A DNA stretch of 64,000 nt from a virus. Where the stretch lies: the IMG/VR virus record IMGVR_UViG_3300020463_002440, positions 32,001 through 96,000 of that record. The stretch is one strand, 5' to 3'. Position 1 is the first letter of the stretch. Each line of letters starts with the position of its first letter. The position numbers were made by a program, and so were the translations under genes. The notes beneath the pieces were generated by a model that saw only the letters and a list, made by a program, of their open reading frames with translations, was not told the DNA's origin and did no database searches. Below, piece by piece: positions 1-64,000 of this stretch.

Positions 1-291
1 GTAGATGAATGTCAAAGCATGACTTATCACGAACTCGACAGTATAATAACAAGAGTTGGTGATTCGTCGAGAATCATATTCTGTGGTGATACAGCGCAAG
101 ACGACCTTGCGGGAACTAGACACAAACATGATACATCAGGACTTGCAGATTTTTTAAGAGTCCTACAAAGAATGGACCATTCTTTCAAAGTAGTTCAATT
201 TGGAATTGAAGATATTGTAAGAAGCGGTCTGGTAAAAGAATACATTATAGCAAAGGAGAGGACGGAACTCAAGCCGGCTTTAGTGGCTTAA
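1..291 (+). CDS. phoH: PhoH-family ATPase, C-terminal part (runs in from the left edge)
   Basis: Frame open from base 1: VDECQS (Walker B), IITRVG, RIIFCGDTAQDDL, EDIVRSGLVKEYI, all typical PhoH motifs. Confidence 0.92.
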   Translation, partial: VDECQSMTYHELDSIITRVGDSSRIIFCGDTAQDDLAGTRHKHDTSGLADFLRVLQRMDHSFKVVQFGIEDIVRSGLVKEYIIAKERTELKPALVA

Positions 292-298
292 TAAACTT

Positions 299-328
299 GG
301 AAGGGGATCTTTGGATCCCCAACCTTCC
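299..328 (+). terminator. Hairpin after phoH (terminator or processing site)
   Basis: GGGGATC-tttg-GATCCCC at 303-320, extendable by ggaa(gg)/(cc)ttcc; U-tract weak. Confidence 0.5.
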
Positions 329-342
329 ATTAGGAATATATT

Positions 343-1035
343 ATGAAATTATTTGAACATAACGCGGACGCACCTGTCCTTGAAAAATTAACAAGATCTT
401 CAGTAAATGGTAAAAGAATTTACCAAACTCCATCCGGTGACGGATATCCATCTGTTACGACTGTCCTATCAATATTAGGAAAAGAAGATATACAAAGGTG
501 GAGAGATCGTGTAGGCCATGAAGAAGCCAATCGTATATCAACACAAGCTGCTCGAAGAGGTACTGCAGTTCATAAGTTATGTGAAGATTATTTAGATAAT
601 GATCCTGACTTTTCTAAAAAGCATATGCCATCAAATATACATATGTTTAATACAATGAAACCTATCTTAGATAAAAATATAAATAATATTTGGTACCAAG
701 AGTGTTTTCTCTATTCTAACGAATTACAAACTGCAGGACAAGTAGATTGCATCGGAGAATGGAAAGGTGAACTTGCTGTTATTGATTTCAAGACATCAAG
801 GAAACTAAAGAAAGAAGAATGGATTCTAAATTATTATATGCAGGTTTCATTCTATGCAAAAGCATTCGAGGAAATGACTGGTAATAAGGTTAATAAAGGA
901 GTGGTCTTTATAGGTGTAGATGGAAACGATCCTCAAGTATTTGAGTTTAACACAAAAGAATATCTTGACCACTTTAAAGCAGTAAGAAGTACATATAAGG
1001 AATTATATGAAAAAGATAAGATACATAATCTCTGA
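343..1035 (+). CDS. PD-(D/E)XK (Cas4-like) exonuclease of T4-like phages
   Basis: YPSVTTVL, RGTAVH, AGQVDC, VIDFKTS, YYMQVSFY motifs; usual neighbour of phoH. Confidence 0.85.
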   Translation: MKLFEHNADAPVLEKLTRSSVNGKRIYQTPSGDGYPSVTTVLSILGKEDIQRWRDRVGHEEANRISTQAARRGTAVHKLCEDYLDNDPDFSKKHMPSNIHMFNTMKPILDKNINNIWYQECFLYSNELQTAGQVDCIGEWKGELAVIDFKTSRKLKKEEWILNYYMQVSFYAKAFEEMTGNKVNKGVVFIGVDGNDPQVFEFNTKEYLDHFKAVRSTYKELYEKDKIHNL

Positions 1036-1354
1036 TGATAACATGGGAGTGTTCCTAGGAACATACAACGGATATGATCTTGGGATGGAAGAAGATGGTA
1101 GAATATACGCTTGCTTTGCTGCTAACAATCCATTTGGGCTAACTACTGCTTGTTCTTTTAAAACTGAACGAGCTGCAAGACAATATATGATAGATATGTT
1201 CCCACAAAAGAAAATGAAAAATCTTATCACTAAAGTAGTTGAGACCGAGAGCGAATTTCCTACTGTAGTAGATATTATTAAATCAGGTCACGGAGAAGAT
1301 TGCTTTGATATGATAGATGGATTGGTAGCTGAAGGAAGCCAAGTAATTCACTAA
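1007..1354 (+). CDS. Hypothetical protein
   Basis: 115-aa ORF with AAGGA SD, overlapping the previous gene. Confidence 0.7.
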   Translation: MKKIRYIISDDNMGVFLGTYNGYDLGMEEDGRIYACFAANNPFGLTTACSFKTERAARQYMIDMFPQKKMKNLITKVVETESEFPTVVDIIKSGHGEDCFDMIDGLVAEGSQVIH

Positions 1355-1363
1355 ATTTAACTA

Positions 1364-1392
1364 TTGACATTCATAAAGAAATGTAGTATAAT
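1364..1392 (+). promoter_or_regulatory. Early sigma70-type promoter
   Basis: TTGACA(1364)-17 nt-TATAAT(1387). Confidence 0.9.
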
Positions 1393-1398
1393 AATCAG

Positions 1399-1929
1399 AT
1401 GTTAAATGAAAAAAAATTAGTACAAGAAGCGCTGATGTTGGCAATCAAAGCCCATGAGGGTCAAAGACGGAAGTACACCGGCGAACCTTATTCCATACAT
1501 CCTATAGGTGTATCGAAAATAGTGGAATCTGTTGAGCATACTCCGGAGATGGTTGCAGCTGCATTATTACATGATGTAGTTGAAGATACTCCAGTTACCT
1601 TTCGAGAACTCAAAGATAAGTTTGGATCTACGGTAGCAGAATATGTTCACTACTGCACAAACGTTTCCGAAAAGGAAGATGGAAACCGTGCGTTTCGTAA
1701 AAAGATGGACGCAGACCATTTTGCATTAGGACCTCCAGAGTCTCAAACAATTAAGATCGCTGACCTAATACATAATAGTCAAACAATCATACCTTACGAT
1801 CAAAAGTTCTTCCATAAAGCATACAAGTACGAAAAGAAGTACATGATGGATGTTTTAACGAAGGCAGATCAATCCCTTAAAGATCAGGCGCAATCGATGC
1901 TTGACGAATCTTGGAATCCGGCCAAATAG
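1399..1929 (+). CDS. HD-domain hydrolase, SpoT/Mesh1-like small alarmone ((p)ppGpp) hydrolase
   Basis: AHEGQRRK..GEPY..HP, AALLHDVVEDT, IKIADLIHN motifs; stand-alone 176 aa. Confidence 0.8.
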   Translation: MLNEKKLVQEALMLAIKAHEGQRRKYTGEPYSIHPIGVSKIVESVEHTPEMVAAALLHDVVEDTPVTFRELKDKFGSTVAEYVHYCTNVSEKEDGNRAFRKKMDADHFALGPPESQTIKIADLIHNSQTIIPYDQKFFHKAYKYEKKYMMDVLTKADQSLKDQAQSMLDESWNPAK

Positions 1930-1943
1930 GTCGGATTTCTTTC
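1914..1943 (+). terminator. Intrinsic terminator-like hairpin
   Basis: aatccggcc-aaata-ggtcggatt followed by a T-rich tract. Confidence 0.55.
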
Positions 1944-2012
1944 TATATTCCAAAAAGTTCTAACAATATAACTATAAATTATAAAAAAGTTCATATTTCT
2001 TTATGAAAACTA

Positions 2013-2041
2013 TTGACATCATAACGAAACTATAGTATAAT
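2013..2041 (+). promoter_or_regulatory. Early sigma70-type promoter
   Basis: TTGACA(2013)-17-TATAAT(2036). Confidence 0.9.
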
Positions 2042-2072
2042 GGTTGTATAAATTATGGAAAAGGTGGAAAAC

Positions 2073-2387
2073 ATGACAAAATTTGACAAACAACTATTTA
2101 CTTGGGATGGTATGTATCTCATGTATAGAGGAGATTTTGAAGGCTCCAAAACAATGGATGAAGTTCATCCTAACTGCCATCCTTCTTGGGTTGGTAAAGT
2201 AAAACCTTCTTTTATTGCTAGGTTCAAGTATGGTGCAAAGCCGTATAAATCTTACATCAATTGTATTACTGAAAATTATACAGTTGAAGAATACCTAAAA
2301 GTTTCAACCGAAAAAAGTCCTCTTGAAGCTGTTCAAGCTGTTGGATATTCAGGAAGAGGAAGATATTATTCAAGGAGTGCTGCATAA
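2073..2387 (+). CDS. Hypothetical early protein (conserved phage type, FTWDGMYLMY...ARFKY)
   Basis: ORF 2055-2387; start moved to MTKF because of the AAGGTGG SD; ends in SAA. Confidence 0.7.
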   Translation: MTKFDKQLFTWDGMYLMYRGDFEGSKTMDEVHPNCHPSWVGKVKPSFIARFKYGAKPYKSYINCITENYTVEEYLKVSTEKSPLEAVQAVGYSGRGRYYSRSAA

Positions 2388-2737
2388 TGAAAAATACATA
2401 TTGGGAAGAAAAAGGAACTTATCAAGAAATTTGCGATAAGCTTCAAGAAATGGTTCCAGTAAGTGGAGCTTGTTATAATATACCTGATGATGAAACGTCA
2501 GGCGTTAATAAACCACTTGATATGTTTCGTGAATCTGTTAATGCATATTACGATATTTTTAATAACGGTGGATGTAACTCCGCGACTCGTAGAGTTTCTT
2601 ACTACTTTCCTGGTGTTATGTCAGTCATTAATCGTAACTATAGAAACATTGATTGGGAACTCGTTGAAAGTATTGTGGAACCTATAATGGATAAGAGAGT
2701 TTTGCTCACAGCAAAAAAGATGAATTTATTTTCATAA
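2387..2737 (+). CDS. Hypothetical early protein
   Basis: 116 aa, TAATG-coupled to the previous gene, YYDIFNNGGCN motif. Confidence 0.7.
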   Translation: MKNTYWEEKGTYQEICDKLQEMVPVSGACYNIPDDETSGVNKPLDMFRESVNAYYDIFNNGGCNSATRRVSYYFPGVMSVINRNYRNIDWELVESIVEPIMDKRVLLTAKKMNLFS

Positions 2738-2742
2738 AACTA

Positions 2743-2771
2743 TTGACATTCATTATGAAACCATATATAAT
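2743..2771 (+). promoter_or_regulatory. Early sigma70-type promoter
   Basis: TTGACA(2743)-17-TATAAT(2766). Confidence 0.9.
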
Positions 2772-2799
2772 GGTACTATAAATTGGAAAAAGGAATAAA

Positions 2800-3183
2800 A
2801 TGGAAAATTACATTGTAAAACAAATTAAGATCCCAGAGGCAGAAGAGGAATATCCAAATCTGTATGGGTGGAACGGAGCTGAGGAGAAATCACCAGCTTG
2901 GAAAGCAAAGCTTGAGTCTATGCATTTTAGACAAGAGGATAAGTTTGATATAAACAACTTACCTTATTATCAAGATTGCTACGAGGTTCAAGCGCAATGC
3001 TTGGATAGTGTATTTAGAATCACAAACCTATGGGATGAACCTGATGCAGTGTTCACCATTCAAGTTGGTCATAGTACTTCAGTCGGTGATATCATCGTTG
3101 AGAAAAGTACAGGAGATCATTACATGGTTTGTAATTTTGGATTTAAATTGTTAGGCGTTACTGAGGTACAGAAAGTTGCTTAA
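2800..3183 (+). CDS. YodL-like hypothetical protein
   Basis: GHSTSVGDII...YMVCNFGFK resembles the YodL HSLSVSD motif; AAGGA SD. Confidence 0.55.
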   Translation: MENYIVKQIKIPEAEEEYPNLYGWNGAEEKSPAWKAKLESMHFRQEDKFDINNLPYYQDCYEVQAQCLDSVFRITNLWDEPDAVFTIQVGHSTSVGDIIVEKSTGDHYMVCNFGFKLLGVTEVQKVA

Positions 3184-3334
3184 GGAAATGTTTACCTTTT
3201 TGGATGATCTCCGTGCAAGCGGCAAGATCAATATGTTTGGAGCGCCGACGGCTTTACAAGAAGCTTTCGGTATAACAAAAGAAGAGTCATTCGAAGTCTT
3301 TAAGGCTTGGACTGACACATTTAATAATAAGTGA
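3176..3334 (+). CDS. Small conserved phage protein (not in the ORF track)
   Basis: TTG start behind GAGGT (alternative ATG at 3188): (MLKE)MFTFLDDLRASGKINMFGAPTALQEAFGITKEESFEVFKAWTDTFNNK; the LR.SG..NMFGA motif is common in phage small proteins. Confidence 0.7.
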   Translation: MLKEMFTFLDDLRASGKINMFGAPTALQEAFGITKEESFEVFKAWTDTFNNK

Positions 3335-3346
3335 GGAAAATATATT

Positions 3347-4312
3347 ATGGCACATGAATTAGAAATTGTGAATGGTGTAGCAAACATGGCTTATCGTCAA
3401 TCGTCAGGAGTACCCTGGCATGGACTTGGAACTCCAGTTGAAGATGGCATGTCACCTATCGAAATGATGAAGGCTGCAAATCTTGATTGGACAGTGTCCA
3501 AGAAAAAATCATTCGTTGAAATCAACGGAGAAAATGTAGAAACAGGTCAGGAAGCTTTAGTTCGCGACAGCGACGGTAAGATTCTGACAAATGTTTCTGG
3601 TAATTGGAAACCTTGTCAAAACCAAGAAGCTTTTGAATTCTTTAATGAGTTCGTAAATGCTGAAGGTGCTAACTCTATGGAGATGGACACAGCAGGTAGT
3701 TTAAAAGACGGTCAAATCGTTTTTGCAGCTGCTAATGTAAATGACGGGTTTACACTCGCAGGTGGAGACGAAGTAAAAGGATATCTTTTATTCTCAAATC
3801 CGCATGTATACGGAAAGTCAATCGATGTTAAATTCGTAATGACAAGAGTTGTTTGTAACAATACTCTTTCTATGGCTTTAACTGAAAGAGGTCAACCTGC
3901 CGTAAGGTTATCTCATAGAAATCATTTCAATCCTGAAATGGTTAAAGAGTTACTTGGTATCTCACACAATCGTGTTGAGCAATTCCAACAAGCTGCTGAG
4001 TTCCTTTCTTCAAAAAGGTATTCTGATTCTGCTTACAAGACATTCCTTGCTCAAGTATTTGGTACTTCTAATCAAGAAGGTAAAGTTCTATCAAGAACTG
4101 CTGAACGTGCATTGGAAGTTGTTGATACTCAACCAGGAGCAAATATGTCACCAGGAACATGGTGGAATGCTTATAACTCAGTAACCTATATGACTGACCA
4201 CGAAATGGGTAGGTCTGCGGATACAAGAGCTGCTGCTGCTTGGTTCGGACATAACGCAAAGAGAAAGCTTGATGCTCTCAATCTTGCGGTTGAAATGGCG
4301 GAGGCTGCATAA
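3347..4312 (+). CDS. DUF932/DUF945 (TIGR03299-like) phage/plasmid protein
   Basis: MAHELE..., PWHGLG, AANLDW.V, TAGSL..G, RVVCNNTL, GT.W.AYN.VT motifs. Confidence 0.85.
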   Translation: MAHELEIVNGVANMAYRQSSGVPWHGLGTPVEDGMSPIEMMKAANLDWTVSKKKSFVEINGENVETGQEALVRDSDGKILTNVSGNWKPCQNQEAFEFFNEFVNAEGANSMEMDTAGSLKDGQIVFAAANVNDGFTLAGGDEVKGYLLFSNPHVYGKSIDVKFVMTRVVCNNTLSMALTERGQPAVRLSHRNHFNPEMVKELLGISHNRVEQFQQAAEFLSSKRYSDSAYKTFLAQVFGTSNQEGKVLSRTAERALEVVDTQPGANMSPGTWWNAYNSVTYMTDHEMGRSADTRAAAAWFGHNAKRKLDALNLAVEMAEAA

Positions 4313-4327
4313 GCAGCTTCCATTTTC
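4300..4327 (+). terminator. Intrinsic terminator overlapping the DUF932 stop codon
   Basis: ggaggctgc-ataa-gcagcttcc followed by atttt. Confidence 0.6.
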
Positions 4328-4351
4328 ATGGAATTTAATTTATCACAGCTA

Positions 4352-4380
4352 TTGACATTCATAAAGAACTATTGTATAAT
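4352..4380 (+). promoter_or_regulatory. Early sigma70-type promoter
   Basis: TTGACA(4352)-17-TATAAT(4375). Confidence 0.9.
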
Positions 4381-4411
4381 AGCTGTATAAATTAAATTAA
4401 TTGGAGAAGAT

Positions 4412-4765
4412 ATGAAATTTGATAATAATGGAAAAGTGAGAACAGATGCCTATGTAGGAACATTTGCTACTGATGATGCAGCAGGAATGCTGGAAGTTGA
4501 GTCAATTAAAACCTTTGTTAAAAATATGAACAAAGAACTTAAATACCTTGACGCAAGAGATAAGAGAAACATGCCGATTAGGTTTAGAACTACTCTTAAA
4601 GCAAGAAAGCCAATTAATAAAATAAGACATTTTAGAACTGGACAACTCAGAGGTTATTCATACCACGGAGATGTTCTTGGTGGAATGGCAAATGCTGGAG
4701 CTGTTGATGTTTACATTCACAGAAATCTAACTGATGCCATGTGGAAACAAAGAGTGATGGCATGA
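4412..4765 (+). CDS. Hypothetical basic early protein
   Basis: 117-aa ORF with GGAG SD directly after a promoter. Confidence 0.7.
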   Translation: MKFDNNGKVRTDAYVGTFATDDAAGMLEVESIKTFVKNMNKELKYLDARDKRNMPIRFRTTLKARKPINKIRHFRTGQLRGYSYHGDVLGGMANAGAVDVYIHRNLTDAMWKQRVMA

Positions 4766-4881
4766 AGATAAAGATTGAAGTAGAACTTGATACTGATAGA
4801 GATGCTCATGAAATAGAACAACTTATTGATATCGTAGAAAAAATCAAAGAAAAAGCAAAAGAGGTAATAGAAGATGAGTAA
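4762..4881 (+). CDS. Small hypothetical protein (39 aa, not in the ORF track)
   Basis: ATGA overlap with the upstream gene; MKIKIEVELDTDRDAHEIEQLIDIVEKIKEKAKEVIEDE fills the gap. Confidence 0.65.
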   Translation: MKIKIEVELDTDRDAHEIEQLIDIVEKIKEKAKEVIEDE

Positions 4882-5887
4882 GATTCTTATTACGGGTGGT
4901 ACTGGGTTTGTGGGAACAAACCTTTTGCCTATGTTAATTGAAAACGGTCATGAGGTTGTCTTGGTTGATAATCTTGCACAATCCGTTTATGTACCAGAGT
5001 TTCATCGAGCAGCAAACTTTTATCTTGCTGATATTCGCGATGCAAACATGATGAATAAAATTTTTGAAGCTGAAAAGCCTGATATGGTATTTCACTTTGG
5101 TGGTTTGGTTTCTATATATGACTGTCATAATGACCCAGTAGATGCAGCAGAGAATAATATCATTGGTTCTATCAATGTATTTAATGCAGCTCTTAATAGT
5201 GGTTGTGATAGAGTTATATTTTCAGAAACTTCAGCAGTATATGAAAATGTTGAATTACCTGAGAGTGGATATCAAGAAGGTTCTTCAGATCCTACAACTT
5301 TCTATGCAGCTTCAAAAGCATCAGTTGCTTTGATAGCAGATAGTTATGCTAGGACAAGAGGATTAAAATATACTGCATTAAGGTATTTTAATATCGCAGG
5401 ACCAATACAAGATTATAAGAGAACTGTACCTCCTCTATTCGCAGGAGTTGCACTTAGACTATTAGGTGGTAATAATCCAATCATATTTGGAGACGGTACA
5501 CGTAGACGAGATTTTATACACGTTGATGATGTAAATCGTTTTCACTTACAATGTCTAACTGACGAAAGAACAATTGGAGAGACCTTTAATCTAGGTATGA
5601 ATCAATCTCATTCTCTATACGAAATATCAGAAATTATTTGGGATTACCTTAAAGATGAAACAAGTCTATCTAACCTAGAATATGACCAACTTCCAGAGAT
5701 CAATGGAGAAGCTCATACAATTTTTGCTAATATTGATAAGGCAAATGAATTAGGCTGGGTCCCAGAAAAGACGATACAAGATGCTATTTATGATACGATA
5801 GATTACCTGAAGAACGAAATAACAGAAGGTAATGTGAATCCAGAAGGCTTTATGGCTGATATTGATACAGATTCCGTAAAAATATAG
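4874..5887 (+). CDS. NAD-dependent epimerase/dehydratase (GalE/WcaG-like)
   Basis: ITGGTGFVG Rossmann motif, YAASK, LRYFNIAGP, GDGTRRRDFIHVDDV. Confidence 0.92.
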   Translation: MSKILITGGTGFVGTNLLPMLIENGHEVVLVDNLAQSVYVPEFHRAANFYLADIRDANMMNKIFEAEKPDMVFHFGGLVSIYDCHNDPVDAAENNIIGSINVFNAALNSGCDRVIFSETSAVYENVELPESGYQEGSSDPTTFYAASKASVALIADSYARTRGLKYTALRYFNIAGPIQDYKRTVPPLFAGVALRLLGGNNPIIFGDGTRRRDFIHVDDVNRFHLQCLTDERTIGETFNLGMNQSHSLYEISEIIWDYLKDETSLSNLEYDQLPEINGEAHTIFANIDKANELGWVPEKTIQDAIYDTIDYLKNEITEGNVNPEGFMADIDTDSVKI

Positions 5888-5926
5888 CAACTATTAAAAA
5901 AAGTTAGTTTATTTTCATAAAAACTA

Positions 5927-5955
5927 TTGACATTCATTATGATATAGAGTATAAT
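5927..5955 (+). promoter_or_regulatory. Early sigma70-type promoter
   Basis: TTGACA(5927)-17-TATAAT(5950). Confidence 0.9.
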
Positions 5956-5987
5956 AGTTGTATAATTTGAAAGGAAAAGGAGAAATT

Positions 5988-6482
5988 ATGAAAATCGTTA
6001 TTCAAACTCAATACCGCGAAAACTATGCGGCTCACAACGAGGACTATGTCCATGGGGTTTCTGAACCTTATTGGAAGTTCAAAGGTGGCGACACGTATGT
6101 CGTAAGTTGTAGTTTGGCCGACGCCCAAGATTCTTTCTTTAGGCAAGCTGCTATGGATGCAGTTACTTTCTCTAATGAGGCTGCTGAGGAATATGTACTT
6201 GATTACAATATTCTTGATGACGCAGACTTTTCTATCAAAGACCACATTCAAGACTGGGAGACTCCTACAAACCTTTGGTTTGATGGTGAGAACTTCTGTG
6301 CTACCAAGATCACTCACAATGATGAGTTCGGTTATATGAGATCTGAAATTAAGGGTAAGACTGAGTCTTGGATTATCACTAAAGAGAACAATAGGTCTAA
6401 ATACGAATGTTCCTTTATTGTAGAAAGTGGTGATGAACTGTCTAGTTCTGAGCTTAAAGCATATTTAGCAGAGGCAGCGTAA
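5988..6482 (+). CDS. Hypothetical early protein (conserved phage type, TQYRENY...YWKFKGG)
   Basis: Start at MKIVIQ behind an AGGAG SD; ends in EAA. Confidence 0.75.
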   Translation: MKIVIQTQYRENYAAHNEDYVHGVSEPYWKFKGGDTYVVSCSLADAQDSFFRQAAMDAVTFSNEAAEEYVLDYNILDDADFSIKDHIQDWETPTNLWFDGENFCATKITHNDEFGYMRSEIKGKTESWIITKENNRSKYECSFIVESGDELSSSELKAYLAEAA

Positions 6483-6483
6483 T

Positions 6484-6714
6484 ATGTATATTGAAAAAGA
6501 AACTAATAAAATTGCCGACACACTTTTAACAGTCGGTTTTGGAATAGTAGTGCTATTGCTTGTTTTTATAGCACTCGTTAACACGACATCAATACCTGAT
6601 GTTCACATATCACATTCAACAGGAGAATGCGTTAAAGTAATAAATTACGATGAAAGGTTTATCTACAACTGTAGTAACTACCCTTCAAAGTACAATCACA
6701 TATGGGTGAAATAA
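6484..6714 (+). CDS. Small membrane protein
   Basis: One hydrophobic segment plus a Cys pair. Confidence 0.65.
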   Translation: MYIEKETNKIADTLLTVGFGIVVLLLVFIALVNTTSIPDVHISHSTGECVKVINYDERFIYNCSNYPSKYNHIWVK

Positions 6715-6908
6715 TGGAAATAATAACAGGAATCTTGGCTTGTATTATAATGGGCTTGTTTACTTACATCGGAGTTCACATTCAAGAAGAAAGAAGACAA
6801 GGTAATCATATACCTTTACTATGGGAAGAAGGCGGTTTCTTTAAAAGAACCAAAAGAAAAATATTTGACAAGTCAGATCTTAAATATAGAGATGGAGACA
6901 ATACATGA
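6702..6908 (+). CDS. Small membrane protein
   Basis: N-terminal TM segment; overlaps both neighbours. Confidence 0.65.
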   Translation: MGEIMEIITGILACIIMGLFTYIGVHIQEERRQGNHIPLLWEEGGFFKRTKRKIFDKSDLKYRDGDNT

Positions 6909-7114
6909 GACCTTTAATTGAATATTGGAATGATAGTATTGATTCTATCTCAAATTTAACAGATTGGAAATATGTTGGAAAAGTAGTTTTAGTTTTCCTA
7001 CCAGTTATTTTCTTTACTGTTTGGTATTATACATTAAAAGGTATTTGGCTTTCAACTGAGTACATCAATAAGCAAGGCGATAAATTTCTAAAATGGTTTA
7101 TACAAGATGATTGA
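6905..7114 (+). CDS. Small membrane protein
   Basis: Central TM segment; ATGA coupling. Confidence 0.65.
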   Translation: MRPLIEYWNDSIDSISNLTDWKYVGKVVLVFLPVIFFTVWYYTLKGIWLSTEYINKQGDKFLKWFIQDD

Positions 7115-7430
7115 AATATTAAAAGAAATTACTGAATGGGATTGCTATAAAGTTAATAATGGCTTTTATCATATTAACGGTGCAGGACAATTAGTTGCAC
7201 ATCAACCTGAAGGTGGTGAATTGAAAGTTTTTAAAACACCTATCAAAAACTTCTCTAAATCAAGACGTAAGTTTTTAAAGGTCGGAGATTATCAAGAAAA
7301 GAATAATCTCGGAGGTATTCCTGTGAAAGGCAGTAATGGGAATACATATTATATTGTGGACGGTAAATGTTCTTGTAAAGGATTTCAGTTCCGCGGAGAT
7401 TGTAAACACATAAGGAGCTTGGCAGCATGA
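7107..7430 (+). CDS. SWIM zinc-finger protein
   Basis: C-terminal VKGS.G.TY...CSCKGFQFRGDCKH; ends in LAA. Confidence 0.75.
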   Translation: MIEILKEITEWDCYKVNNGFYHINGAGQLVAHQPEGGELKVFKTPIKNFSKSRRKFLKVGDYQEKNNLGGIPVKGSNGNTYYIVDGKCSCKGFQFRGDCKHIRSLAA

Positions 7431-7750
7431 AAAGATTATTACAAAAAGGAACGATATTTATAGTAGACAGTTGGAGACTAGTAATGGATGCAAGGTATAA
7501 TCCATTAAGGTTTATACCAGATCCAAGTTTACAAATGTATTTTACATTAGTGCTATTTACTGTGTGGAGTGTATACTTCGGTTTCGTTGCGACATTTTAT
7601 ATGGGATGGTTAGGATATCAAACACTAACAAGTATTGCAGTACATATTGGAGTTATATTTCCAATTGCATTTACAAATGCGGTCTTTTTAGATGCTGAAA
7701 GAAACGGTTCAAAATGGTTACAAAATTGGAGAAAGAAAGATGAATTATGA
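7427..7750 (+). CDS. Hypothetical membrane protein (2 TM)
   Basis: YNPLRFIPDPSLQ followed by two hydrophobic helices. Confidence 0.7.
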   Translation: MKRLLQKGTIFIVDSWRLVMDARYNPLRFIPDPSLQMYFTLVLFTVWSVYFGFVATFYMGWLGYQTLTSIAVHIGVIFPIAFTNAVFLDAERNGSKWLQNWRKKDEL

Positions 7751-8129
7751 TTCTATAGAATTTGCTACAAGGGAAAACTTTATTAGGCAATACTTTAATG
7801 CATTTAGTAATAAAGACATTGATGCTTTAGAAAAAATGTTTGATAAAGATGTTACTCTAACAGATTGGGATATATCTGCTGAAGGTATTCTACCTGTCTG
7901 CAGAGCAAATGAACAAATCTTTAATTCTGTATTAAGGATTACTGCTATTCCTGAAGAGATTATTATTGACGGTAATAATGTTTGTGCATTGTTAACTATT
8001 GAAGTAATCACTGAAGGAACAGATCCAATAAACGATTTCGCAGAAAACCACGAAACACTTAAGGTCGTAGATTTAATAACGCTGACTAATGACTTTAAGA
8101 TTAAATCAATATCAGCGTTTAAACAATAA
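7740..8129 (+). CDS. SnoaL/NTF2-like protein
   Basis: IRQYFNAFSNKDIDAL..MF..DV.L.DW...KI..I.AF; start placed at MNYD. Confidence 0.75.
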   Translation: MNYDSIEFATRENFIRQYFNAFSNKDIDALEKMFDKDVTLTDWDISAEGILPVCRANEQIFNSVLRITAIPEEIIIDGNNVCALLTIEVITEGTDPINDFAENHETLKVVDLITLTNDFKIKSISAFKQ

Positions 8130-8131
8130 GT

Positions 8132-8308
8132 ATGGACGAAAGAATCTTAAAAGAGATACGACTCGCAAGAAATTTAGCAAGAGAAATACAATGGGTTATA
8201 GATTCTGGTGGTGTAATGCCAGTTCAGATTCGTAACCAATTTGATCCTCTTAAAAAGTTTTATGATGAGTGTATAGCAGAAGAAGAAAGTATTTTTTACA
8301 GTATGTAA
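8132..8308 (+). CDS. Small hypothetical protein (58 aa, not in the ORF track)
   Basis: MDERILKEIRLARNLAREIQWVIDSGGVMP...FYSM, starting 2 nt after the upstream stop. Confidence 0.6.
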   Translation: MDERILKEIRLARNLAREIQWVIDSGGVMPVQIRNQFDPLKKFYDECIAEEESIFYSM

Positions 8309-8400
8309 AATATATCATATTTTTATAAGTAGTTATTCATTCCGGTTATATATACTTGTATAGGCCAAGTGAAATTCTTGGTTTAGTAACGTGGATAAAT

Positions 8401-8496
8401 ATGAGCTTTGAAAAAATTAAAGATGGTGCAGAACTTGCAGTTCTTGTCATGATCTTCTGTCTATCAATCAGTGGTGTAAGTCCAAGTTTATTATAA
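8401..8496 (+). CDS. 31-aa hydrophobic peptide
   Basis: MSFEKIKDGAELAVLVMIFCLSISGVSPSLL; GTGGA SD-like sequence upstream. Confidence 0.5.
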   Translation: MSFEKIKDGAELAVLVMIFCLSISGVSPSLL

Positions 8497-8516
8497 TAAA
8501 AAATCAGAGGTGGACC

Positions 8517-8624
8517 ATGAGGCAATTCGTAAGACGGGTTGTACTCAGCGAAATCTGTATCGAGTGTATGTTAATTCTTATGTTTATGGGAACAACAATT
8601 TACAGCATAAGTACGATTGTATAA
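8517..8624 (+). CDS. 35-aa hydrophobic peptide
   Basis: MRQFVRRVVLSEICIECMLILMFMGTTIYSISTIV; strong GAGGTGG SD. Confidence 0.55.
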   Translation: MRQFVRRVVLSEICIECMLILMFMGTTIYSISTIV

Positions 8625-8646
8625 CCTGAGTGCAATCTAACCGGTT

Positions 8647-8672
8647 AAGGGAGTTGAAAGGCTCCCTTTTTT
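8647..8672 (+). terminator. Intrinsic terminator at the convergence point (possibly bidirectional)
   Basis: aagggagtt-gaaa-ggctccctt followed by a T-run. Confidence 0.75.
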
Positions 8673-9000
8673 ATTGTGTATGTTTTTTAGCAATTGCTAT
8701 TGCTTCTTCTACTGTATACGGACTACTATGTGCCAATGGTGCTTTCGTTTCGGTTATGTTTGGAAAAACATCTGATAGTCTTGCATTGATTTCAAAGAAT
8801 GGTATTTGCTCAGGTGGTAATTCATCTTCACTCCATATTGCTTCAACAGGACATTCAGGAACACAAAGACCACAATCAATACATTCATCAGGATGTATTA
8901 CTAAAAAATCAGGTCCTTCATAAAAGCAGTCAACAGGACATACTTCCACACATTTAGTATCTTTACATCCGACACAAGGACTACCTACTACAAAAGCCAT
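8671..9000 (-). CDS. fdxA: 7Fe ([3Fe-4S][4Fe-4S]) ferredoxin, FdxA/Azotobacter FdI type
   Basis: AFVV...[46 protein letters not shown]. Confidence 0.92.
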
Positions 9001-9006
9001 AACGAA

Positions 9007-9576
9007 TTATCTCTTAGGACATCTAATTTTTGCTTTTTTGGTTATCTTATAATTATTATATGCTACCAAGCCAGTCAAAGCAGCTGACATAAATTTCCAT
9101 TCATTCCACATTAGTTCACCATATTCTTCATCAGCATAAAACACGTTACTCACAGCCCAGATAACACTACCTTTTAAAGCAATCATCTCGCCAACTTCTG
9201 GGACTGGTGGTAATAAAGGATTTGCTTCTTCAATACATGAATACTTAACTCCTTCATAAGTCGTATATACATCTGCTATATGTGCTGTCCAAAATAAAAC
9301 ATTAACTAATAATTTATCCTTATTACTATGTTGCATAACAAATTCATTAAAACTTAATTCACCAAGTATTAACGTAGGTTCTTTATATTGAGGTAAGGTT
9401 TGAACTCTTCTAACTGTTTCGTCACTATAAGGAGCGTGATGTCCTAATCTGATAAGTTCTTTTGTTGCTTCAGAGAGTTCTGATAATAATGGGTCTTTTG
9501 GAACATATGCTTGTGCAGGAATTATAAAACATAATCCTAAAATAAGACTACTTAGTAGTCGCGATAAAAACACCAT
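9007..9576 (-). CDS. Secreted or membrane hypothetical protein
   Basis: N-terminal signal peptide (AQA), D.YTTY.G...C..EANPLL motif, C-terminal hydrophobic segments. Confidence 0.7.
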   Translation of the reverse strand: MVFLSRLLSSLILGLCFIIPAQAYVPKDPLLSELSEATKELIRLGHHAPYSDETVRRVQTLPQYKEPTLILGELSFNEFVMQHSNKDKLLVNVLFWTAHIADVYTTYEGVKYSCIEEANPLLPPVPEVGEMIALKGSVIWAVSNVFYADEEYGELMWNEWKFMSAALTGLVAYNNYKITKKAKIRCPKR

Positions 9577-11593
9577 TCCAATCCTTGGGAAGATCTTGCG
9601 TTTTCATGTATTCACAACGCTCAATCCACATTTTGTAATAACCGTCCATTTGTCCTTCAAAGCAATCCATGAGGTCATTACATATTTTAATCGCCTTATC
9701 AAAGTTTTGCTTTTGATAATTTGAATGCATTGCTTTGTGCATATCTACTGGTTTAATATATTTATCTTTATTTAGATCGAGAACAGTATATATTGTGATA
9801 CCTATTGTTTTTCCTTTCACAGCAAGATCATCAACCTTTAGAAAAAAGAATTCATTCGGATTACAACGATCTACAGTTTCTTCTCCGACTAATAATAGAC
9901 AACCATATTCTTTACACTTGGATTCTATTCTTGCGGCTGTTGATACGGCATCTCCAAGTATATCGTAGCTGTGACGAGATGTACTTCCCATTTCGCCAAC
10001 ATATCCAAGACCGCTATTAATACCTGCTCCCATACCAATCGGAGGTCGACCTTCTTTTGTAATTTTATTATTAAAGGATTCAACAGCTCTTAACATATTA
10101 ATACCAGTTTGTACTGCCGTCTTTGCATGATCTTTATCTTCCATAGGAGCATTATGTATATGCATACTTGCGTCTCCAATGTATTTGATAATCATTCCAT
10201 TTGCATCTAGAACAGGTTGTGTAATTGCATCCATATAACCATTCATTAATGTGGTCAGTCCTTTAACATCATCTCCGAAGCTTTCGCCCAGTGGAGTAAA
10301 TCCTCGAAGATCACTGAATACAATACTTACATCTTTTTTCATTCCGTCCTTGACAAGTGAGGGATTTTGTTGTAAAATAGTAACAACTTCTGGAGAACAA
10401 TACCCAGCGAATTGTTTCATGATTTCGCGCTTTTCTAAAAATGTTAAATAGTATTTGTTAAAGGAACTTTGGGCAAACACAACTAAGGAACTCAATGAAA
10501 TCAAAGATGCGTCAACGAAGATCAATGAACCGCTCCAAAGCCAGTAACTCACTCCGTATCCGGAAGAAACAAGACCAAGACTTATTAACACCCCAGGAGT
10601 TATGGGCAAGATATAGACCGCTCCAAGGATACCTAGACTCAATAAGACCAGAAGACCGAGCTCGAGTATTGGCTTCCAGTCGGGAATCTGTATTTCAACT
10701 CCTGAAAGAACGGTCTGAATTAGTTGGGCTTGAACTTCGTGGGGATACATTGCACCCGTTGGGGTTGAAACTGGATTAGAGACACCTTCAGCTGTTACTC
10801 CAAAGATAAGAACCTTTCCACTAGGTAAAGGATCAGTAATACTTATTTGTTCAAATTGATTCCAAAACGCAATTGGTAATTCAGCAAAACTATTTGTTGT
10901 GATAGGATCTTGACGACCCATACGAATCCATTCAACGCCGTTGGCGCCTACCTTCATTTGGTAACTGGGTTCTCCTGAATACACACGTAAGGTGTCAAGG
11001 GCGAGACTAGGGTATACGTTCCCGGCTGCTTCGACAACAAGTGGTGCTCTACGCACGACTCCGGTTGGTTCATCAGGTATAGCAACGGTAGCACCAACCC
11101 CGAAAGCGAAATTAGACAAATTGTCGATAGGATAAAGTAATCCAGGAAATTTGTAGAGCCATTTTTCATTTTGTTCTCCAAAGGTAGCGACACCTACAAA
11201 GGTACCTAAACCACCTGTTAATTGTTGTGATGGTGCTGAGGCCAACACCACTGCTTTTTGTTGCATTTCAAATGCAAGTAAATTGTCTTCTCCAAATCTA
11301 TCTTCTTCGGAGTATATTAAGTTAAGTACATAAAGGCTATCATTAGGGCCGTCACGTAAATAATCAGCAATGGAACCGCGAGGCCAAGGATACTGACCTT
11401 TGGCAGAGATTGCGGTTTCGTCGATGTTGACGAGGACCACGTCTTCAATAATTTCTTTTGTTTGATTTTGCTGTAACGCGTCATAATAAGCGTATTCTAT
11501 ACTTTGTATGAAACTAGGATTAACAATACTTAAAGTAGCAAAGCCTGCGATTGTAATAAGTACTGTCCACCACTGAGTTAGTGTTTTAAACAT
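9548..11593 (-). CDS. CHASE2-domain class III adenylate/guanylate cyclase
   Basis: N-terminal TM; CHASE2 motifs VLVNIDE..I...GQYPWPR, DE.TGVVRRAPL, YPSLAL, HAQ-like EVQAQ; 3 TMs; cyclase FSDLRGFT, KYIGDA, GEMGS..R.SYDILGDAV.TAARIE, VKGK. Confidence 0.93.
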   Translation of the reverse strand: MFKTLTQWWTVLITIAGFATLSIVNPSFIQSIEYAYYDALQQNQTKEIIEDVVLVNIDETAISAKGQYPWPRGSIADYLRDGPNDSLYVLNLIYSEEDRFGEDNLLAFEMQQKAVVLASAPSQQLTGGLGTFVGVATFGEQNEKWLYKFPGLLYPIDNLSNFAFGVGATVAIPDEPTGVVRRAPLVVEAAGNVYPSLALDTLRVYSGEPSYQMKVGANGVEWIRMGRQDPITTNSFAELPIAFWNQFEQISITDPLPSGKVLIFGVTAEGVSNPVSTPTGAMYPHEVQAQLIQTVLSGVEIQIPDWKPILELGLLVLLSLGILGAVYILPITPGVLISLGLVSSGYGVSYWLWSGSLIFVDASLISLSSLVVFAQSSFNKYYLTFLEKREIMKQFAGYCSPEVVTILQQNPSLVKDGMKKDVSIVFSDLRGFTPLGESFGDDVKGLTTLMNGYMDAITQPVLDANGMIIKYIGDASMHIHNAPMEDKDHAKTAVQTGINMLRAVESFNNKITKEGRPPIGMGAGINSGLGYVGEMGSTSRHSYDILGDAVSTAARIESKCKEYGCLLLVGEETVDRCNPNEFFFLKVDDLAVKGKTIGITIYTVLDLNKDKYIKPVDMHKAMHSNYQKQNFDKAIKICNDLMDCFEGQMDGYYKMWIERCEYMKTQDLPKDWNGVFIATTK

Positions 11594-12527
11594 GTTTACG
11601 ATATACTTTTACCGTATTAATTAATTGTCTTACGTGTTCAACTGGAGTTGTCTTATCAATTCCATGAGCCAAGTTAACAATATACGGCCTGTCTTTCATT
11701 TTATTGAGTACAGGTGTAATATCTTCTCCTTTAATTAATCGGCTTACTGAAATACCTCCTTGAAGTACTTCGCCATTAATTTGATCCACAGGTAAATCAT
11801 CGCTCATATTTGTTGCGTCAGGATTTACTTGTTCTATATAATCATTTATTTTTGTACCAACAAGTCTTGGAAAGGCAATAATACAAACATCAGGATAATG
11901 AGCTCTTATAACATCAACAATTTGCTGTGTTGGTTGAATTACATATTCATAAAAGTTTTCTTCTGATATGTCACAAGCATGACTATCAAATATTTGTATT
12001 GTATCACACCCTGCTTCAATTTGCATTGATAGGTGGTCAATAATATAAGGTACTAATTTTTGTACTACATCCAATCTTTGTTCTTCACACATATATTTAC
12101 ATATTGTGTATGGTGCTGCAGCAAATCCAATTAAAGATTTACTATCATCAAGCTCTTCTCTAACTTTTCGTATTGCTTCGTAAACTGGTTCGCACTTATC
12201 TTGGAATTCTTCTCGTGTTGTTTCCCAAAATGATTCGTTGTATGGACCTAGCTTTGGACCAGGAACATAATCAAGTTCTTGTCCTAAAGCGTAATTCACA
12301 ATTAATATATCTGAAAATATAATTGCACAATCCATATCAAACTCAAGAATAGGTTGCATCGTAATCTCAGCAGCCTTCCAAGGAGTAAGAGCCATATCTA
12401 AAAAGCCATCGGATTCTTTTTTCATTGCCATATATTCTGGCATATATCTTCCGGCTTGTCTCATTAACCAAACAGGATATAAATTAACTTCTTTATCCTG
12501 AATCGTTCTCTGTAATAATGTTTTCAT
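11586..12527 (-). CDS. hemE: Uroporphyrinogen decarboxylase
   Basis: PVWLMRQAGRYMPEY, AIIFSDIL, LIGFAAAPYT, QIEAG...IQIFDS, NLAHGI...TP. Confidence 0.92.
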   Translation of the reverse strand: MKTLLQRTIQDKEVNLYPVWLMRQAGRYMPEYMAMKKESDGFLDMALTPWKAAEITMQPILEFDMDCAIIFSDILIVNYALGQELDYVPGPKLGPYNESFWETTREEFQDKCEPVYEAIRKVREELDDSKSLIGFAAAPYTICKYMCEEQRLDVVQKLVPYIIDHLSMQIEAGCDTIQIFDSHACDISEENFYEYVIQPTQQIVDVIRAHYPDVCIIAFPRLVGTKINDYIEQVNPDATNMSDDLPVDQINGEVLQGGISVSRLIKGEDITPVLNKMKDRPYIVNLAHGIDKTTPVEHVRQLINTVKVYRKHV

Positions 12528-12532
12528 AATTT

Positions 12533-12844
12533 TTAACTTAATTTCTTTTGTATGTATTTCACCGCAGCATATATCGTTAAACCATATATTGCGAATATTG
12601 TTAAGGGAACTGCCATGTTGAGGATTACACTGATATCTAGGAATAGCAAATCTTTTGTAAAATCAATAATTGCTTCTGCGTCACCTTGTGCAGGTTCAAT
12701 ATTTCCTTCTATAGTATATTGCATATCTGCATCTGTAAGCATCAAGTGAAACTCATCTTCAGGAATACACATCATACCTTCAGGACAACCTTCTTCACCT
12801 GGGTATTTCGTTCCCACAGGATTTCCAAACATATCTAAATCCAT
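12533..12844 (-). CDS. Hypothetical membrane protein
   Basis: Acidic N-terminus with a CPEGMMC Cys pair; C-terminal TM. Confidence 0.65.
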   Translation of the reverse strand: MDLDMFGNPVGTKYPGEEGCPEGMMCIPEDEFHLMLTDADMQYTIEGNIEPAQGDAEAIIDFTKDLLFLDISVILNMAVPLTIFAIYGLTIYAAVKYIQKKLS

Positions 12845-12846
12845 AA

Positions 12847-13587
12847 TTATTCTTGAATCACCGATGTACTACAACCACCGACTGTCATACAATCAACTGA
12901 TATAGTATAAGACTGTGTACCGCTAGTACCAAATTGTATTAATGTTAAGTCTGTTCCATATAAACCATCAAGAGTTATATTTGCAGTGTGTGGTTGATTA
13001 GTTCCTTTCTGACGAACATACACATCGTTATAATCATTGTATATTGTTAAGTTTGTAGTTTTTGAAGCTTTGCCTTGTTGTTTTATTTGAACTTCGTTAT
13101 GGTCACCTGCTAAATGTAAATCAAAGTTATGTCCATCAGCTGCATTCCACTGATTGGTTTGTTGAACTGCTAATTGATTATAGTCACCGTACATAGTAAT
13201 ATCTATCTCATGACCACCACCTTCATCTCCATCGTCACTCCAATCTAAATTAGTATCAGAATTAAGAACGTCCCAAGAAACACCTTGTCCTAATTTCATT
13301 TGATTACCTGTACCACTTACTTCATCAAATCTTATTTTATTAGGAAGTGAAGTATTGCTTGTATTTACTTGTACTAAATACATATCTAAACTTGATGCTG
13401 TAATATATGAATTATTATCTAACATTAAAATTTGATTATCAAATCCAACTTGGTCAACACCTAATTGAAAAGTATCACCGCTCTGTTCAATATTGATTTC
13501 GTTATCTGCAAGTGCAACAGGTGCCAACATTAATACACCAAATAATATACCTGCTAAAAATATGTATGTTCTTTTTTCATTTGCCAT
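12847..13587 (-). CDS. Secreted curlin-like (CsgA/CsgB-like) repeat protein
   Basis: Signal peptide (ALA); repeated N-x-hydrophobic-x-Q-x-G units (NEINIEQSG, NQMKLGQG, NEVQIKQQG, NDVYVRQKG); in the csgFG operon. Confidence 0.7.
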   Translation of the reverse strand: MANEKRTYIFLAGILFGVLMLAPVALADNEINIEQSGDTFQLGVDQVGFDNQILMLDNNSYITASSLDMYLVQVNTSNTSLPNKIRFDEVSGTGNQMKLGQGVSWDVLNSDTNLDWSDDGDEGGGHEIDITMYGDYNQLAVQQTNQWNAADGHNFDLHLAGDHNEVQIKQQGKASKTTNLTIYNDYNDVYVRQKGTNQPHTANITLDGLYGTDLTLIQFGTSGTQSYTISVDCMTVGGCSTSVIQE

Positions 13588-13595
13588 AATATTAT

Positions 13596-14783
13596 TTATC
13601 CTCCTTGTCTAATCACAATTATTGAATCATTACCACCATTCAAATCTATAATCCCTTGATAACCATCTACTGATGTATCAACTCTAACTGATGCGTCTAC
13701 TGCAAAAGAAATATTTACTACTCCATTTACAGTTCTATAAAAAAATATTTTTCCGCTTTGTTCGTATATGTTATATTGACTGTCGTTATTAAATCCAAAA
13801 CTTGCTCCACGTAATTCAGCACCTAATGCTGTTCCGCTAATTGCACTATCATCAAGTGATGCGGTTGTTCTAACGAGAGCTTCGACTACATCTAATAAAT
13901 CTGTTAAAAAATCAACATCAAGATAATCAATATCAAGTTCTGAAAATTCTAATGCATCTTCATCGAGAGCATCATATTCTAATTCATTAAATTCTAAAAA
14001 ATCGAAATCAAGTAATCCTTGATCCATGTTTGCTTCGTCTTCGGCTGTTTCTTCAATTGCTTCTTTTACTTCAGGAGGCGGAGAAACAATAAACATATTA
14101 TCAATCATATTAGGTGTAATACCTTGCATTGTGATTTGTCTTGTAGGCGGGGTATCTAAACTGCTCACCATCGTTGCTGCATATGCTTCTGATAAAGTAA
14201 TTGTTCCACCATTGTTTGTTACATCGATAATACCTGAAGGATTACCGAACTCATCAGGTAAAAGTATTACGAGTGATCTACCTAACTCATCAATGGTTGC
14301 TGTAAAATCTGTTCCTCTTACAGCGATTTGTGCTGTTGGTGTTGATAGGTCAATATTTGCTTTATTAACCATTCCTAATCGACCAGATGCAAACCGCGCT
14401 GTGCCAACTGCCATGCGCATTGCCATTTTGGATTTACTTGGATCTGGATCGTAGTATATCTTGTCGATATATACTTTGGTGTGTTCTGTTAAAGATAACT
14501 GAGCTTCGTCTAAAAACTCAATCTTCATTCGGCCTTGGCCTGTTTCAGCCGTATCGTTTAATTCAATATTTGGAATAGAAGACGCGTCTAATATTTCGCC
14601 TTCTTCTCGAACAATTTGTCCGCTGCCAGTTTGTTCAATGATATCGCCAATTGGGCTCGCCATTGCTGTTCCGAAAAACAACATTGGCAAACCCAATAAT
14701 AGTCTAGCTGTCGTTAGCTGAATCTTTCTGATTAATTTGAATTGTAGCATTTTCACTATCAACATCCAAAGTAATAATTCCAT
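13596..14783 (-). CDS. FecR-domain exported protein with acidic C-terminal region
   Basis: D...TG.G...IEF.D...L.L.E.T, G.ARF.SG, TPTAQIAVRGTDF (FecR); true start probably near 14750. Confidence 0.85.
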   Translation of the reverse strand: MELLLWMLIVKMLQFKLIRKIQLTTARLLLGLPMLFFGTAMASPIGDIIEQTGSGQIVREEGEILDASSIPNIELNDTAETGQGRMKIEFLDEAQLSLTEHTKVYIDKIYYDPDPSKSKMAMRMAVGTARFASGRLGMVNKANIDLSTPTAQIAVRGTDFTATIDELGRSLVILLPDEFGNPSGIIDVTNNGGTITLSEAYAATMVSSLDTPPTRQITMQGITPNMIDNMFIVSPPPEVKEAIEETAEDEANMDQGLLDFDFLEFNELEYDALDEDALEFSELDIDYLDVDFLTDLLDVVEALVRTTASLDDSAISGTALGAELRGASFGFNNDSQYNIYEQSGKIFFYRTVNGVVNISFAVDASVRVDTSVDGYQGIIDLNGGNDSIIVIRQGG

Positions 14784-15435
14784 TACAAGTAGAAATGCCT
14801 TGTGGGCATGTTCCGCTCATTTGGTTAATATCAATATCTGCAGATGATCCGTTAAGAACTAAATTAATTTCATGTTCTCCACCATCTTTCTGTAAGGTAT
14901 TAATATTGTTTGATCCACCTGTGATGTCCATATTCCAAACTGCATCATCAACATCTATGTCAATATCAAAGATATTACTATCTCCAATTACAGTTAAGTC
15001 AAGATCTAATCTTTCTGCACTTGCGTTATACCCTTGGTCAAAGTCCATAGTATTTGAATCACCAGTAATATCAACATCATATGTTGAAGTATCTGCTGAA
15101 CCTACATATCCTACGTCCCAATCCCAAACGTTGCTGTCACCTGTCCAAAGTAAATTGGCAGTTGAGCTGTCGCCAACAAATTTTCCGAATAGTAAATTTT
15201 CGTTTCCTATTTGGTCAATATTGAAAGTTAAAGTTGTACCTGTGATAGGCATAGCACTTGAACCTGATGCAAAATTGTCTAAACCAATTTTGTTACCATA
15301 TCCATATTGGTCAATGTAAAGTGTTAAAGTATCACCTTGTTGGTCAATATTAATTTCATTATCGTCGGTAGCTTGCGCATTCGCATTGAAAGAAAAAACA
15401 CATAATAAAGATAGGCCTAATATTTTACGTATCAT
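14704..15435 (-). CDS. Secreted curlin-like (CsgA/CsgB-like) repeat protein
   Basis: Signal peptide (ANA); repeats IDQ.G..N and I.GDSN...D.D; paralogous N-terminus DNEINI.Q.GDT shared with 12847-13587. Confidence 0.72.
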   Translation of the reverse strand: MIRKILGLSLLCVFSFNANAQATDDNEINIDQQGDTLTLYIDQYGYGNKIGLDNFASGSSAMPITGTTLTFNIDQIGNENLLFGKFVGDSSTANLLWTGDSNVWDWDVGYVGSADTSTYDVDITGDSNTMDFDQGYNASAERLDLDLTVIGDSNIFDIDIDVDDAVWNMDITGGSNNINTLQKDGGEHEINLVLNGSSADIDINQMSGTCPQGISTCNGIITLDVDSENATIQINQKDSANDS

Positions 15436-16376
15436 TATTCTTCCTCTTTTAAGTTAATCGACCAGAAGCCACGTTCGTCGCCCTGGTACACCATTTCTAG
15501 TACGGCAGCTTCAATTGCTGTTCGTACTGCGTATGTCACTGATTCATTATTACCAATTCCGTCCTCGTATTCAATCAACTGAGTTCCCTGCTCGATAAAG
15601 CGGAAGACGTCTCCTCCTGAGCCATAGCTCAGTATTGATTTTTTCGTCTGAACATTCAATAATATTTCACCTGTTAAAACCGATACAGCTCGCACTGAAA
15701 CTGTTACGACATCTTGTCTATATTGTCGACTAAAACCTATGCCTAACGTTCTTGCGCCTCGCCCTCCTGTCTTTACATTACTATCATAACCAATGATGCC
15801 GCCCTCAATTATCATTCCCGCGAATAATAGAGGACCAACACCTTTTGTTTCTTCGCCCAGTTTCTTTGCCGCTTCATCACGACCTGTACGAATGATTTGA
15901 CGTTCTCTTACAAGAGCGTCAATTCCTTGTCTTTCTACTACTCTGAACCAGGTACCATTTCCTGCTGTCTTCAGAGCATCTATTAATAATTCTGTTCCAC
16001 CTTGTGTTACCGCCGTGGAAAAACTTTGTCCTGTGACAGAATCTTTTCTCTGTCCTGTCTTATCTAAAAATCCATATACTGCTACCACAGGTTTACTTGC
16101 TGCAGGCGGTAAATTTAATAACTCAATGTAAGATGGTAATCTAACAACTTGAGGCTGTTCGATACATATCTGTTTACTCTCAATATATTTACGAGTACCT
16201 GTATTAATCTTATCTATTAATAAACCGTCACCGTTTTCATCTTTTACTTTGCCAAACCCTTGCGAGTAATATCCTTGCCCGTATTCGCAATTTGCAGGTC
16301 CTTCAGACCATTGTGGCATTTGTGCACAGCTTGTTAAAAACGCAAGGCTAACCGCCGTCAGGATTCGAGTCACCAT
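15435..16376 (-). CDS. csgG: Curli secretion channel CsgG-like lipoprotein
   Basis: Lipobox LTSC; VAVY.F.DKTGQRK, FSTAVTQG, WF.VVERQG...L..ERQIIR, EGGIIGYDSNVKTGG.GAR.LGIG...QYR.D.VTV, NE.V..AV..AIEAAV; start at MVTR behind GGAGG. Confidence 0.95.
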   Translation of the reverse strand: MVTRILTAVSLAFLTSCAQMPQWSEGPANCEYGQGYYSQGFGKVKDENGDGLLIDKINTGTRKYIESKQICIEQPQVVRLPSYIELLNLPPAASKPVVAVYGFLDKTGQRKDSVTGQSFSTAVTQGGTELLIDALKTAGNGTWFRVVERQGIDALVRERQIIRTGRDEAAKKLGEETKGVGPLLFAGMIIEGGIIGYDSNVKTGGRGARTLGIGFSRQYRQDVVTVSVRAVSVLTGEILLNVQTKKSILSYGSGGDVFRFIEQGTQLIEYEDGIGNNESVTYAVRTAIEAAVLEMVYQGDERGFWSINLKEEE

Positions 16377-16860
16377 CCGTTCCTCCACCAAAATTTCCAC
16401 TACCTATTGGTATCTCAATAATAGTAGTAGTCCCATTTTCGTCAATAATTGTCATTTTAATATATTCAGTTCCATCTGTGTTAGTTATAACTTCATATGT
16501 TACTGTTGATCCTTCTAATACGAAAGATCCAAACCTTACAGGATTATCGTTAGAGAACATATTATCTACTAACTGTTTTGCTAACTGAGCATAAATCCTT
16601 GACTCAAGGTTACGAATAAACTTTGATAATGTTGTATTATCAGCTTCTCGTTGTGCAGCTCTTTCAGCTGCTTCAAGAGCATCCTTTATTTGCTCCTTTC
16701 TTGAAAACTCTTGGTTCTCAATTGTTAAATAATGCGCTCCTGCGCCTACACCGCTGAACGATGGATTTTTAAATTTATGAACAATTGGCTCTGCACAGAC
16801 TTGTGCAGAAAAATAAACTCCAATTACAAGTATTCCTAAAAGTGTTCCATTAATCTTCAT
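16348..16860 (-). CDS. csgF: Curli assembly component CsgF-like
   Basis: Signal peptide, then HKFKNPSFSG; F..NLESRI.AQL..QL; TT.IEIP; adjacent to csgG. Confidence 0.88.
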   Translation of the reverse strand: MKINGTLLGILVIGVYFSAQVCAEPIVHKFKNPSFSGVGAGAHYLTIENQEFSRKEQIKDALEAAERAAQREADNTTLSKFIRNLESRIYAQLAKQLVDNMFSNDNPVRFGSFVLEGSTVTYEVITNTDGTEYIKMTIIDENGTTTIIEIPIGSGNFGGGTDGDSNPDGG

Positions 16861-17119
16861 TGTCTTTCTCACCTTTTTTCTTCAATTCTTCTATTTCTTT
16901 ATATTTCAGAACAACATCAACTTTTTGTTGTAAACGTATTAAGTCTTGATCTAACATCCTCATTCTGTCAATTAACTTTATAAGTGCCATGTGTTGCTTA
17001 TCAATTTCAGGTTGCAGTTTAGTATTCACAAACTGCCACACAAAATATACAAAATAACCAAGTCCTACTACCATAACAGCAGGAAAGCCATACTCATTAA
17101 CTAAGCTCGCAATATCCAT
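16850..17119 (-). CDS. Small membrane protein (TM plus coiled coil, YvrJ/BhlA-like)
   Basis: LVNEYGFP.V...LGYFVYFVW then coiled coil. Confidence 0.65.
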   Translation of the reverse strand: MDIASLVNEYGFPAVMVVGLGYFVYFVWQFVNTKLQPEIDKQHMALIKLIDRMRMLDQDLIRLQQKVDVVLKYKEIEELKKKGEKDNED

Positions 17120-17123
17120 TATA

Positions 17124-17420
17124 TCAATCTCTTCTTACGTCTACTTTTCCATCTTCTATAAAATTTTCTGCTCGGGCTACTCTTTCAATATCTGGATTTA
17201 ATCCTAATGCACTACTCACAAGAAGATCAATCTTGATCATTTCATTAGACATCATAGATGCTCTATTTTCCAATGATTCTGCGAACATTGTTAACGTGCC
17301 AATACTATCAACGATTCCTTCAAAGATTTGTTTTATAATTACAAAAATAAAGAATCCCATTGTAAGGGCTCCGGCAATAGGCAATCCTACGTCAGATATA
17401 AGTTGAAAAATTTCTTCCAT
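17124..17420 (-). CDS. Small membrane protein, paralogue of 16850-17119
   Basis: LISDVGLPIA...MGFFIFVII then coiled coil. Confidence 0.65.
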   Translation of the reverse strand: MEEIFQLISDVGLPIAGALTMGFFIFVIIKQIFEGIVDSIGTLTMFAESLENRASMMSNEMIKIDLLVSSALGLNPDIERVARAENFIEDGKVDVRRD

Positions 17421-17457
17421 AGTAATCCTAGTATTGAAAGGTAAAACCTCTCAATGT

Positions 17458-17465
17458 TATTTATA
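17458..17465 (-). promoter_or_regulatory. T4-type late promoter heading the curli/cyclase operon
   Basis: TATAAATA on the - strand, 37 nt upstream of the 17420 start. Confidence 0.75.
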
Positions 17466-17649
17466 CATTTTAGATACTATATAGGTAACAAATTGTCTTC
17501 TAATAGGCTCCATATTCTCCTTCTAGTCCTCTTGTAATGTATGGCAATACAATCCAATTAGTAAAAATAACCACTTTTAGAGGACATTTATTTTGTTATA
17601 TACATGATGATTAATATAACAAAAAGTTCTAAAAAGATGAAAAAAGTTG

Positions 17650-17678
17650 TTGACATTCTTTATGAAATAGATTAGAAT
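17650..17678 (+). promoter_or_regulatory. Early sigma70-type promoter
   Basis: TTGACA(17650)-17-TAGAAT(17673). Confidence 0.85.
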
Positions 17679-17710
17679 ATACATTCAACAATTGAAAAAG
17701 GAATCAAATA

Positions 17711-17944
17711 ATGTCTACTGAATTGAGAACTGTTCCAACAACAGATATTCAACAAACGCGTTTCTTTGGTGGAAAAGACCGAGGAACATGTATTCAATTA
17801 ACGCCACCATGGCAATCACAAGGTCACATTCAGCTAACTCGTAAACAGGCTGCTGAGTTGGCTGCAGAATTAACGCTGTTCGCAAATGGTGAAGAAGTTG
17901 CCGAGCATCTACTACCTCTATTCCAAGTTGTCAAAAATAAATGA
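17711..17944 (+). CDS. Hypothetical early protein
   Basis: AAGGA SD; TRFFGG..RG.C.Q motif. Confidence 0.7.
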   Translation: MSTELRTVPTTDIQQTRFFGGKDRGTCIQLTPPWQSQGHIQLTRKQAAELAAELTLFANGEEVAEHLLPLFQVVKNK

Positions 17945-17953
17945 AAAAAACTA

Positions 17954-17982
17954 TTGACATCATAAAGAAACTATGGTATAAT
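17954..17982 (+). promoter_or_regulatory. Early sigma70-type promoter
   Basis: TTGACA(17954)-17-TATAAT(17977). Confidence 0.9.
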
Positions 17983-18016
17983 GGTTGTATAAATTAAATT
18001 AATCAGGAAATAAATT

Positions 18017-18295
18017 ATGAAATTATCAAAAAGTGAAATGACTAAATTAGAAACTTTAATCAATAAAGCTGAAGGTACTGATGTATCGGTTATCATTCAG
18101 ATGATTAAGGCAAAGCAAAGAAACGATCAGTTTAAAGCTGCTAAGTCTTTTGAAGTTGGTCAAACTGTTTCCTTTACTACAAGGATCGGCGAAAAGATCG
18201 TTGGTGAAGTTATGAAAGTCAATACCAAGAACATCAAGGTAAGGACTCCTCAAGGTAACTGGAATGTTACTGCTTCATTACTGTCAGCTGCATAG
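18017..18295 (+). CDS. Small SH3/KOW-like beta-barrel early protein
   Basis: FEVGQTVSF...G.V.KVN.K.I.V....G.W.V; ends in SAA. Confidence 0.65.
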   Translation: MKLSKSEMTKLETLINKAEGTDVSVIIQMIKAKQRNDQFKAAKSFEVGQTVSFTTRIGEKIVGEVMKVNTKNIKVRTPQGNWNVTASLLSAA

Positions 18296-18311
18296 GACGT
18301 TCTGTCCGACC

Positions 18312-18341
18312 GAAGAGCCTATCTATCTTGGTAGGCTTTTC
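18312..18341 (+). terminator. Intrinsic terminator-like hairpin
   Basis: gaagagcctatc-tatctt-ggtaggcttttc. Confidence 0.55.
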
Positions 18342-18372
18342 ACTACCCAACTATTAACATAGAGGAAAGTAA

Positions 18373-18576
18373 ATGAGTAATGTAATTAAATTTCCAATGG
18401 ATCGTATTCGATTAAGTCCAAATGCAGAAGACTTTTTTGCTGATAGAATTTGCGACCAAGCAGATCAACTTGAAGAGCAACTGAACGATGTCTTGAGTCA
18501 AGCAATTGCTATTGAAGAACAGACAGCACGTCTTCTTAAAATGATGGAAGCAATAGATGAGGATGATCATGTTTGA
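18373..18576 (+). CDS. Hypothetical protein
   Basis: GAGGA SD; NVIKFP N-terminus; acidic coiled coil. Confidence 0.65.
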   Translation: MSNVIKFPMDRIRLSPNAEDFFADRICDQADQLEEQLNDVLSQAIAIEEQTARLLKMMEAIDEDDHV

Positions 18577-18724
18577 TTGGAATCACATTGTGAAAATGAC
18601 TATAATATTTTCAGTGTTTTTGTTTTTGATGTTGGCAATGCAATCTAGCATAAACCATTGGACACCAGAAAAAATGTATTTTGATGCGCCAAACCAGTCC
18701 TTTGAGACAGATAAGATTGCATAG
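18569..18724 (+). CDS. Small membrane protein (51 aa, not in the ORF track)
   Basis: MFDWNHIVKMTIIFSVFLFLMLAMQ...; GAGGA SD. Confidence 0.6.
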   Translation: MFDWNHIVKMTIIFSVFLFLMLAMQSSINHWTPEKMYFDAPNQSFETDKIA

Positions 18725-18733
18725 CATAAACTA

Positions 18734-18762
18734 TTGACATTTTCTTTTAACTTTGATATAAT
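18734..18762 (+). promoter_or_regulatory. Early sigma70-type promoter
   Basis: TTGACA(18734)-17-TATAAT(18757). Confidence 0.9.
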
Positions 18763-18769
18763 ATACATT

Positions 18770-19327
18770 ATGAATATTTTTATTTTAGACAACGATCCAA
18801 TAAAAGCAGCTCAATCTCAGTGCGACAAGCATGTCGTAAAAATGATTATTGAGTCTGCTCAGATGTTATCGACCGTTCATCGTATGTTGGACGGCAAAAT
18901 GGAACGCAGGCCTTCAAAGTCTGGTTCTATGTTAAAGTATTATTACCTTGAAGACAGTCGAGAAGATACACTCTACAAAGCCTGTCATCATAATCATCCG
19001 TCCACAGTTTGGACGAGAGAATCCAAAGCCAACTATGATTGGCACTACAAACACTTTGTTGCGTTATGTGATGAATACACTTATCGTTATGGTAAGATCC
19101 ATATGACAGATACTAAATTAAGACAAGCATTAAAATATTTTCCAACTAATATACCTGATATAGGACCAACTAAATTTAAGTTAGCAATGAGTTCTAATCC
19201 TGAGTGTATATTTGAGGATGCAGTTAAATCGTATCGTGCTTTTTATCATACCAAAGAAGAAAGATTTAAATTGGTGTGGAGTAAAAGACCGATTCCTGAC
19301 TGGTGGCAAGGTCGGAGATTAGCTTAG
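18770..19327 (+). CDS. Pyrimidine-dimer DNA glycosylase/DenV-family protein
   Basis: MNIFILD..P..AAQ..CDKHVVKMI.ESAQMLST, H.NHPST.W.RES..NY.W, L..EYTYRYGK.H. Confidence 0.75.
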   Translation: MNIFILDNDPIKAAQSQCDKHVVKMIIESAQMLSTVHRMLDGKMERRPSKSGSMLKYYYLEDSREDTLYKACHHNHPSTVWTRESKANYDWHYKHFVALCDEYTYRYGKIHMTDTKLRQALKYFPTNIPDIGPTKFKLAMSSNPECIFEDAVKSYRAFYHTKEERFKLVWSKRPIPDWWQGRRLA

Positions 19328-19359
19328 TTATAATTATGGTAATTAAATAGGAGTGTAAT

Positions 19360-19587
19360 ATGCAAAAGAAACTAGGAGAGCAGCTATTAAGCGATGCCAA
19401 AAGAAGAATCATTTCAAAAGATGATTTACTTGAAGCTTGTTTAAAAACTTTAACCGATGATCAGATATACGAAATAGCAATTGCTAATGATTTTGTAATG
19501 ACTGAAAACGAAGATGCAAATATTGATATGGAGAATTCTCCGCAACAACGAATCATTGATGCGGTCTTGGCACGACATGGAGATTAA
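19360..19587 (+). CDS. Hypothetical protein
   Basis: AGGAG SD; 75 aa. Confidence 0.65.
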   Translation: MQKKLGEQLLSDAKRRIISKDDLLEACLKTLTDDQIYEIAIANDFVMTENEDANIDMENSPQQRIIDAVLARHGD

Positions 19588-19798
19588 CTTAAGTATGGAT
19601 CTTTGGATGTATTGGGTAACTGCAATTGTATTTACAGCTCTTGGTTACGCATTTGCACGAGATAAAAAAGCTTCTTTCGAAGAATCAAGACGAATTACAC
19701 AAGAAACTATTGATACTCTAATTGAAATGGGGTTTATAAAAACTCGTCTTGATGACAATAATGAAATTGAACTAGTCAAATACGAAGAGGAAATTTAA
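19577..19798 (+). CDS. Small membrane protein
   Basis: TM segment then TID.LI..GF; start moved to MEINL. Confidence 0.6.
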   Translation: MEINLSMDLWMYWVTAIVFTALGYAFARDKKASFEESRRITQETIDTLIEMGFIKTRLDDNNEIELVKYEEEI

Positions 19799-19999
19799 AT
19801 GGAAATACCAGCAGTAAGTTCTACAGGACCTACTCCAACTTATCGGTTTCAACAGAATAATGTTGAATATGATACTCGTACTGTTAAAGTAACAACAAAA
19901 GTAATGAACGATTATCAACAAGAAACAATTTACACATACGATAAGTATGGCCACTTACAGTCAACAGTGATTCACAAATCGGATATTGCTTTAATATGA
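19799..19999 (+). CDS. Hypothetical protein
   Basis: GAGGA SD; YTYDKYG motif. Confidence 0.6.
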   Translation: MEIPAVSSTGPTPTYRFQQNNVEYDTRTVKVTTKVMNDYQQETIYTYDKYGHLQSTVIHKSDIALI

Positions 20000-20187
20000 T
20001 ATCAGATTTTACACTTTTTAATGTTTCTATTATTAATCCATCCACAATGGAAAAAATTGACCAAGGTGAGATGAGATATAAACACGCAAAAGATTTTCTT
20101 AATAAAATGGATAAGAAAGGAATACCTGTAATTGTTGAAGCAATCAACGATTCTGATGTAGCAGATTTCATATTATCAAATAATTAA
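19996..20187 (+). CDS. Hypothetical protein
   Basis: ATGA coupling; 63 aa. Confidence 0.6.
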   Translation: MISDFTLFNVSIINPSTMEKIDQGEMRYKHAKDFLNKMDKKGIPVIVEAINDSDVADFILSNN

Positions 20188-20206
20188 ACTTTTTTCATAA
20201 AAACTA

Positions 20207-20235
20207 TTGACATTCATTATGAACTATAGTATAAT
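20207..20235 (+). promoter_or_regulatory. Early sigma70-type promoter driving the non-coding unit
   Basis: TTGACA(20207)-17-TATAAT(20230). Confidence 0.9.
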
Positions 20236-20241
20236 AGACGT

Positions 20242-20922
20242 ATATTGAGGGAAACACCCCCGACTCGCAAGAGAAATGGTAAAATGCAATTACCAAAGCG
20301 ACGGAGATATCTCGAGGTCATAAAAGTTGTTCTTATCAAACAAAGGCCGAGAAAAAACAGGTGGACAAACCCGACTGGCAGCTGAAGCTGTTGAGTATAT
20401 CCAATCGTAACAGATATATTCGGACAGAGTAATGAGAGGGCCAATACTGGAAAGTATGTAATTATACGGGTACAGAACAAATCAATAGAGACTGAGGCGA
20501 GCCCGAGTTTGAAGAAACGCTCGAAACTAAAGTGGATTAAATTCCCGCAGTCCGAAAAGAGATAGGTTTAGCTTGCAAGCTAAACGACACAAGACGGCAG
20601 TCTAGGATCTTCTCTTTTTTACTTGAGAGTATGCTTAAGTGTTACCCAAGAAACTAGAGTTAACGAAGTACGATGTAAGTCCGAGGCCAGCCAGTCGACC
20701 TAATAGTTTTACTTGGAATGCTACGATTAACAATTCAGCATTATTTAACGAATTACGTTAACACAGCATTCCATTTTCTAGGTGGTTAGAAACCGCAGCT
20801 TAGTCGGCTGTTCCTTTAGAAAGGATCCAATAACAAATGACGATTGTGAGGCATGAGTTCTACACCGAGGCGGTTCTTGTCATACCTTTGATGGGTGTAT
20901 ATGGAAGAACCGCCGTTTTTTT
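20242..20922 (+). ncRNA. Candidate large structured non-coding RNA (~620-680 nt)
   Basis: No + strand ORF in the track over ~700 nt of a gene-dense genome; own promoter and terminator; more GC-rich than flanks; over 12 local hairpins (GCAA and GGAA tetraloops) plus nested long-range helices. Confidence 0.75.
20869..20922 (+). terminator. Intrinsic terminator closing the ncRNA, just upstream of hemC
   Basis: GGCGGTTCTT(20869-78)/AAGAACCGCC(20905-14) followed by G-T7. Confidence 0.75.
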
Positions 20923-20936
20923 ATTAAGGACATAAT

Positions 20937-21779
20937 ATGATTCCATTAATTGGAACAAGAAAATCAAAACTTGCTCTTGCATATACTAACAAAGCAATAA
21001 AACGTTTAGATATTTCACTTACAACTGTCCTCATTGATTCAGAAGCAGATCTTAAACCTGATGTTACTATTGAAGAATTAGGTAATAAAGGAGTCTTTTC
21101 TAAAGAGGCTGAAACCTCTCTAATTAATAATCATATTGATATTGCATGTCATGCATACAAAGATCTTACAAGAGATAACGATCACCTTCTAGAAATATCC
21201 TGCGTACTACCAAGAGCTGACTTTAGAGATTGTTTAATTGGTAATAATATAAATCCAAGAACAATAGGTACAAGCTCTCCAAGAAGATTATTTCAATTAC
21301 AAGAATTATATCCAAATGCACAGATAGTTCCTATTCGTGGTAACATAGATACTCGAATACAAAAACAAGAGAACGGTGAATATGATGCAATTGTTTTAGC
21401 AAAAGCTGGTCTTGATTCTTTAAACCTTACTCACAAAGCAAGTAGAATATTTGGAACTGCAGATATGTTGCCTGCACCAGGACAAGGAGTTATTGCTTTA
21501 CAGACAAGAATACCAAATAATGATAGAGATCGCGATATTACAGGAATGTTATGGGCAAGAAATCATATTGACACTTGGTATACAGTAATGGCTGAAAAAG
21601 CAATGCTTAAAGAAATAAATGGAGACTGCCATACTCCAATTGGTGTATTATCATATGTTGAAAATAATACATTACACATGGTTGCGAAACACTTTGAAAC
21701 AGATAAGCTAAGTTTGAATAAAGGTCCTATTGAAGAATATAATGAAATAGGTTCGCAGCTCGGCAAATCTTTAATATGA
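20937..21779 (+). CDS. hemC: Porphobilinogen deaminase (hydroxymethylbilane synthase)
   Basis: IGTRKSKLA, G.KGVFSKE, H..KD (catalytic Asp), GTSSPRR, IRGNIDTR, DAIVLA.AGL, PAPGQG, GDCHTPIG (cofactor Cys). Confidence 0.92.
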   Translation: MIPLIGTRKSKLALAYTNKAIKRLDISLTTVLIDSEADLKPDVTIEELGNKGVFSKEAETSLINNHIDIACHAYKDLTRDNDHLLEISCVLPRADFRDCLIGNNINPRTIGTSSPRRLFQLQELYPNAQIVPIRGNIDTRIQKQENGEYDAIVLAKAGLDSLNLTHKASRIFGTADMLPAPGQGVIALQTRIPNNDRDRDITGMLWARNHIDTWYTVMAEKAMLKEINGDCHTPIGVLSYVENNTLHMVAKHFETDKLSLNKGPIEEYNEIGSQLGKSLI

Positions 21780-21994
21780 AACAAAGAACAAAACAAATAC
21801 ATAAAGAAACATCATTTCAAATTGCTACAGGATTAGCTATAAATTACCCTTTAAACCTCTTTTTACTGTATATCTATATAGAACGGTTTGGCATTACTGA
21901 CCCTGTCATGTTGGGCACTCTAGTCACTTTAGTTATGACTATTGTGGCATACACTAGAATCTTTCTGATTCGATCTTATTTCTCTAAAAAATAA
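21776..21994 (+). CDS. Small 2-TM membrane protein
   Basis: Two hydrophobic helices, RIFLIR.YF C-terminus; ATGA coupling to hemC. Confidence 0.65.
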   Translation: MKQRTKQIHKETSFQIATGLAINYPLNLFLLYIYIERFGITDPVMLGTLVTLVMTIVAYTRIFLIRSYFSKK

Positions 21995-22017
21995 CTGAAC
22001 TTTTTCTCATAAAACTA

Positions 22018-22046
22018 TTGACATTTGCTCTCATATAGAGTATAAT
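22018..22046 (+). promoter_or_regulatory. Early sigma70-type promoter
   Basis: TTGACA(22018)-17-TATAAT(22041). Confidence 0.9.
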
Positions 22047-22075
22047 TGTATTATAAAATGGAAAAAGGAATTAAA

Positions 22076-22411
22076 ATGAATAGAGTAGATATGATAGAGA
22101 TTTGGGATTCAGTTGAATTTAAAATTAACGGAGTTCATCACAGAGGTTTCATCAAAGAATTAAGAAAAGATGGAATGTCAGTTAAAGTCATTGAACAAGA
22201 TTTCGTAAACAGTTACCATGATGAAAGCTTTGATGCTTTTATGTTAGATATTAATGAATCTGAATTTGATTCTTTTAAATTAGAAATATGGTCTGATGGT
22301 AGAGGTGGAGACAATTCTGCTATTGGAGTTCAAGGCTGTCATGAACCATGGAAATTGGTTTGGATGCCTGCCGCTGAATTTGATGAATGGAAAAACAGGA
22401 GGGCTGCATAA
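22076..22411 (+). CDS. Hypothetical early protein
   Basis: Start at MNRV behind AAGGA; ends in RAA. Confidence 0.7.
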   Translation: MNRVDMIEIWDSVEFKINGVHHRGFIKELRKDGMSVKVIEQDFVNSYHDESFDAFMLDINESEFDSFKLEIWSDGRGGDNSAIGVQGCHEPWKLVWMPAAEFDEWKNRRAA

Positions 22412-22533
22412 TGAGTTGTGAATTTAAAGATGCAATGATGGAGTCTTTAGTTCAAGAAGCCGAAGAGTTAGGACTTAGCGGTGATGAATTAGAGAACTGG
22501 GTCGAAGAGCAATTTGACATGAGATTGAGATAA
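22411..22533 (+). CDS. Small acidic protein (40 aa, not in the ORF track)
   Basis: TAATG coupling; MSCEFKDAMMESLVQEAEELGLSGDELENWVEEQFDMRLR. Confidence 0.6.
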   Translation: MSCEFKDAMMESLVQEAEELGLSGDELENWVEEQFDMRLR

Positions 22534-22558
22534 AAAAAGGCAACCCCGAAGGGTTGCC
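22532..22558 (-). terminator. T4-type cUUCGg terminator after the major capsid gene
   Basis: - strand GGCAACCC-TTCG-GGGTTGCC-T7. Confidence 0.9.
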
Positions 22559-22611
22559 CAAATGTTCCGAAGAACTTTTAATTGTGGTTTAGTTGACCTA
22601 AACTCTTAGTA

Positions 22612-23922
22612 TTAGAATAAGTTAGAGATTCTTACTTTTCTGTAATACTTGTTGGTATCCTGAGTCAATGCACCAGAACCTTGTGAGGCTCCTTCAGCAA
22701 AAGGATTAGCAACCATACCGTAACGAGTTTTAAAACCAATTTTCGGTTGGAAACTATTTTCACCAACGGCACGAACCATTTGCAATGGTACGTAAGGACA
22801 ATAGAATAGTCCAGCGTCAAATGCGCTTGAACCTTTATATCCAACTACTAAGTAGTTTCCGCCTGCGAAAGGATCAACATATACTCTGAATCTTCCGTTA
22901 AGAACACCAGCAAAAGTATTGCCTGTGTCATCAACTTCTAGATTGTTAGAGTTAAGAGCAGGAGTATAGTCGAGAACGCCAGCCATTTGAAGTGCTGAAG
23001 CAACATCAGAAGAACAAATAACAACGTTACCTTTTCCTCTTCTTGTATCTTTAGCGATAGCATTAGCTTCTTGCTCGATTTGGAACATTAAGCCTTTGAA
23101 CTTCTCAACTGACCATCTTCCGTTGGAATCAACGTCAAGGTCGAATACACCAGCAGATGCAGTACCAGCGGCACCTTCAACAGCAGTTGTATAAATTGTT
23201 CTAACAACTTCTCTATTGATCTCTGTTAGGATTTCAGTTTGAAGAATGTTAGCAAGTTCTGTTTCAGCGTCTAAGCCGTGAACAGCCTTAAGATCCTGAG
23301 CAAGCTCAGTTGTATACTCAGCCTTTAGGGCACGAGTCTTAGCAGATACAGTAACCTTCTCGATTGAGAATGCCATTTCTGCATAGTTAGTACCATTACC
23401 ATCACCTAAAGCTTCCGCTTCAGTTGTTCCCATACCAGTACCAGTTGTAATCAACGTAGTATTAGCATTAGGAAGTGTGTTAGCATGAGTACCTGCACCA
23501 GCGAAGTCTGTATCAGCTTCGTTGTACATTGCTTCTGCACCACCTTGTGAGCTGTATCTTGAACGCATTGCGAAGATAAGTCCTGTAGGACCTGTCATCG
23601 GCTGAACACCACAGATGTCATATGCGATTAAGTTAGGTACAGCACGTCTTACCAATGAGATAAGAATTGGGTCGTAACCTGCAACTGGACCAGTTGCTGT
23701 AGCTCCACCACTAAATCCACCTGTTGAGGCGTCGTTAGCATGTGTCTCTGACAACAATGAAGTCATGTTAGCAGATAAGTCACCAGACTCAGTTAGTGCT
23801 TTTTCAGTGTTCTCAAGAATAGTAGCCGTAACTGCTTTTCTATGATTATCACTGATTGGTGAAAAAGATTCGTGCTCTAAGATAGGCTCCCACTTTTCCA
23901 CTAGTCTTTGATAGTTATCCAT
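22612..23922 (-). CDS. gp23: Major capsid protein (T4 gp23)
   Basis: KWEPIL, LVRRA.PNLIAYDICGVQPMTGPTGLIFAMR, FSIEKVTV.AKTRALKAEY, FYCPYVPL, FQPKIGFKTRYG. Confidence 0.98.
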   Translation of the reverse strand: MDNYQRLVEKWEPILEHESFSPISDNHRKAVTATILENTEKALTESGDLSANMTSLLSETHANDASTGGFSGGATATGPVAGYDPILISLVRRAVPNLIAYDICGVQPMTGPTGLIFAMRSRYSSQGGAEAMYNEADTDFAGAGTHANTLPNANTTLITTGTGMGTTEAEALGDGNGTNYAEMAFSIEKVTVSAKTRALKAEYTTELAQDLKAVHGLDAETELANILQTEILTEINREVVRTIYTTAVEGAAGTASAGVFDLDVDSNGRWSVEKFKGLMFQIEQEANAIAKDTRRGKGNVVICSSDVASALQMAGVLDYTPALNSNNLEVDDTGNTFAGVLNGRFRVYVDPFAGGNYLVVGYKGSSAFDAGLFYCPYVPLQMVRAVGENSFQPKIGFKTRYGMVANPFAEGASQGSGALTQDTNKYYRKVRISNLF

Positions 23923-23966
23923 TTTGGATCTCCTTTAATTAATGTTTAATTTAATAAAACCAATTA

Positions 23967-24962
23967 TTAATTATTCTTTTTTCTAGTGTTGAAAGCTTCA
24001 ACAAGAGCATTAATAGAAGTGTGCTCAGAAGCTGGTTTAGTTGCTTCCTGTTCTTCTAGAATAATTTCATCGTTTTCTTCTTGAACATCCTTATTTTCTA
24101 CAATAGGTTTGTCGCTGAAGAACGATTCCTTAATTACTTGAAGATTTTCAGTATAAGACTCAAGATCTTCAATATCAAGCTTTTCAGACAATACTTTCAA
24201 ACGCTCTACCTGATTTTCAGATAAACCTTCTGCTAGTTTGTCAAATTCCTGTCCTGCCTTATAGGTTGAAATTTCTTTCGCAAGCTCAATATTTTCATTT
24301 ACTAAATTATTAGCTTTACCTTCTAAGTCAGAGACCTGTGTTTCTAAGTTTTGAACAACATCAACAGTTTCTTCCGAAACGTTAACATTATGTTCTACGA
24401 ATAAGTTCTTTAGACCTGACATTAATGATTCAGCCATCTCAACCTTAATTCCAGATTCGATTGCTATTTCATTCTCGCCCATCCACTCAGTTACAACGTA
24501 ATCTAAATACTTATCAACATTCTCAGTAATTGATTCTAATTTCTCAGAAACAGTTTCTTCCAATGCTTCGTCTAAAGATTTTGTTAACTCTTCGCGAATT
24601 GTTTCAGTCTGCTTTGCGACTTCTTCGTTTAATGCGGCTTCAAATACTAAAGATATTTTAGATTTGAATTCTTCTGATAATTCTTCGCCTTCGATGATTG
24701 ACTCTATTGAAGATTCTACAACAACCTCTTCGATTGTTTCGACTTCTTCAGTTTCAACTTCTGACTCTTCAGCTGTTGGGACAGGTTTGCCAGCATCACC
24801 TTGTGCAGGTGTTACTTTCTTCGCGTCTACAGCTCCTTTAGGCTCATCAGTTGTAGTCTTTTTCAGCTTATCCTTTTTGCCTTCACCACCCTCAGGTGCT
24901 ACAGCATCAGGTACACTAGAGATACCATCATCAGCAACGAATTTTTCTTCTACGTTTGCCAT
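23967..24962 (-). CDS. gp22: Prohead scaffold/core protein (T4 gp22)
   Basis: LSEEFK.K...FEAA, VDKYLDYVV.EW..EN.IAIESG; between gp21 and gp23. Confidence 0.92.
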   Translation of the reverse strand: MANVEEKFVADDGISSVPDAVAPEGGEGKKDKLKKTTTDEPKGAVDAKKVTPAQGDAGKPVPTAEESEVETEEVETIEEVVVESSIESIIEGEELSEEFKSKISLVFEAALNEEVAKQTETIREELTKSLDEALEETVSEKLESITENVDKYLDYVVTEWMGENEIAIESGIKVEMAESLMSGLKNLFVEHNVNVSEETVDVVQNLETQVSDLEGKANNLVNENIELAKEISTYKAGQEFDKLAEGLSENQVERLKVLSEKLDIEDLESYTENLQVIKESFFSDKPIVENKDVQEENDEIILEEQEATKPASEHTSINALVEAFNTRKKNN

Positions 24963-25025
24963 TATTTTCTCCTTTAAATTTGTTTTTAATTTACAAATAT
25001 CTAATTATAATAAACTTGTCTATTT

Positions 25026-25033
25026 TATTTATA
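25026..25033 (-). promoter_or_regulatory. T4 late promoter
   Basis: TATAAATA upstream of gp22. Confidence 0.8.
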
Positions 25034-25038
25034 AAAAG

Positions 25039-25713
25039 TTAGTTTCTCAAAGAACGAACGAATGTTTCAAACATTCTTGTTGCCGTTGCTTCATCAATAG
25101 TTTTTACTACTGTTCTATATTGCTTCTCTACAGTTTCTTGGATTTGTTCAACAACCTGAGTTGCTTTCCAATTACCAGAAGCTATATCGTAGTAATACTC
25201 TACGTTCTCCATGATTCCATTTACGAACGCGTTTGGTGCTGAAGGGTCAGTAACAATATCAACAGTAGAAAGGTGGAAATCCTTTTGCACTTCCATTACT
25301 CCATCTCTACCTGCCTTGACCGAACCAAGACCTCGAGTCGAAACTCCAATCTTTACTCCTTCGTCTAATAGGCTTTTAACGATTTCCCCCATAGGTGTTG
25401 ATAAGATCTTTGCCTTACCATAAAAATCGTTTTCATCGCGTCTCATTTCAGTAATTAAATGTGAAACACGATCCCCATTGATCTGCGGACCATCGGGGTG
25501 ACCTAGTTCTCCAAGTGCACGTTTAGTATCAATAAATTCTTTTTGATAACGAGCCATCTCGCTTTCTAACGTTTTACTTGGATAAATTCTTCCGTTGCGA
25601 TTCTTGATATCTCCTTGCATAAAGATACCTTCAATAAAGTAATTCTTTTTACCGTCTTCTTTAGCTTCGGTAATTACTTCGCAACCTTCTGTATATTCTG
25701 TTATTAAGTTCAT
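25039..25713 (-). CDS. gp21: Prohead protease (T4 gp21)
   Basis: IEGIFMQ....NRNGRIY, ALGELGHP, TPMG.IVK.L, GVS.RGLGS, D.V.DPSAPNAFV. Confidence 0.96.
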   Translation of the reverse strand: MNLITEYTEGCEVITEAKEDGKKNYFIEGIFMQGDIKNRNGRIYPSKTLESEMARYQKEFIDTKRALGELGHPDGPQINGDRVSHLITEMRRDENDFYGKAKILSTPMGEIVKSLLDEGVKIGVSTRGLGSVKAGRDGVMEVQKDFHLSTVDIVTDPSAPNAFVNGIMENVEYYYDIASGNWKATQVVEQIQETVEKQYRTVVKTIDEATATRMFETFVRSLRN

Positions 25714-25733
25714 ATGTTTTTCCTATTAAAACC

Positions 25734-25741
25734 TATTTATA
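25734..25741 (-). promoter_or_regulatory. T4 late promoter
   Basis: TATAAATA upstream of gp21. Confidence 0.8.
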
Positions 25742-26732
25742 AGTTTTCTTTAGCAAATGTAAGAATTTCATTATATCCTGCTTCATCAGTGGTCATAACA
25801 TTCCACATTTCTTTTGCATTTGTTTCGGTCAACTCTTCAAACATTTTGTTTAATAAATTTGCATCTTCTTCTGTTATTTCAACTGAAGATGTGTTATTCA
25901 ATTCAAACATTCCTGCTTCAATTGATTCGCCATATCCTGCCTTAGCAAATATCTTTGCAGCACCCATTGGACGACCGCTTACCATTTGCTCACCTTTGCT
26001 ATATGCATAAAGTGATTTAACATTCGAGAATACTTCTGCTAATTTGTTTTGCCACCATTCTTCAGGATCTACACCTTCTCCAAGGTATTCACCGATTTCC
26101 TGAGATGCATAACAAATAAACTCTAACTGTTTCATCATCATTGGAATTTCTTGTTGGGGACTCTCAAGAAGTTCTTCCTCTGTAGAAACTTTGCTTAACA
26201 TTTCTTTAAACGTTAGGCTTATTGTTTTACCATTTGAATCTTTTATAGTAACTTGACTTGGTTTAGGCTTTGCTACTTTAGGCTGTTTATCTAAAGTATC
26301 AGCCGCATCAGTATGGTCTGCTTCTTTCTTTTCTTTTTCTTCAGGTTTCTTTTCAGCAGCTACTAATTCGCCTTCTTCCATTGAGTCATCTTTCTTTTTC
26401 TTATTTTCAGTCTTCTTTTTATTGACTCCTAGAATTTCAGTAATAGATTTTTTAATCTCTACTTCTTCTTTAGCAACTTGTTTACCTGCACCTGCACGTT
26501 GAGGTAGCGTTTGTGCTACTTTATTTTTGTATGCTTTATCGTAATCAGCTTCATCGTTAACCTTGTCAGCTTGACGTTTACCGTCAACCATGCCAGGTAT
26601 TTCACCAGTAAAAACGTGATCAGGAGCAACAGGATGAGGTATCACCTCAATTGTATGCTGATCCTTAAAGCGCTTTTCTTCGGGAGCTTTTGGTTGGGCA
26701 ACTTCCGAAACTAGATCTTTAAAATTTTTCAT
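25737..26732 (-). CDS. Prohead core/internal protein (gp67/gp68 position)
   Basis: K/E-rich; PEEWWQNKLA motif; between portal and protease. Confidence 0.6.
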   Translation of the reverse strand: MKNFKDLVSEVAQPKAPEEKRFKDQHTIEVIPHPVAPDHVFTGEIPGMVDGKRQADKVNDEADYDKAYKNKVAQTLPQRAGAGKQVAKEEVEIKKSITEILGVNKKKTENKKKKDDSMEEGELVAAEKKPEEKEKKEADHTDAADTLDKQPKVAKPKPSQVTIKDSNGKTISLTFKEMLSKVSTEEELLESPQQEIPMMMKQLEFICYASQEIGEYLGEGVDPEEWWQNKLAEVFSNVKSLYAYSKGEQMVSGRPMGAAKIFAKAGYGESIEAGMFELNNTSSVEITEEDANLLNKMFEELTETNAKEMWNVMTTDEAGYNEILTFAKENL

Positions 26733-26763
26733 ATTTAGTCCCTAATGTTTAATTTATATTACC

Positions 26764-26771
26764 TATTTATA
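26764..26771 (-). promoter_or_regulatory. T4 late promoter
   Basis: TATAAATA. Confidence 0.8.
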
Positions 26772-28295
26772 TTAAAAAGGATTATCATCGTCTTCGTGAC
26801 CACCTTGCGCCTTTTCATCTGCAATCTGGTCTTCCATTGTTTGCTGATCTTCGTCAGACATTTGAAGAACATTACGTGTAATCCACTGATGAGAGAAATA
26901 CTTTCCAGTATAATCTGATATATCTCTGAGAGTATTCAATCGTTCTCTCAAAATTTCAGCTTCTTTCAATTCTTCAAAATAATTGTCTTTAACAAAATCA
27001 TATCTTAAATCGTTTCTAATTTCGTTAAACTCTTCAGGTGTTAATATACCTTTGAGTACTAACTGTTTTTCTAAAACGACATTAAACAAAAATGAAAAAC
27101 GAGTTCTAATTCTTCTAATAAATTTGCCAAACTTCAATTCATCTCTTGTTATCTCTGAAGTTCTACCAAAGGTTGCCATTGCTTCTGGCTCTAAACGAGT
27201 TAAAGGTACTTTCAACGCCTTATATAATTTACGTTGAAAATACTCTAAGTTTTCGTTTCCACTCAAACCTGGTGCATTACCACCAGCTAAAGTATCTACC
27301 TCTGTTGATCTTTCTCCACCTCTACGAGGGAACCAAAAATCTTCAGTCATTGTTAACATTTTTCTGGCATCGGTAATTTCACCTGTACCTGAATTATATT
27401 GTAATTTGTTTTTATGGCGAGCCATCATATCTCTAAGATATTGCTCTGCCTTATTCTTTGGCAAATTACCTACATCAATATAAAAAATCCTTCTTTCCGG
27501 TGCTCTTGTTAACGTGTATATAACAACAGCATCTTCCAACATACGAAGTTGATTTAACGCCTTCGTTGCTGGATGTAAATGAGATAATACCAAACTGTTA
27601 TTCTCATTCATCAAGCCTGAAGTTACTCTACCTATAGAGTCCTTCGCAATTTTTATTCCTGATGTACTTGTGGAGCCACCGGCTCCTGTACCTGCGTTCT
27701 GAAACCCAGTTTCAGAATACATATAATATTCATTCTTAACTTTCTTAACTGGTACGCCAGAATGTTTATCTTTCTGTTTCTTATCAACTTCTCGAATTAA
27801 CTTTAGTTTTCGAGGATCAACATATCTTAATTCAACTACACCTTTCTTTATGTCTTCAGGATCAATTATAATATGATAATTTAATCTTCCATCAACATAA
27901 AATTTTGAAAACATATCATATGCATTGTTTGTAAAATCAAATAATGCAAGTATACTATCAAATTCCTTAACAATTGTCTTCTTTACTTTATCAGGTAAAT
28001 CGGTTTCTCCTAATGAGATCTCAACCACCCTATCATCTGTATTAACACTAATTGCTTCGTTCACAATGTCATCGAGAGCCTGACTTATTTCAGGTTGCAT
28101 TGCCATGTGACGATATTTTGTAATAAGTTCAGATTCTGATTTAGCAGAACCTTCCATATCCAAAATTGTATTATAAAATCCACCAAGAGCATTACCAACG
28201 GTAATTGCTCCATCTTCATTAGAGGGTTCGGCGAAGGAGACCGGTAATGTGGTCTCTTCCTCTGCCCTCTTTATATCAAAGCCAAAAATTTTCAA
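26772..28295 (-). CDS. gp20: Portal protein (T4 gp20)
   Basis: IFGF, YVDGRL.YH, NQLRMLEDAVVIY...RAPERRIFYIDVGNLPK.KAEQY, EDFW.PRR.G...TEV.TL.GG, EITRDELKF. Confidence 0.97.
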   Translation of the reverse strand: MKIFGFDIKRAEEETTLPVSFAEPSNEDGAITVGNALGGFYNTILDMEGSAKSESELITKYRHMAMQPEISQALDDIVNEAISVNTDDRVVEISLGETDLPDKVKKTIVKEFDSILALFDFTNNAYDMFSKFYVDGRLNYHIIIDPEDIKKGVVELRYVDPRKLKLIREVDKKQKDKHSGVPVKKVKNEYYMYSETGFQNAGTGAGGSTSTSGIKIAKDSIGRVTSGLMNENNSLVLSHLHPATKALNQLRMLEDAVVIYTLTRAPERRIFYIDVGNLPKNKAEQYLRDMMARHKNKLQYNSGTGEITDARKMLTMTEDFWFPRRGGERSTEVDTLAGGNAPGLSGNENLEYFQRKLYKALKVPLTRLEPEAMATFGRTSEITRDELKFGKFIRRIRTRFSFLFNVVLEKQLVLKGILTPEEFNEIRNDLRYDFVKDNYFEELKEAEILRERLNTLRDISDYTGKYFSHQWITRNVLQMSDEDQQTMEDQIADEKAQGGHEDDDNPF

Positions 28296-28311
28296 AATAT
28301 CACCTATTTAA

Positions 28312-28845
28312 TTATGTAGTTGGAATACCGGTTGCGCCTTCAACTTTCCATAAGTCGTATTCAAAGGTACAACTAAATTCCTGAATTGCGTCATTAGTTG
28401 ACCAATCCATTGCGATCTGTCCCAAACTTGTTGGGAACAAACCTTCAAACACGTATGTTCTAATTGGATCACCACCTTTACTGTATTGAGTAATCAATGC
28501 GTTAGACTTATAGTCTCCAGGTAATGCACGTGTATTTGAATCATGCGAATTTAATGCATTCATCCACGCTTCCAACGAGTTACGTACTAAGAAATCCTCA
28601 TCATTAATGATAGTAACTTCCCATGATGCAAATGTTCTATCACCAGAATATTTAACCTGTCTTCCAAAATATGGAACCGTGAATGATGCAACATCCGACG
28701 CAGGTAACCCTGCTGTCTTAATCATAAACGGCGCCTTAAAATCAGCCGAAGGATCTACTGGGTTGAGAATTTGCACTTGGAAAAGGTTAGCACGAGCGCC
28801 GCCACCAACTAATTGGGACTTAAACTCATTTATATTAAATGCCAT
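28312..28845 (-). CDS. gp19: Tail tube protein (T4 gp19)
   Basis: GGAR.NLF.V, VPYFGR.VK..GDRTF..W..TIINDEDF.VR...E.W. Confidence 0.95.
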   Translation of the reverse strand: MAFNINEFKSQLVGGGARANLFQVQILNPVDPSADFKAPFMIKTAGLPASDVASFTVPYFGRQVKYSGDRTFASWEVTIINDEDFLVRNSLEAWMNALNSHDSNTRALPGDYKSNALITQYSKGGDPIRTYVFEGLFPTSLGQIAMDWSTNDAIQEFSCTFEYDLWKVEGATGIPTT

Positions 28846-28868
28846 TCTTATTCTCCTTTATTTAAAAA

Positions 28869-28876
28869 TATTTATA
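28869..28876 (-). promoter_or_regulatory. T4 late promoter
   Basis: TATAAATA upstream of gp19. Confidence 0.8.
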
Positions 28877-28879
28877 CTG

Positions 28880-30802
28880 TTAGAGCGATCCAACAATTTC
28901 TTCAAACTCAACCCCGCTTCTTGTAGCAACAAAGGTCAGTTCAATTACATTAATTGAACGCGCAGGCTTAATAAAGATATTAGCTCTGAACTTACTTTGA
29001 TCTACAATTGCTGGTGTATTAACTGTTTCATCAGAAACTACTCTGAAATCAATAATACCGCGTCTGCCTTGAATATCTCTCAAGAATGGTTCAACAATTC
29101 CTTTGAACTGAGCTTGAGTAAATTCATCGTTCATTTCAAATAAGAACGATTGAGCAGCATTTGCGATTGCTTTTTCAACTGATATAAACAGTCTTCTAAC
29201 ATTTATTCTATCAAATGCACTGTTCTGACCTAATCCAGTCTTATCACCAAATAGAACAATTCCTTGTCCTACTTGACTCATTACTGGGTTAACTTCAGAG
29301 CTGTATAGTTGATCTCTTTGAGTTTTGTTAGGATTAAAAGCAAGCTTTACTACATTCTTGATTACACCCTTACGGAAACCTGCTGGACTTTCAAAAGGTT
29401 CAACTCTTGAATTAAGACCTGCGATATCACCGTTGAGTGGAGTATATCTATATACATCGTTGTATCTGTCGTATCTATATTTGTAACCTGAATCCATTAC
29501 ATAGTATGAAGAACTAGGTAGTGCATTCTTATATGCGATTACATTTGCTAATTTAGTTTCAGTTTTGCTTTCGTCAACAACATCAGATTTAGCAGGCGAA
29601 ATAAACGCAATTGCGTCCTTTCTGAAATCTGCAATATTTGATATGAGGTATGTAGCAAGATTACCTGAATCATCACCTTTACCTTGTAGTATGAAAGAAA
29701 CATCAATTTCATTTGAACTCTTAAACAAATCGTATCCTGCAGCGAGATCTGCCAACGTTGCCGCTGATTCAGTTCTACCTGCTGTTCCACTTGCTAATGA
29801 TTCATATTCTTTTGTTTTACCTTCAAAATGAGCAGTGTTAGCAACTACAACCCAAGATGAATCTTGTTCTATAACTTCTTTATAGTAATTAGTTTTACCA
29901 TTTGCTAGTTTTGCGCTTGCTGATACTGATACATCGGTGTATGCTTCTAATAGAGTACCTGCAGTTCCACTTACCAATCCATCTTCATCAATAACGGCAA
30001 TATGATAGTTGCCTGCTTGAGGAGCTTTGCCAAATGATCCAGATAATCCCCATTTCTTTTCAATGGAAAGTTTATTTAAATCAGTTTCGGCAAGTCGGAA
30101 GTTTTGACCTAACGATACTGTATAGTGGTATGCTGTTGTTAATACTGTGTTAGCAGTAGGATCACCTGCGGCATCTCGAGCTTCTTCTGAAATTGAAGAT
30201 ACTGGGATCGTTTGGAATCCAACTGATTCGTTACCGATTACAAATAAATCGCCACTGGCGACATCTGCAACTGTAATTCTTTTTGCTGGTGCAACTTCAA
30301 AGTTAATTGAAGAAGCGTTAAAAGTAGTTGTTTGATTAGTGTTTTGCTCGACACTGTTTCCACTTATTCTTGTTGATGGAATGTCACCTACAACAATAAT
30401 GTCTTGAGCGAAGTTAGTATCTTTAACATATGCAACTTCTATTGAATTACCAAGATCTCCAGGATACTTAGCGTCAAATGAACCGAATGTATGTAATGCA
30501 CTGTTAGCATTAGTAGTATCGGATGCTGAAGCAGTAGTTGCGCCGTTATCGACACGAGCTACATACAAAGCATTTGCGTATGAAAGATAATCTGCTGCTA
30601 CAAAGAACGTTTCATAGTTATCGTTATCAGGTGTACTGAAACGGTTTACTAATTCATTCTCTGAAGAAACAAGTACTGCCTCGCCAACAGGACCCCATCT
30701 AAAAACACCAGCTACTGCTGCAGGCGGCGTTGCGATGGCAGGAACCGATGCTGATGCGTCCACCTCTCGAACAATTACGGAAGGACTTACGGAAAAAGCC
30801 AT
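28880..30802 (-). CDS. gp18: Tail sheath protein (T4 gp18)
   Basis: SP.V.VREVD, F.WGPV, YDRYND.YRY.PLNGDIAG, SPAG..KG, FGDKT, FDRINVRRLF, IKPARSIN.I.L.FVATR.GV.F.E. Confidence 0.97.
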   Translation of the reverse strand: MAFSVSPSVIVREVDASASVPAIATPPAAVAGVFRWGPVGEAVLVSSENELVNRFSTPDNDNYETFFVAADYLSYANALYVARVDNGATTASASDTTNANSALHTFGSFDAKYPGDLGNSIEVAYVKDTNFAQDIIVVGDIPSTRISGNSVEQNTNQTTTFNASSINFEVAPAKRITVADVASGDLFVIGNESVGFQTIPVSSISEEARDAAGDPTANTVLTTAYHYTVSLGQNFRLAETDLNKLSIEKKWGLSGSFGKAPQAGNYHIAVIDEDGLVSGTAGTLLEAYTDVSVSASAKLANGKTNYYKEVIEQDSSWVVVANTAHFEGKTKEYESLASGTAGRTESAATLADLAAGYDLFKSSNEIDVSFILQGKGDDSGNLATYLISNIADFRKDAIAFISPAKSDVVDESKTETKLANVIAYKNALPSSSYYVMDSGYKYRYDRYNDVYRYTPLNGDIAGLNSRVEPFESPAGFRKGVIKNVVKLAFNPNKTQRDQLYSSEVNPVMSQVGQGIVLFGDKTGLGQNSAFDRINVRRLFISVEKAIANAAQSFLFEMNDEFTQAQFKGIVEPFLRDIQGRRGIIDFRVVSDETVNTPAIVDQSKFRANIFIKPARSINVIELTFVATRSGVEFEEIVGSL

Positions 30803-30866
30803 ATTATTCTCCTTTAAATTATTATCTATTTAAAACCTATTTTTTAATTTATAGTTATCACAGTTT

Positions 30867-30874
30867 TATTTATA
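30867..30874 (-). promoter_or_regulatory. T4 late promoter
   Basis: TATAAATA upstream of gp18. Confidence 0.8.
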
Positions 30875-30881
30875 AAAATTT

Positions 30882-32507
30882 CTATATCTCAAAACTTCTT
30901 TGAGGATATTCTATCCAGCCTTGGTCATCGGCCATAGGATCCCCTGTATCAATAAAGCCAAAAGGTAGCAATTCTTCATCAAGCTGTTGTTCTGTTTTTT
31001 CTTTTAAAGCTGCTAATGTATTAATATCTGTAAGTTCTCTAAAGAACCTTTGGTCTGATAACCAAGCAAATAAAACCAAATTCATGGCGAGATCATCATG
31101 TGTTCCCGCTTCAGCCTCATAAGAATTACCCTTTTTACTAAATCGTGATAACTCCTGTATCGTATTATAATCTTGTATTATTAACTGATTTTGTTCAATT
31201 AATAACTTCAAAATAGAACAACCTTTAGATTTTACACTTTTTGTTGTTCGTATTCCATGATCTGCACGCTTCCCTCCAAAACCACTTGAAACTTGCTTGC
31301 CAGCTCGGCCTGCGTTTTCTGTGAAGAGAAGATTCTCATAGCCGTAGTCCATTAAGAGTACATCAGCGACTTGTTCCCCGATGTCATTTATCTCAATTAA
31401 GATAGCACTCTCATTATACATCAGCCCTATTCTATATATAACGGAGGCAAAGTCTACTGGACTTATAGTATTATCCTGAAAGCAACAAACTTGTTTATAC
31501 GGCATTTCTGTTACATCAAACATTGTAAAGGTTGAATAATCTAATCCTTTACCTCTTGATACATCAACCGTCATTACATACGAGTTTCCCGGCTCCACTT
31601 TTTCGTATTGTGTTACATTTTCACTTTCAGCTATTGGGCGTGAAGGAGCAAGTTCCTTTAATTTTGCTCCACTTATAAGAGTTCCTGAACTGCCTAAAAA
31701 TTGACAGCAGTACTCTTGATTAAATTTTTCTTGGTCAAAGTCTAATGCTTCTAATGTTTCATCTTTCCATTGGTCATCTCTACCAGGAACATCATACCAC
31801 ATAACCTCAACATATTCATATCCATTCGTTCCTTCTTTAGCACCCTTACATGTCTTCCAAAAGTGGTTTAAACCATTAGGAGTAGAAGTCATTAATAGTT
31901 TTGTACTTTTTCCTGATGAAATTGTTGGATAAACAGAAGCAAAGAATTCATCAAAGCCTTCAATAAATGCAACCTCATCAAGATATAGAAAAGATATAGA
32001 CTTACCACGAATGGCGCTTGATGTAGTTGTTCCTGCGTATATTTTACAACCATTCTCTAAAGTAATGTTACCTTTATTCCATTCCTCAATACCTTGCTGC
32101 ATCCATTTAGGTAATGCTTCGTAAGCTAATTGAATACGACTCAATACCTCTCTTGCGGCGTCTCCTTTGTTTGCTAATATCGCAACTGTTTTAAATTCAT
32201 TAAACAAGATGTAATGTAATATAACTGCAGATGCTGTTGTTGTTTTACCACTCTGTCTTGCAGTTAATACAGCAACACGTCTTGAATCTGTAATCTTTCT
32301 TGTGATATCTTTTTGATAATCATACATGTCCAAGTTAACTAAACCTTTGTCAACATGTACAATTTTAATATAGTTTTCGGCGAAGTATACAGGATCTTCC
32401 GCACACTTCATATATTCCTTTAACATTTCCGGAGTAAACTCTATCTGCTCTCCAATCTTTTTAAGATAAGAGTTGCCTAGATAGCCTTTATCCATCCTCA
32501 TTATCAC
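30882..32507 (-). CDS. gp17: Terminase large subunit (T4 gp17)
   Basis: ARQSGKTT Walker A, LDEVAF Walker B, STPNGLNHF, DVSRG.G.DYS, HDDL.M; true start probably MDKGYL (~32495). Confidence 0.97.
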   Translation of the reverse strand: MIMRMDKGYLGNSYLKKIGEQIEFTPEMLKEYMKCAEDPVYFAENYIKIVHVDKGLVNLDMYDYQKDITRKITDSRRVAVLTARQSGKTTTASAVILHYILFNEFKTVAILANKGDAAREVLSRIQLAYEALPKWMQQGIEEWNKGNITLENGCKIYAGTTTSSAIRGKSISFLYLDEVAFIEGFDEFFASVYPTISSGKSTKLLMTSTPNGLNHFWKTCKGAKEGTNGYEYVEVMWYDVPGRDDQWKDETLEALDFDQEKFNQEYCCQFLGSSGTLISGAKLKELAPSRPIAESENVTQYEKVEPGNSYVMTVDVSRGKGLDYSTFTMFDVTEMPYKQVCCFQDNTISPVDFASVIYRIGLMYNESAILIEINDIGEQVADVLLMDYGYENLLFTENAGRAGKQVSSGFGGKRADHGIRTTKSVKSKGCSILKLLIEQNQLIIQDYNTIQELSRFSKKGNSYEAEAGTHDDLAMNLVLFAWLSDQRFFRELTDINTLAALKEKTEQQLDEELLPFGFIDTGDPMADDQGWIEYPQRSFEI

Positions 32508-33030
32508 CTTTTATCATTTTTAATAAATCCGCAGTAGATACTATTAAGTTATTATTTGTAACATTAGTATTCTTATCAGCTGAAGGATCTTCTTCTTTAG
32601 TAAATCTTTTCTTTGTCGACATTTCAACATAATCTTTGTTTGCATCAAGTAATGTTTTCATTAGTGTAGATACAACTTCAAATGCTCTAGGTGATTCCGA
32701 TTGTTTCGCAATTTCTGTCATTTCTTTTACGGCATCATCGCCAAGCTGAATTATATTTTCAATGTTTGCTTTTGCTAATTCAATATCTTTTAAATTTTCT
32801 TCAGCAGTTTTAGTAATTGGTACAGGCATTTGAGCTACACTTTCTTGCGGCAGATTCTTTACATCGTCTACACTTTCTACAAGTTCAACATCTTGATTTG
32901 TTGAAAAGGAATTAATTGGAATATCAGGCAATTTTTCTGGATTTAATCTATCTAGTGCTTCTTGCTTTTCTTTTTCAGCATCTTCTAATGATCTCATATT
33001 AAGTGCCTGTGCTATTTTATCATCCTTCAT
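32488..33030 (-). CDS. gp16: Terminase small subunit (T4 gp16)
   Basis: A..SESPRAFEV...L.KTL.D.N, TNNNL.V.T.DL.K; start moved to MKDDK because the longer ORF overlaps the next gene. Confidence 0.9.
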   Translation of the reverse strand: MKDDKIAQALNMRSLEDAEKEKQEALDRLNPEKLPDIPINSFSTNQDVELVESVDDVKNLPQESVAQMPVPITKTAEENLKDIELAKANIENIIQLGDDAVKEMTEIAKQSESPRAFEVVSTLMKTLLDANKDYVEMSTKKRFTKEEDPSADKNTNVTNNNLIVSTADLLKMIKGDNEDG

Positions 33031-33034
33031 AATA

Positions 33035-33457
33035 CTATTTATCCTTATTTGTCCAGGCGCAACTCTTTCGTAAACCTGATGTACTAAAACGATGATCTCT
33101 TTTATTAAAAAACAATTCAACGTCTCTTTTACGACAAATATCTTTTCCGGTAAATTCTTTATCTCTATATTCTTCACCTAAAATACGAACATGAATTGTA
33201 TATAATTCTAATATATCTTCAAGATCTCTTTCAGTTGAATATGGAATGATTTCATCAACATAACTTACAGCTTTAAGTTGAGTGTATCTTTCAACAATAG
33301 TTTGGATAGGATAATTTTTTTCTTTAGGTCGGTCAGTGGCAGGATTCATTTGTAATCCTACAATTAAATAATCACATTGTTCTTTTGCATCTCTCAGCAT
33401 TTGAACATGTCCAGCATGAAGTAGGTCAAAGCTACTACAAGTAAATCCAATTTTCAT
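33035..33457 (-). CDS. Cytidylyltransferase (TagD/glycerol-3-phosphate type)
   Basis: GFTCSSFDLLHAGHV.ML (HxGH), DYLIVGL, VDEIIPY, R.H.FSTS.LR. Confidence 0.88.
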   Translation of the reverse strand: MKIGFTCSSFDLLHAGHVQMLRDAKEQCDYLIVGLQMNPATDRPKEKNYPIQTIVERYTQLKAVSYVDEIIPYSTERDLEDILELYTIHVRILGEEYRDKEFTGKDICRKRDVELFFNKRDHRFSTSGLRKSCAWTNKDK

Positions 33458-33471
33458 AATATTCTTCCTTC

Positions 33472-34329
33472 TTAACTAGGTTCGGTATCAGAGATCTGCT
33501 CGATAAAGTCCCAGTTGTCATCAAATTCAATTAAGCTATAATCAACAGTTTGTGTTATATCTGAAGTCGCAACATTATTTGCTGTCGACCCAGGTTGCAT
33601 TGTTTGAAATTCTTCAAACGTTGTATTCGCAAGATCAGTACTTGCGTAACGAACATCAATAAATTTAATTGTGTTCTTATCCTTTTCAGGTCCGAAGAAC
33701 CAACCTTTCATTGTAAAGTTTAATGTATATAATATACTTCTTCTTGTTGTAAAGGCATCTTCGTAAATATCTTCTGATGCAACATCATTTAAAATTAATG
33801 GTATATCAATCGGTTCTAATCCAGTTATTAAATTTACAGTACTTGTAAAATCTGGATTAAAGAATGGTAAAATTTGTTCTAATACTTTAACAGCATCTTC
33901 ATTATATTTTGCCATAATGTATAAACTGAATCCCATATTATATGGAGTACCTGAATAGACAAATCTTCTTCCACCATTTGCTTGATCTACGGTAGTCTTT
34001 CTTAATTTTCTTGTTGGTGCAACTTTTCTTTCTGCATCATATGTAAAACTTGTTAACTCAAAAGACATACGAGGTAATGTAATTCCGTATGGTTGTCCTG
34101 CGATCGGTTGTCCTCGTGCATCTGTTGTTGCACCACCTTGTAATGCAGGATCTTGGTCAAGACGAACTAATATCTTTTGATAAGGAGCATATGATATAGG
34201 TACAATCTGTCTCTGATTTAAAGTACCATCAGTGCTTGTTCTTCTAACTTCAACCTGATTAAAATATGTACCAAATAAGGCAACATATTTACGAATCGTA
34301 GAATTGTAAAAATAATTTGCTATTGCCAT
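33472..34329 (-). CDS. gp15: Tail sheath stabiliser/terminator (T4 gp15)
   Basis: YFY..TIRK.V..FGT.FN, VPI.Y.P..K, LPRM.FE, EQILPFF.P. Confidence 0.94.
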   Translation of the reverse strand: MAIANYFYNSTIRKYVALFGTYFNQVEVRRTSTDGTLNQRQIVPISYAPYQKILVRLDQDPALQGGATTDARGQPIAGQPYGITLPRMSFELTSFTYDAERKVAPTRKLRKTTVDQANGGRRFVYSGTPYNMGFSLYIMAKYNEDAVKVLEQILPFFNPDFTSTVNLITGLEPIDIPLILNDVASEDIYEDAFTTRRSILYTLNFTMKGWFFGPEKDKNTIKFIDVRYASTDLANTTFEEFQTMQPGSTANNVATSDITQTVDYSLIEFDDNWDFIEQISDTEPS

Positions 34330-35018
34330 TAGTTATCACTTATTTGTATATTTTCACTAAATGGATCTACTTCTGAGAAATCTAATATACTATCGCCTTC
34401 AACTTCAAAGTCAAGGTTACGAGCAAGATCATCAGTTGTTGAGATTGCATTTAGTGTTGCGTTATTTGCGTCAACAATAATATCAGTATTGTAAGCAGCA
34501 AAGTAATCGTCAATGTTAGAACGACCTGTATTAAATCTTTGATTACTGTATTCTATTAATTCACATACCATATCATAGACTTGTGTTTGTCCCATTTGAT
34601 AGAATATGCTTTCATGTTCGACATTCTTAATTTCAAAAATCTTTTCATTAAGTGGGAAGTAAATTAAATCACCTTCTCTTGGACGAATAAGATCAACAAC
34701 TTCTCGAGTCACATGTCTTTCAAAAGTTCTATTAGCAACTGTAAGTGTTAATTGATCTCTTATTTGTAATCCAAACTTAGATAAGAAATCGCCTTCTCCT
34801 TCAAAGCCTTCCATATTTTTAACATAAGCTTCAAATTCAAAAGTTTCGTTGTACTCTGGGAAATCATCTTCGTTGAAAATTTTGTCACGGCCTTTGATTG
34901 CTCTACTGATGTAAATGACATCAACACCGTATTGCTTGATGGATTCAATAACTAAATCATCAATTAAGGTTTGCTCTGATATTCTAGCGTAATTATTAAA
35001 AAATACATTAGTTGCCAT
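34329..35018 (-). CDS. gp14: Neck protein (T4 gp14)
   Basis: EQ.LI.DLV.ESI..YG.DV.YI.R, GF.G.GD.LSKFG, RP.EGDLIYFP. Confidence 0.94.
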   Translation of the reverse strand: MATNVFFNNYARISEQTLIDDLVIESIKQYGVDVIYISRAIKGRDKIFNEDDFPEYNETFEFEAYVKNMEGFEGEGDFLSKFGLQIRDQLTLTVANRTFERHVTREVVDLIRPREGDLIYFPLNEKIFEIKNVEHESIFYQMGQTQVYDMVCELIEYSNQRFNTGRSNIDDYFAAYNTDIIVDANNATLNAISTTDDLARNLDFEVEGDSILDFSEVDPFSENIQISDN

Positions 35019-35021
35019 GCT

Positions 35022-35765
35022 CTACCCAATATAATTGTATGATAGAGGTTGTAATTCGTTGACGGCTTCTTCTTCCATTAATTTTCTTTCCTCACGACCG
35101 TCTGCTAAAATTTGTTCCCCATTAAATGATACTCCTCCAACTAATTGCATTCCACTAAACTTGGTTAAGTTTGATCCCCACTGTTCTTTGATTAAAGCAG
35201 AGGTATAATTTTGTAACCAACGATCTGACCACACATCAGAATATGTTGAAGCATCTATTACATCATAAGCTTCAATAATAATATATTCACCTGGCACTAA
35301 CAAGTCTTTGTCCATGTCTATGAATAATTTATTTACGTGTTTATTATATCTTATTCTTGGTTTGCCTACAAGCATTTCAGATAAAAATTCCATGTGAGAC
35401 ATTGCCATATAATAGTTTGTGATATTATATCCAGTGATATCTTCAAGATTATTTAAAACAAACTGGTATTGTACATTAAAGATACCTGAACCAGTTGAAA
35501 TACTTGACTGCATATTAAAGATGCCTGAAATACCAAGCAATCCTGATGGTAAGTCAATGTATCCGTTGTCTTTGTCGGCTTGAGTTAATTGATGTTTTAA
35601 GTATACTAATTGACTTCCGTTATAATGATAGTCTCTCCAATAATCTATTGCTTCATCAATACGATCATCAATTTGCTCATCAGAAACATTAATGTCAATG
35701 ACAGGCGCACCAAGCTTTCTTAAAACCCAGTCTTTAAATTCGTTTCTTGTTGTTGGTTGTGCCAT
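35022..35765 (-). CDS. gp13: Neck protein (T4 gp13)
   Basis: LRKLGAPVI.INV..EQI.DRID.A, WL..Y..ALIK.QWG.NL.KF.G.QL.GGV..NG. Confidence 0.94.
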   Translation of the reverse strand: MAQPTTRNEFKDWVLRKLGAPVIDINVSDEQIDDRIDEAIDYWRDYHYNGSQLVYLKHQLTQADKDNGYIDLPSGLLGISGIFNMQSSISTGSGIFNVQYQFVLNNLEDITGYNITNYYMAMSHMEFLSEMLVGKPRIRYNKHVNKLFIDMDKDLLVPGEYIIIEAYDVIDASTYSDVWSDRWLQNYTSALIKEQWGSNLTKFSGMQLVGGVSFNGEQILADGREERKLMEEEAVNELQPLSYNYIG

Positions 35766-35787
35766 TTAGTTTACTCTATAATTTTAT

Positions 35788-35795
35788 TATTTATA
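35788..35795 (-). promoter_or_regulatory. T4 late promoter
   Basis: TATAAATA upstream of gp13. Confidence 0.8.
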
Positions 35796-35797
35796 TG

Positions 35798-36742
35798 TTA
35801 GCTAGCTTCTGCAAATGTAAGAATCTTAACACCGATTTCTTTTACCTTGGTATCGGCATAACCACTTCCTCTTAACCAAAACTCAAGTTTTCCGTCGGTG
35901 TCATGCGTTCCGCCACCAATCTCATTTTCCTCAATAATTTGTCTAACGTCAAAATCTACATCTCGCGAAGTACTTATTGCTAACCAACCTGTATCATTTG
36001 ATGTACCAACTGTTGAGCCGTTGAGTGTTCTAACTGGTACAACGTAACTACTTCCGTTCGATGTTGTTCCTGACCATACTACCTTCATATGCGAGAGTGT
36101 TACTGAGGTGTTGTTTGAATATCCTGTTAGAGGTGGTGAAGTTCTCTCAATTGAATAGTAGGTATCGTCATTATAAACTTCTTCATAAGAATGAATTGTG
36201 TACCTAGAACCTCCACTATCAACATAATCGCCAACATTCCAACCTGTGCCTGGTATATTACTCTGAGCTTGAATGGTTGTACCTTGGTATATTAATGGAC
36301 CTCTATATGTTTCAGGTTCCGAACCACCTTGATAAAGTTCTACTGCATAAGTTTGTGTACCTGTTCTAGAATATACTTCGCCATCAGTAGAGCCATCCAT
36401 ACCTACAAAGCTAACTGACGAACCTGAGCCAGGAACACAGTTACATAAATGTGCAGCAAAATCGCCATATGCTGATCCACCTTCATCATATAGTCTAATC
36501 CTAGCGAGTCCAGAATTTGTAGCAGAGAATCTAATTATTACGTCGTTCTCTCCGTAAGCATCGGTTGGTGCATTTGAAATAACATTAGTTGAACAAGTTA
36601 CTGCATCTCCTGATGATGCATCTTTCATAATATCTATTGACGGAGATGTTGGAATATTGTTACCTCCGCCACCGGATACTCCGCCAGTTGCTCCTGTCGT
36701 TAATCCGATACCTGATCCTAAATTAAAAACATGTGTTGGCAT
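35798..36742 (-). CDS. Hypothetical virion protein (G/S/T-rich)
   Basis: 314 aa in the late module; AGGAG SD. Confidence 0.65.
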   Translation of the reverse strand: MPTHVFNLGSGIGLTTGATGGVSGGGGNNIPTSPSIDIMKDASSGDAVTCSTNVISNAPTDAYGENDVIIRFSATNSGLARIRLYDEGGSAYGDFAAHLCNCVPGSGSSVSFVGMDGSTDGEVYSRTGTQTYAVELYQGGSEPETYRGPLIYQGTTIQAQSNIPGTGWNVGDYVDSGGSRYTIHSYEEVYNDDTYYSIERTSPPLTGYSNNTSVTLSHMKVVWSGTTSNGSSYVVPVRTLNGSTVGTSNDTGWLAISTSRDVDFDVRQIIEENEIGGGTHDTDGKLEFWLRGSGYADTKVKEIGVKILTFAEAS

Positions 36743-36751
36743 AATATCTCC

Positions 36752-37600
36752 TTAAGCTAGGCCGCTCCATTCGCATTCATAGTAACCTGTGGCTAATATG
36801 TTCGAACCATTTGATGTTGAAGAAATTTCTACTTTCATAACGCAATTCATATCAGCGTATGATGTAAGGTTTCTTGAGTCTCTTACTCTAAATTCTCTAT
36901 CTGAAGATAATGCAAGCCAAGTGTTGAGTGTATCACTATCAGAAACACTTAAACTGCTTCCGCTATGATTGGCTACTCTTATATAATATGTTTGTGATGG
37001 TGTAATATTGTTCCATGTAGTTGAATCATGTAAATAAGTTCCTTGCCCACCAACATTATAAATGGATTCATACTTATATACATTTCCGTCTGCATCGAAT
37101 TTCCAACCCATAATTAAATCATTAGCATTACTTCCTGCTTGGTCATAGAATGTTTCTGGGTTACTTGATATGGCACCTTGTAAAGTAACTGCCTCAGTTG
37201 GTGTACTTGATATTGATGTAAATGGAATAGCTGTTGCGTCAACTCTTGTAGAGCTCCAACAATGAAGAGTAATTTGCCATCTTCTATAGTTGCCCCAAGT
37301 CGGCTCAGTTCCTTCTGCCCAATTAATTTCTGTTCCAGTTGAAGGCCAAGACGGACCATAAGGTACAGTTGATGTATCTAATAGTAATATAGTTGATGCT
37401 CCTTCAGTTACACCTGTAAGCGAAAACTCTGTAGAAGCTCCTAAAGTACAAGTAAGAAATGGTTGAGAAAAATTAATAACATTATTTGTTGTGGTTGAAT
37501 TTGGATGAAAGTCTCTAGCGACAATGTTACTTGTCGCACCTGCTACTGATAATTTTCTATCGTCTGTAATTACTGCTGTTCCGTTTACTTTAATTGCCAT
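36752..37600 (-). CDS. Virion protein, MAIKVxG paralogue 3
   Basis: N-terminus MAIKVNGT.VI.D; internal domain shared with paralogues 1 and 2. Confidence 0.65.
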   Translation of the reverse strand: MAIKVNGTAVITDDRKLSVAGATSNIVARDFHPNSTTTNNVINFSQPFLTCTLGASTEFSLTGVTEGASTILLLDTSTVPYGPSWPSTGTEINWAEGTEPTWGNYRRWQITLHCWSSTRVDATAIPFTSISSTPTEAVTLQGAISSNPETFYDQAGSNANDLIMGWKFDADGNVYKYESIYNVGGQGTYLHDSTTWNNITPSQTYYIRVANHSGSSLSVSDSDTLNTWLALSSDREFRVRDSRNLTSYADMNCVMKVEISSTSNGSNILATGYYECEWSGLA

Positions 37601-37758
37601 TATTCTTTCCCAGCTAATTTTTTAATTAGTGTTTTTATTTCTTCGAGCTGTTCATCTTCTGTATCACATTCATTAACCACATAATATTGCATAATGTGAG
37701 TATTAGCTGTAGCATCAAATATTTTTACTGGAATTTCTATTATATTTCCTTGTGCCAT
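37600..37758 (-). CDS. Small hypothetical protein
   Basis: Start at MAQGNIIEIP, TAATG-coupled on both sides. Confidence 0.6.
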   Translation of the reverse strand: MAQGNIIEIPVKIFDATANTHIMQYYVVNECDTEDEQLEEIKTLIKKLAGKE

Positions 37759-38246
37759 TATGCTGCGCTCCAACTTGTTGATACTACGGATACTGTAGAT
37801 GCATCCCATGCTGTAAGATAATGTACCCAATATCTCGCCGTAGCAAAATCTGGTTCAGTATCTTCAGGGTATAATATTGTTCCATTTGGAAATGTAAATG
37901 ATTGGTCATATCCGTTTGCTGTTGCATCTACCCAAAGAGTTCTCATCATTCCACTTGCGAGAGTTGTGCCTTGGATTTGCCATGTTATAGTTCCACCTAA
38001 TTGACCACCAGAACCCCACCACACCGCGCCTGCGCCTAATCCTTCAGCGGATTGCGAAAAAGATATAGGACTCGTGCCTGCACCTGGATTTGATGCAGCT
38101 ACTACATAACTCGGTTTAATATTACCTGCATGCTGAGTTGGAGTACTGCCACCGCTGTTATAACCTTTATAAGTTCCACCACCGCCTGTTACTTTAATGG
38201 TTTGTGTGTCTGATATTACTTCTGTTCCTGCTACTTTAATTGCCAT
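37758..38246 (-). CDS. Virion protein, MAIKVxG paralogue 2
   Basis: N-terminus MAIKVAGT.VI.D. Confidence 0.65.
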   Translation of the reverse strand: MAIKVAGTEVISDTQTIKVTGGGGTYKGYNSGGSTPTQHAGNIKPSYVVAASNPGAGTSPISFSQSAEGLGAGAVWWGSGGQLGGTITWQIQGTTLASGMMRTLWVDATANGYDQSFTFPNGTILYPEDTEPDFATARYWVHYLTAWDASTVSVVSTSWSAA

Positions 38247-38258
38247 TATTCTTCTCCA

Positions 38259-39299
38259 TTAAAACAACGGTACTGAACCGATATTTACTGCTAGCCTCAA
38301 CGAACTTAATCCGCCTGTATCTACTTCTCCTGTAGAATAAAAAGTACCTTGGTCACATTGTATTGTAATTCTGAAATCTGGATTTACACTACCAAAATTT
38401 GCTTCTGTTCTAGCTTTTTGATCACCAGGAGGATTGTTTGGATTTGCTTGAGCCATCCAACCAAATCTTAATTGTCCTGATGTAGGAACAGTATAATATG
38501 TTCCTGAATTATATCCATCGTTTGTAGGAAGTGGTCCAAAAGAATAATTAGAAGCAGTACAATCAAAGTAACACTGTTGTGATTGAACATTATATTGTGC
38601 TTGTACTGAAGTGATTCCAGTTAATCCTGTATAATTGGCATACATATAAGCATAAGTTCCTGGAGCTCCTGAATCACCATGTGCTCTTTCAATTCTAACT
38701 CTGTTATTACTTGCTTGGTGTTGAAAAGCTAAATAACACCATGTATCAGGAAAACCAGAACTTGCGAAGTGATTATTCCAAGTATCCCATGCGGATAAAG
38801 AAAAATTATCAAATGATGTTGTTCCTGATGTAGATGGCTCGTCAAACCCAACTGCTGTGCACATATTGGTATTTGTACTTTTCTCAACATTTGTAATTGT
38901 TACGTGCCAATATCTATGACTTGCCCAACTTGGTGTTGAAGGAAAGAAAAAGTTAGTAGGATCAAAGGTTGGAGTATAACTAGATGTGGTTGTATCAATT
39001 AAGAGTAGAACAGTTTCTCCTGCTGAATTACCGCCGCCACCAGCGTTGCTGACCTGGTCGATTGTATAGAGGCCTGAACTAGTTCCACCGTTTTGGGTAA
39101 GCGTTTTTTTGTAGTATGGGTAATTATAATTGATTATATCGTCGTTTACAGCATCTATGACTTCAGCTGTACCTGGGTAAAAAGTATCGTATCTTCCTCT
39201 TAAAGCAACATAAGATCCCGTCTGTACTGGATAGGAATCTCTTCCACCTAGATGTCTTCTATTATCTATGACACAATTACCGTTTACTTTTATTGCCAT
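38259..39299 (-). CDS. Virion protein, MAIKVxG paralogue 1
   Basis: N-terminus MAIKVNG..VID; GGAGG SD. Confidence 0.65.
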   Translation of the reverse strand: MAIKVNGNCVIDNRRHLGGRDSYPVQTGSYVALRGRYDTFYPGTAEVIDAVNDDIINYNYPYYKKTLTQNGGTSSGLYTIDQVSNAGGGGNSAGETVLLLIDTTTSSYTPTFDPTNFFFPSTPSWASHRYWHVTITNVEKSTNTNMCTAVGFDEPSTSGTTSFDNFSLSAWDTWNNHFASSGFPDTWCYLAFQHQASNNRVRIERAHGDSGAPGTYAYMYANYTGLTGITSVQAQYNVQSQQCYFDCTASNYSFGPLPTNDGYNSGTYYTVPTSGQLRFGWMAQANPNNPPGDQKARTEANFGSVNPDFRITIQCDQGTFYSTGEVDTGGLSSLRLAVNIGSVPLF

Positions 39300-39339
39300 C
39301 TTCGTCCTCCGACTATTAGCATTTATTAATGTACAGTTT

Positions 39340-39347
39340 TATTTATA
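39340..39347 (-). promoter_or_regulatory. T4 late promoter
   Basis: TATAAATA upstream of the MAIKVxG cluster. Confidence 0.8.
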
Positions 39348-39348
39348 C

Positions 39349-40110
39349 TTAATCTCTTCTTTCAATATCAGATTCTTCGAGTTTATCTCCAAGCCATACT
39401 TCAATTACTTTTGCCGTTTCAGTTCCAACATTAGTTGCTTTGTGCCAAACTTCTTTTGGAATGTCAACGCTCATTCCTGCATGATATATTTTTGTATGTT
39501 TTGAGCCAGGCATTCCATCATCCCTATCGAGTTCCATTAAAACAGAACCACTTACAATATGCCAATGTTCAGATCTATGAAAGTGTCGTTGGTCGCTTAA
39601 TGATTTATCTGGGTCAAAAGATAATTCTTTTACTTGCCATGAACCATTTGTATCCAAAACTTTATATGTTCCCCATTTACGTTGCGTTACAGGTTGAGAC
39701 CATTCTTTTAATATCCAACTTGATGAGTTCTTTTTATTCTCTCCACCAATACCAAACTCAAATGTAACTCCTTCAACTGCCATTTCAGGGATGTTATCTG
39801 ATGTTCTATCACCACCGTTTACAAATATAATAGTATCTGAAGGATACAAAAGTTTAACTTGTTCTAAGCAATGTATTGCCGTGTCATCTGAATCATCAAA
39901 ATCAATAACTTTATCTACACAAGCAAGTTCTGAAACAATAGCTGCTCTTTCTTTAAATGGCATAAAGTATTTACCTTTCTTTCTTATAAGCCATTCATCA
40001 GAATTTAAACCAACGATTAATTTTAAACCACTAAGACTTGCTTCTTTTAAATACGCAATATGTCCTGAATGAATTGGATCAAAACCACCTGTGGCAACTA
40101 CTGTAATCAT
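39349..40110 (-). CDS. Cytidylyltransferase fused to a mannose-6-phosphate isomerase-type cupin
   Basis: TGGFDPIHSGH, VGLNSD.WL.RKKG, F.NGGDR; C-terminal R.WG.Y.VL, LS.Q.H.HRSEHW, IEVW.G..L.E.DIER; start at MITVV. Confidence 0.85.
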   Translation of the reverse strand: MITVVATGGFDPIHSGHIAYLKEASLSGLKLIVGLNSDEWLIRKKGKYFMPFKERAAIVSELACVDKVIDFDDSDDTAIHCLEQVKLLYPSDTIIFVNGGDRTSDNIPEMAVEGVTFEFGIGGENKKNSSSWILKEWSQPVTQRKWGTYKVLDTNGSWQVKELSFDPDKSLSDQRHFHRSEHWHIVSGSVLMELDRDDGMPGSKHTKIYHAGMSVDIPKEVWHKATNVGTETAKVIEVWLGDKLEESDIERRD

Positions 40111-41300
40111 TGTATTGACTCCATAAAATAATCCCATACAAAATTACATTCTTGCGCAGGCGCCTGTAATTCATTTATTGTATCTCTGCCAATTACATCA
40201 GGATGAATAAACCAATCTTCGTATGGATGATTTTCTGTAAACGAAACATTAGGAACAACTAATTCATAACCTAGTTTAAATAATATTTCTCTTGCCTCAT
40301 CTCTTCTTTCTCCACCTAGACGATAAGAATCATGTTCAAAAGTAATAACACCAAACTTATAAAAATCAAATGGAATCTTTTTCAAAATATCTATTGAGGC
40401 TTCGTCGCAATCAATTTGTAAATAATCAATGACAGGATCCATACAATGTTTATTAAATAAATCAAGATAACCAATTTCAGTTGCATCTGCACAAATGACT
40501 GTACTATTTCTTTCTTCTTTAAATTTATAACACAAAGCTTCTGAATTGTCAATAGAAATACCATTCCAACCAAACTGTGATAATAGAGCTGTATTATTAT
40601 GTATGTAAGGATCTCCTGAACCAATTTCTAACCAACTGCCGCGTTTCTTTCCATTAAACGCAGATAATACAAACATATCTTGCATGTGTTTAGAATAATT
40701 TTTTTGTACTTCTTCAATTCCTATGAAAGGATATTTAAATCTTTCTATATCTGAAATGTAATAATTTATTGTGTCAGGATAGAATATATTGTTTAGTATT
40801 TCTTTAGCTTTTTCATGTAGTTCAGATTCTAATTTTTCTCTAAAGATTAAATCAAAAAATAAATGTTTTCCATTTTGTTGACCAGATATGTACCAAGTTG
40901 CTAACGCTTGAAAAAATAATATGTCTTGATGTTCTTTATCTGTTTGTTGAAATTGTAATGCAGTCTTTGCATGCGCTAAACACTTTTTCCATTGACATGT
41001 CTGTTCGTAAAATTTACATAAGTAATAATGAGCAGCTGTTCTTGTAGGATTTAAAGCAACTGCATCAAGTAATGCACCTTCTACTGTATATCCTCTATCT
41101 CTTTGTCTATCATAACATAAAGCAATTCCAACCATGCAATCATATTGTAAATCTACACTATCAGTAATATCAGCAGACTTTAAATACAAAGATACTGCCA
41201 TTGCTCCTTGCTCTAATCTGTCGTATTCTTGAGCAAGATCAAAACATTTATGTGGATTCTTTGGATCCATAACATGTTCTTCTAATAATTTCTGTAACAT
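40107..41300 (-). CDS. TPR-repeat plus FkbM-like methyltransferase domain protein
   Basis: N-terminal TPR-like helices; YS...QD.FV, G..LEIG..DP...NNT.LL...GW.GI.ID, IDYLQID, I.FEH. Confidence 0.75.
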   Translation of the reverse strand: MLQKLLEEHVMDPKNPHKCFDLAQEYDRLEQGAMAVSLYLKSADITDSVDLQYDCMVGIALCYDRQRDRGYTVEGALLDAVALNPTRTAAHYYLCKFYEQTCQWKKCLAHAKTALQFQQTDKEHQDILFFQALATWYISGQQNGKHLFFDLIFREKLESELHEKAKEILNNIFYPDTINYYISDIERFKYPFIGIEEVQKNYSKHMQDMFVLSAFNGKKRGSWLEIGSGDPYIHNNTALLSQFGWNGISIDNSEALCYKFKEERNSTVICADATEIGYLDLFNKHCMDPVIDYLQIDCDEASIDILKKIPFDFYKFGVITFEHDSYRLGGERRDEAREILFKLGYELVVPNVSFTENHPYEDWFIHPDVIGRDTINELQAPAQECNFVWDYFMESIQ

Positions 41301-41303
41301 AAT

Positions 41304-42338
41304 CTATCCTCTTGCCACAAAGTCAAAAAATAGTTTCTCAGGCATTCTTAATATAAATGTTCCGTTATCTTGATAACCAAAAGCAATTACTACTTCACCA
41401 TTTATAAATGCCATTCCAGTCGCAAACTCAATATTATATTCATATCCTGTGGTTGGATCTATTTGCGTACCTAAAAAATGAAAATCTTTTGTATGATGAA
41501 CCATATTCCAATCTTCATCCCATACAACTATTCTATGATTATAATGTCCATCTTTACGCATAAAGGCATCTCTTGTTAAATCAACCTCATGAGTAAATGT
41601 CATTCTTCGACCTTCACCAATTGGATAAACTTGAGTACCACCTCTAAGATCTCTGGGTAACTTATATGTTTTATCACTATCATGTACAACAGTAGTTGTT
41701 GTTCTTGTATCAATATCGTACTTAACTACTTCAACGGGATTGCACCATTTAACAAAATGCCATGGCATATCAATAATTGGCATCCAGTTCTTTTCACAAA
41801 AAGTTCCATCATCTCCTGGAGCAGGTATAGGATTACGTGAAACTTCTTGCCATTCATTATCAATGTATTCTATTTCACACATCTCCATTCGTCCTGTTCC
41901 TTGGTCGTCATAACAATCTCTTCGAACACCACATAAGAATAAACGATCATCCCAACTAAATAATCTACCATCCTCAAGACCAATAAAATTCCAGGTAGGT
42001 TCACCTGTATCTAAATTCATTTTGATTCTGCTTGCGTTAACAACATTAAAATTTGAATCTAACTCTGTCATAATGTTATGAGTTGTTAGTGTTATGTCGT
42101 TTTCTGGATGTAGATATTGTAAAGGACCCCAGGTATGAGGAAACTTTTTACCTTCTGAATGATATAGTGTATAATTAACATGACGAACATTCATTAGAAT
42201 TTTATCGTTGTGCACGAAAATAGACGGGTTCATAATGCCCGTTTCGCCTGTTAAATCTTTTGGAAGTGTAATTGGATGAATCGTACCGCCTCTTTTTAAG
42301 GCGTAATGCACCAATCCGTGATGCCGTAAATCATGCAT
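41304..42338 (-). CDS. Beta-propeller glycosidase-like protein (GH130/GH43 clan)
   Basis: NPSI, GLEDGRLF, EKNWMP, LRGGT, IEFA.G...FGYQD. Confidence 0.7.
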   Translation of the reverse strand: MHDLRHHGLVHYALKRGGTIHPITLPKDLTGETGIMNPSIFVHNDKILMNVRHVNYTLYHSEGKKFPHTWGPLQYLHPENDITLTTHNIMTELDSNFNVVNASRIKMNLDTGEPTWNFIGLEDGRLFSWDDRLFLCGVRRDCYDDQGTGRMEMCEIEYIDNEWQEVSRNPIPAPGDDGTFCEKNWMPIIDMPWHFVKWCNPVEVVKYDIDTRTTTTVVHDSDKTYKLPRDLRGGTQVYPIGEGRRMTFTHEVDLTRDAFMRKDGHYNHRIVVWDEDWNMVHHTKDFHFLGTQIDPTTGYEYNIEFATGMAFINGEVVIAFGYQDNGTFILRMPEKLFFDFVARG

Positions 42339-42369
42339 AAAAGCTCCATAATGTAAATCAAAATTTAGT

Positions 42370-42702
42370 TTAAGACCAAGGTATTGCGCGTTCGGTTGTT
42401 ACTAATTTATTTATTGACTCTTGTATTTTTAAATTGTAATCATTAATGGAAGCTTCAGAGTTGAGAGTGTTTAACCATCCCACAACCTTATCTTCTGTTA
42501 AATCAGTGAATGATGTAAAGTCTGCTTCAGCGGTCTCATGTGCAGATAAGACTGTAAAACCTACAACCTTACCAGTATTGCCATCTGAATCAACTCCGAT
42601 CCGTCTCCATTTAATTCTTACAACAGCATCTGACAACGTAACGCCGTCAGCGTTCGTCTGATCTCTAGTGTCAAACTTAACAATTTGCCAAGAATAAGTC
42701 AT
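42370..42702 (-). CDS. Small tail-associated protein
   Basis: Y.W.I...., W...G.D..G, F..F.DLTE..V.GW, PW; paralogue of 42717-43133. Confidence 0.65.
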   Translation of the reverse strand: MTYSWQIVKFDTRDQTNADGVTLSDAVVRIKWRRIGVDSDGNTGKVVGFTVLSAHETAEADFTSFTDLTEDKVVGWLNTLNSEASINDYNLKIQESINKLVTTERAIPWS

Positions 42703-42716
42703 GTGTTATTCCTAGC

Positions 42717-43133
42717 TTATTCGCCGTCGTCTGCTGGGTCAGCTGCATCGTCAGGTACAGGTGGTGTCACATCTTCAGTTGCCCAAGGCATTGTTGGTTC
42801 TTCGATGTTAGCTTCGTCAATTTGCTTTGCTACCATTTCTGAGATATGATCCGCATATCCTTGGTCAGCATTTACTACTGATTGAATCCAACCTAAAACA
42901 GTTGCTTCAGTTAAATCAGCAAATGCTACAAATGAACCAGCTGGGACAGCTGCTGCTGTAAATGGAGTAGCTCCTGAGAACTCTCCTTTGTTTCCGCTAG
43001 AATCTTCACCTTCAACTTTCCAAAATGTTTGGACAATAGCGCCTTCTAATGTTGCGCCTTCAGAGTTAACTTGATCTCTTTTCTTGAGACTAGTTACGCT
43101 CCAAGTCCATGTGTAATCGCTACTTAGTGCCAT
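42717..43133 (-). CDS. Small tail-associated protein
   Basis: Y.WTW.V, W...G.D..G..GEF.GATP, F..F.DLTE..VLGW, MPW. Confidence 0.65.
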   Translation of the reverse strand: MALSSDYTWTWSVTSLKKRDQVNSEGATLEGAIVQTFWKVEGEDSSGNKGEFSGATPFTAAAVPAGSFVAFADLTEATVLGWIQSVVNADQGYADHISEMVAKQIDEANIEEPTMPWATEDVTPPVPDDAADPADDGE

Positions 43134-43176
43134 TTTATTTTCTCCGTTAATATTAAATAACTTTAAGTTATAGTTC

Positions 43177-43184
43177 TATTTATA
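43177..43184 (-). promoter_or_regulatory. T4 late promoter
   Basis: TATAAATA. Confidence 0.75.
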
Positions 43185-43185
43185 A

Positions 43186-43620
43186 TTAATCTTCAGTACA
43201 GCCAGCATAATAATCTAATGACTTAAGATGAGTATACGCTTGTACTAAATCTGAATCAGTGGAATCCATGTCTAACATGAATATACACTTTTGGTCAAGA
43301 CCTGGTGTACCAATTGATAGTTCAGCTTCAACCTCTGTTGCGTTTTCGCCTGCTATACCAATAGGATTTAAACCATCAGTCCTTGCTTGTTTTGTTGCCC
43401 ACATGGTTACCCATATACGACAAACATATCCCTCTGCCCAATACATATCAGACCCTGCTTCTCTAACACCATCGTTAGTCAATCCAGACGGTAATGAAGT
43501 ATCGGGTGGTAAAGGAATTTCTTGTGTTCTTTTATGAACCTTTATATCTGTAATAACGTGATAAGCGTCAGGCACGGTCACACCAGTACCTTGTATCTCG
43601 TAATCTTTAATTAGTGCCAT
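43186..43620 (-). CDS. Tail-fibre-associated protein
   Basis: MAL.K....G..V.DAY.VI...QAY.HLK; directly downstream of the giant fibre gene. Confidence 0.6.
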   Translation of the reverse strand: MALIKDYEIQGTGVTVPDAYHVITDIKVHKRTQEIPLPPDTSLPSGLTNDGVREAGSDMYWAEGYVCRIWVTMWATKQARTDGLNPIGIAGENATEVEAELSIGTPGLDQKCIFMLDMDSTDSDLVQAYTHLKSLDYYAGCTED

Positions 43621-46600
43621 TGCTACTATTCTCCATTATTGATTGCATATTATATACCATTTCTTTTAGAATGTCAATATCTTTCTGCATATTATTTATT
43701 GTTTCTTCTTTACTCTTGATGATAGCGTTTTGGTCCTTAATACCTTCAACAAGTAAACCAACCATCTTAGGATAATCAAGTCCGTATTCATCATCTTCTT
43801 CATCGTAAGTTACAACCTCTGGAACAATAGGTTCAACTTCTTGGGCAATAAGACCCATTTGAGTACTTAGGAATGAATTATCACGTTCATCTTCCCATTC
43901 AGCAAGCTTACGAGTATATGTTACACCGCGTAATTGTAATACTTTATCAAGAGCATTTTCGATAGTTTGTATATTTTCTTTACGACGTCTATCTGAATAA
44001 GCAACTACGTTACCGGTAGCCCATAGTGAACCATTAACTTGCATTCTATAACCGCTTCGTGTTGCCGACGAACCTACACCCAGACAGTTATTACCACGGC
44101 TATGATAGTATACCCAACGACCGCCACCTTGTAGATAGATACCACCACTACCGTTGCTGTCGAACATTAGGTGCGGATCCCAAGTAGGTTGTGGCCATGA
44201 TAAACCGTACCATCCACTTCTGCTACCGTATATTGCCCATGAGCCGTAACTTGTTTGGTTATTCGGGAAGAAGTGAGCACCGTTATATCCATCATAGATA
44301 CCAACACCGCCGCCACCAACTTGTAACCAAGTATTTGCATAAGTATAACTTGAACCACCGTTGATTTGGAATCTAACAGTGTTTGAGTTATAATCATTCA
44401 TGAACCTCATGCCTTGATAGCTTGGGTTCGCTCCGAAGTCAAGACCTACGTGATAGTTAATTCTTAATGCGGGATATGGATAACTCCAACTACCTGATGT
44501 CTGGAATAATTCATAAGGATAAGAACTAATTGCTCTTCCTGAGTTACTGCCTGTACCATTAAAGTCAAATACGTATGCACGTACTTGGTTCATATTTGAT
44601 GTTGATGCTGGATCTGTATAATAACTTGTACTATTAGAATCGTAATAACGACCTGCATACATTGATCCACCATTCGTACTATTCTCATCTAATACTGGAA
44701 TTGTTCTCCAAGATCTCCAACCACTCCATGAACTTCTAAACCTAAGGTTAGTAATTGGTCCACCAACCATCTGCCAACCATAACCTGATGTATTACTATT
44801 TCTATAGTGATAGGCCTGAACTCCAACCCAGTGAGATGTACCTGACGGTTGATTAGGTGGATTACTCCAAGAATCAATAAATCCTGAACCCCAAGTTGAA
44901 ACGACGTTCATATCTTGACGTCCCCAACCCATTGAACCGGTCCAATAATCTGTATTACTTGTTATACGAGGTCTTGCTCTATAATACTCACCGCTGTTTC
45001 TTGTATGACCCGGCTGACTAATGTAAGCCATTGTTCTATTACTTACACCTTCAAACCTTGTGCTATGAGCAGAAGCACCGTTGAAGTAATAACCTGTATT
45101 GTTTCTATCGTAATAGATTGGTGCTCTTACATCAGTTCCAACATAAAGATTTCTATAAATTTCAGTATAAGAACTGCCTGGGTTAATACGAACTGCCCAA
45201 CCACCTGAACTATTTAATAAACCGAAACCACTACTGTCGTAATAAAGGTATCCACGACGACCTGTACTTGAGCCCTGTGAACTATTATAACGATCATATA
45301 TAATTAATCCACCTGATGAACTACCGCCGTCTAAGTGCCAATAACTTGTACCTGCAGCATAGAAGTGTCTTCCGTATGGAGTACTATATAAACCACGACC
45401 TCCATTATCGTTTCTGAACCAACCATCGTTGTAAATTTCTCCACGAATATCTAATACATTCATTACTGAAGTAGAAGCAAAGTCTCCATAATAGGCAGTA
45501 TTATTTGAATCATAATAACGGCCTGCGTACATTGAACCACCATTACCGCTGTTTTCATCCAACATTGGTATTGTACGCCAAGCACGGAAACCAGACCAAG
45601 AACTTCTGAATCTAAGGTTAGTGATCGGTCCACCAACCATCTGCCAACCATATCTTGCTGAACCGTTAGAATAGTGATATGCTTGTACACCAACCCAATG
45701 CGAAGTACCGCTTGGTTGATTACCTGGGTTTGACCAAGTATCCAAGAATCCTGAACCCCAGTTAGCAACTGTGTTAAAGTCAATTCTACCCCAACCTTTA
45801 GCTCCTGTCCAATAGTTGGTATCACTTGTTATATTTGGTCGTCTACCGTAATTACTTATTGCTCCATTTCTTGTATGACCCTGCAATCCAATCATTGCTT
45901 GACCACGAGCAGTTAAACCTTGCCAGTTTGAATCACCATTTGGATTCATGTAATAACCGGTGTCGTTTAAGTCATAGAATATTGGAGCACGGAATGATTC
46001 ACCTGAATAAACATATCCATAATAGAATCTATGATATGAACCGTTATAATAGAAGTTCCAACTACGTGTATTATCATGCATACCCCAGTTGTTGCCTTCG
46101 GTTGACATTAGAGTCCATCGAGTACCAATACCATAACCTGACCAACCGTTTCGACCAGTATTATATGTTGAGATGTTTCCGTATGGATTACCTTCACCAC
46201 CTGCTGAACGAATACCATATCCGTAATCTTGCCAATAAACACCAGTACTACCTTGAGGCCTAAACCAATTATTAGCATATACTGCGCTGAGTTGAGAACT
46301 GGCGGCTGGATCTACATAATAGCCGGTGTTATTCCAATCGTAGAATATTGGCGAACGAATATCTGAAGCAAATACCGCTCTACTTGATATAGCAGCTCTA
46401 AACGAACCATTGTTAATAATTAACATACCGTGGTCGTTTAATTGATTTGCACCACCTATCGAACCTGCGTTTGGATGCGACCAACCAATACCATACATAT
46501 TTGCAGTCGAAGCACCATTCGAGCTCGGTCTATAAGCAGCACCCATTGCGAATACTAATTGTAATCTTGTAGAAGTATATGTACCTGTTACACCGATACC

Positions 46601-49600
46601 ATAATTCAAGAATGTATGATAACCACTTTGTTGTGAAGCATTCCAATAGGAAGTACTTGCTGGATTTATATAGTACCCAGTATTATTTAGATCGTAGAAT
46701 ATCGGTGCTCTAAACGAACCTGATGTTTGTACTAAGTTACGACTATTTTGAATATATGAATCGTATGTTAGTCTCCATGCCTGAGTTGGGAAACTATCGT
46801 TACCGCCAATAGCAGCATACCAACCAGTTTGACCGCTACCCCAACCGCTTGCATACTTATATAAACCAGTATTAAGATGAGTTCTATAACCTGAATTATA
46901 TAATGCAGTTTGGTGAGTTAATGGTAAGTATACATTAGATGTACCAACATTGTAATCTCTGTTTCTTGTTGAGATTGGAGCATTAGTTAAACCACTTAAA
47001 CTTGTTGAATCGTATTTCTGTGGATTATCAACATAGAAGATTGCATTTGAAGTTAATGTACCAGCAAGTGTTAACGCATTTAAGTTTGAAGTACTTGCCG
47101 GGTCAAGATAATAACCAGTGTTTTGACGATCATAGAATATGTTAGCACGGAATGAATTAGATGCATAAGTATTACCATCCATCATTGCTTGGAAAGGCCA
47201 ACCTTGAATACTACCAGTTGCTGCACCGTGTTGACCTACATAGAATCCTGTTGAACCTGTACCGTTATTATTATTTGAGTCAAGGTTAAAGAAGATGTCA
47301 TGATAAGAGTTAAATCTTAAATCATCTGTTACACCGCCACCATTATCTCTTGATGAAATACTGTGATAGTCAGAATCGTTTCCGTAGAATGTAATGAAGT
47401 CACCACGATCTCTCATATTGAGTCTGTCAACTGTGACCGTTCTCATTGAAGCATCACCTTGGCCTGAACCAAAGTAGTATGCTGTATTTTCACGTTCGTA
47501 GAATATGTTAGCTCTTACATCATTCATATACGATACACTAGCAAAGTCACCGTAGTAAGCTGTATTATTTCTATCATAATAACGAGTAGCTCTTATATCA
47601 CCACCAACATATACCGCACTTGTATTATACCAAGCAAGGTAAATGTTGTTTCCGTTTTTAGCGTCTAAATGCAAGTTACCATTTGTAGAAGAAACTGTTG
47701 CATATGATGTTGTCCATCTACCGTTACCGCCTACTGCAAGATATTCGCCCCAACTTGCATTAGGCCCGTGTAATGTTCCACCTCTTACTCTTATTGCCGA
47801 ACCAGATGTTGAATTAAAGTCAGCATAATAACCTGTATCATTTGAATCATAAAAGACTGGAGCTCTTAGTGATGAACCTGCTTGTAAATTATTATTAACA
47901 AATACGTTACCAGAACCTAATGGGTCTGAACCATTATTGATTGACATGACCTGAGTTGCCATGTTATAATCATTATAGAATCTCATACCTTGGTAAGAAG
48001 CATTTGCACCAAACTTAATACCTGTGTGGAATGCAATTCTTAAATCAGGATAAGGGTAAGTCCAAGAACCACCTTCACGGAAGATTGCATAAGCTGTACT
48101 TTGCCCACTAGCAAAATATAAACCAAATTGGTCGTCTTGTGAAACAGCATCGACGTGCGCAAATCTTTGTGCCTTAACAACATTCATTACTGAAGTTGAA
48201 GCAAAGTCTCCGTAGTAAGCAGTGTTGTTTGTATCATAGAAGATAGGTGCTCTTAATGATCCACCAGCAAATAAGTAATTAGGAACATATACAGTATTAT
48301 TTGATCTTGTCTGCAATGTTTCATAACGAGTACCTGCTGTATTCGTATTATAGAATGTCATATAACCGTTAGTGTCAAATCTCATGTAAGCCTGACCATG
48401 AGAAGTATTTGGTCGACCTAAGTAATATTGATTTGTACCACCATTGAGATTATTATCAACATTATAACCGAAGCCTGCACCAGACCAAGTTCTTCCTGGT
48501 TCTGATACCCACATCTGTAATGGTATTTCACCTTGTCCTGCTCCATTATTTGCGGCAGGTAATGCCAATCTTATTGATGTGTTACCATGACCTGCACTTA
48601 CATCTAATGTCTTAGTGCTGTTGGCTGATCTTGTTCCAATTCCTAATCTTAACACCTTACCATTATTAGCAGGATCTAAATAATAATTAGTATCGTTGTA
48701 GTCGTAGAATAATGCAGCTCTTGCATCTCCACCTTCAACATATAAGTTATTACCACCTTCAACTCTAACGTGTGTATCACCTTTACCTACTGAGAATAAT
48801 ACAGTACTTAAGTCTTCGTTGTTGTATATACGAGTACCACCATAGCTTGGCTGAGCACCCATACGAATACCAGTATGCCATCTTAAATCAAGCTTGGTAT
48901 AATTACCACCGTAATTTTCTAAGTTTGTACCGATGTAATAGTTGCCTACAGCATTACTATCTCCACCACCAAACATTAACCTTGTTGAACCAACTGAGTT
49001 ATATGGATTGTTTGAGAAGTTACCACCAATTACAACATAGCCTGCAGTTCTTAATGTATTAAGTGCAGATTCACTTGCTGGGTCTGTATAATACGAAGTG
49101 TTATTTGAATCATAGAAGATTGGAGCACGTGATTGTCCTCTATGCCACATATATGTATTGTTTAATCTATATCTTTCAGCACCGCCTGCTAATAATCTTA
49201 GACCGTAAGTATGAGATGTACCCATACGAATATCCATACCGTATTCAGTAGCTGAACTACGGTTCTTATTAATTACTACTCCCCAATCATTATTTGTGGT
49301 TGCAGTGAAGTAAGCAGTTGCATCATTACTATTTTGTCTACTACCGCCATCGACAACCAACTCTTGCATTGTTTGTTTTACAGTATTAGAATTAGATGCA
49401 GGATCGTTATAGTATGCAGTGTTTCCTCTATCGTAATAAATGTTAGCATCTATACGATCAGCAGTAATATCATCAACTGATAGATCACCCGTTATTGTTG
49501 CGTCACCACCAACAATTAAATCATCGAGTAATTGAAGATCATCAGCTAATAAGTTAGATTCAGCATTACGTCTCTTCAACATAATACCGCCATACTCTCT

Positions 49601-52600
49601 TAAAGCACCACCTGCGTTATAGTTAAGTAATATTCTTATTCTTACATAATGTACACCACCACCATCAGACCCATTATATGGAGTATGAGATGTTGGCATT
49701 GTTGTATGGTTTCTTAATGTTTCCCAGTTTGTACTTGTTCTGTTTGAACCACCAACTACGAAATATGTTGTACCTGTATTACCTGCGATTGGTTTCTTAT
49801 CTTTATCAAATCTCTCAACACCGTAGTATAATAAACCACCAGAGCCTGAAATAAGTCTTGTTGATATTTCACCATATATTTCTTCACCAGGAGAAACAGG
49901 AATATAATTTGAATAGAAGTTTCTATATGCAGATGATCTTAATACATATCCACCTGCGAAAGGACCATCTCCTTTAATATATTCACTTGTAGTTCCTGTA
50001 AGAAAGTTTTCATTAGCGTCAATGTTTTGTATTACCCTTGCTTCCATATAAGGGGTCATATCGAATAGAACAAGATCTGCTCCACCTGAACCGTATGCTG
50101 GGTTCAATGATATGTTTTCATTACCACCATTTAGTTCAAAGTTACCTGCAGAAACTGAACCTTGGAAATATGCGTTACCATTATCGAGATCAATACTTGC
50201 TCTTACATTACCTGAACCTACAAATACTAATTCATTTGGATTAGAAGTACTGAAGTGTGAATAAGCAGGGTTAGTATTACCTGCCCACATAATACCCCAG
50301 TTAGTAGCAGTTTGCCATATCCAATGAGTGTAATCTTGCGCTCTCAATAATATGTTAGCATTACCGTTGCCTGAAGTAGTGAATCCTAGTCTGTCATATA
50401 TACCATTTGTTCTAAACGCAGTACTTGTATTACCTGATCCTTGATTAGAGTAATAAGCAGTATTATTTGAATCATAATAGATTGGAGCACGCATTTGGTT
50501 AATTGCTTCAAAGTAACCGCTTCGAGTTGAAGCCTGTTCTGAACCATTATAATATAATTCTACTTCAGCATTTCTTCTAGCTAGGACTGCCCATTTGTTA
50601 TCAATGTCGTTGTAGATACCGGCATTGTTGGTGCCATCTGACATAAAGTTCCATTGACCATTAATAGAATAACCGGCCCAACCATTTTTAGCACCGCCAA
50701 CTTCAACTGTTCCATAATCACCTGATGCAGCATCCATGTAATATGTTGTTGCATGATTGAAGTAATATCTTAAGGCTTGAACTAAATTAAATCTTGATGT
50801 ATTATTTGGATCTACATAATAGCCTGTATTATTTGAATCATAAAAGATTGGAGATCTTATTTGATTATTAGCAAGGAAGTATCCATTTTCTGTTCTTGCT
50901 TGTTCTACATTGTTATATAGTAATCTGATAGCAGCTTGACGATCTGCATACATAAACCAATGATTATCTACATCGTTATAGATACCTGTTCGGTTTGCAT
51001 TATCGTGCATGAATACAGAACGACCACCAATTGAGAATCCTTCCCAACCACTTCTTCCACCGCCGTCGACCATTAATGAACCATAAGTACCAGTTGGTTC
51101 TGCTAATACAACTGCATTACCATCAAGAGTAATTGTATCCATTCTTGATGAGCCGGCTGGATTTACATAATATGCAGAGTTATCTGAATCATACAATATT
51201 GGTGTATGAATATTTGTATCAACTTTTAGAGTACCAAATATTTGAGACTTAAATGAGTTTCCTGTATATGATCCCCATCTTTGAACTGCTGCCCATGATC
51301 CTGTACCAATTGTTTCTGATAAGTAAATCGGTACTCCGCCACCATGGTCAAACTTATGGAATTTATGAGCCCAGGTATTACTGTTGTAATTACCTCTCAT
51401 CATTAATCCGTTAGTACTTGAGTTTGCACCACCTGCGTTTTCGTTACCAACATTAATATTCATATACTGTTGATAAGAAGTACCTGCTGGGTCAGCATAG
51501 TATGTATTGTCGTCTGCATCGTAATAACGGCTAAAGTAAGCATTGCTACCAGTTACATTACCTGAGAAGTTACCAACTTGAGCATATATGTTAGACCAAC
51601 GATAAGTAGATAAACCTAAATTACCAGCATTATTTTGTCTAGGTATTAATGATCCACTGCCTGCTCCATTTTGTTGTGCAAATACATAATGAACATTATT
51701 TTCTGAAGAATCAAATAGCATTGCCAATTCAGCACCAGTAGTAACTGAATTGTCGGCATGGAATACTTTAATAGAAGCTTGTTGTTTTCCGCTTAATCCT
51801 GGAAGTTCACCGGATTGGTCGGTCATTGTAATGCCGACACCACCACCATTACTTTGTTTTTGTAATTCTATACCTGAGCCGTAAACTTCAAATTTATTTC
51901 TTGCTCTTACTGCTGAATTAGTTACTTTAAATCTTTCAGTACCGTTAGTATCAATTTTAACAGTATCGTTACCTGAGAAACCAATTAAAGTATTTGTATC
52001 TCCACGATGTCTTATATAATCATCAAGATCAATAGTGCTTAATTGTGAGTTACCATCTGGGTCAGCATAGTATGCTGAATTCTGATATGAATAATAAACA
52101 TTACCATAATATGAACCTTGTGTATATACATGTTTATTATTTCTTGAGCGGAGATATGTTGTATCAAGCATATACCAACCGCCACCCCAACCGAATCCTA
52201 ACTCTTCATCTTTAAGGAATGTTGATGTGCCACGACCAATTACAATAGCATCGTCATTACCTGCTAATTGAATTGAACCGCCTATGTGTAATCTGTTTGT
52301 TGTAAGTGCTCCACCAACTACTGGAGTATTATCACCTACCGTATATGTTGGAGCAGTTGAGTTTGCGATCATAACGTTTCCGCTATCATCAACAATTAAT
52401 GCTTCACTTGCACCTGATGTCCAGAATCCCCAATTAGTTCCTGATCCTAAAATGTTATAGATATTTCCAGAACTGTCACCGCGAATCGTTGCTCCGCTTG
52501 CAGCACCATCAGTTCTAAATTCTATAAATCTATTTCCATCATTAAATGGATTACTTCCAGCATCAATTCTATTAAGATACATTAATGCATATGTACCTGA

Positions 52601-55450
52601 ATAGTTACCACTAATTGCTACAGTTGTACTTTGACCTCCAGCTATATCTGCAGGACCTGCTAATGCAATACCTCCGTCTCCACTAGTATCACTATAACGA
52701 GCATAATCAGAAATATTATGAATACGAACACCACCAGCAAATGTTGCTGCTAATCCTGCATCAGCTGGATTTACATAATAGCTAGAATCTTGTCTATCTG
52801 CAAACTTATCTGCAGTGACTGTGCCTTGAACAGTAACAGGTGTATAGAATGTTGATAACGAATTATTAATATCTAAACGAGCATTACTTCCTGTAACAAC
52901 TCTAAAGCTATCGTTACCTGGGAATCCTATATAAGTATCAGTATCACCACGATGTTTAATATATGTATCAATGTCAATTTCTGACATCTGAGAAGCAGAC
53001 GCAAAGTCGCCGTAATAGTTTGTGTTATTACTATCGTAATAGACAGGTGAACGCATTTGATTAGTTGCTAATGCGTATGTGCCATTCACAAGGAATCGTT
53101 GATTTCCACCTGCGACAAATTCAATTGAATTGGCTCCATCAAAATGAATGAAAGTATCAGTATCTCCGTCGTGAATAATCTCACCAACTAAACTGATATC
53201 ATTAACTCTTGATGTGGCTGCAGGATCTAAATAATAAGTTGCGTTTTGTGCATCGTAATATCTTGAAGCATATAAGTTCGGGAATATACCATCAACCGTA
53301 CCTGTAATGTTTGTTCCATTAATTTCAAATCTTTGAGTACCTGCTGTCGTAAAGATTATATTGTCAGTTGAATTAAATCCAAAGTAAGTATCAACATCAC
53401 CGTTATGTTGAATGTAATCCTCAATACCAACACGATTTAATACTGATGTTCCATTAGGATCAAGGAAATAGCTATTGTTATCAGCATCTAGGAATCTTGA
53501 AGCAGATAAGTCACCACTGAATGTACCATCTACTGCTGTAATATTTCCACTTACATCAAGATTACCTGTAATATCTACACCAGTATTTTTAACTAATACT
53601 CTTTGTCCTCCACCCGTTACGATTTCAAATTGATCTGCTGCAGCAAAATTTAAATATGTATTAGTGTCACCATCATGAATGATTTCACCAACTAAGGATA
53701 TATCATTAATAACTGAAGTACCTGCTGGGTCAACAAGATATGTATTATTATCTGTGTCAATAAATCTTGGACCGTATACATCAACCGATGCTGTAACTGC
53801 TGAAGGAGTAATTGTTAATCTATTTGCACCACTTGAACCAATAACGACTGTATCTTCTGCACTGAATCCCATATAGGTATTCGTATCACCATTGTGACGA
53901 ACATAATCGTCAATATCAATAGTATTCATTACTGAATCACCAGCAGGATTTACAAGATAAGAGTTATCATCTCCGTCTACAAATCTTTGTCCAATTACAT
54001 CGGTTCCTGCCGTGACAGTTGTTGCTGCTGATACTGATGTTCCTGCATCTACTGAACCTGCTGTTGCTGTAATGTTTCCAGTTGTTGCTGTAATATTATT
54101 TTGTGCAACAATACTATCGCCTGCTGTTACATCGTCTCCTGCAGTTACATCACCAACTGTTGCTGATATATTTCCTGCGGATGCTGTTATGTTTCCAGAT
54201 GTTGATGTAATATTTTGAGCAGCTGTTACATCGTTATCTGCTTTTACATCTCTGCCTGCTTCAACATCTCTTTCAACTTCGAGATCACCATCACCGTCTG
54301 ATTTCATTGCCCAGTTGGCTGAAGAATTTAAAAATCCTATTTCACCAGCTGCTTGATATAATGTTCTATTGATTCCATTACCATCAAATATGATTTGTGC
54401 AGGACCTGCATTATCTCCAATTGTAAGATCACCTTCAATTGTTATATTACCTGTGGCAGTATCGTCTGCATCACTACGGAGGAATTGAGATCCTTCTAAT
54501 CCATCAACAGTATCAGCATCAAATCCATTTCCTGAACCTTCGTCTGCAGTTGTAATGATTCGACCAATGACTTGAGAGTTTGCCTCCAACTGCCAATAGT
54601 CTGATGTTTCATTCCATACAAGTTTTGCGTTAGCAAGAATGCCACGCTCAACCTCAATACCGCCATTCTCTGTTGGTGTTCCGCCTGTATAATTTGCATT
54701 AAGAGTAATAATATTATCAGAAAGTAATATCTCTTCAGTATTTACATAAGTGGTATTACCTGAAACGGTGAGATTACCATCAATGACTGCATTACCATCA
54801 ACTTGTAAATTTTGTTGTGTTCTAAGCAATGCTTTAAATAATGCACCTTGGTCAACTGTAAGAGTACCATCAATTTGTGCATTTCCATCAACATTAATAT
54901 CTTGTGAGAAAGTAATTGTTCCTGCTGCAGTATCAGCAACATCGGATCTTAAGAATTGGCTTCCTTCTAAACCATCAACGGTATCAGCATCAAGTCCGTT
55001 ACCTGGACCTTCATCAGCTGTTGTAAGAATTCTATTACCTTCAATTGTTGTTGAAGAAAGACCTGTAAAATCAGTTCCTGAATTTGTGAAAGCTAATTTA
55101 TCAGTACCTGCATATTTTATAACAACTCCATTGGTACTATCACCAATAAGAATTGCATTGTCTTGACCAGGATTTGTTATTAAATAATCGCCTGCAGAAG
55201 GATTGCGAACTTGAAGCGAATCAGAATCACCTTCAAATTGTGCAACGATAGTGGAGGCAGATGCACCTCCTGAATTTGTAACTTTAAGTGAAGCGGTACC
55301 GGCCACAGCCTGTGATATCGACGTTTGACCTGTTAGTTTTGATGTTCCTGTGACCTGAAGTTTTTCGCCCGTATCGGTAGTGCTACCTATTACAGCGTTT
55401 TCAGGAGTCAAGAGTCCATTCTTGACTATAAATTTTTTATCGTTTGCCAT
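43607..55450 (-). CDS. Giant modular tail fibre (~3947 aa) with C-terminal intramolecular chaperone (peptidase S74)
   Basis: Start MANDKKFIVKNGL behind GGGGAG; about 26 YD.NN..YY.DP..S linkers; C-terminal YSDRRRKENI..I..ALDKV..LRGV.Y, GLIAQEV..VPEVV plus coiled coil. Confidence 0.88.
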   Translation of the reverse strand: MANDKKFIVKNGLLTPENAVIGSTTDTGEKLQVTGTSKLTGQTSISQAVAGTASLKVTNSGGASASTIVAQFEGDSDSLQVRNPSAGDYLITNPGQDNAILIGDSTNGVVIKYAGTDKLAFTNSGTDFTGLSSTTIEGNRILTTADEGPGNGLDADTVDGLEGSQFLRSDVADTAAGTITFSQDINVDGNAQIDGTLTVDQGALFKALLRTQQNLQVDGNAVIDGNLTVSGNTTYVNTEEILLSDNIITLNANYTGGTPTENGGIEVERGILANAKLVWNETSDYWQLEANSQVIGRIITTADEGSGNGFDADTVDGLEGSQFLRSDADDTATGNITIEGDLTIGDNAGPAQIIFDGNGINRTLYQAAGEIGFLNSSANWAMKSDGDGDLEVERDVEAGRDVKADNDVTAAQNITSTSGNITASAGNISATVGDVTAGDDVTAGDSIVAQNNITATTGNITATAGSVDAGTSVSAATTVTAGTDVIGQRFVDGDDNSYLVNPAGDSVMNTIDIDDYVRHNGDTNTYMGFSAEDTVVIGSSGANRLTITPSAVTASVDVYGPRFIDTDNNTYLVDPAGTSVINDISLVGEIIHDGDTNTYLNFAAADQFEIVTGGGQRVLVKNTGVDITGNLDVSGNITAVDGTFSGDLSASRFLDADNNSYFLDPNGTSVLNRVGIEDYIQHNGDVDTYFGFNSTDNIIFTTAGTQRFEINGTNITGTVDGIFPNLYASRYYDAQNATYYLDPAATSRVNDISLVGEIIHDGDTDTFIHFDGANSIEFVAGGNQRFLVNGTYALATNQMRSPVYYDSNNTNYYGDFASASQMSEIDIDTYIKHRGDTDTYIGFPGNDSFRVVTGSNARLDINNSLSTFYTPVTVQGTVTADKFADRQDSSYYVNPADAGLAATFAGGVRIHNISDYARYSDTSGDGGIALAGPADIAGGQSTTVAISGNYSGTYALMYLNRIDAGSNPFNDGNRFIEFRTDGAASGATIRGDSSGNIYNILGSGTNWGFWTSGASEALIVDDSGNVMIANSTAPTYTVGDNTPVVGGALTTNRLHIGGSIQLAGNDDAIVIGRGTSTFLKDEELGFGWGGGWYMLDTTYLRSRNNKHVYTQGSYYGNVYYSYQNSAYYADPDGNSQLSTIDLDDYIRHRGDTNTLIGFSGNDTVKIDTNGTERFKVTNSAVRARNKFEVYGSGIELQKQSNGGGVGITMTDQSGELPGLSGKQQASIKVFHADNSVTTGAELAMLFDSSENNVHYVFAQQNGAGSGSLIPRQNNAGNLGLSTYRWSNIYAQVGNFSGNVTGSNAYFSRYYDADDNTYYADPAGTSYQQYMNINVGNENAGGANSSTNGLMMRGNYNSNTWAHKFHKFDHGGGVPIYLSETIGTGSWAAVQRWGSYTGNSFKSQIFGTLKVDTNIHTPILYDSDNSAYYVNPAGSSRMDTITLDGNAVVLAEPTGTYGSLMVDGGGRSGWEGFSIGGRSVFMHDNANRTGIYNDVDNHWFMYADRQAAIRLLYNNVEQARTENGYFLANNQIRSPIFYDSNNTGYYVDPNNTSRFNLVQALRYYFNHATTYYMDAASGDYGTVEVGGAKNGWAGYSINGQWNFMSDGTNNAGIYNDIDNKWAVLARRNAEVELYYNGSEQASTRSGYFEAINQMRAPIYYDSNNTAYYSNQGSGNTSTAFRTNGIYDRLGFTTSGNGNANILLRAQDYTHWIWQTATNWGIMWAGNTNPAYSHFSTSNPNELVFVGSGNVRASIDLDNGNAYFQGSVSAGNFELNGGNENISLNPAYGSGGADLVLFDMTPYMEARVIQNIDANENFLTGTTSEYIKGDGPFAGGYVLRSSAYRNFYSNYIPVSPGEEIYGEISTRLISGSGGLLYYGVERFDKDKKPIAGNTGTTYFVVGGSNRTSTNWETLRNHTTMPTSHTPYNGSDGGGVHYVRIRILLNYNAGGALREYGGIMLKRRNAESNLLADDLQLLDDLIVGGDATITGDLSVDDITADRIDANIYYDRGNTAYYNDPASNSNTVKQTMQELVVDGGSRQNSNDATAYFTATTNNDWGVVINKNRSSATEYGMDIRMGTSHTYGLRLLAGGAERYRLNNTYMWHRGQSRAPIFYDSNNTSYYTDPASESALNTLRTAGYVVIGGNFSNNPYNSVGSTRLMFGGGDSNAVGNYYIGTNLENYGGNYTKLDLRWHTGIRMGAQPSYGGTRIYNNEDLSTVLFSVGKGDTHVRVEGGNNLYVEGGDARAALFYDYNDTNYYLDPANNGKVLRLGIGTRSANSTKTLDVSAGHGNTSIRLALPAANNGAGQGEIPLQMWVSEPGRTWSGAGFGYNVDNNLNGGTNQYYLGRPNTSHGQAYMRFDTNGYMTFYNTNTAGTRYETLQTRSNNTVYVPNYLFAGGSLRAPIFYDTNNTAYYGDFASTSVMNVVKAQRFAHVDAVSQDDQFGLYFASGQSTAYAIFREGGSWTYPYPDLRIAFHTGIKFGANASYQGMRFYNDYNMATQVMSINNGSDPLGSGNVFVNNNLQAGSSLRAPVFYDSNDTGYYADFNSTSGSAIRVRGGTLHGPNASWGEYLAVGGNGRWTTSYATVSSTNGNLHLDAKNGNNIYLAWYNTSAVYVGGDIRATRYYDRNNTAYYGDFASVSYMNDVRANIFYERENTAYYFGSGQGDASMRTVTVDRLNMRDRGDFITFYGNDSDYHSISSRDNGGGVTDDLRFNSYHDIFFNLDSNNNNGTGSTGFYVGQHGAATGSIQGWPFQAMMDGNTYASNSFRANIFYDRQNTGYYLDPASTSNLNALTLAGTLTSNAIFYVDNPQKYDSTSLSGLTNAPISTRNRDYNVGTSNVYLPLTHQTALYNSGYRTHLNTGLYKYASGWGSGQTGWYAAIGGNDSFPTQAWRLTYDSYIQNSRNLVQTSGSFRAPIFYDLNNTGYYINPASTSYWNASQQSGYHTFLNYGIGVTGTYTSTRLQLVFAMGAAYRPSSNGASTANMYGIGWSHPNAGSIGGANQLNDHGMLIINNGSFRAAISSRAVFASDIRSPIFYDWNNTGYYVDPAASSQLSAVYANNWFRPQGSTGVYWQDYGYGIRSAGGEGNPYGNISTYNTGRNGWSGYGIGTRWTLMSTEGNNWGMHDNTRSWNFYYNGSYHRFYYGYVYSGESFRAPIFYDLNDTGYYMNPNGDSNWQGLTARGQAMIGLQGHTRNGAISNYGRRPNITSDTNYWTGAKGWGRIDFNTVANWGSGFLDTWSNPGNQPSGTSHWVGVQAYHYSNGSARYGWQMVGGPITNLRFRSSWSGFRAWRTIPMLDENSGNGGSMYAGRYYDSNNTAYYGDFASTSVMNVLDIRGEIYNDGWFRNDNGGRGLYSTPYGRHFYAAGTSYWHLDGGSSSGGLIIYDRYNSSQGSSTGRRGYLYYDSSGFGLLNSSGGWAVRINPGSSYTEIYRNLYVGTDVRAPIYYDRNNTGYYFNGASAHSTRFEGVSNRTMAYISQPGHTRNSGEYYRARPRITSNTDYWTGSMGWGRQDMNVVSTWGSGFIDSWSNPPNQPSGTSHWVGVQAYHYRNSNTSGYGWQMVGGPITNLRFRSSWSGWRSWRTIPVLDENSTNGGSMYAGRYYDSNSTSYYTDPASTSNMNQVRAYVFDFNGTGSNSGRAISSYPYELFQTSGSWSYPYPALRINYHVGLDFGANPSYQGMRFMNDYNSNTVRFQINGGSSYTYANTWLQVGGGGVGIYDGYNGAHFFPNNQTSYGSWAIYGSRSGWYGLSWPQPTWDPHLMFDSNGSGGIYLQGGGRWVYYHSRGNNCLGVGSSATRSGYRMQVNGSLWATGNVVAYSDRRRKENIQTIENALDKVLQLRGVTYTRKLAEWEDERDNSFLSTQMGLIAQEVEPIVPEVVTYDEEDDEYGLDYPKMVGLLVEGIKDQNAIIKSKEETINNMQKDIDILKEMVYNMQSIMENSSNGTN

Positions 55451-55504
55451 TCGGTTCACTCTCCCCAGATAGGCGATTTAAATTATATTGTACTGTTTTA
55501 TTTA

Positions 55505-58500
55505 TCAAACTTTTATTAGTGTAGCAGCAATTTGATAGGTAGTTGCATTAGAACTTGCTGGTGTTGCATTTAATTGCACATTTCCGCTCTGTATTGTAAC
55601 ATCATAAGTTGCCAAACTGCCATTCGTATATATTGTCGCAAACTCAGTTGCTACTGCAGTTGAACCATTATGAACAAGTAATAACTTAGTTATATGCCTA
55701 TTACTTCCATCTGTTGCTGTTATTATTAACTCTGCGCTGTTATATGTTCCCTTATCAAAAGAGAAAATTTCAGCAGCGAATGTAGAGTTTGTTGTCGATT
55801 CATCGGATGTTAAATCAGATGATTCTAAAGAAACTGTATTACCAACCAATGTAGGAACAGTTAAGTTTCCTGTCATTGTATCGCCAGTTACATTTACATA
55901 TCTTGCATCCGCAATATTAATTGTTAGAACTGCAAGATTATTTTTTGTGAATCCTATAACGTGGCCAAACTTATCAAAGTTCATACTCTCAATAACTTCA
56001 GCGTTAGGTAAATCTAATACACCTGTATTCGCAACACTTGAAGTATCGGCATGAGTTAAAACAATGTTAGCAGTTAGAGGTCCACCACCTGTGACACCGT
56101 CTGAACCTGTTACTGATCTATCAGCTGCTTTAAGGAATAACGTGTCTGTTTCGGTTTCTGTATAATATCGGTTATCTAATTGACCGTTGTCTAATTCTGT
56201 TTCTGTGTAATATCGGTTATCAAGCTGACCTGCATCTAATTCTGTTTCAGTATAATAACGAGTATCTAATTGACCTGCATCAAGTAATGCTGATGTATAA
56301 TAACGATTATCAAAATCAACTTGGTCAAGACCTGTAACGTGTCCATAAGTATCAAGTACTACATCTTGTATTACTTGTCCGTTGCTTCCTAATACACTTG
56401 CTTGTGAACTTGTGTCAGCATGATCAAATGTAATTGTTGTTGCACCATTTTGATTAAGTGTAAACGATCCTCCACCGTCAATTGCATTTCCTGCTGTAAG
56501 AGTGATTTGAGAATCAAAAACATTATTTGCTGCGCCTGAAGTTGCCGCGGCAATAATATCAGCTGCATGTTGTCCGTCAAGTAAATCAGCATCAAGTCCA
56601 GTTCCTGTCCCATCTACTGTCTTAATTGCTGTTAATATTTCAGCCGCTGTTTGATCTGCGGTTGCACCTGCTTCTATAAGATCAAGTTTTGCTCCATCTA
56701 CTGAAAGATCACGACCATCAACTGTTCCTGATATTGTGATATCACCAGTAATATCAAGTTCACCAAATTCATGAATATTCGCAAGGAAGTGAGTACCATC
56801 TCCTGCTTCTAAATTTAATGTTGTATTTGCATTATGCCAAGTAAGATTTTCAATACCTTTAACACTTGCTTCTCCTGCTGCTGTGAGTCGACCATCTTCG
56901 TCAACTGTAAATGTTGGTATTGATGTTGTAGATCCATAAGATCCTGCCGTAACCGCAGTATTAGCAAGTTCTGCATTTATACTTATAGAACCATTACCTA
57001 AATCTGTAAGTATTGTAGAACCGCTTCCAGTAACTTTACCGGTCAGTGATACATCTATTTGAGGATCAGGTTTATTTGTTGTATTTGTAAAATCTAAGTA
57101 ATAACTACCTTCTTGACCGTCAAGTAAATCTGCATCTAAACCTGAGCCTGTGCCATCAACTGTTTTAATTGATGTAAGTATTTCAGATGCTGTTTGGTCG
57201 GCGGTAGCTCCTACCTCTATACCATCAAGTTTTGTCCCATCAGTAGCCAGGTCTCTGCCATCAACAGTTCCTGTGACGGTAATGTTTCCTGTGACATCAA
57301 TTCCTGAACCGAAATCAACATTTGCATCGAATTGTGAAATGTTAGCATCATATTGTGTTCCATCACCTGTTATAATTTGATAAGTGTTATTTGCTGTTAA
57401 CCAACTTGTTGAACTGATACCTGCGACTGAAGCAGTAGCAGCTGCAGTAATACGACCGTCAGCAGCAATTGTAATAATAGGAATTTCTGTTGCACCACCA
57501 TATTGAGCGGCAGTAACTCCTGAAGCAGCAATGTCTGTTGTAATTGTTCCGCTTGCTAAATCTGTTAATGTAACTGAACCTGTAACATCACCTGAAAGTG
57601 TAATTGTTGGATCAGGCTTGTTAGTTGTATTTGTAAAGTCAAGATAGAAATCGCTATTTGCCCCATCAAGCAAATCAGCATCTACACCTGAAAAGGCTCC
57701 ATCATTACTTAATACAACATTTATAATATCTGTATTACTTGGTATGTTTGGAGTATTTGTAAAATTAGTAAAATCAAGATAATAAGTTCCATCTTGACCA
57801 TCAAGGGTATCAGCATCCAATCCTGAACCTGTTCCGTCATTTGCTAATATGACATTTAAGATTTCGGTATTTGATAAGTTAACTTCAGCACCTGATGAAA
57901 TGCCATCGAGCTTAGTACCATCTGCTAATATATCACGACCATCAACGGTTCCTGTAACCGTTACATCTCCTACAACATCAATACCTGCACCAAAATTAAC
58001 ATTTAAATCAAAGTCAGATATTTGAGTATGGAATTGACTTCCATCAACCGTTGAAACTTCAAATGTATTATTTGCTTGGTACCAATCAATATCAGATACA
58101 CCTGCGACCGCAATATTTTGTGCAGCAGTTAAACGACCATCTTCATCAACGGTAAATGTTGGTATTTGAGAAGCAGAACCATATGAACCGGCTGTAACTG
58201 CTGTATTCGCAAGTTCGGTGGCAATAGAAATTGTACCTGAAGCTAAATCAGTTAAAGTGGTCGTCCCTGACCCTGTTACCTTCCCTGTTAAACCGACATC
58301 AATTTGTGGATCAGGTTTGTTCGTTGTATTTGTAAAATCTAAATAATAAGAACCTTCTTGCCCATCTAATAGGTCGGCATCAAATCCATTCCCTGTGCCT
58401 TCATCATTTGTAGTAATGATTCTTCCAGTTGTTCCACCAGAAGCAATTTCCCAATAATCATTTGCTTCATTCCATTGTAGAACTACATTTGTATCGTCTC

Positions 58501-58936
58501 CTCTTTCAACTTCGATACCTGCATTTTCTGAAGGAGAACCTGTCGTTGTACTGTTAAGAGTAATAATATTATCTTCGACAGTTAGAGTTTCTGTATTGAC
58601 TTGAGTTGTATTACCTGATACAGTAAGGTTACCTGTGATGATTAAGTTACCATCAAAAGTATCGTCTTCGTCTGCTCTTAAAAATTGTAATGAATTTAAG
58701 TTATCTAATAAGTCAGCATCAAGGCCTGATCCTGCTCCGTCAACTGTTTTAAGTAAAGTAAGAAGGTCATTTGGATCGGCACTAAACTCAACGATGGATT
58801 CTGTTCCACCGACATCTTGTTTAATGTAGATCTTACCGTCAGCTGTGTTAATCGCAAGTTCACCTAACTCCAAATTTGAGGTAGTAGGCACTCGTCCCTG
58901 AACGGCACTTCTTTTTAGCTTAATTAATGTTGACAT
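55505..58936 (-). CDS. Tail fibre/virion structural protein (1143 aa)
   Basis: N-terminal IKLKRS....P....L..GELAINT.DGK.Y; repeated DG.GSGLDADLLDG and AGSYG...IP..TVD.DGR.T.A; C-terminal beta domain. Confidence 0.8.
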   Translation of the reverse strand: MSTLIKLKRSAVQGRVPTTSNLELGELAINTADGKIYIKQDVGGTESIVEFSADPNDLLTLLKTVDGAGSGLDADLLDNLNSLQFLRADEDDTFDGNLIITGNLTVSGNTTQVNTETLTVEDNIITLNSTTTGSPSENAGIEVERGDDTNVVLQWNEANDYWEIASGGTTGRIITTNDEGTGNGFDADLLDGQEGSYYLDFTNTTNKPDPQIDVGLTGKVTGSGTTTLTDLASGTISIATELANTAVTAGSYGSASQIPTFTVDEDGRLTAAQNIAVAGVSDIDWYQANNTFEVSTVDGSQFHTQISDFDLNVNFGAGIDVVGDVTVTGTVDGRDILADGTKLDGISSGAEVNLSNTEILNVILANDGTGSGLDADTLDGQDGTYYLDFTNFTNTPNIPSNTDIINVVLSNDGAFSGVDADLLDGANSDFYLDFTNTTNKPDPTITLSGDVTGSVTLTDLASGTITTDIAASGVTAAQYGGATEIPIITIAADGRITAAATASVAGISSTSWLTANNTYQIITGDGTQYDANISQFDANVDFGSGIDVTGNITVTGTVDGRDLATDGTKLDGIEVGATADQTASEILTSIKTVDGTGSGLDADLLDGQEGSYYLDFTNTTNKPDPQIDVSLTGKVTGSGSTILTDLGNGSISINAELANTAVTAGSYGSTTSIPTFTVDEDGRLTAAGEASVKGIENLTWHNANTTLNLEAGDGTHFLANIHEFGELDITGDITISGTVDGRDLSVDGAKLDLIEAGATADQTAAEILTAIKTVDGTGTGLDADLLDGQHAADIIAAATSGAANNVFDSQITLTAGNAIDGGGSFTLNQNGATTITFDHADTSSQASVLGSNGQVIQDVVLDTYGHVTGLDQVDFDNRYYTSALLDAGQLDTRYYTETELDAGQLDNRYYTETELDNGQLDNRYYTETETDTLFLKAADRSVTGSDGVTGGGPLTANIVLTHADTSSVANTGVLDLPNAEVIESMNFDKFGHVIGFTKNNLAVLTINIADARYVNVTGDTMTGNLTVPTLVGNTVSLESSDLTSDESTTNSTFAAEIFSFDKGTYNSAELIITATDGSNRHITKLLLVHNGSTAVATEFATIYTNGSLATYDVTIQSGNVQLNATPASSNATTYQIAATLIKV
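56144..56311 (-). repeat. 45-bp coding tandem repeat (15 aa, ~3.7 copies)
   Basis: DNRYYTSALLDAGQL/DTRYYTETELDAGQL/DNRYYTETELDNGQL/DNRYYTETETD. Confidence 0.85.
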
Positions 58937-58975
58937 ATATATGTCCTTCTATATCATATACCTATTTAGGCAAAT

Positions 58976-61900
58976 TTAAAAGGTTCCTCCATCAAGTGTT
59001 GTGACTGTAACATCGCCACTTGCCACTGTAAAGTTTGCTACGTTAAACGATGCAACTCCAATATTGGAATCGCTCGCTAATTCTCCAGCAATTGTTATTT
59101 GATTATTCGCAACCGTTGTGTTAATTCCTTCCCCTGCGGAGTAGGTAATTGTTTCACCTAAGGCAACTACATCTGTGGTACCTGTTTCGGCTGCTATGTT
59201 TATACCTGCAGTTGTTAAATTTCCAACTGCTGTATCTAAAAATTGTTTATTTACTGCATCTTTGCTATTGACAGGGTCGTTAACATTTGTTATAATAGAG
59301 TTATCAACGCTAAATACACCAGTAGTAGGATTGACTGTAATATCGCCACTTGCATTACTTATTGTATTATTTGCGATTGTAAGATTGCCGCCTATGGCAA
59401 TCTGTGTATCTAAATTTAATCCTTTAAATCTGGAGTTTTCTCCAGCAGGGTTGAGCAAATAGTCTACATCTTGACTATCAATAAAGTTTCTTGAATATAC
59501 TGAACCGTCTTCTACGTGCCAACCATTGTCCGTTGTATCAAAATATGTACCGAAGTTAAACGAACTACTTAAGAAACCTGCCTTTGTTCCTTGAGCATAG
59601 AAATACATATTACCTGAACCTGTTCCCAGAATAATCTGAGAGTTAGGTTGATTATAACCAATATGTAAATCTTTTAATCTTGATGTACCTGCAGGGTCAG
59701 CATAGAAAGATAAGTCATCTTTACTTACAAATTTTGTTGCTCTTAAATCACCGTTAGATGTATCACCACCTTGTGCATTGATATATCTCTCATCAAGAGT
59801 TACATAATCAAATGTGGTTGTGATTGCTACGTTAGAGTTACTAATAACCGTGCCGCTGCCAGTGACATCTCCTAATAACGCAATGTCAAAGTTATCAGTA
59901 ACAAAGTCTAATTTTTGTATTGCACTATTTGCTGTAACTCTAATACCACGCTCAAAGTTACCATTACGAACAGCATCTTCTACTACACCATAAATGGACG
60001 GAACAAAGTCAACAACCGCATTGGATGATACTGATAAAGGAACGTTAACTAACGAACGAACACGCCCATACACATCAAAGTTAAAGTTTGGAACTGTACC
60101 TTCAACACCTGCTTCTCTTAAACCTGTAAATGATTGCCATACAGGATCAAACCCAATCGCAACTACATTATTTGCTTGGTCGTATGTTTCAATTGTAAGA
60201 CCAGTACCAATCTCAATACTTGGCTTATCTACTTTATCAAATAAATCTAATACATAAGTATTGGCAGCTTTGGTAACATGAAAGTCTCTATCAAAAGTTT
60301 CTTCAAGATAAAACTTAGTTACCGCATCAGTGTTGCTTACAGGATCAGCAAGACCTGTTATGACAGTATTACCTACATCAATATGACCGCCTATTTCAAA
60401 TACTAAATTAGCAGTCCCTGAGTTAATTCTTTGTTGACTGTCAACTATAAATGCAGATACACCAGCAGTAACAAAATTGAGTTCGTCGTTATCTGCACCA
60501 GGACTTGATTCGGCTTCAATAAATGTATCTTGGTCAACGTCCTTAACACCACCTAGTGATGCCCATGCATTTCCACTATAACCTTCAAACACTCCGTCCG
60601 TTGTATTAAAACGAACCATACCTGCAGCTAATGAAGAAGGTCTATTTGCTGTTGTACCTACAGGAACTGTGATTGCTCCTGTTGTATCAATAACTAATAC
60701 TTCGTTATCACTATCAATTTTTGTTACGAATAATGTATTCCACTGAGAACCTGAAGCACCAAGATTATATGTTGCATCATCTTTAGGTAATAAGTTTGAA
60801 CTAAAGTCAGCAACTACATTAATTGAATCTACTGCTTGGTCACCTAATTGTAAATTACCTGCGATTGTTAAATCACCTGTAAATTCACCAGAACCAACGA
60901 CTCTAAATAATGATCCATCCCAAGTAAATCCTGCATCGTCTGTTAGTGCACCTGAAGGACCTGCGAATACAACTCTTCCATCAGTAAGTGATCCTACTGA
61001 TAATACATCGGTTGTTTGATTATATGTTAATCCTGAATCACCTTCAATTGCTCCATTTGCTCCAGCAACAAATACTTGGCCTTGTGAAACTGTTTCAAAT
61101 GTAGGTGCTGTTCGGAATTCAGAGGTTGCATTAACAACCATATGACTACCGTCAAACTGAATATTATTATTTGATGATAACGCACCAGTATCTGATACGA
61201 ACATCATTGTGTTCGCTTGTAAGTTACCTACTGATAAACTGTCGCCTGATAAACCACCTGATGTACTAAAGTCACCATCAACTGTAATACCACCAACGAT
61301 TGTTAAATTAGTTCCATCCCAGGCAAGGTTTGCTTGACCTTCTAATGTTCCACCTGATGATGTATATACAACAGACCCAGTAGGAATTTTTGAAACAGCA
61401 GCATCTGTAAATGTTGCCTTTTCACTAGAATAGTCAATTGTAATTCCGTTATTGGCGCCGAATGTTAAATCACCATCTTGGTCAATTTCCATTCTCTTAA
61501 CGCCTGCGGTGAAGAATTCTAAATCATCACCGTCAGCACCTGGCGAGAGTTCAGCTCGAATAAAGGTATCTTTATCTACGTCTTTAACACTACCCGCTAA
61601 CTCAGACCAAGCTGTCCCGTCATATCCTTCAAATCGGCTATCTGAAGTATTGTAACGAATCATACCAACCGCGGAGGTTGGACGATCAGCAGTTCCACCT
61701 ACTGGTAAAGTAAAGGCACCGGTTTCATCGATAGTAACTACACCACTATCAGATTTGATTGTAGGTGTAAATACTCTGTGCCAATTTTTAGTAGGTGCTC
61801 CTAGGCTATACAAACCAGGTGCATCAGGAATAAGATCGGAAGTAAAATCTGCGACAACATTAATTGTATCAACTTGGTTATCACCTAATGTAAGGTTACC

Positions 61901-63049
61901 ACCAATTGTCACATTACCTGTAATATCAGCATCACCATCTACTGTGAATGTGGTTCCACTGAATGTTAATTTACTACTGTCTATTAATTCGCCATCAAGA
62001 CCTGAGAATACAACTCGTCCTGATGTTAAGTCAGTAACATTAACACTTCCTAATTCTGTTTGCCCAGGTACTCTAAGTATATCTAAAAATACACCACCTG
62101 TGGCTGTAATTGAAACTCCATCGAAAGATAAGTTAGCAGTATCAATTAATTCGCCGTTTGCTCCGGCATACATAATTCGACCTTCGGTCAAATCAATAAT
62201 ATTAACACTACCTAACGATGCTTGTCCAGGAACAGACATGTTATCCAAGAATACACCGCCTGTTGCGATAATACTTGTATCATCAAATCTTAAATTGGCA
62301 GAGTCAATTAATTCTCCACCTGCTCCTGCATATACGATACGACCTTGTGTAAGGTCTGAAACGTTTAAACTATCTGTATCTGTTTGACCATCAACTTGTA
62401 ATCCATCTAAGAATACCGCTCCTGTAGCTGTAAGAGAAGTACCGTCAAAGAATAGATTAGCACTATCAACAAATTCTCCGTTGGCTGCTATGAAAGGTAT
62501 TCTTGTTGCTGTTAAATCTGAAACACTTAAACTATCAACATCAGCTTGACCGCTAACGTCTAATGTATTTGATGAAAGCGGACCACCAATATCTAAACTT
62601 GTTAATCCAACAAGAGTATTAGTTGATTCACCTAGTGTAAGAGAGGTATTACCAATTGTGATATCATTAGAAGATATGATTGTTGAATTGGCAGAAAAGT
62701 TTAATGCGTTGAAACTTACATTCTCAAAATCTGTAATATGTCCAAAAGTATCAATGGAGATATTCTTTGGATAAGATAAATTTTGGTTTGTAGTACTAAC
62801 AGCATTTGATGTGTCAGCATGGCCTATAACAACATTTGCTGCTTGATCGTTAACAGTTTGGGAAACAACAATTCCGTTAGCAGATTCTATTTGCTGAACG
62901 TAATTACCAATTGTGTCGATACCGAGAACAACAGAATCAGGAACGATCTGTGGCTTTCTCTCAGCTGGTGCAACAATAGGAGTTGACTGACCTTGTTTTG
63001 GGACGGCCTTTATCGCACGGCCACCACCGATCTTGACCTTTATACTCAC
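58976..63049 (-). CDS. Large virion structural/tail fibre protein (1357 aa)
   Basis: Repeats DLT.GR..(Y/F)AG..GEL.DS..L.F; duplicated P.G.TA.RP...GM.R.NT....FEGY.G.AW..L.G.KDVD.DT.I.AE. Confidence 0.8.
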   Translation of the reverse strand: MSIKVKIGGGRAIKAVPKQGQSTPIVAPAERKPQIVPDSVVLGIDTIGNYVQQIESANGIVVSQTVNDQAANVVIGHADTSNAVSTTNQNLSYPKNISIDTFGHITDFENVSFNALNFSANSTIISSNDITIGNTSLTLGESTNTLVGLTSLDIGGPLSSNTLDVSGQADVDSLSVSDLTATRIPFIAANGEFVDSANLFFDGTSLTATGAVFLDGLQVDGQTDTDSLNVSDLTQGRIVYAGAGGELIDSANLRFDDTSIIATGGVFLDNMSVPGQASLGSVNIIDLTEGRIMYAGANGELIDTANLSFDGVSITATGGVFLDILRVPGQTELGSVNVTDLTSGRVVFSGLDGELIDSSKLTFSGTTFTVDGDADITGNVTIGGNLTLGDNQVDTINVVADFTSDLIPDAPGLYSLGAPTKNWHRVFTPTIKSDSGVVTIDETGAFTLPVGGTADRPTSAVGMIRYNTSDSRFEGYDGTAWSELAGSVKDVDKDTFIRAELSPGADGDDLEFFTAGVKRMEIDQDGDLTFGANNGITIDYSSEKATFTDAAVSKIPTGSVVYTSSGGTLEGQANLAWDGTNLTIVGGITVDGDFSTSGGLSGDSLSVGNLQANTMMFVSDTGALSSNNNIQFDGSHMVVNATSEFRTAPTFETVSQGQVFVAGANGAIEGDSGLTYNQTTDVLSVGSLTDGRVVFAGPSGALTDDAGFTWDGSLFRVVGSGEFTGDLTIAGNLQLGDQAVDSINVVADFSSNLLPKDDATYNLGASGSQWNTLFVTKIDSDNEVLVIDTTGAITVPVGTTANRPSSLAAGMVRFNTTDGVFEGYSGNAWASLGGVKDVDQDTFIEAESSPGADNDELNFVTAGVSAFIVDSQQRINSGTANLVFEIGGHIDVGNTVITGLADPVSNTDAVTKFYLEETFDRDFHVTKAANTYVLDLFDKVDKPSIEIGTGLTIETYDQANNVVAIGFDPVWQSFTGLREAGVEGTVPNFNFDVYGRVRSLVNVPLSVSSNAVVDFVPSIYGVVEDAVRNGNFERGIRVTANSAIQKLDFVTDNFDIALLGDVTGSGTVISNSNVAITTTFDYVTLDERYINAQGGDTSNGDLRATKFVSKDDLSFYADPAGTSRLKDLHIGYNQPNSQIILGTGSGNMYFYAQGTKAGFLSSSFNFGTYFDTTDNGWHVEDGSVYSRNFIDSQDVDYLLNPAGENSRFKGLNLDTQIAIGGNLTIANNTISNASGDITVNPTTGVFSVDNSIITNVNDPVNSKDAVNKQFLDTAVGNLTTAGINIAAETGTTDVVALGETITYSAGEGINTTVANNQITIAGELASDSNIGVASFNVANFTVASGDVTVTTLDGGTF

Positions 63050-63384
63050 GAAACCTCCGTAATAGTATCAACTACGATTGCTAAGCCTTCAACTATTTTG
63101 GTGAGTTCTCCTGTTTGTTTTTCCATCACTACGTCGTATTGGTATTTACCAGGAGCTAAAAGATCTGTCTGCTGGTCAGTTAATACTAACGTAATATCGT
63201 TATTTGCGACTTCGATTGTAAAGTTAGTAGCTGCAGTACTTGAATATACTTTTCTTATGCTACTATAGAAATTATAAACAGAGATAGTTGCGTCATCATA
63301 TTCGACACCCTCATCATTAAACAGATTTAGCTCTGTTCTGAAGTCCAATCCTTTATCAATGTATATGTTAGCTCTTGATGCCAT
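63046..63384 (-). CDS. Small virion/baseplate-associated protein
   Basis: ANI.ID.G.DF, S.IRK.YSS, L.L...QT..L.PG.Y.YDV...K.VEG. Confidence 0.7.
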   Translation of the reverse strand: MASRANIYIDKGLDFRTELNLFNDEGVEYDDATISVYNFYSSIRKVYSSTAATNFTIEVANNDITLVLTDQQTDLLAPGKYQYDVVMEKQTGELTKIVEGLAIVVDTITEVS

Positions 63385-63423
63385 GGCGATGAAACCTTTT
63401 TAAATTTTTATATATTATTACCT

Positions 63424-63431
63424 TATTTATA
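63424..63431 (-). promoter_or_regulatory. T4 late promoter
   Basis: TATAAATA upstream of 63384. Confidence 0.8.
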
Positions 63432-63525
63432 AGATATGACGACTCAAATGAAAAAGGACATTGATTTAATGCCCTTTCATAGATAGTTATATGAACAGAG
63501 CAATTATACTCGACTCATAATATAA

Positions 63526-63999
63526 TTACTTCTTCAATTCGTCAATTTCTTTCTGCTGCTCTTTAATTGCTTCAATCAGTATACCGACCAAGTTTCCATA
63601 AGATACAGTCTTAGTGCCATCATCTCTTTCGCTGACAACTTCAGGCATTACTTGCTCTACTTCCTGAGCAATTACACCGGTTGAAGCCTCACCGTTATCA
63701 ATCCAATTAAACATAACACCACGTAATTTCATTACTTTATCAAGTGCATTTTCAATTGTTTCTACATTATCTTTTAGTGACTCATCAGATGTTGTGTTAA
63801 AGTCACTTGCCGTAATATCACCTGTAGTAGTAATATTATATGACTGACCATCTAAGTTACCACCTAGTTGTGGAGTTGTATCTTCAACTATATTATTGAG
63901 GTTACCACTACCACCTCCACCTGAAGGCCACGTTGTAATTGTTGAACCGCCTAATGTAACTGATCCATCAATTGTTAAATTTTCTAATGTTAATTCGTC
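63526..63999 (-). CDS. C-terminal part of another tail fibre with a peptidase S74 chaperone (runs off the right edge)
   Basis: Frame open to the window end: ...EDTTPQLGGNLD...TSDESLKDNVETIENALDKVMKLRGV.F.W...GVIAQEVE.V.PEVV. Confidence 0.85.
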   Translation of the reverse strand, partial: DELTLENLTIDGSVTLGGSTITTWPSGGGGSGNLNNIVEDTTPQLGGNLDGQSYNITTTGDITASDFNTTSDESLKDNVETIENALDKVMKLRGVMFNWIDNGEASTGVIAQEVEQVMPEVVSERDDGTKTVSYGNLVGILIEAIKEQQKEIDELKK

Positions 64000-64000
64000 G

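Follow-up and report, generated by a model that had tools for sequence, protein, structure and literature searches.

A curli-like secretion module with a FecR-domain protein and a CHASE2 cyclase behind a late promoter motif in an uncultured marine T4-like phage

What would a phage gain from carrying, in a single late operon, the genes of a curli-like secretion pore, secreted repeat proteins, a FecR-domain protein and a nucleotide cyclase, and which of these genes really belong together? The question is raised by a locus in a stretch of 64,000 nucleotides (positions 32,001 to 96,000 of the IMG/VR record IMGVR_UViG_3300020463_002440), hereafter the window. The original prediction described there twelve co-oriented, abutting or overlapping genes behind a T4 late promoter, and the coordinates, the strand, the junctions and the position of the promoter motif were all confirmed. 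The cassette is a single block of 12 minus-strand open reading frames (8671-17420), joined by overlaps or by gaps of at most 8 nt, and its features are, in gene order from the promoter:

17458..17465, minus strand: T4-type late promoter motif TATAAATA, 37 nt 5' of the ATG of the first gene
17124..17420, minus strand: sm1, single-pass membrane protein of 98 aa, C-terminal part helical or coiled-coil (phrog_18771, 4e-23)
16850..17119, minus strand: sm2, sm1 paralogue of 89 aa (phrog_18771, 3.7e-26)
16348..16872, minus strand: csgF homologue with signal peptide, probable ATG at 16860 (Pfam CsgF, 9.8e-15, 55.3 bits against a cut-off of 25.8)
15435..16400, minus strand: csgG homologue, outer-membrane lipoprotein channel, probable ATG at 16376, lipobox L-T-S-C
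14704..15435, minus strand: curlin-like A, secreted acidic repeat protein (pI 4.05) with a Cys pair at the C terminus
13596..14783, minus strand: FecR-domain periplasmic protein, likely start at 14750, giving 384 aa (Pfam FecR, 9e-09)
12847..13587, minus strand: curlin-like B, more variable paralogue of curlin-like A, with signal peptide and C-terminal Cys pair
12533..12844, minus strand: accessory gene for an acidic protein of 103 aa with a C-terminal hydrophobic segment
11586..12527, minus strand: hemE, probable uroporphyrinogen decarboxylase, inserted between curlin-like B and the cyclase (Pfam URO-D, 7.7e-66, 222.9 bits)
9548..11593, minus strand: class III nucleotide cyclase with CHASE2 sensor domain, membrane segments and cyclase domain
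9007..9576, minus strand: DUF5658-like protein of 189 aa with signal peptide (weak Pfam DUF5658 match, 2.4e-04, below the cut-off)
8671..9000, minus strand: FdxA-type ferredoxin at the operon end (NCBIfam FdxA_Protbact, 1.2e-38, 131.6 bits against a cut-off of 135; Pfam Fer4 families)
8647..8668, no strand assigned: G+C-rich hairpin directly after the ferredoxin stop, between convergent transcription units

The hairpin is predicted to act as a terminator for the plus strand, and on the minus strand no T-run follows it. The motif TATAAATA occurs only once within the cassette. Across the whole window it is not enriched (12 copies found, 9.1 expected), but only one copy is on the plus strand; of the 11 on the minus strand, 8 precede the start of a co-oriented open reading frame, 150 aa or longer, by 21-65 nt. 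Among related loci, 58 of them distinct, 40 carry the motif at most 150 nt upstream of the homologous first small gene. The structural genes begin about 5 kb from the cassette, with gp23 at 22612-23922.

To establish which genes form the core, 80 related IMG/VR contigs were examined, and gene order was judged where a contig extends far enough. The order sm1, sm2, CsgF, CsgG, curlin-like A, FecR-domain protein, curlin-like B, CHASE2 cyclase was found in Pelagibacter phage HTVC008M, in Methylophilales phage Melnitz and in all 80 IMG/VR loci wherever they were long enough. The expected co-occurrence of FecR and cyclase genes with csgFG was thus borne out, the pore, the two curlin-like proteins and the FecR-domain and cyclase pair being present in every related locus of sufficient length. 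By contrast, hemE and the ferredoxin gene, initially counted as parts of the system, did not keep that place: hemE was found in 11 of the 80 loci and the ferredoxin gene in none, and both are cargo rather than core. The HemE protein, of 313 aa, scores 239.8 bits against the 338-position model TIGR01464 (cut-off 302.95). The gene for the 103-aa protein, which had no family match in Pfam, PHROG and NCBIfam-type profile searches, occurs between curlin-like B and the cyclase in a subset of the related loci, and is probably further cargo, acquired within or beside the operon. The window shows, in fact, that the junction between curlin-like B and the cyclase admits cargo genes. Of the related loci that reach beyond the cyclase, a large share continue with a homologue of the DUF5658-like gene.

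The module is not new to the literature. CsgF, CsgG, CsgA/B, FecR, a second CsgA/B and a cyclase have been described in pelagiphages, both myo- and podoviruses (Wittmers et al. 2022, mSystems, PMC9599517), where aggregation and superinfection exclusion were already proposed as its roles, and the module was also published in PMC7029224. The view that such phages lack curlins is therefore outdated, since CsgA/B were named by Wittmers et al. Published accounts read FecR as an iron regulator and leave CHASE2 unmentioned. The window belongs to an uncultured marine T4-like phage of the HTVC008M/Melnitz group that carries the pelagiphage type VIII (curli-like) secretion module; since the core parts were already described in SAR11 and OM43 phages, the system is real but largely known. 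What this analysis adds is the cargo status of the extra genes, the lack of a kinase domain in sm1 and sm2, the fold and paralogy of the curlin-like proteins, the residues of the cyclase, the join of two modules and the conserved promoter motif. As a whole, we consider it moderately probable that the module is best explained as a CsgG-CsgF pore exporting curlin-like fibre subunits together with a FecR/CHASE2-cyclase signalling pair.

In the pore, phage CsgG matched Pfam CsgG at 1.5e-53 (181.7 bits against a cut-off of 20.8) and the E. coli CsgG structures 4uv3 and 6l7a at 1.6e-47, with its SFSTAV stretch aligned to NFSTAV in the E. coli chain. The csgF gene overlaps csgG, and the N-terminal motif F-x-N-P-S-F-S-G of its product is shared without change by 21 phage homologues; solved CsgF chains were matched in sequence neither by phage CsgF itself nor by its profile. 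No CsgE gate is encoded in the module, in the cassette or in the related loci.

As for the substrates, curlin-like A reached 19.6 bits against Pfam Curlin_rpt, just below the cut-off of 20.7, and curlin-like B of the window had no curlin match in the Pfam search. At the family level, Curlin_rpt matched 38 of 41 curlin-like A homologues (best 1e-05) and 17 of 39 curlin-like B homologues at E ≤ 0.01, and the NCBIfam CsgA and CsgB matches were far under their cut-offs. The two families aligned to each other in hhalign with a probability of 99.2 (E 1.1e-19, 194 columns), by which measure curlin-like A and B are paralogues. The predicted beta-solenoid, proposed at the outset, was recovered for curlin-like A by AlphaFold2, which gave an all-beta solenoid model at pLDDT 80.8. 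VIA-align placed this model at Z 16.8 to Pontibacter CsgA 8c50, but with a poor rmsd of 9.0 Å, and a SufD-type beta-helix (Z 16.9) was a better fit; Foldseek returned no significant match for it. The model also resembles the beta-helices of phage tailspikes and tail fibres (Z 10-12), and curlin-like B has a weak Gp34_2nd match (0.0081), which, with the late promoter and the structural genes some 5 kb away, would suit virion fibres or decoration proteins made late and not exported through CsgG. We find this scarcely credible: each protein begins with a signal peptide whose cleavage site, of the Ala-x-Ala type, is conserved, their genes always lie beside csgFG, and the Gp34 match is far under its cut-off.

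The small proteins at the head of the operon, whose paralogy was seen by alignment, have been labelled histidine kinases in print. We rejected this label, as proteins of 89-98 aa without a HisKA or HATPase domain do not fit it: in 29 sm1/sm2 homologues no match to these domains was found even at E ≤ 1, and the sm1/sm2 profile gave generic coiled-coil matches only against the PDB. The closest named Atlas clusters of sm2 are YvrJ (0.87) and Holin_BhlA/UviB (0.86), which are leads only because the scores are under the 0.9 level. It could be proposed, starting from these two single-pass membrane proteins as holin-like parts, that the operon is a lysis-timing device, with CsgG-CsgF as a gated outer-membrane pore or secretin-like lysis part (Buchholz et al. 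2022), the cyclase as timer and the curlins as plugs or accessories instead of fibres. The late promoter of the operon agrees with this, as does the fact that Melnitz cultures were reported without clumping of infected cells (PMC9004378), a point that also counts against the fibre reading. Nevertheless, we regard lysis timing as unlikely, since an outer-membrane CsgG cannot depolarise the inner membrane, the Atlas matches stay under 0.9, and the module moves en bloc among phage families equipped with lysis genes of their own (PMC9599517). Moreover, two secreted curlin paralogues persist in every related locus of sufficient length, and curlin-like A has a mean column identity of 69%; such retention fits a real exported product.

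The FecR-domain protein (36.1 bits against the Pfam FecR cut-off of 24) has a signal peptide as the sole element before the FecR domain; the beta-sandwich of this domain is followed by a strongly acidic linker and, at the C terminus, by a further beta domain. The 384-aa form is also on record in databases. Its model is of low confidence overall (pLDDT 57), and by Foldseek the FecR domain resembles the PupR periplasmic signalling domain (6ovk, 1.3e-05; 4m0h, 8.4e-06). A FecR-type anti-sigma regulator was tried as an assignment and rejected, as there is no cytoplasmic anti-sigma domain, no membrane anchor and, in the phage record, no ECF sigma factor and no STN-domain TonB-dependent transducer; searches of the 156-kb record (about 73% complete) for Sigma70_r2 and STN found nothing. 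The phage protein is probably soluble in the periplasm.

Wittmers et al. 2022 also put forward the two ideas that an ungated CsgG could admit nutrients or cofactors and that FecR could be a regulator of the ferric-citrate type. A module without CsgE and with a FecR domain would be in line with such an import or iron-sensing device, and in the window the operon holds the iron- and heme-linked HemE and ferredoxin. These two genes are, however, the rare or absent ones in the 80 loci (11 and none), the FecR protein is a signal peptide and a periplasmic domain only, in a record that lacks the anti-sigma domain, the sigma factor and the STN-domain receptor, and the two conserved curlin-like genes are left unexplained; thus, import or iron sensing appears very improbable to us.

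The cyclase matched Pfam CHASE2 (8.4e-29, residues 18-319) and Guanylate_cyc (8.2e-18, residues 419-596), and adenylate cyclases in the PDB down to 1.1e-21. Both metal-binding Asp, the Lys/Asp purine pair, the Arg and KGK are kept, and the Lys/Asp pair is of the ATP type. The transition-state Asn is replaced by Ser (GDAVSTAARIES), a change common to the clade of the window's cyclase, whereas the other phage clade retains Asn. The match to PycC, the cyclase of the anti-phage defence system Pycsar (1.5e-16), is weaker than the best adenylate-cyclase match, and a cNMP-binding protein was looked for in the 156-kb record (about 73% complete) and not found.

That FecR-domain proteins go with CHASE2 sensors in bacteria, as the original prediction stated, is upheld at the level of gene neighbourhood by the literature (PMC9239204, PMC5192318) and by our survey with the FecR profile, in which, among the best 20 alphaproteobacterial loci, a CHASE2 cyclase lay within 10 kb in 6 and csgG was near the FecR gene in none. 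Conversely, the 7 closest alphaproteobacterial csgG loci were all csgF-csgG pairs, with no FecR, CHASE2 or sm1/sm2-type gene within 10 kb. Since in the Alphaproteobacteria sampled FecR genes often lie near CHASE2 cyclases and away from csgG, the phage module has the appearance of two bacterial modules joined together, one of csgFG and curlins and the other of FecR and CHASE2 cyclase. The recurrence of this neighbourhood supports a sensor pair that a phage lineage joined to a secretion system. It is possible, though doubtful, that the phage builds from FecR and the CHASE2 cyclase a trans-envelope sensor, which converts the state of curlin export, fibre assembly or cell contact into cAMP; if true, the phage could tune host physiology or lysis time to its surroundings.

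In the preferred reading of curlin export plus signalling, the phage-made CsgG-CsgF channel would be placed in the host outer membrane late in infection and would export the two acidic curlin-like subunits, which could then polymerise as surface fibres. In parallel, the periplasmic FecR-domain protein would contact the periplasmic CHASE2 domain of the inner-membrane cyclase, a contact modelled on the genetic role of NsrA in Sinorhizobium, where CyaK signalling requires NsrA (PMC7529298, PMC13001267), and the state of the envelope or of secretion would be coupled to cAMP synthesis. Against fibres and cAMP stand the sub-cut-off score of curlin-like A and the missing curlin match of curlin-like B, the rmsd of the curlin-like A model to CsgA, its better fit to a SufD-type beta-helix and its empty Foldseek result, the Ser in place of Asn in the cyclase, the lack of a cNMP-binding protein in the record of about 73% completeness and the low-confidence FecR model. 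A pore, fibre subunits and a cAMP-producing sensor made late in infection could alter aggregation and particle formation in the surface ocean, as well as superinfection and gene exchange there. The module is widespread: no fewer than 376 IMG/VR contigs encode a CsgG relative, and metagenomes contain over 6000 proteins closely related to the FecR-domain protein.

Compared with known systems, the phage FecR protein shares with FecR/PupR anti-sigma regulators the fold of the periplasmic FecR domain, but not their cytoplasmic domain, anchor, sigma factor and transducer. Bacterial pairs similar to that of the phage, in which an envelope protein with a FecR domain is encoded next to a CHASE2 sensor whose output is cytoplasmic, are NsrA, a putative FecR-domain protein, with CyaK/CyaD1/CyaD2 in Sinorhizobium meliloti, an outer-membrane protein of Campylobacterota that has a FecR domain and shares a gene cluster with a CHASE2 cyclase, and a LysM-FecR protein of Burkholderia paired with a CHASE2 histidine kinase. 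The bacterial FecR partners found are large (545-1857 aa), unlike the phage protein, and the phage pair is embedded between two curlin genes. Bacterial curli (CsgG, CsgF, CsgA, CsgB), in particular the alphaproteobacterial type without CsgE and CsgD, has the same csgF-csgG pair order and secreted repeat proteins with Curlin_rpt matches, and the closest alphaproteobacterial CsgG proteins are 43-50% identical to the phage protein; the phage module, by contrast, is without CsgE, CsgC and CsgD, its curlin-like proteins, at 243-246 aa, are the longer ones, strongly acidic and with a Cys pair at the C terminus, and it includes the FecR, cyclase and small membrane genes not seen around the bacterial loci. 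With respect to the published pelagiphage module, whose description (PMC9599517) makes no mention of CHASE2 or of a promoter and labels the sm proteins 'histidine kinase', the window and a subset of its relatives add hemE and the 103-aa gene between curlin-like B and the cyclase; after the cyclase the window has the DUF5658-like gene, as many relatives do, and then the ferredoxin gene, which no related locus has. HTVC008M (KC465899) and Melnitz (MZ577097) have the same gene order as the window, with protein identities of 27-51%, and their modules likewise lie near structural genes. The window holds little that is new in kind and offers a clean and complete example of the module behind a late promoter.

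The window is GC-poor (about 36% GC) and belongs to an IMG/VR virus record of 156 kb, estimated to be 73% complete. Twelve ORFs occupy positions 8671-17420 on the minus strand; neighbouring ORFs overlap or are no more than 8 nt apart, and a hairpin lies 3' of the final stop codon. The ORF positions, the tight junctions and the domain matches listed below confirmed the twelve-gene co-oriented operon of the original prediction.

Genes of the cassette (8671-17420, minus strand) in order of transcription, followed by two further genes of the window
First: sm1, small membrane protein, 98 aa, phrog_18771 match
Second: sm2, small membrane protein, 89 aa, phrog_18771 match
Third: CsgF (Pfam, 9.8e-15)
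Fourth: CsgG (Pfam, 1.5e-53), with lipobox L-T-S-C
Fifth: curlin-like A (Curlin_rpt, 8.6e-04, 19.6 bits against a cut-off of 20.7)
Sixth: FecR-domain protein (Pfam, 9e-09)
Seventh: curlin-like B, no curlin match in its own sequence
Eighth: 103-aa protein with a hydrophobic segment at the C-terminus
Ninth: HemE (URO-D, 7.7e-66)
Tenth: CHASE2 and class III cyclase protein (8.4e-29 for CHASE2, 8.2e-18 for the cyclase)
Eleventh: 189-aa protein, weak DUF5658 match
Twelfth: FdxA-type ferredoxin, end of the operon
20937-21779, plus strand: hemC, porphobilinogen deaminase (Pfam, 4.2e-56 and 5.6e-10)
22612-23922: T4-type major capsid protein

The operon is flanked on the plus strand by a SnoaL-like protein (7692-8129, 5.7e-08) and by a possible pyrimidine-dimer glycosylase (18734-19327), whose Pyr_excise match of 1.1e-04 is barely at the cut-off. 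At 43607-63049 on the minus strand, in the structural region, three very large ORFs (3950, 1143 and 1357 aa) follow one another.

The late-promoter motif TATAAATA lies 37 nt ahead of the first ATG, at 17458-17465 (minus strand), and is the sole copy within the cassette. The motif is not enriched window-wide (12 copies against 9.1 expected), but 11 of the 12 fall on the minus strand. For 8 of these 11, a co-oriented ORF of 150 aa or more begins 21-65 nt further downstream, in most cases within the structural region. In related phages, 40 of 58 distinct upstream regions have the motif in the 150 nt before the homologous first gene; several of the remaining ones carry it with one base changed. 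Because of this placement before co-oriented ORFs and the conservation in relatives, we infer, with good support, that the cassette is expressed late. Two near-consensus sigma-70-type promoters, at 17650-17678 (plus strand, 11/12) and 17954-17982 (plus strand, 12/12, with extended TG), point away from the late operon, toward small plus-strand genes, which suggests that 17466-17990 is an early/late divergent control region.

A whole-region megablast against the phage collection gave no match, and relatives were reached by protein-level search. Searching with CsgG recovered the Pelagibacter phage HTVC008M and four Melnitz phages of OM43, with 51% and 48% identity, respectively. In their GenBank records two small hypothetical genes come first, and CsgF, CsgG, a curlin-associated protein and, last, an adenylate/guanylate cyclase are annotated behind them in the window's order; the Melnitz records also annotate a FecR-domain protein and a second curlin-repeat protein. 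A scan of IMG/VR identified 376 contigs with a CsgG relative, and synteny was read in the best 80 and in two isolates. The order sm1, sm2, csgF, csgG, curlin A, FecR, curlin B, cyclase was constant wherever the contig extends; thus, as the original prediction supposed, the FecR and cyclase genes do co-occur with csgFG in related phages as far as the contigs reach.

The other genes are less constant. A DUF5658-like gene follows the cyclase in many related loci, and some of the loci have the 103-aa gene. HemE and the ferredoxin, previously counted as parts of the system, did not hold as such: hemE is present in 11 of the 80 best loci, in each case after curlin B or the 103-aa gene and before the cyclase, and the ferredoxin in none of the 80. 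Because of this patchy occurrence, both are cargo, and the curlin B/cyclase junction behaves as an insertion site, which seems to collect cargo genes. In two of the 11 hemE loci, both from close relatives, an additional insert of about 1.4 kb separates hemE from the cyclase (L003 14857-16289 and L027 4873-6305, in the coordinates of these loci). Moreover, hemC lies a few kb from hemE on the opposite strand, so that at least two predicted steps of the heme pathway are phage-borne, in separate transcription units.

The paralogous small proteins sm1 and sm2 each have a single membrane segment and a helical tail. They have been labelled 'histidine kinase' in the literature; we rejected this label because no member of the family matched HisKA or HATPase, and their PDB matches were generic coiled coils. 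Weak Atlas neighbours of the small proteins, the YvrJ and BhlA/UviB holin-like clusters (0.86-0.87), are leads only.

Profile comparison by hhalign shows curlin A and curlin B to be paralogues (probability 99.2, E 1.1e-19); both are strongly acidic (pI about 4.1). Curlin A is highly conserved (69% mean column identity, 41 sequences): its signal peptide has a conserved Ala-x-Ala type end, its G-x-x-N motifs are spaced by 22-26 residues, and a Cys pair sits at the C-terminus. Conservation is lower in curlin B (40%). Curlin_rpt matched 38 of 41 curlin A family members and 17 of 39 of curlin B. The AlphaFold2 model of curlin A consists of all-beta repeats (pLDDT 80.8, pTM 0.77). Foldseek found no match for it in the PDB at E ≤0.001, and profile searches of curlin A and of CsgF against PDB sequences were also negative. 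In VIA-align, a SufD-type beta-helix ranked first (Z 16.9, rmsd 3.3 Å), tied with the Pontibacter CsgA 8c50 (Z 16.8, rmsd 9.0 Å, top identity 19%), and further beta-helices ranked below these two. The model is therefore that of a predicted beta-solenoid, compatible with a curlin but no proof of amyloid. Many curlin B homologues in the family alignment (e.g., L004 12826-13635) have a charged N-terminal extension of 30-50 residues before the hydrophobic segment, which is absent from curlin B of the window; the extended proteins may be membrane-anchored and uncleaved, or their start codons may have been called too far upstream.

The FecR-domain protein, called elsewhere with a length of 384 aa, starts with a signal peptide; it also contains the FecR domain, the invariant stretch IDNMFIV, a highly acidic linker and, at the C-terminus, a beta domain. 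Although the model as a whole is poor (pLDDT 57), its FecR part gave matches of about 1e-05 to two periplasmic signalling domains, one from PupR and one from a Parabacteroides anti-sigma factor. A ferric-citrate type of regulator was considered and rejected, because the protein has no anti-sigma domain and neither an ECF sigma factor nor an STN domain was found in the 156-kb record (about 73% complete). The cyclase keeps both metal-binding Asp, the ATP-specifying Lys and Asp, the Arg and the KGK motif, and is likely active. The transition-state Asn is replaced by Ser in the clade of the window's cyclase; in the other phage clade the Asn is retained and the second specificity position is Ser. 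No cNMP-binding protein was found encoded in the phage record (156 kb, about 73% complete). We also weighed a Pycsar reading for the cyclase and do not favour it. The most interesting reading that remains is that FecR and CHASE2 would form an envelope sensor built by the phage.

The FecR profile collected 13118 relatives at E ≤0.001 among 50%-identity representatives. It matched in 91 of 401 sampled genomes, chosen by the class of one Rhodobacterales-labelled MAG and taken as Alphaproteobacteria. A CHASE2 cyclase was found within 10 kb of the match in 6 of the 20 best places, and csgG, csgF, curlin-like and sm genes in none of these 20 over the same distance. Around the seven closest csgG genes of these Alphaproteobacteria the csgF-csgG pair was kept, with no FecR, CHASE2 or sm genes. 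The pairing has been reported in Campylobacterota with a cyclase, and in Burkholderia with a histidine-kinase output (PMC9239204, PMC5192318). At the level of gene neighbourhood, the bacterial pairing invoked in the original prediction is thus borne out: FecR and the CHASE2 cyclase do travel together in bacteria, which adds to the work of Wittmers et al. (PMC9599517). CyaK signalling needs NsrA (PMC7529298, PMC13001267), a presumed FecR-domain protein. When bacterial genome contigs were searched with the FecR profile, just seven loci (L083-L089) came up, all with the full phage-type cassette including sm1/sm2. Their MAGs carry the labels of five unrelated groups (Sphingobacteriales, Rhodobacterales, Synechococcus, Planctomycetaceae and Saprospirales) or simply 'bacterium'. 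Since the full cassette occurs under unrelated labels, these are probably mis-binned phage contigs and, therefore, uninformative on bacterial origin.

The csgFG cluster was described in pelagimyophages by Zaragoza-Solas et al. 2020 (PMC7029224), who proposed 'sibling capture', and Buchholz et al. 2022 (PMC9004378) proposed a pore for lysis timing and saw no clumping. Wittmers et al. 2022 (PMC9599517) explicitly recognised CsgA/B, FecR and the cyclase, in podo- as well as myo-pelagiphages, found transcripts and co-variation of the module genes across ocean viromes, and put forward three roles, aggregation, superinfection exclusion and import; the remark that such phages are usually described as lacking curlins is, for this reason, out of date. 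The bacterial loci read here agree with Wittmers et al. (PMC9599517) that bacterial curli operons are without FecR and cyclase. The system of the window is a further member of this published phage module, with an inferred mechanism and extra cargo.

Follow-up and report, generated by a model that had tools for sequence, protein, structure and literature searches.

A predicted large structured RNA gene with two modules, from an uncatalogued family of uncultured marine T4-like phages

Large, ornate RNAs are rare in bacteria and phages, and the few that are known (GOLLD, ROOL, OLE, and raiA) have recently been shown in unexpected RNA-only assemblies. Phage T4 itself encodes the species 1 and 2 RNAs (rnaC and rnaD; 120-140 nt), which lie in its tRNA cluster, are co-transcribed with the phage tRNAs, and are freed by tRNA-processing enzymes. 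GOLLD is a phage-borne RNA of more than 600 nt with an ornate fold, which is encoded beside tRNA genes and was seen as a nanocage by cryo-EM; its 3'-part is conserved, its 5'-part is variable, and it has been found in marine metagenomes (PMC12286853). ROOL, with a size of about 580 nt, forms an octameric nanocage, is encoded in phages and prophages near tRNA islands, and has no known protein partner (PMC12286853). Structured RNAs have also been predicted from covariation in a survey of IMG/VR, and the candidates of that survey all have sizes of 29-151 nt (PMC10690425).

Here, we analyzed a window of 64,000 nt, which is part of a 156-kb IMG/VR virus record. The presence of a Gp23 capsid gene (22612-23922; Pfam E 4e-147) shows that the phage is T4-like, and the nearest cultured relatives are merely about 65% identical in Gp23. 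Between an ORF of 63 amino acids and hemC, a gap of about 750 bases was found, in which the ORFs do not exceed 87 aa (20188-20936). An earlier note on this DNA had proposed that the gap contains a large multi-domain structured non-coding RNA of a T4-like phage, with its own promoter and terminator, and both the covariation described below and the Gp23 gene uphold this proposal. With a probability of roughly 0.9, the region is predicted to be a plus strand gene for a large structured non-coding RNA, belonging to an uncatalogued family that is found only on contigs of uncultured marine T4-like phages and is built from two modules, a core of nested helices and a conserved 3'-domain. The features of the locus are compiled in Table 1.

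Table 1. Predicted features of the RNA gene and its neighbors (window coordinates)
Feature	Position	Strand	Remarks
63-aa ORF	19996..20187	+	syntenic left neighbor; upstream of the RNA in many relatives (tblastn)
Promoter (predicted)	20190..20235	+	A/T-rich upstream box plus -35/-10 hexamers, 17-nt spacer
RNA gene (predicted)	20242..20922	+	about 681 nt, from inferred +1 to end of U run
Module A, 5' core	20242..20700	+	about 460 nt; in nearly all family members
P1	20243-20248 with 20482-20487	+	closes first subdomain; 99% of cells paired
P3	20260-62/20302-04; 20265-68/20298-301	+	encloses P4; as many as four pair types at one position
P4, optional hairpin	20277-82/20290-95	+	missing in L130-type members
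P6 hairpin	20327..20343	+	7-nt loop 20332-20338 near-invariant
P8	20370-73 with 20467-70	+	G-C and A-U 10 times each at one position
P7	20376-79 with 20440-43	+	C-G alternates with U-A
Optional inserted hairpin	20388..20427	+	in 8 of 26 aligned sequences; contains 9-bp stem 20393-20401/20413-20421
GGAA-capped hairpin	20444..20457	+	at least 8 different stem sequences, same loop across family
P9	20490-20505 with 20682-20696	+	closes middle subdomain
P11 hairpin	20506..20528	+	near-invariant purine-rich internal loop; 98% of cells paired, double changes in 4 of 7 pairs
P10	20550-20554 with 20671-20674	+	four pair types at two positions
P13	20559-63 with 20607-11	+	encloses palindromic hairpin 20566-20585 and small hairpin 20592-20603
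Long hairpin	20714..20773	+	variable outer stem 20714-22/20765-73; invariant inner 10 bp 20727-36/20750-61
Four-way junction	20781..20866	+	stem 20781-91/20858-66; hairpins 20795-20811 and 20813-20824; third arm 20825-20854
Terminal hairpin + U7	20869..20922	+	stem of 10 bp, with covariation; 26-nt top (20881-20906) invariant
hemC, porphobilinogen deaminase	20937..21779	+	PF01379 at 4e-56, plus PF03900

Both ends of the predicted gene are marked by recognizable signals. The sigma-70-type promoter predicted at 20207-20235 matches the consensus at 12 of 12 positions of its -35 and -10 hexamers, and the start of the RNA was placed 7 nt downstream. A promoter of the same type is present in every homologue, at an equal distance ahead of the start. 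The box, comprising the A/T-rich element and the hexamers, recurs about 10 times elsewhere in the 156-kb genome, and from the promoter type we infer that it belongs to a repeated early class of the phage. The copies of this early-type box are spread through a plus strand block of small ORFs (e.g. G000:C1:37912-37964 and 34729-34771). At the 3'-end, a stem of 10 bp with 6 G-C pairs (20869-20878/20905-20914) is followed by seven T residues (20916-20922), which by sequence criteria qualifies as a putative intrinsic terminator in the window; a simple terminator scan misses it because the loop is longer than 8 nt. Within the RNA the G+C content is 0.40-0.43, compared with 0.29-0.35 in the flanks. 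The perfect promoter, the 10-bp stem with its T7 run, the elevated G+C content, and the absence of a credible ORF from about 700 nt had all been described in the earlier note, and were found again here. The note had also tied the RNA to a folding energy better than that of shuffled sequences. Indeed, none of 120 shuffles was as good as the plus strand, but the folding energy is merely modestly better than chance (z = -2.6, versus -2.1 for the other strand). The genome contains one copy of the RNA. Concerning expression, one marine RNA library contained two short contigs of relatives (167 and 108 nt), which cover only 20368-20490 and might stem from DNA carry-over.

Homologues were gathered with nhmmer searches of capsid-gene neighborhoods, followed by scans for conserved blocks and then by profile searches. 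About 120 homologous loci, 64 of them distinct after dereplication, were retrieved from IMG/VR and from metagenomes in the public domain, with Tara and GOS contigs among them; all are marine viral or metagenome contigs. The family spans phages with capsid proteins that are 66-88% identical. The window RNA was matched over its full length by L015/L095 (nhmmer E 3e-62) and by many other loci, and the E values with members linked to a tRNA-Glu gene ranged from 3e-62 to 7e-93, also over the whole length. A blastn search in distant mode with the region against 50,697 GenBank phage records gave no match. In bacterial and archaeal genomes (one per species), a pattern search yielded six matches, which were all due to chance and none of which had an nhmmer hit. 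No publication describing the RNA was found in the literature.

No reading frame is conserved in any of the six frames among 26 members; the longest ORF of each (31-107 aa) varies from member to member in its strand, its frame, and its sequence. The known RNA families were then considered. At the gathering score, no Rfam 15 family matched anywhere in the window, and when E values up to 10 were allowed for 20150-20980, the sole match was isrK, with an E value of 3.8 and on the wrong strand. Twelve homologous loci yielded only the neighboring tRNAs, and L095, a relative of 760 nt, had no RNA-family match at E values up to 10. The GOLLD covariance model matched neither the window region nor the 760-nt relative, even at E values up to 10 with permissive filters, and the ROOL model did not match the window, the region, or the relatives. 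Group I and II introns, RNase P RNA, OLE, T-box, and the cobalamin riboswitch likewise had no Rfam match, and ARAGORN detected neither a tmRNA nor a tRNA in the window. Because no Rfam 15 family matches, the RNA is not ROOL, GOLLD, RNase P RNA, tmRNA, or an intron. The earlier note had left a choice between a distant ROOL or GOLLD relative and a new class; the former is thus abandoned, and the latter is retained. Likenesses to the P4 strands of RNase P, to a B12 box, and to a T-box, which were noticed by eye, were also rejected, as Rfam gave no match at E values up to 10 and the same bases pair elsewhere with covariation.

The secondary structure was analyzed comparatively for both modules. 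In alignment A1, which consists of 26 core sequences and has a consensus of 69 pairs, 94.5% of the cells can pair, versus 80% in shuffled and 35-42% in slid controls, and for the 3'-domain (13 sequences) the values are 96.6% versus 32-44% in slid controls; all of these pairing percentages are inflated, because the tested structures were derived from the same alignments. Double changes were observed in 44 of the 69 core pairs (12-17 in slid controls) and in 25 of the 63 pairs of the 3'-domain (3-6 in slid controls), and the check for covariation among homologues, on which the earlier note had staked its RNA, thus turned out in its favor. G-U cells outnumber A-C cells (98 versus 20 and 22 versus 3), a bias to which the consensus search itself contributes by favoring G-U. 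This excess fits an RNA that is read from the plus strand, and the orientation of the promoter and the terminator agrees.

The map of the core differs considerably from that in the earlier note. The five long-range core helices proposed there (20372-79/20690-97, 20420-25/20679-84, 20468-72/20643-47, 20490-94/20548-52, and 20555-62/20611-18) did not survive the comparison: 65.8% of the cells pair in 26 homologues, versus a mean of 66.0% after shuffling, and the covariation is no better than in slid controls. The place of the first of these, an 8-bp helix to 20690-97, is taken by P8 and P7; a pattern scan with the region of this 8-bp helix gave no match, and the segment is specific to the phage of the window. 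Similarly, the CTC-GCAA-GAG hairpin gives way to a covarying helix (20265-20268/20298-20301), and the outermost helix (20317-31/20832-41) has to be dropped, as it bridges modules that are found apart from each other in relatives, and both of its strands have other pairing partners. In contrast, the GGAA-capped hairpin (20444-20457), the 9-bp stem (20393-20401/20413-20421), and the palindrome (20566-20585) gained comparative support.

Several core helices are supported by compensatory changes or by exchange of whole stems. In P1, one change from U-A to C-G is present in L074, the most divergent member. P9 exists in three unrelated sequence versions (the WIN, L130, and L113 types), and in each case both strands match. 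The inserted hairpin has a different sequence in the L095 type, but the same two stems. For P13 and the hairpins that it encloses, 98-100% of the cells are paired, and double changes are present. The loop of P6 (20333-20337) may form a pseudoknot with 20458-20461, a candidate for which two members with a U to C change in the loop also have an A to G change in the proposed partner. Palindromic kissing loops, which would be a sign of self-assembly, were not seen; most loops of the 20566-20585 hairpin belong to a single type, which is not palindromic.

The 3'-domain has a length of about 210 nt and starts at about 20714 with a long hairpin, which is followed by a four-way junction and then by the terminal hairpin. 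Its mean column identity is 77%, compared with 59% for the core, and it contains long invariant runs. The long hairpin adopts the same fold in all 15 members that were tested, with differing outer stems, and one compensatory change in its inner stem was found in L109. The outer stem had been claimed as 20714-22/20765-73 in the earlier note, and it is supported as a 9-bp helix. In the four-way junction, compensatory changes in the stem are present in the window's own sequence, and the third arm bears an invariant 17-mer (20833-20849). The hairpins at 20795-20824, which had been described as three consecutive hairpins at 20782-20825, have comparative support.

Within the long hairpin, a stretch of about 40 nt (20725-20763) is nearly invariant, and such very long conserved stretches, together with the apical part of the terminal hairpin, could also be expected if the conservation served a function of the DNA, e.g. 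as a region bound by proteins, or as a replication origin at which a transcript in an R-loop provides the primer. A strong promoter at the start, as is present at the T4 origins oriF and oriG, would be in line with this alternative. However, the compensatory changes preserve helices of the RNA, many of the pairs are G-U and would thus be A-C mismatches on the other strand, and a DNA site has no need for long-range nested helices. A DNA-level element is therefore regarded as very improbable.

The comparison of the family members revealed that the two modules occur separately in relatives, and thus the RNA is, by prediction, a composite of the core and the 3'-domain. The 3'-domain is present in 18 of the 64 distinct members, and in 11 of these 18 the next gene encodes tRNA-Glu(UUC). 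This gene starts only about 10 nt after the 3'-domain, which leaves no room for a promoter, and the U run after the terminal hairpin is sometimes broken in such relatives. A tRNA promoter hidden in the loop of the terminal hairpin was considered and rejected, because the hexamer that resembles a -35 element lacks conservation, and members that have no tRNA retain the motif all the same. In L242 (2300-2900), and likewise in L246 and L249, the 3'-domain and tRNA-Glu are found behind an unrelated 5'-segment of about 170 nt, which has its own promoter and an ORF of nine codons. Therefore, the 3'-domain may be an independent RNA element. A natural mini RNA is encoded in L108 (IMGVR_UViG_3300044272_003866, 2000-2400), which combines the first approximately 110 nt of the core with the 3'-domain. 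L108 shares the synteny of the window (63-aa ORF, RNA, hemC) and lacks the tRNA-Glu gene, while the gene order of L106 is 63-aa ORF, RNA, tRNA-Glu, and hemC. Neither the window nor the whole 156-kb record contains a tRNA gene, and these two syntenic relatives show that the arrangement of the window is derived and results from a secondary loss of the tRNA.

The window RNA also has the appearance of a mosaic. The P3/P4 region and the version of P9 are as in the hemC-linked L094 type, the inserted hairpin is as in the tRNA-linked L130 type, and the 3'-domain is nearest to that of L108. This make-up points to recombination between family members.

The core is found in at least four downstream settings, i.e. 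before tRNA-Glu, before hemC, before a gene for a small membrane protein, or with a terminator of its own, behind which a new promoter lies. In one sub-lineage (L109, L111, and L119), about 150-400 nt past the RNA, the small membrane-protein gene is followed by a new promoter and then by a gene with a bS21-like product, a likeness that was read by eye from the translation. On the other side of the RNA, the window contains an ORF of 197 aa (18734-19327) with a borderline match to the pyrimidine dimer DNA glycosylase family PF03013 (23 bits, at the cut-off).

Could the region be merely a degenerated protein gene, or what is left of a mobile element, without a present function? Related phages either have or lack the cassette at this place between the two neighboring genes, and its modules are shuffled as in mosaic "moron" insertions, both of which might be read in this way. 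Yet, conservation was absent from all six frames, the promoter has been conserved, the family has been maintained across the above-mentioned range of capsid divergence, and the covariation, which indicates strong purifying selection on pairing, largely refutes a remnant. We thus regard this explanation as hardly credible.

The proximity of tRNA-Glu and hemC raised the idea of a link to heme biosynthesis, with tRNA-Glu as the substrate of glutamyl-tRNA reductase. However, the genome encodes a 5-aminolevulinate synthase (TIGR01821, 560 bits; G000:C1:14118-15311, about 17 kb ahead of the window start), and no glutamyl-tRNA reductase domain was found in the genome. The idea was rejected because the genome thus has the C4 route and lacks the reductase domain. 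The match to the synthase includes one in-frame TGA, which could be a sequencing error, the result of two genes, or a recoded stop.

The gene order might instead suggest a cis-acting leader or attenuator, in which the fold would respond to a signal and thereby determine the extent of read-through into tRNA-Glu or hemC. In the window, hemC begins only 14 nt past the U run, and no promoter of its own is visible. Throughout the family, hemC follows directly after the RNA, or after the RNA and tRNA-Glu, in 28 of the 64 distinct members; 18 of these 28 lack both the long hairpin and the 3'-domain, and no strong terminator was seen in those that were read. In addition, polymerases must read through the same hairpin, with its sometimes broken U run, in the tRNA-linked members. 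All of this would be compatible with a leader, but other observations argue against it. In some members, the core is followed by a strong terminator of its own and then by a fresh promoter, and in others it lies ahead of unrelated small genes. Five syntenic relatives that were found through hemC have no RNA, and the 63-aa ORF adjoins hemC; hemC therefore does not need the RNA. Furthermore, no known riboswitch or T-box model matches, the size of 500-750 nt is far above that of known leaders, and the C4 route to aminolevulinate removes the logic of a connection from tRNA-Glu to heme. Taken together, a cis-acting leader seems unlikely.

We favor a trans-acting RNA, and a scheme for its formation and action can be outlined. 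The host RNA polymerase would transcribe the RNA from the sigma-70-type promoter of the early class, a step that is deduced from the promoter alone, and the 5'-end would be locked into helix P1. In the presumed ancestral arrangement, which is still seen in relatives, the RNA and tRNA-Glu would be parts of a single transcript, because the gap between them measures only about 10 nt and contains no promoter. Cleavage by RNase P at the 5'-end of the tRNA would then release the RNA from the precursor; this step rests on established tRNA processing. The tRNA has been lost in the phage of the window, and therefore the terminal hairpin and U7 would end the transcript. Read-through is the only visible route by which hemC could be reached in this phage. 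Overall, we lean towards this account of transcription by the host polymerase, ancestral release by RNase P, and hairpin termination after loss of the tRNA as the probable one.

The mature RNA might then serve as a compact and stable scaffold or particle of the GOLLD or ROOL kind that works in trans. It could bind a protein, the ribosome, or a tRNA partner, or it could self-assemble, as GOLLD and ROOL do; neither antisense pairing nor the switching of a single gene would be involved. The retention of the core fold across at least four downstream settings speaks for a role in trans, but the specific proposal of a scaffold or particle is speculative and by analogy, and we hold it only tentatively. 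For the explanation as a whole, comprising the gene, its transcription and processing, and the trans-acting scaffold, we see the chances as slightly better than even. An extended version is still more doubtful: it would make the RNA a further class of giant phage RNA, with two independently exchanged modules, which is released by RNase P from a tRNA-Glu precursor, forms a compact and possibly self-assembling particle, and takes part in the handling of tRNAs or in translation early in the infection of marine bacteria.

With its more than 60 distinct sequences, this additional and unrelated family would provide a good subject for cryo-EM and for the question of why phages couple giant RNAs with tRNA genes. 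Its modular variants, i.e. cores with or without the 3'-domain, the mini form, and the forms without a tRNA, represent a ready-made natural deletion series. The results also show that current annotation and Rfam overlook non-coding genes of abundant marine T4-like phages. The present analysis contributes the division into two modules, the mini variant and the variants without a tRNA, and a corrected map of the helices.

How does the RNA compare with the known large or viral RNAs? With rnaC and rnaD it shares that it would be a non-coding RNA of a T4-type phage; in contrast to them, it is five times larger, has several domains, and has no match among the GenBank phages. The candidates of the IMG/VR survey originate from the same kind of viral contigs, but they are far shorter, and a single hairpin of the window RNA might be among them (PMC10690425). 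ROOL falls into a similar size class and is also carried by phages, whereas it stems from the rumen or from Lactobacillales and the window RNA from marine T4-like phages. The family resembles GOLLD in that it is large, phage-borne, found next to tRNA genes, and more conserved in its 3'-part than in its 5'-part, which is a resemblance and not a membership; its helices and conserved motifs are different. The RNA is placed outside the GOLLD and ROOL families, but is of the same broad kind as both.
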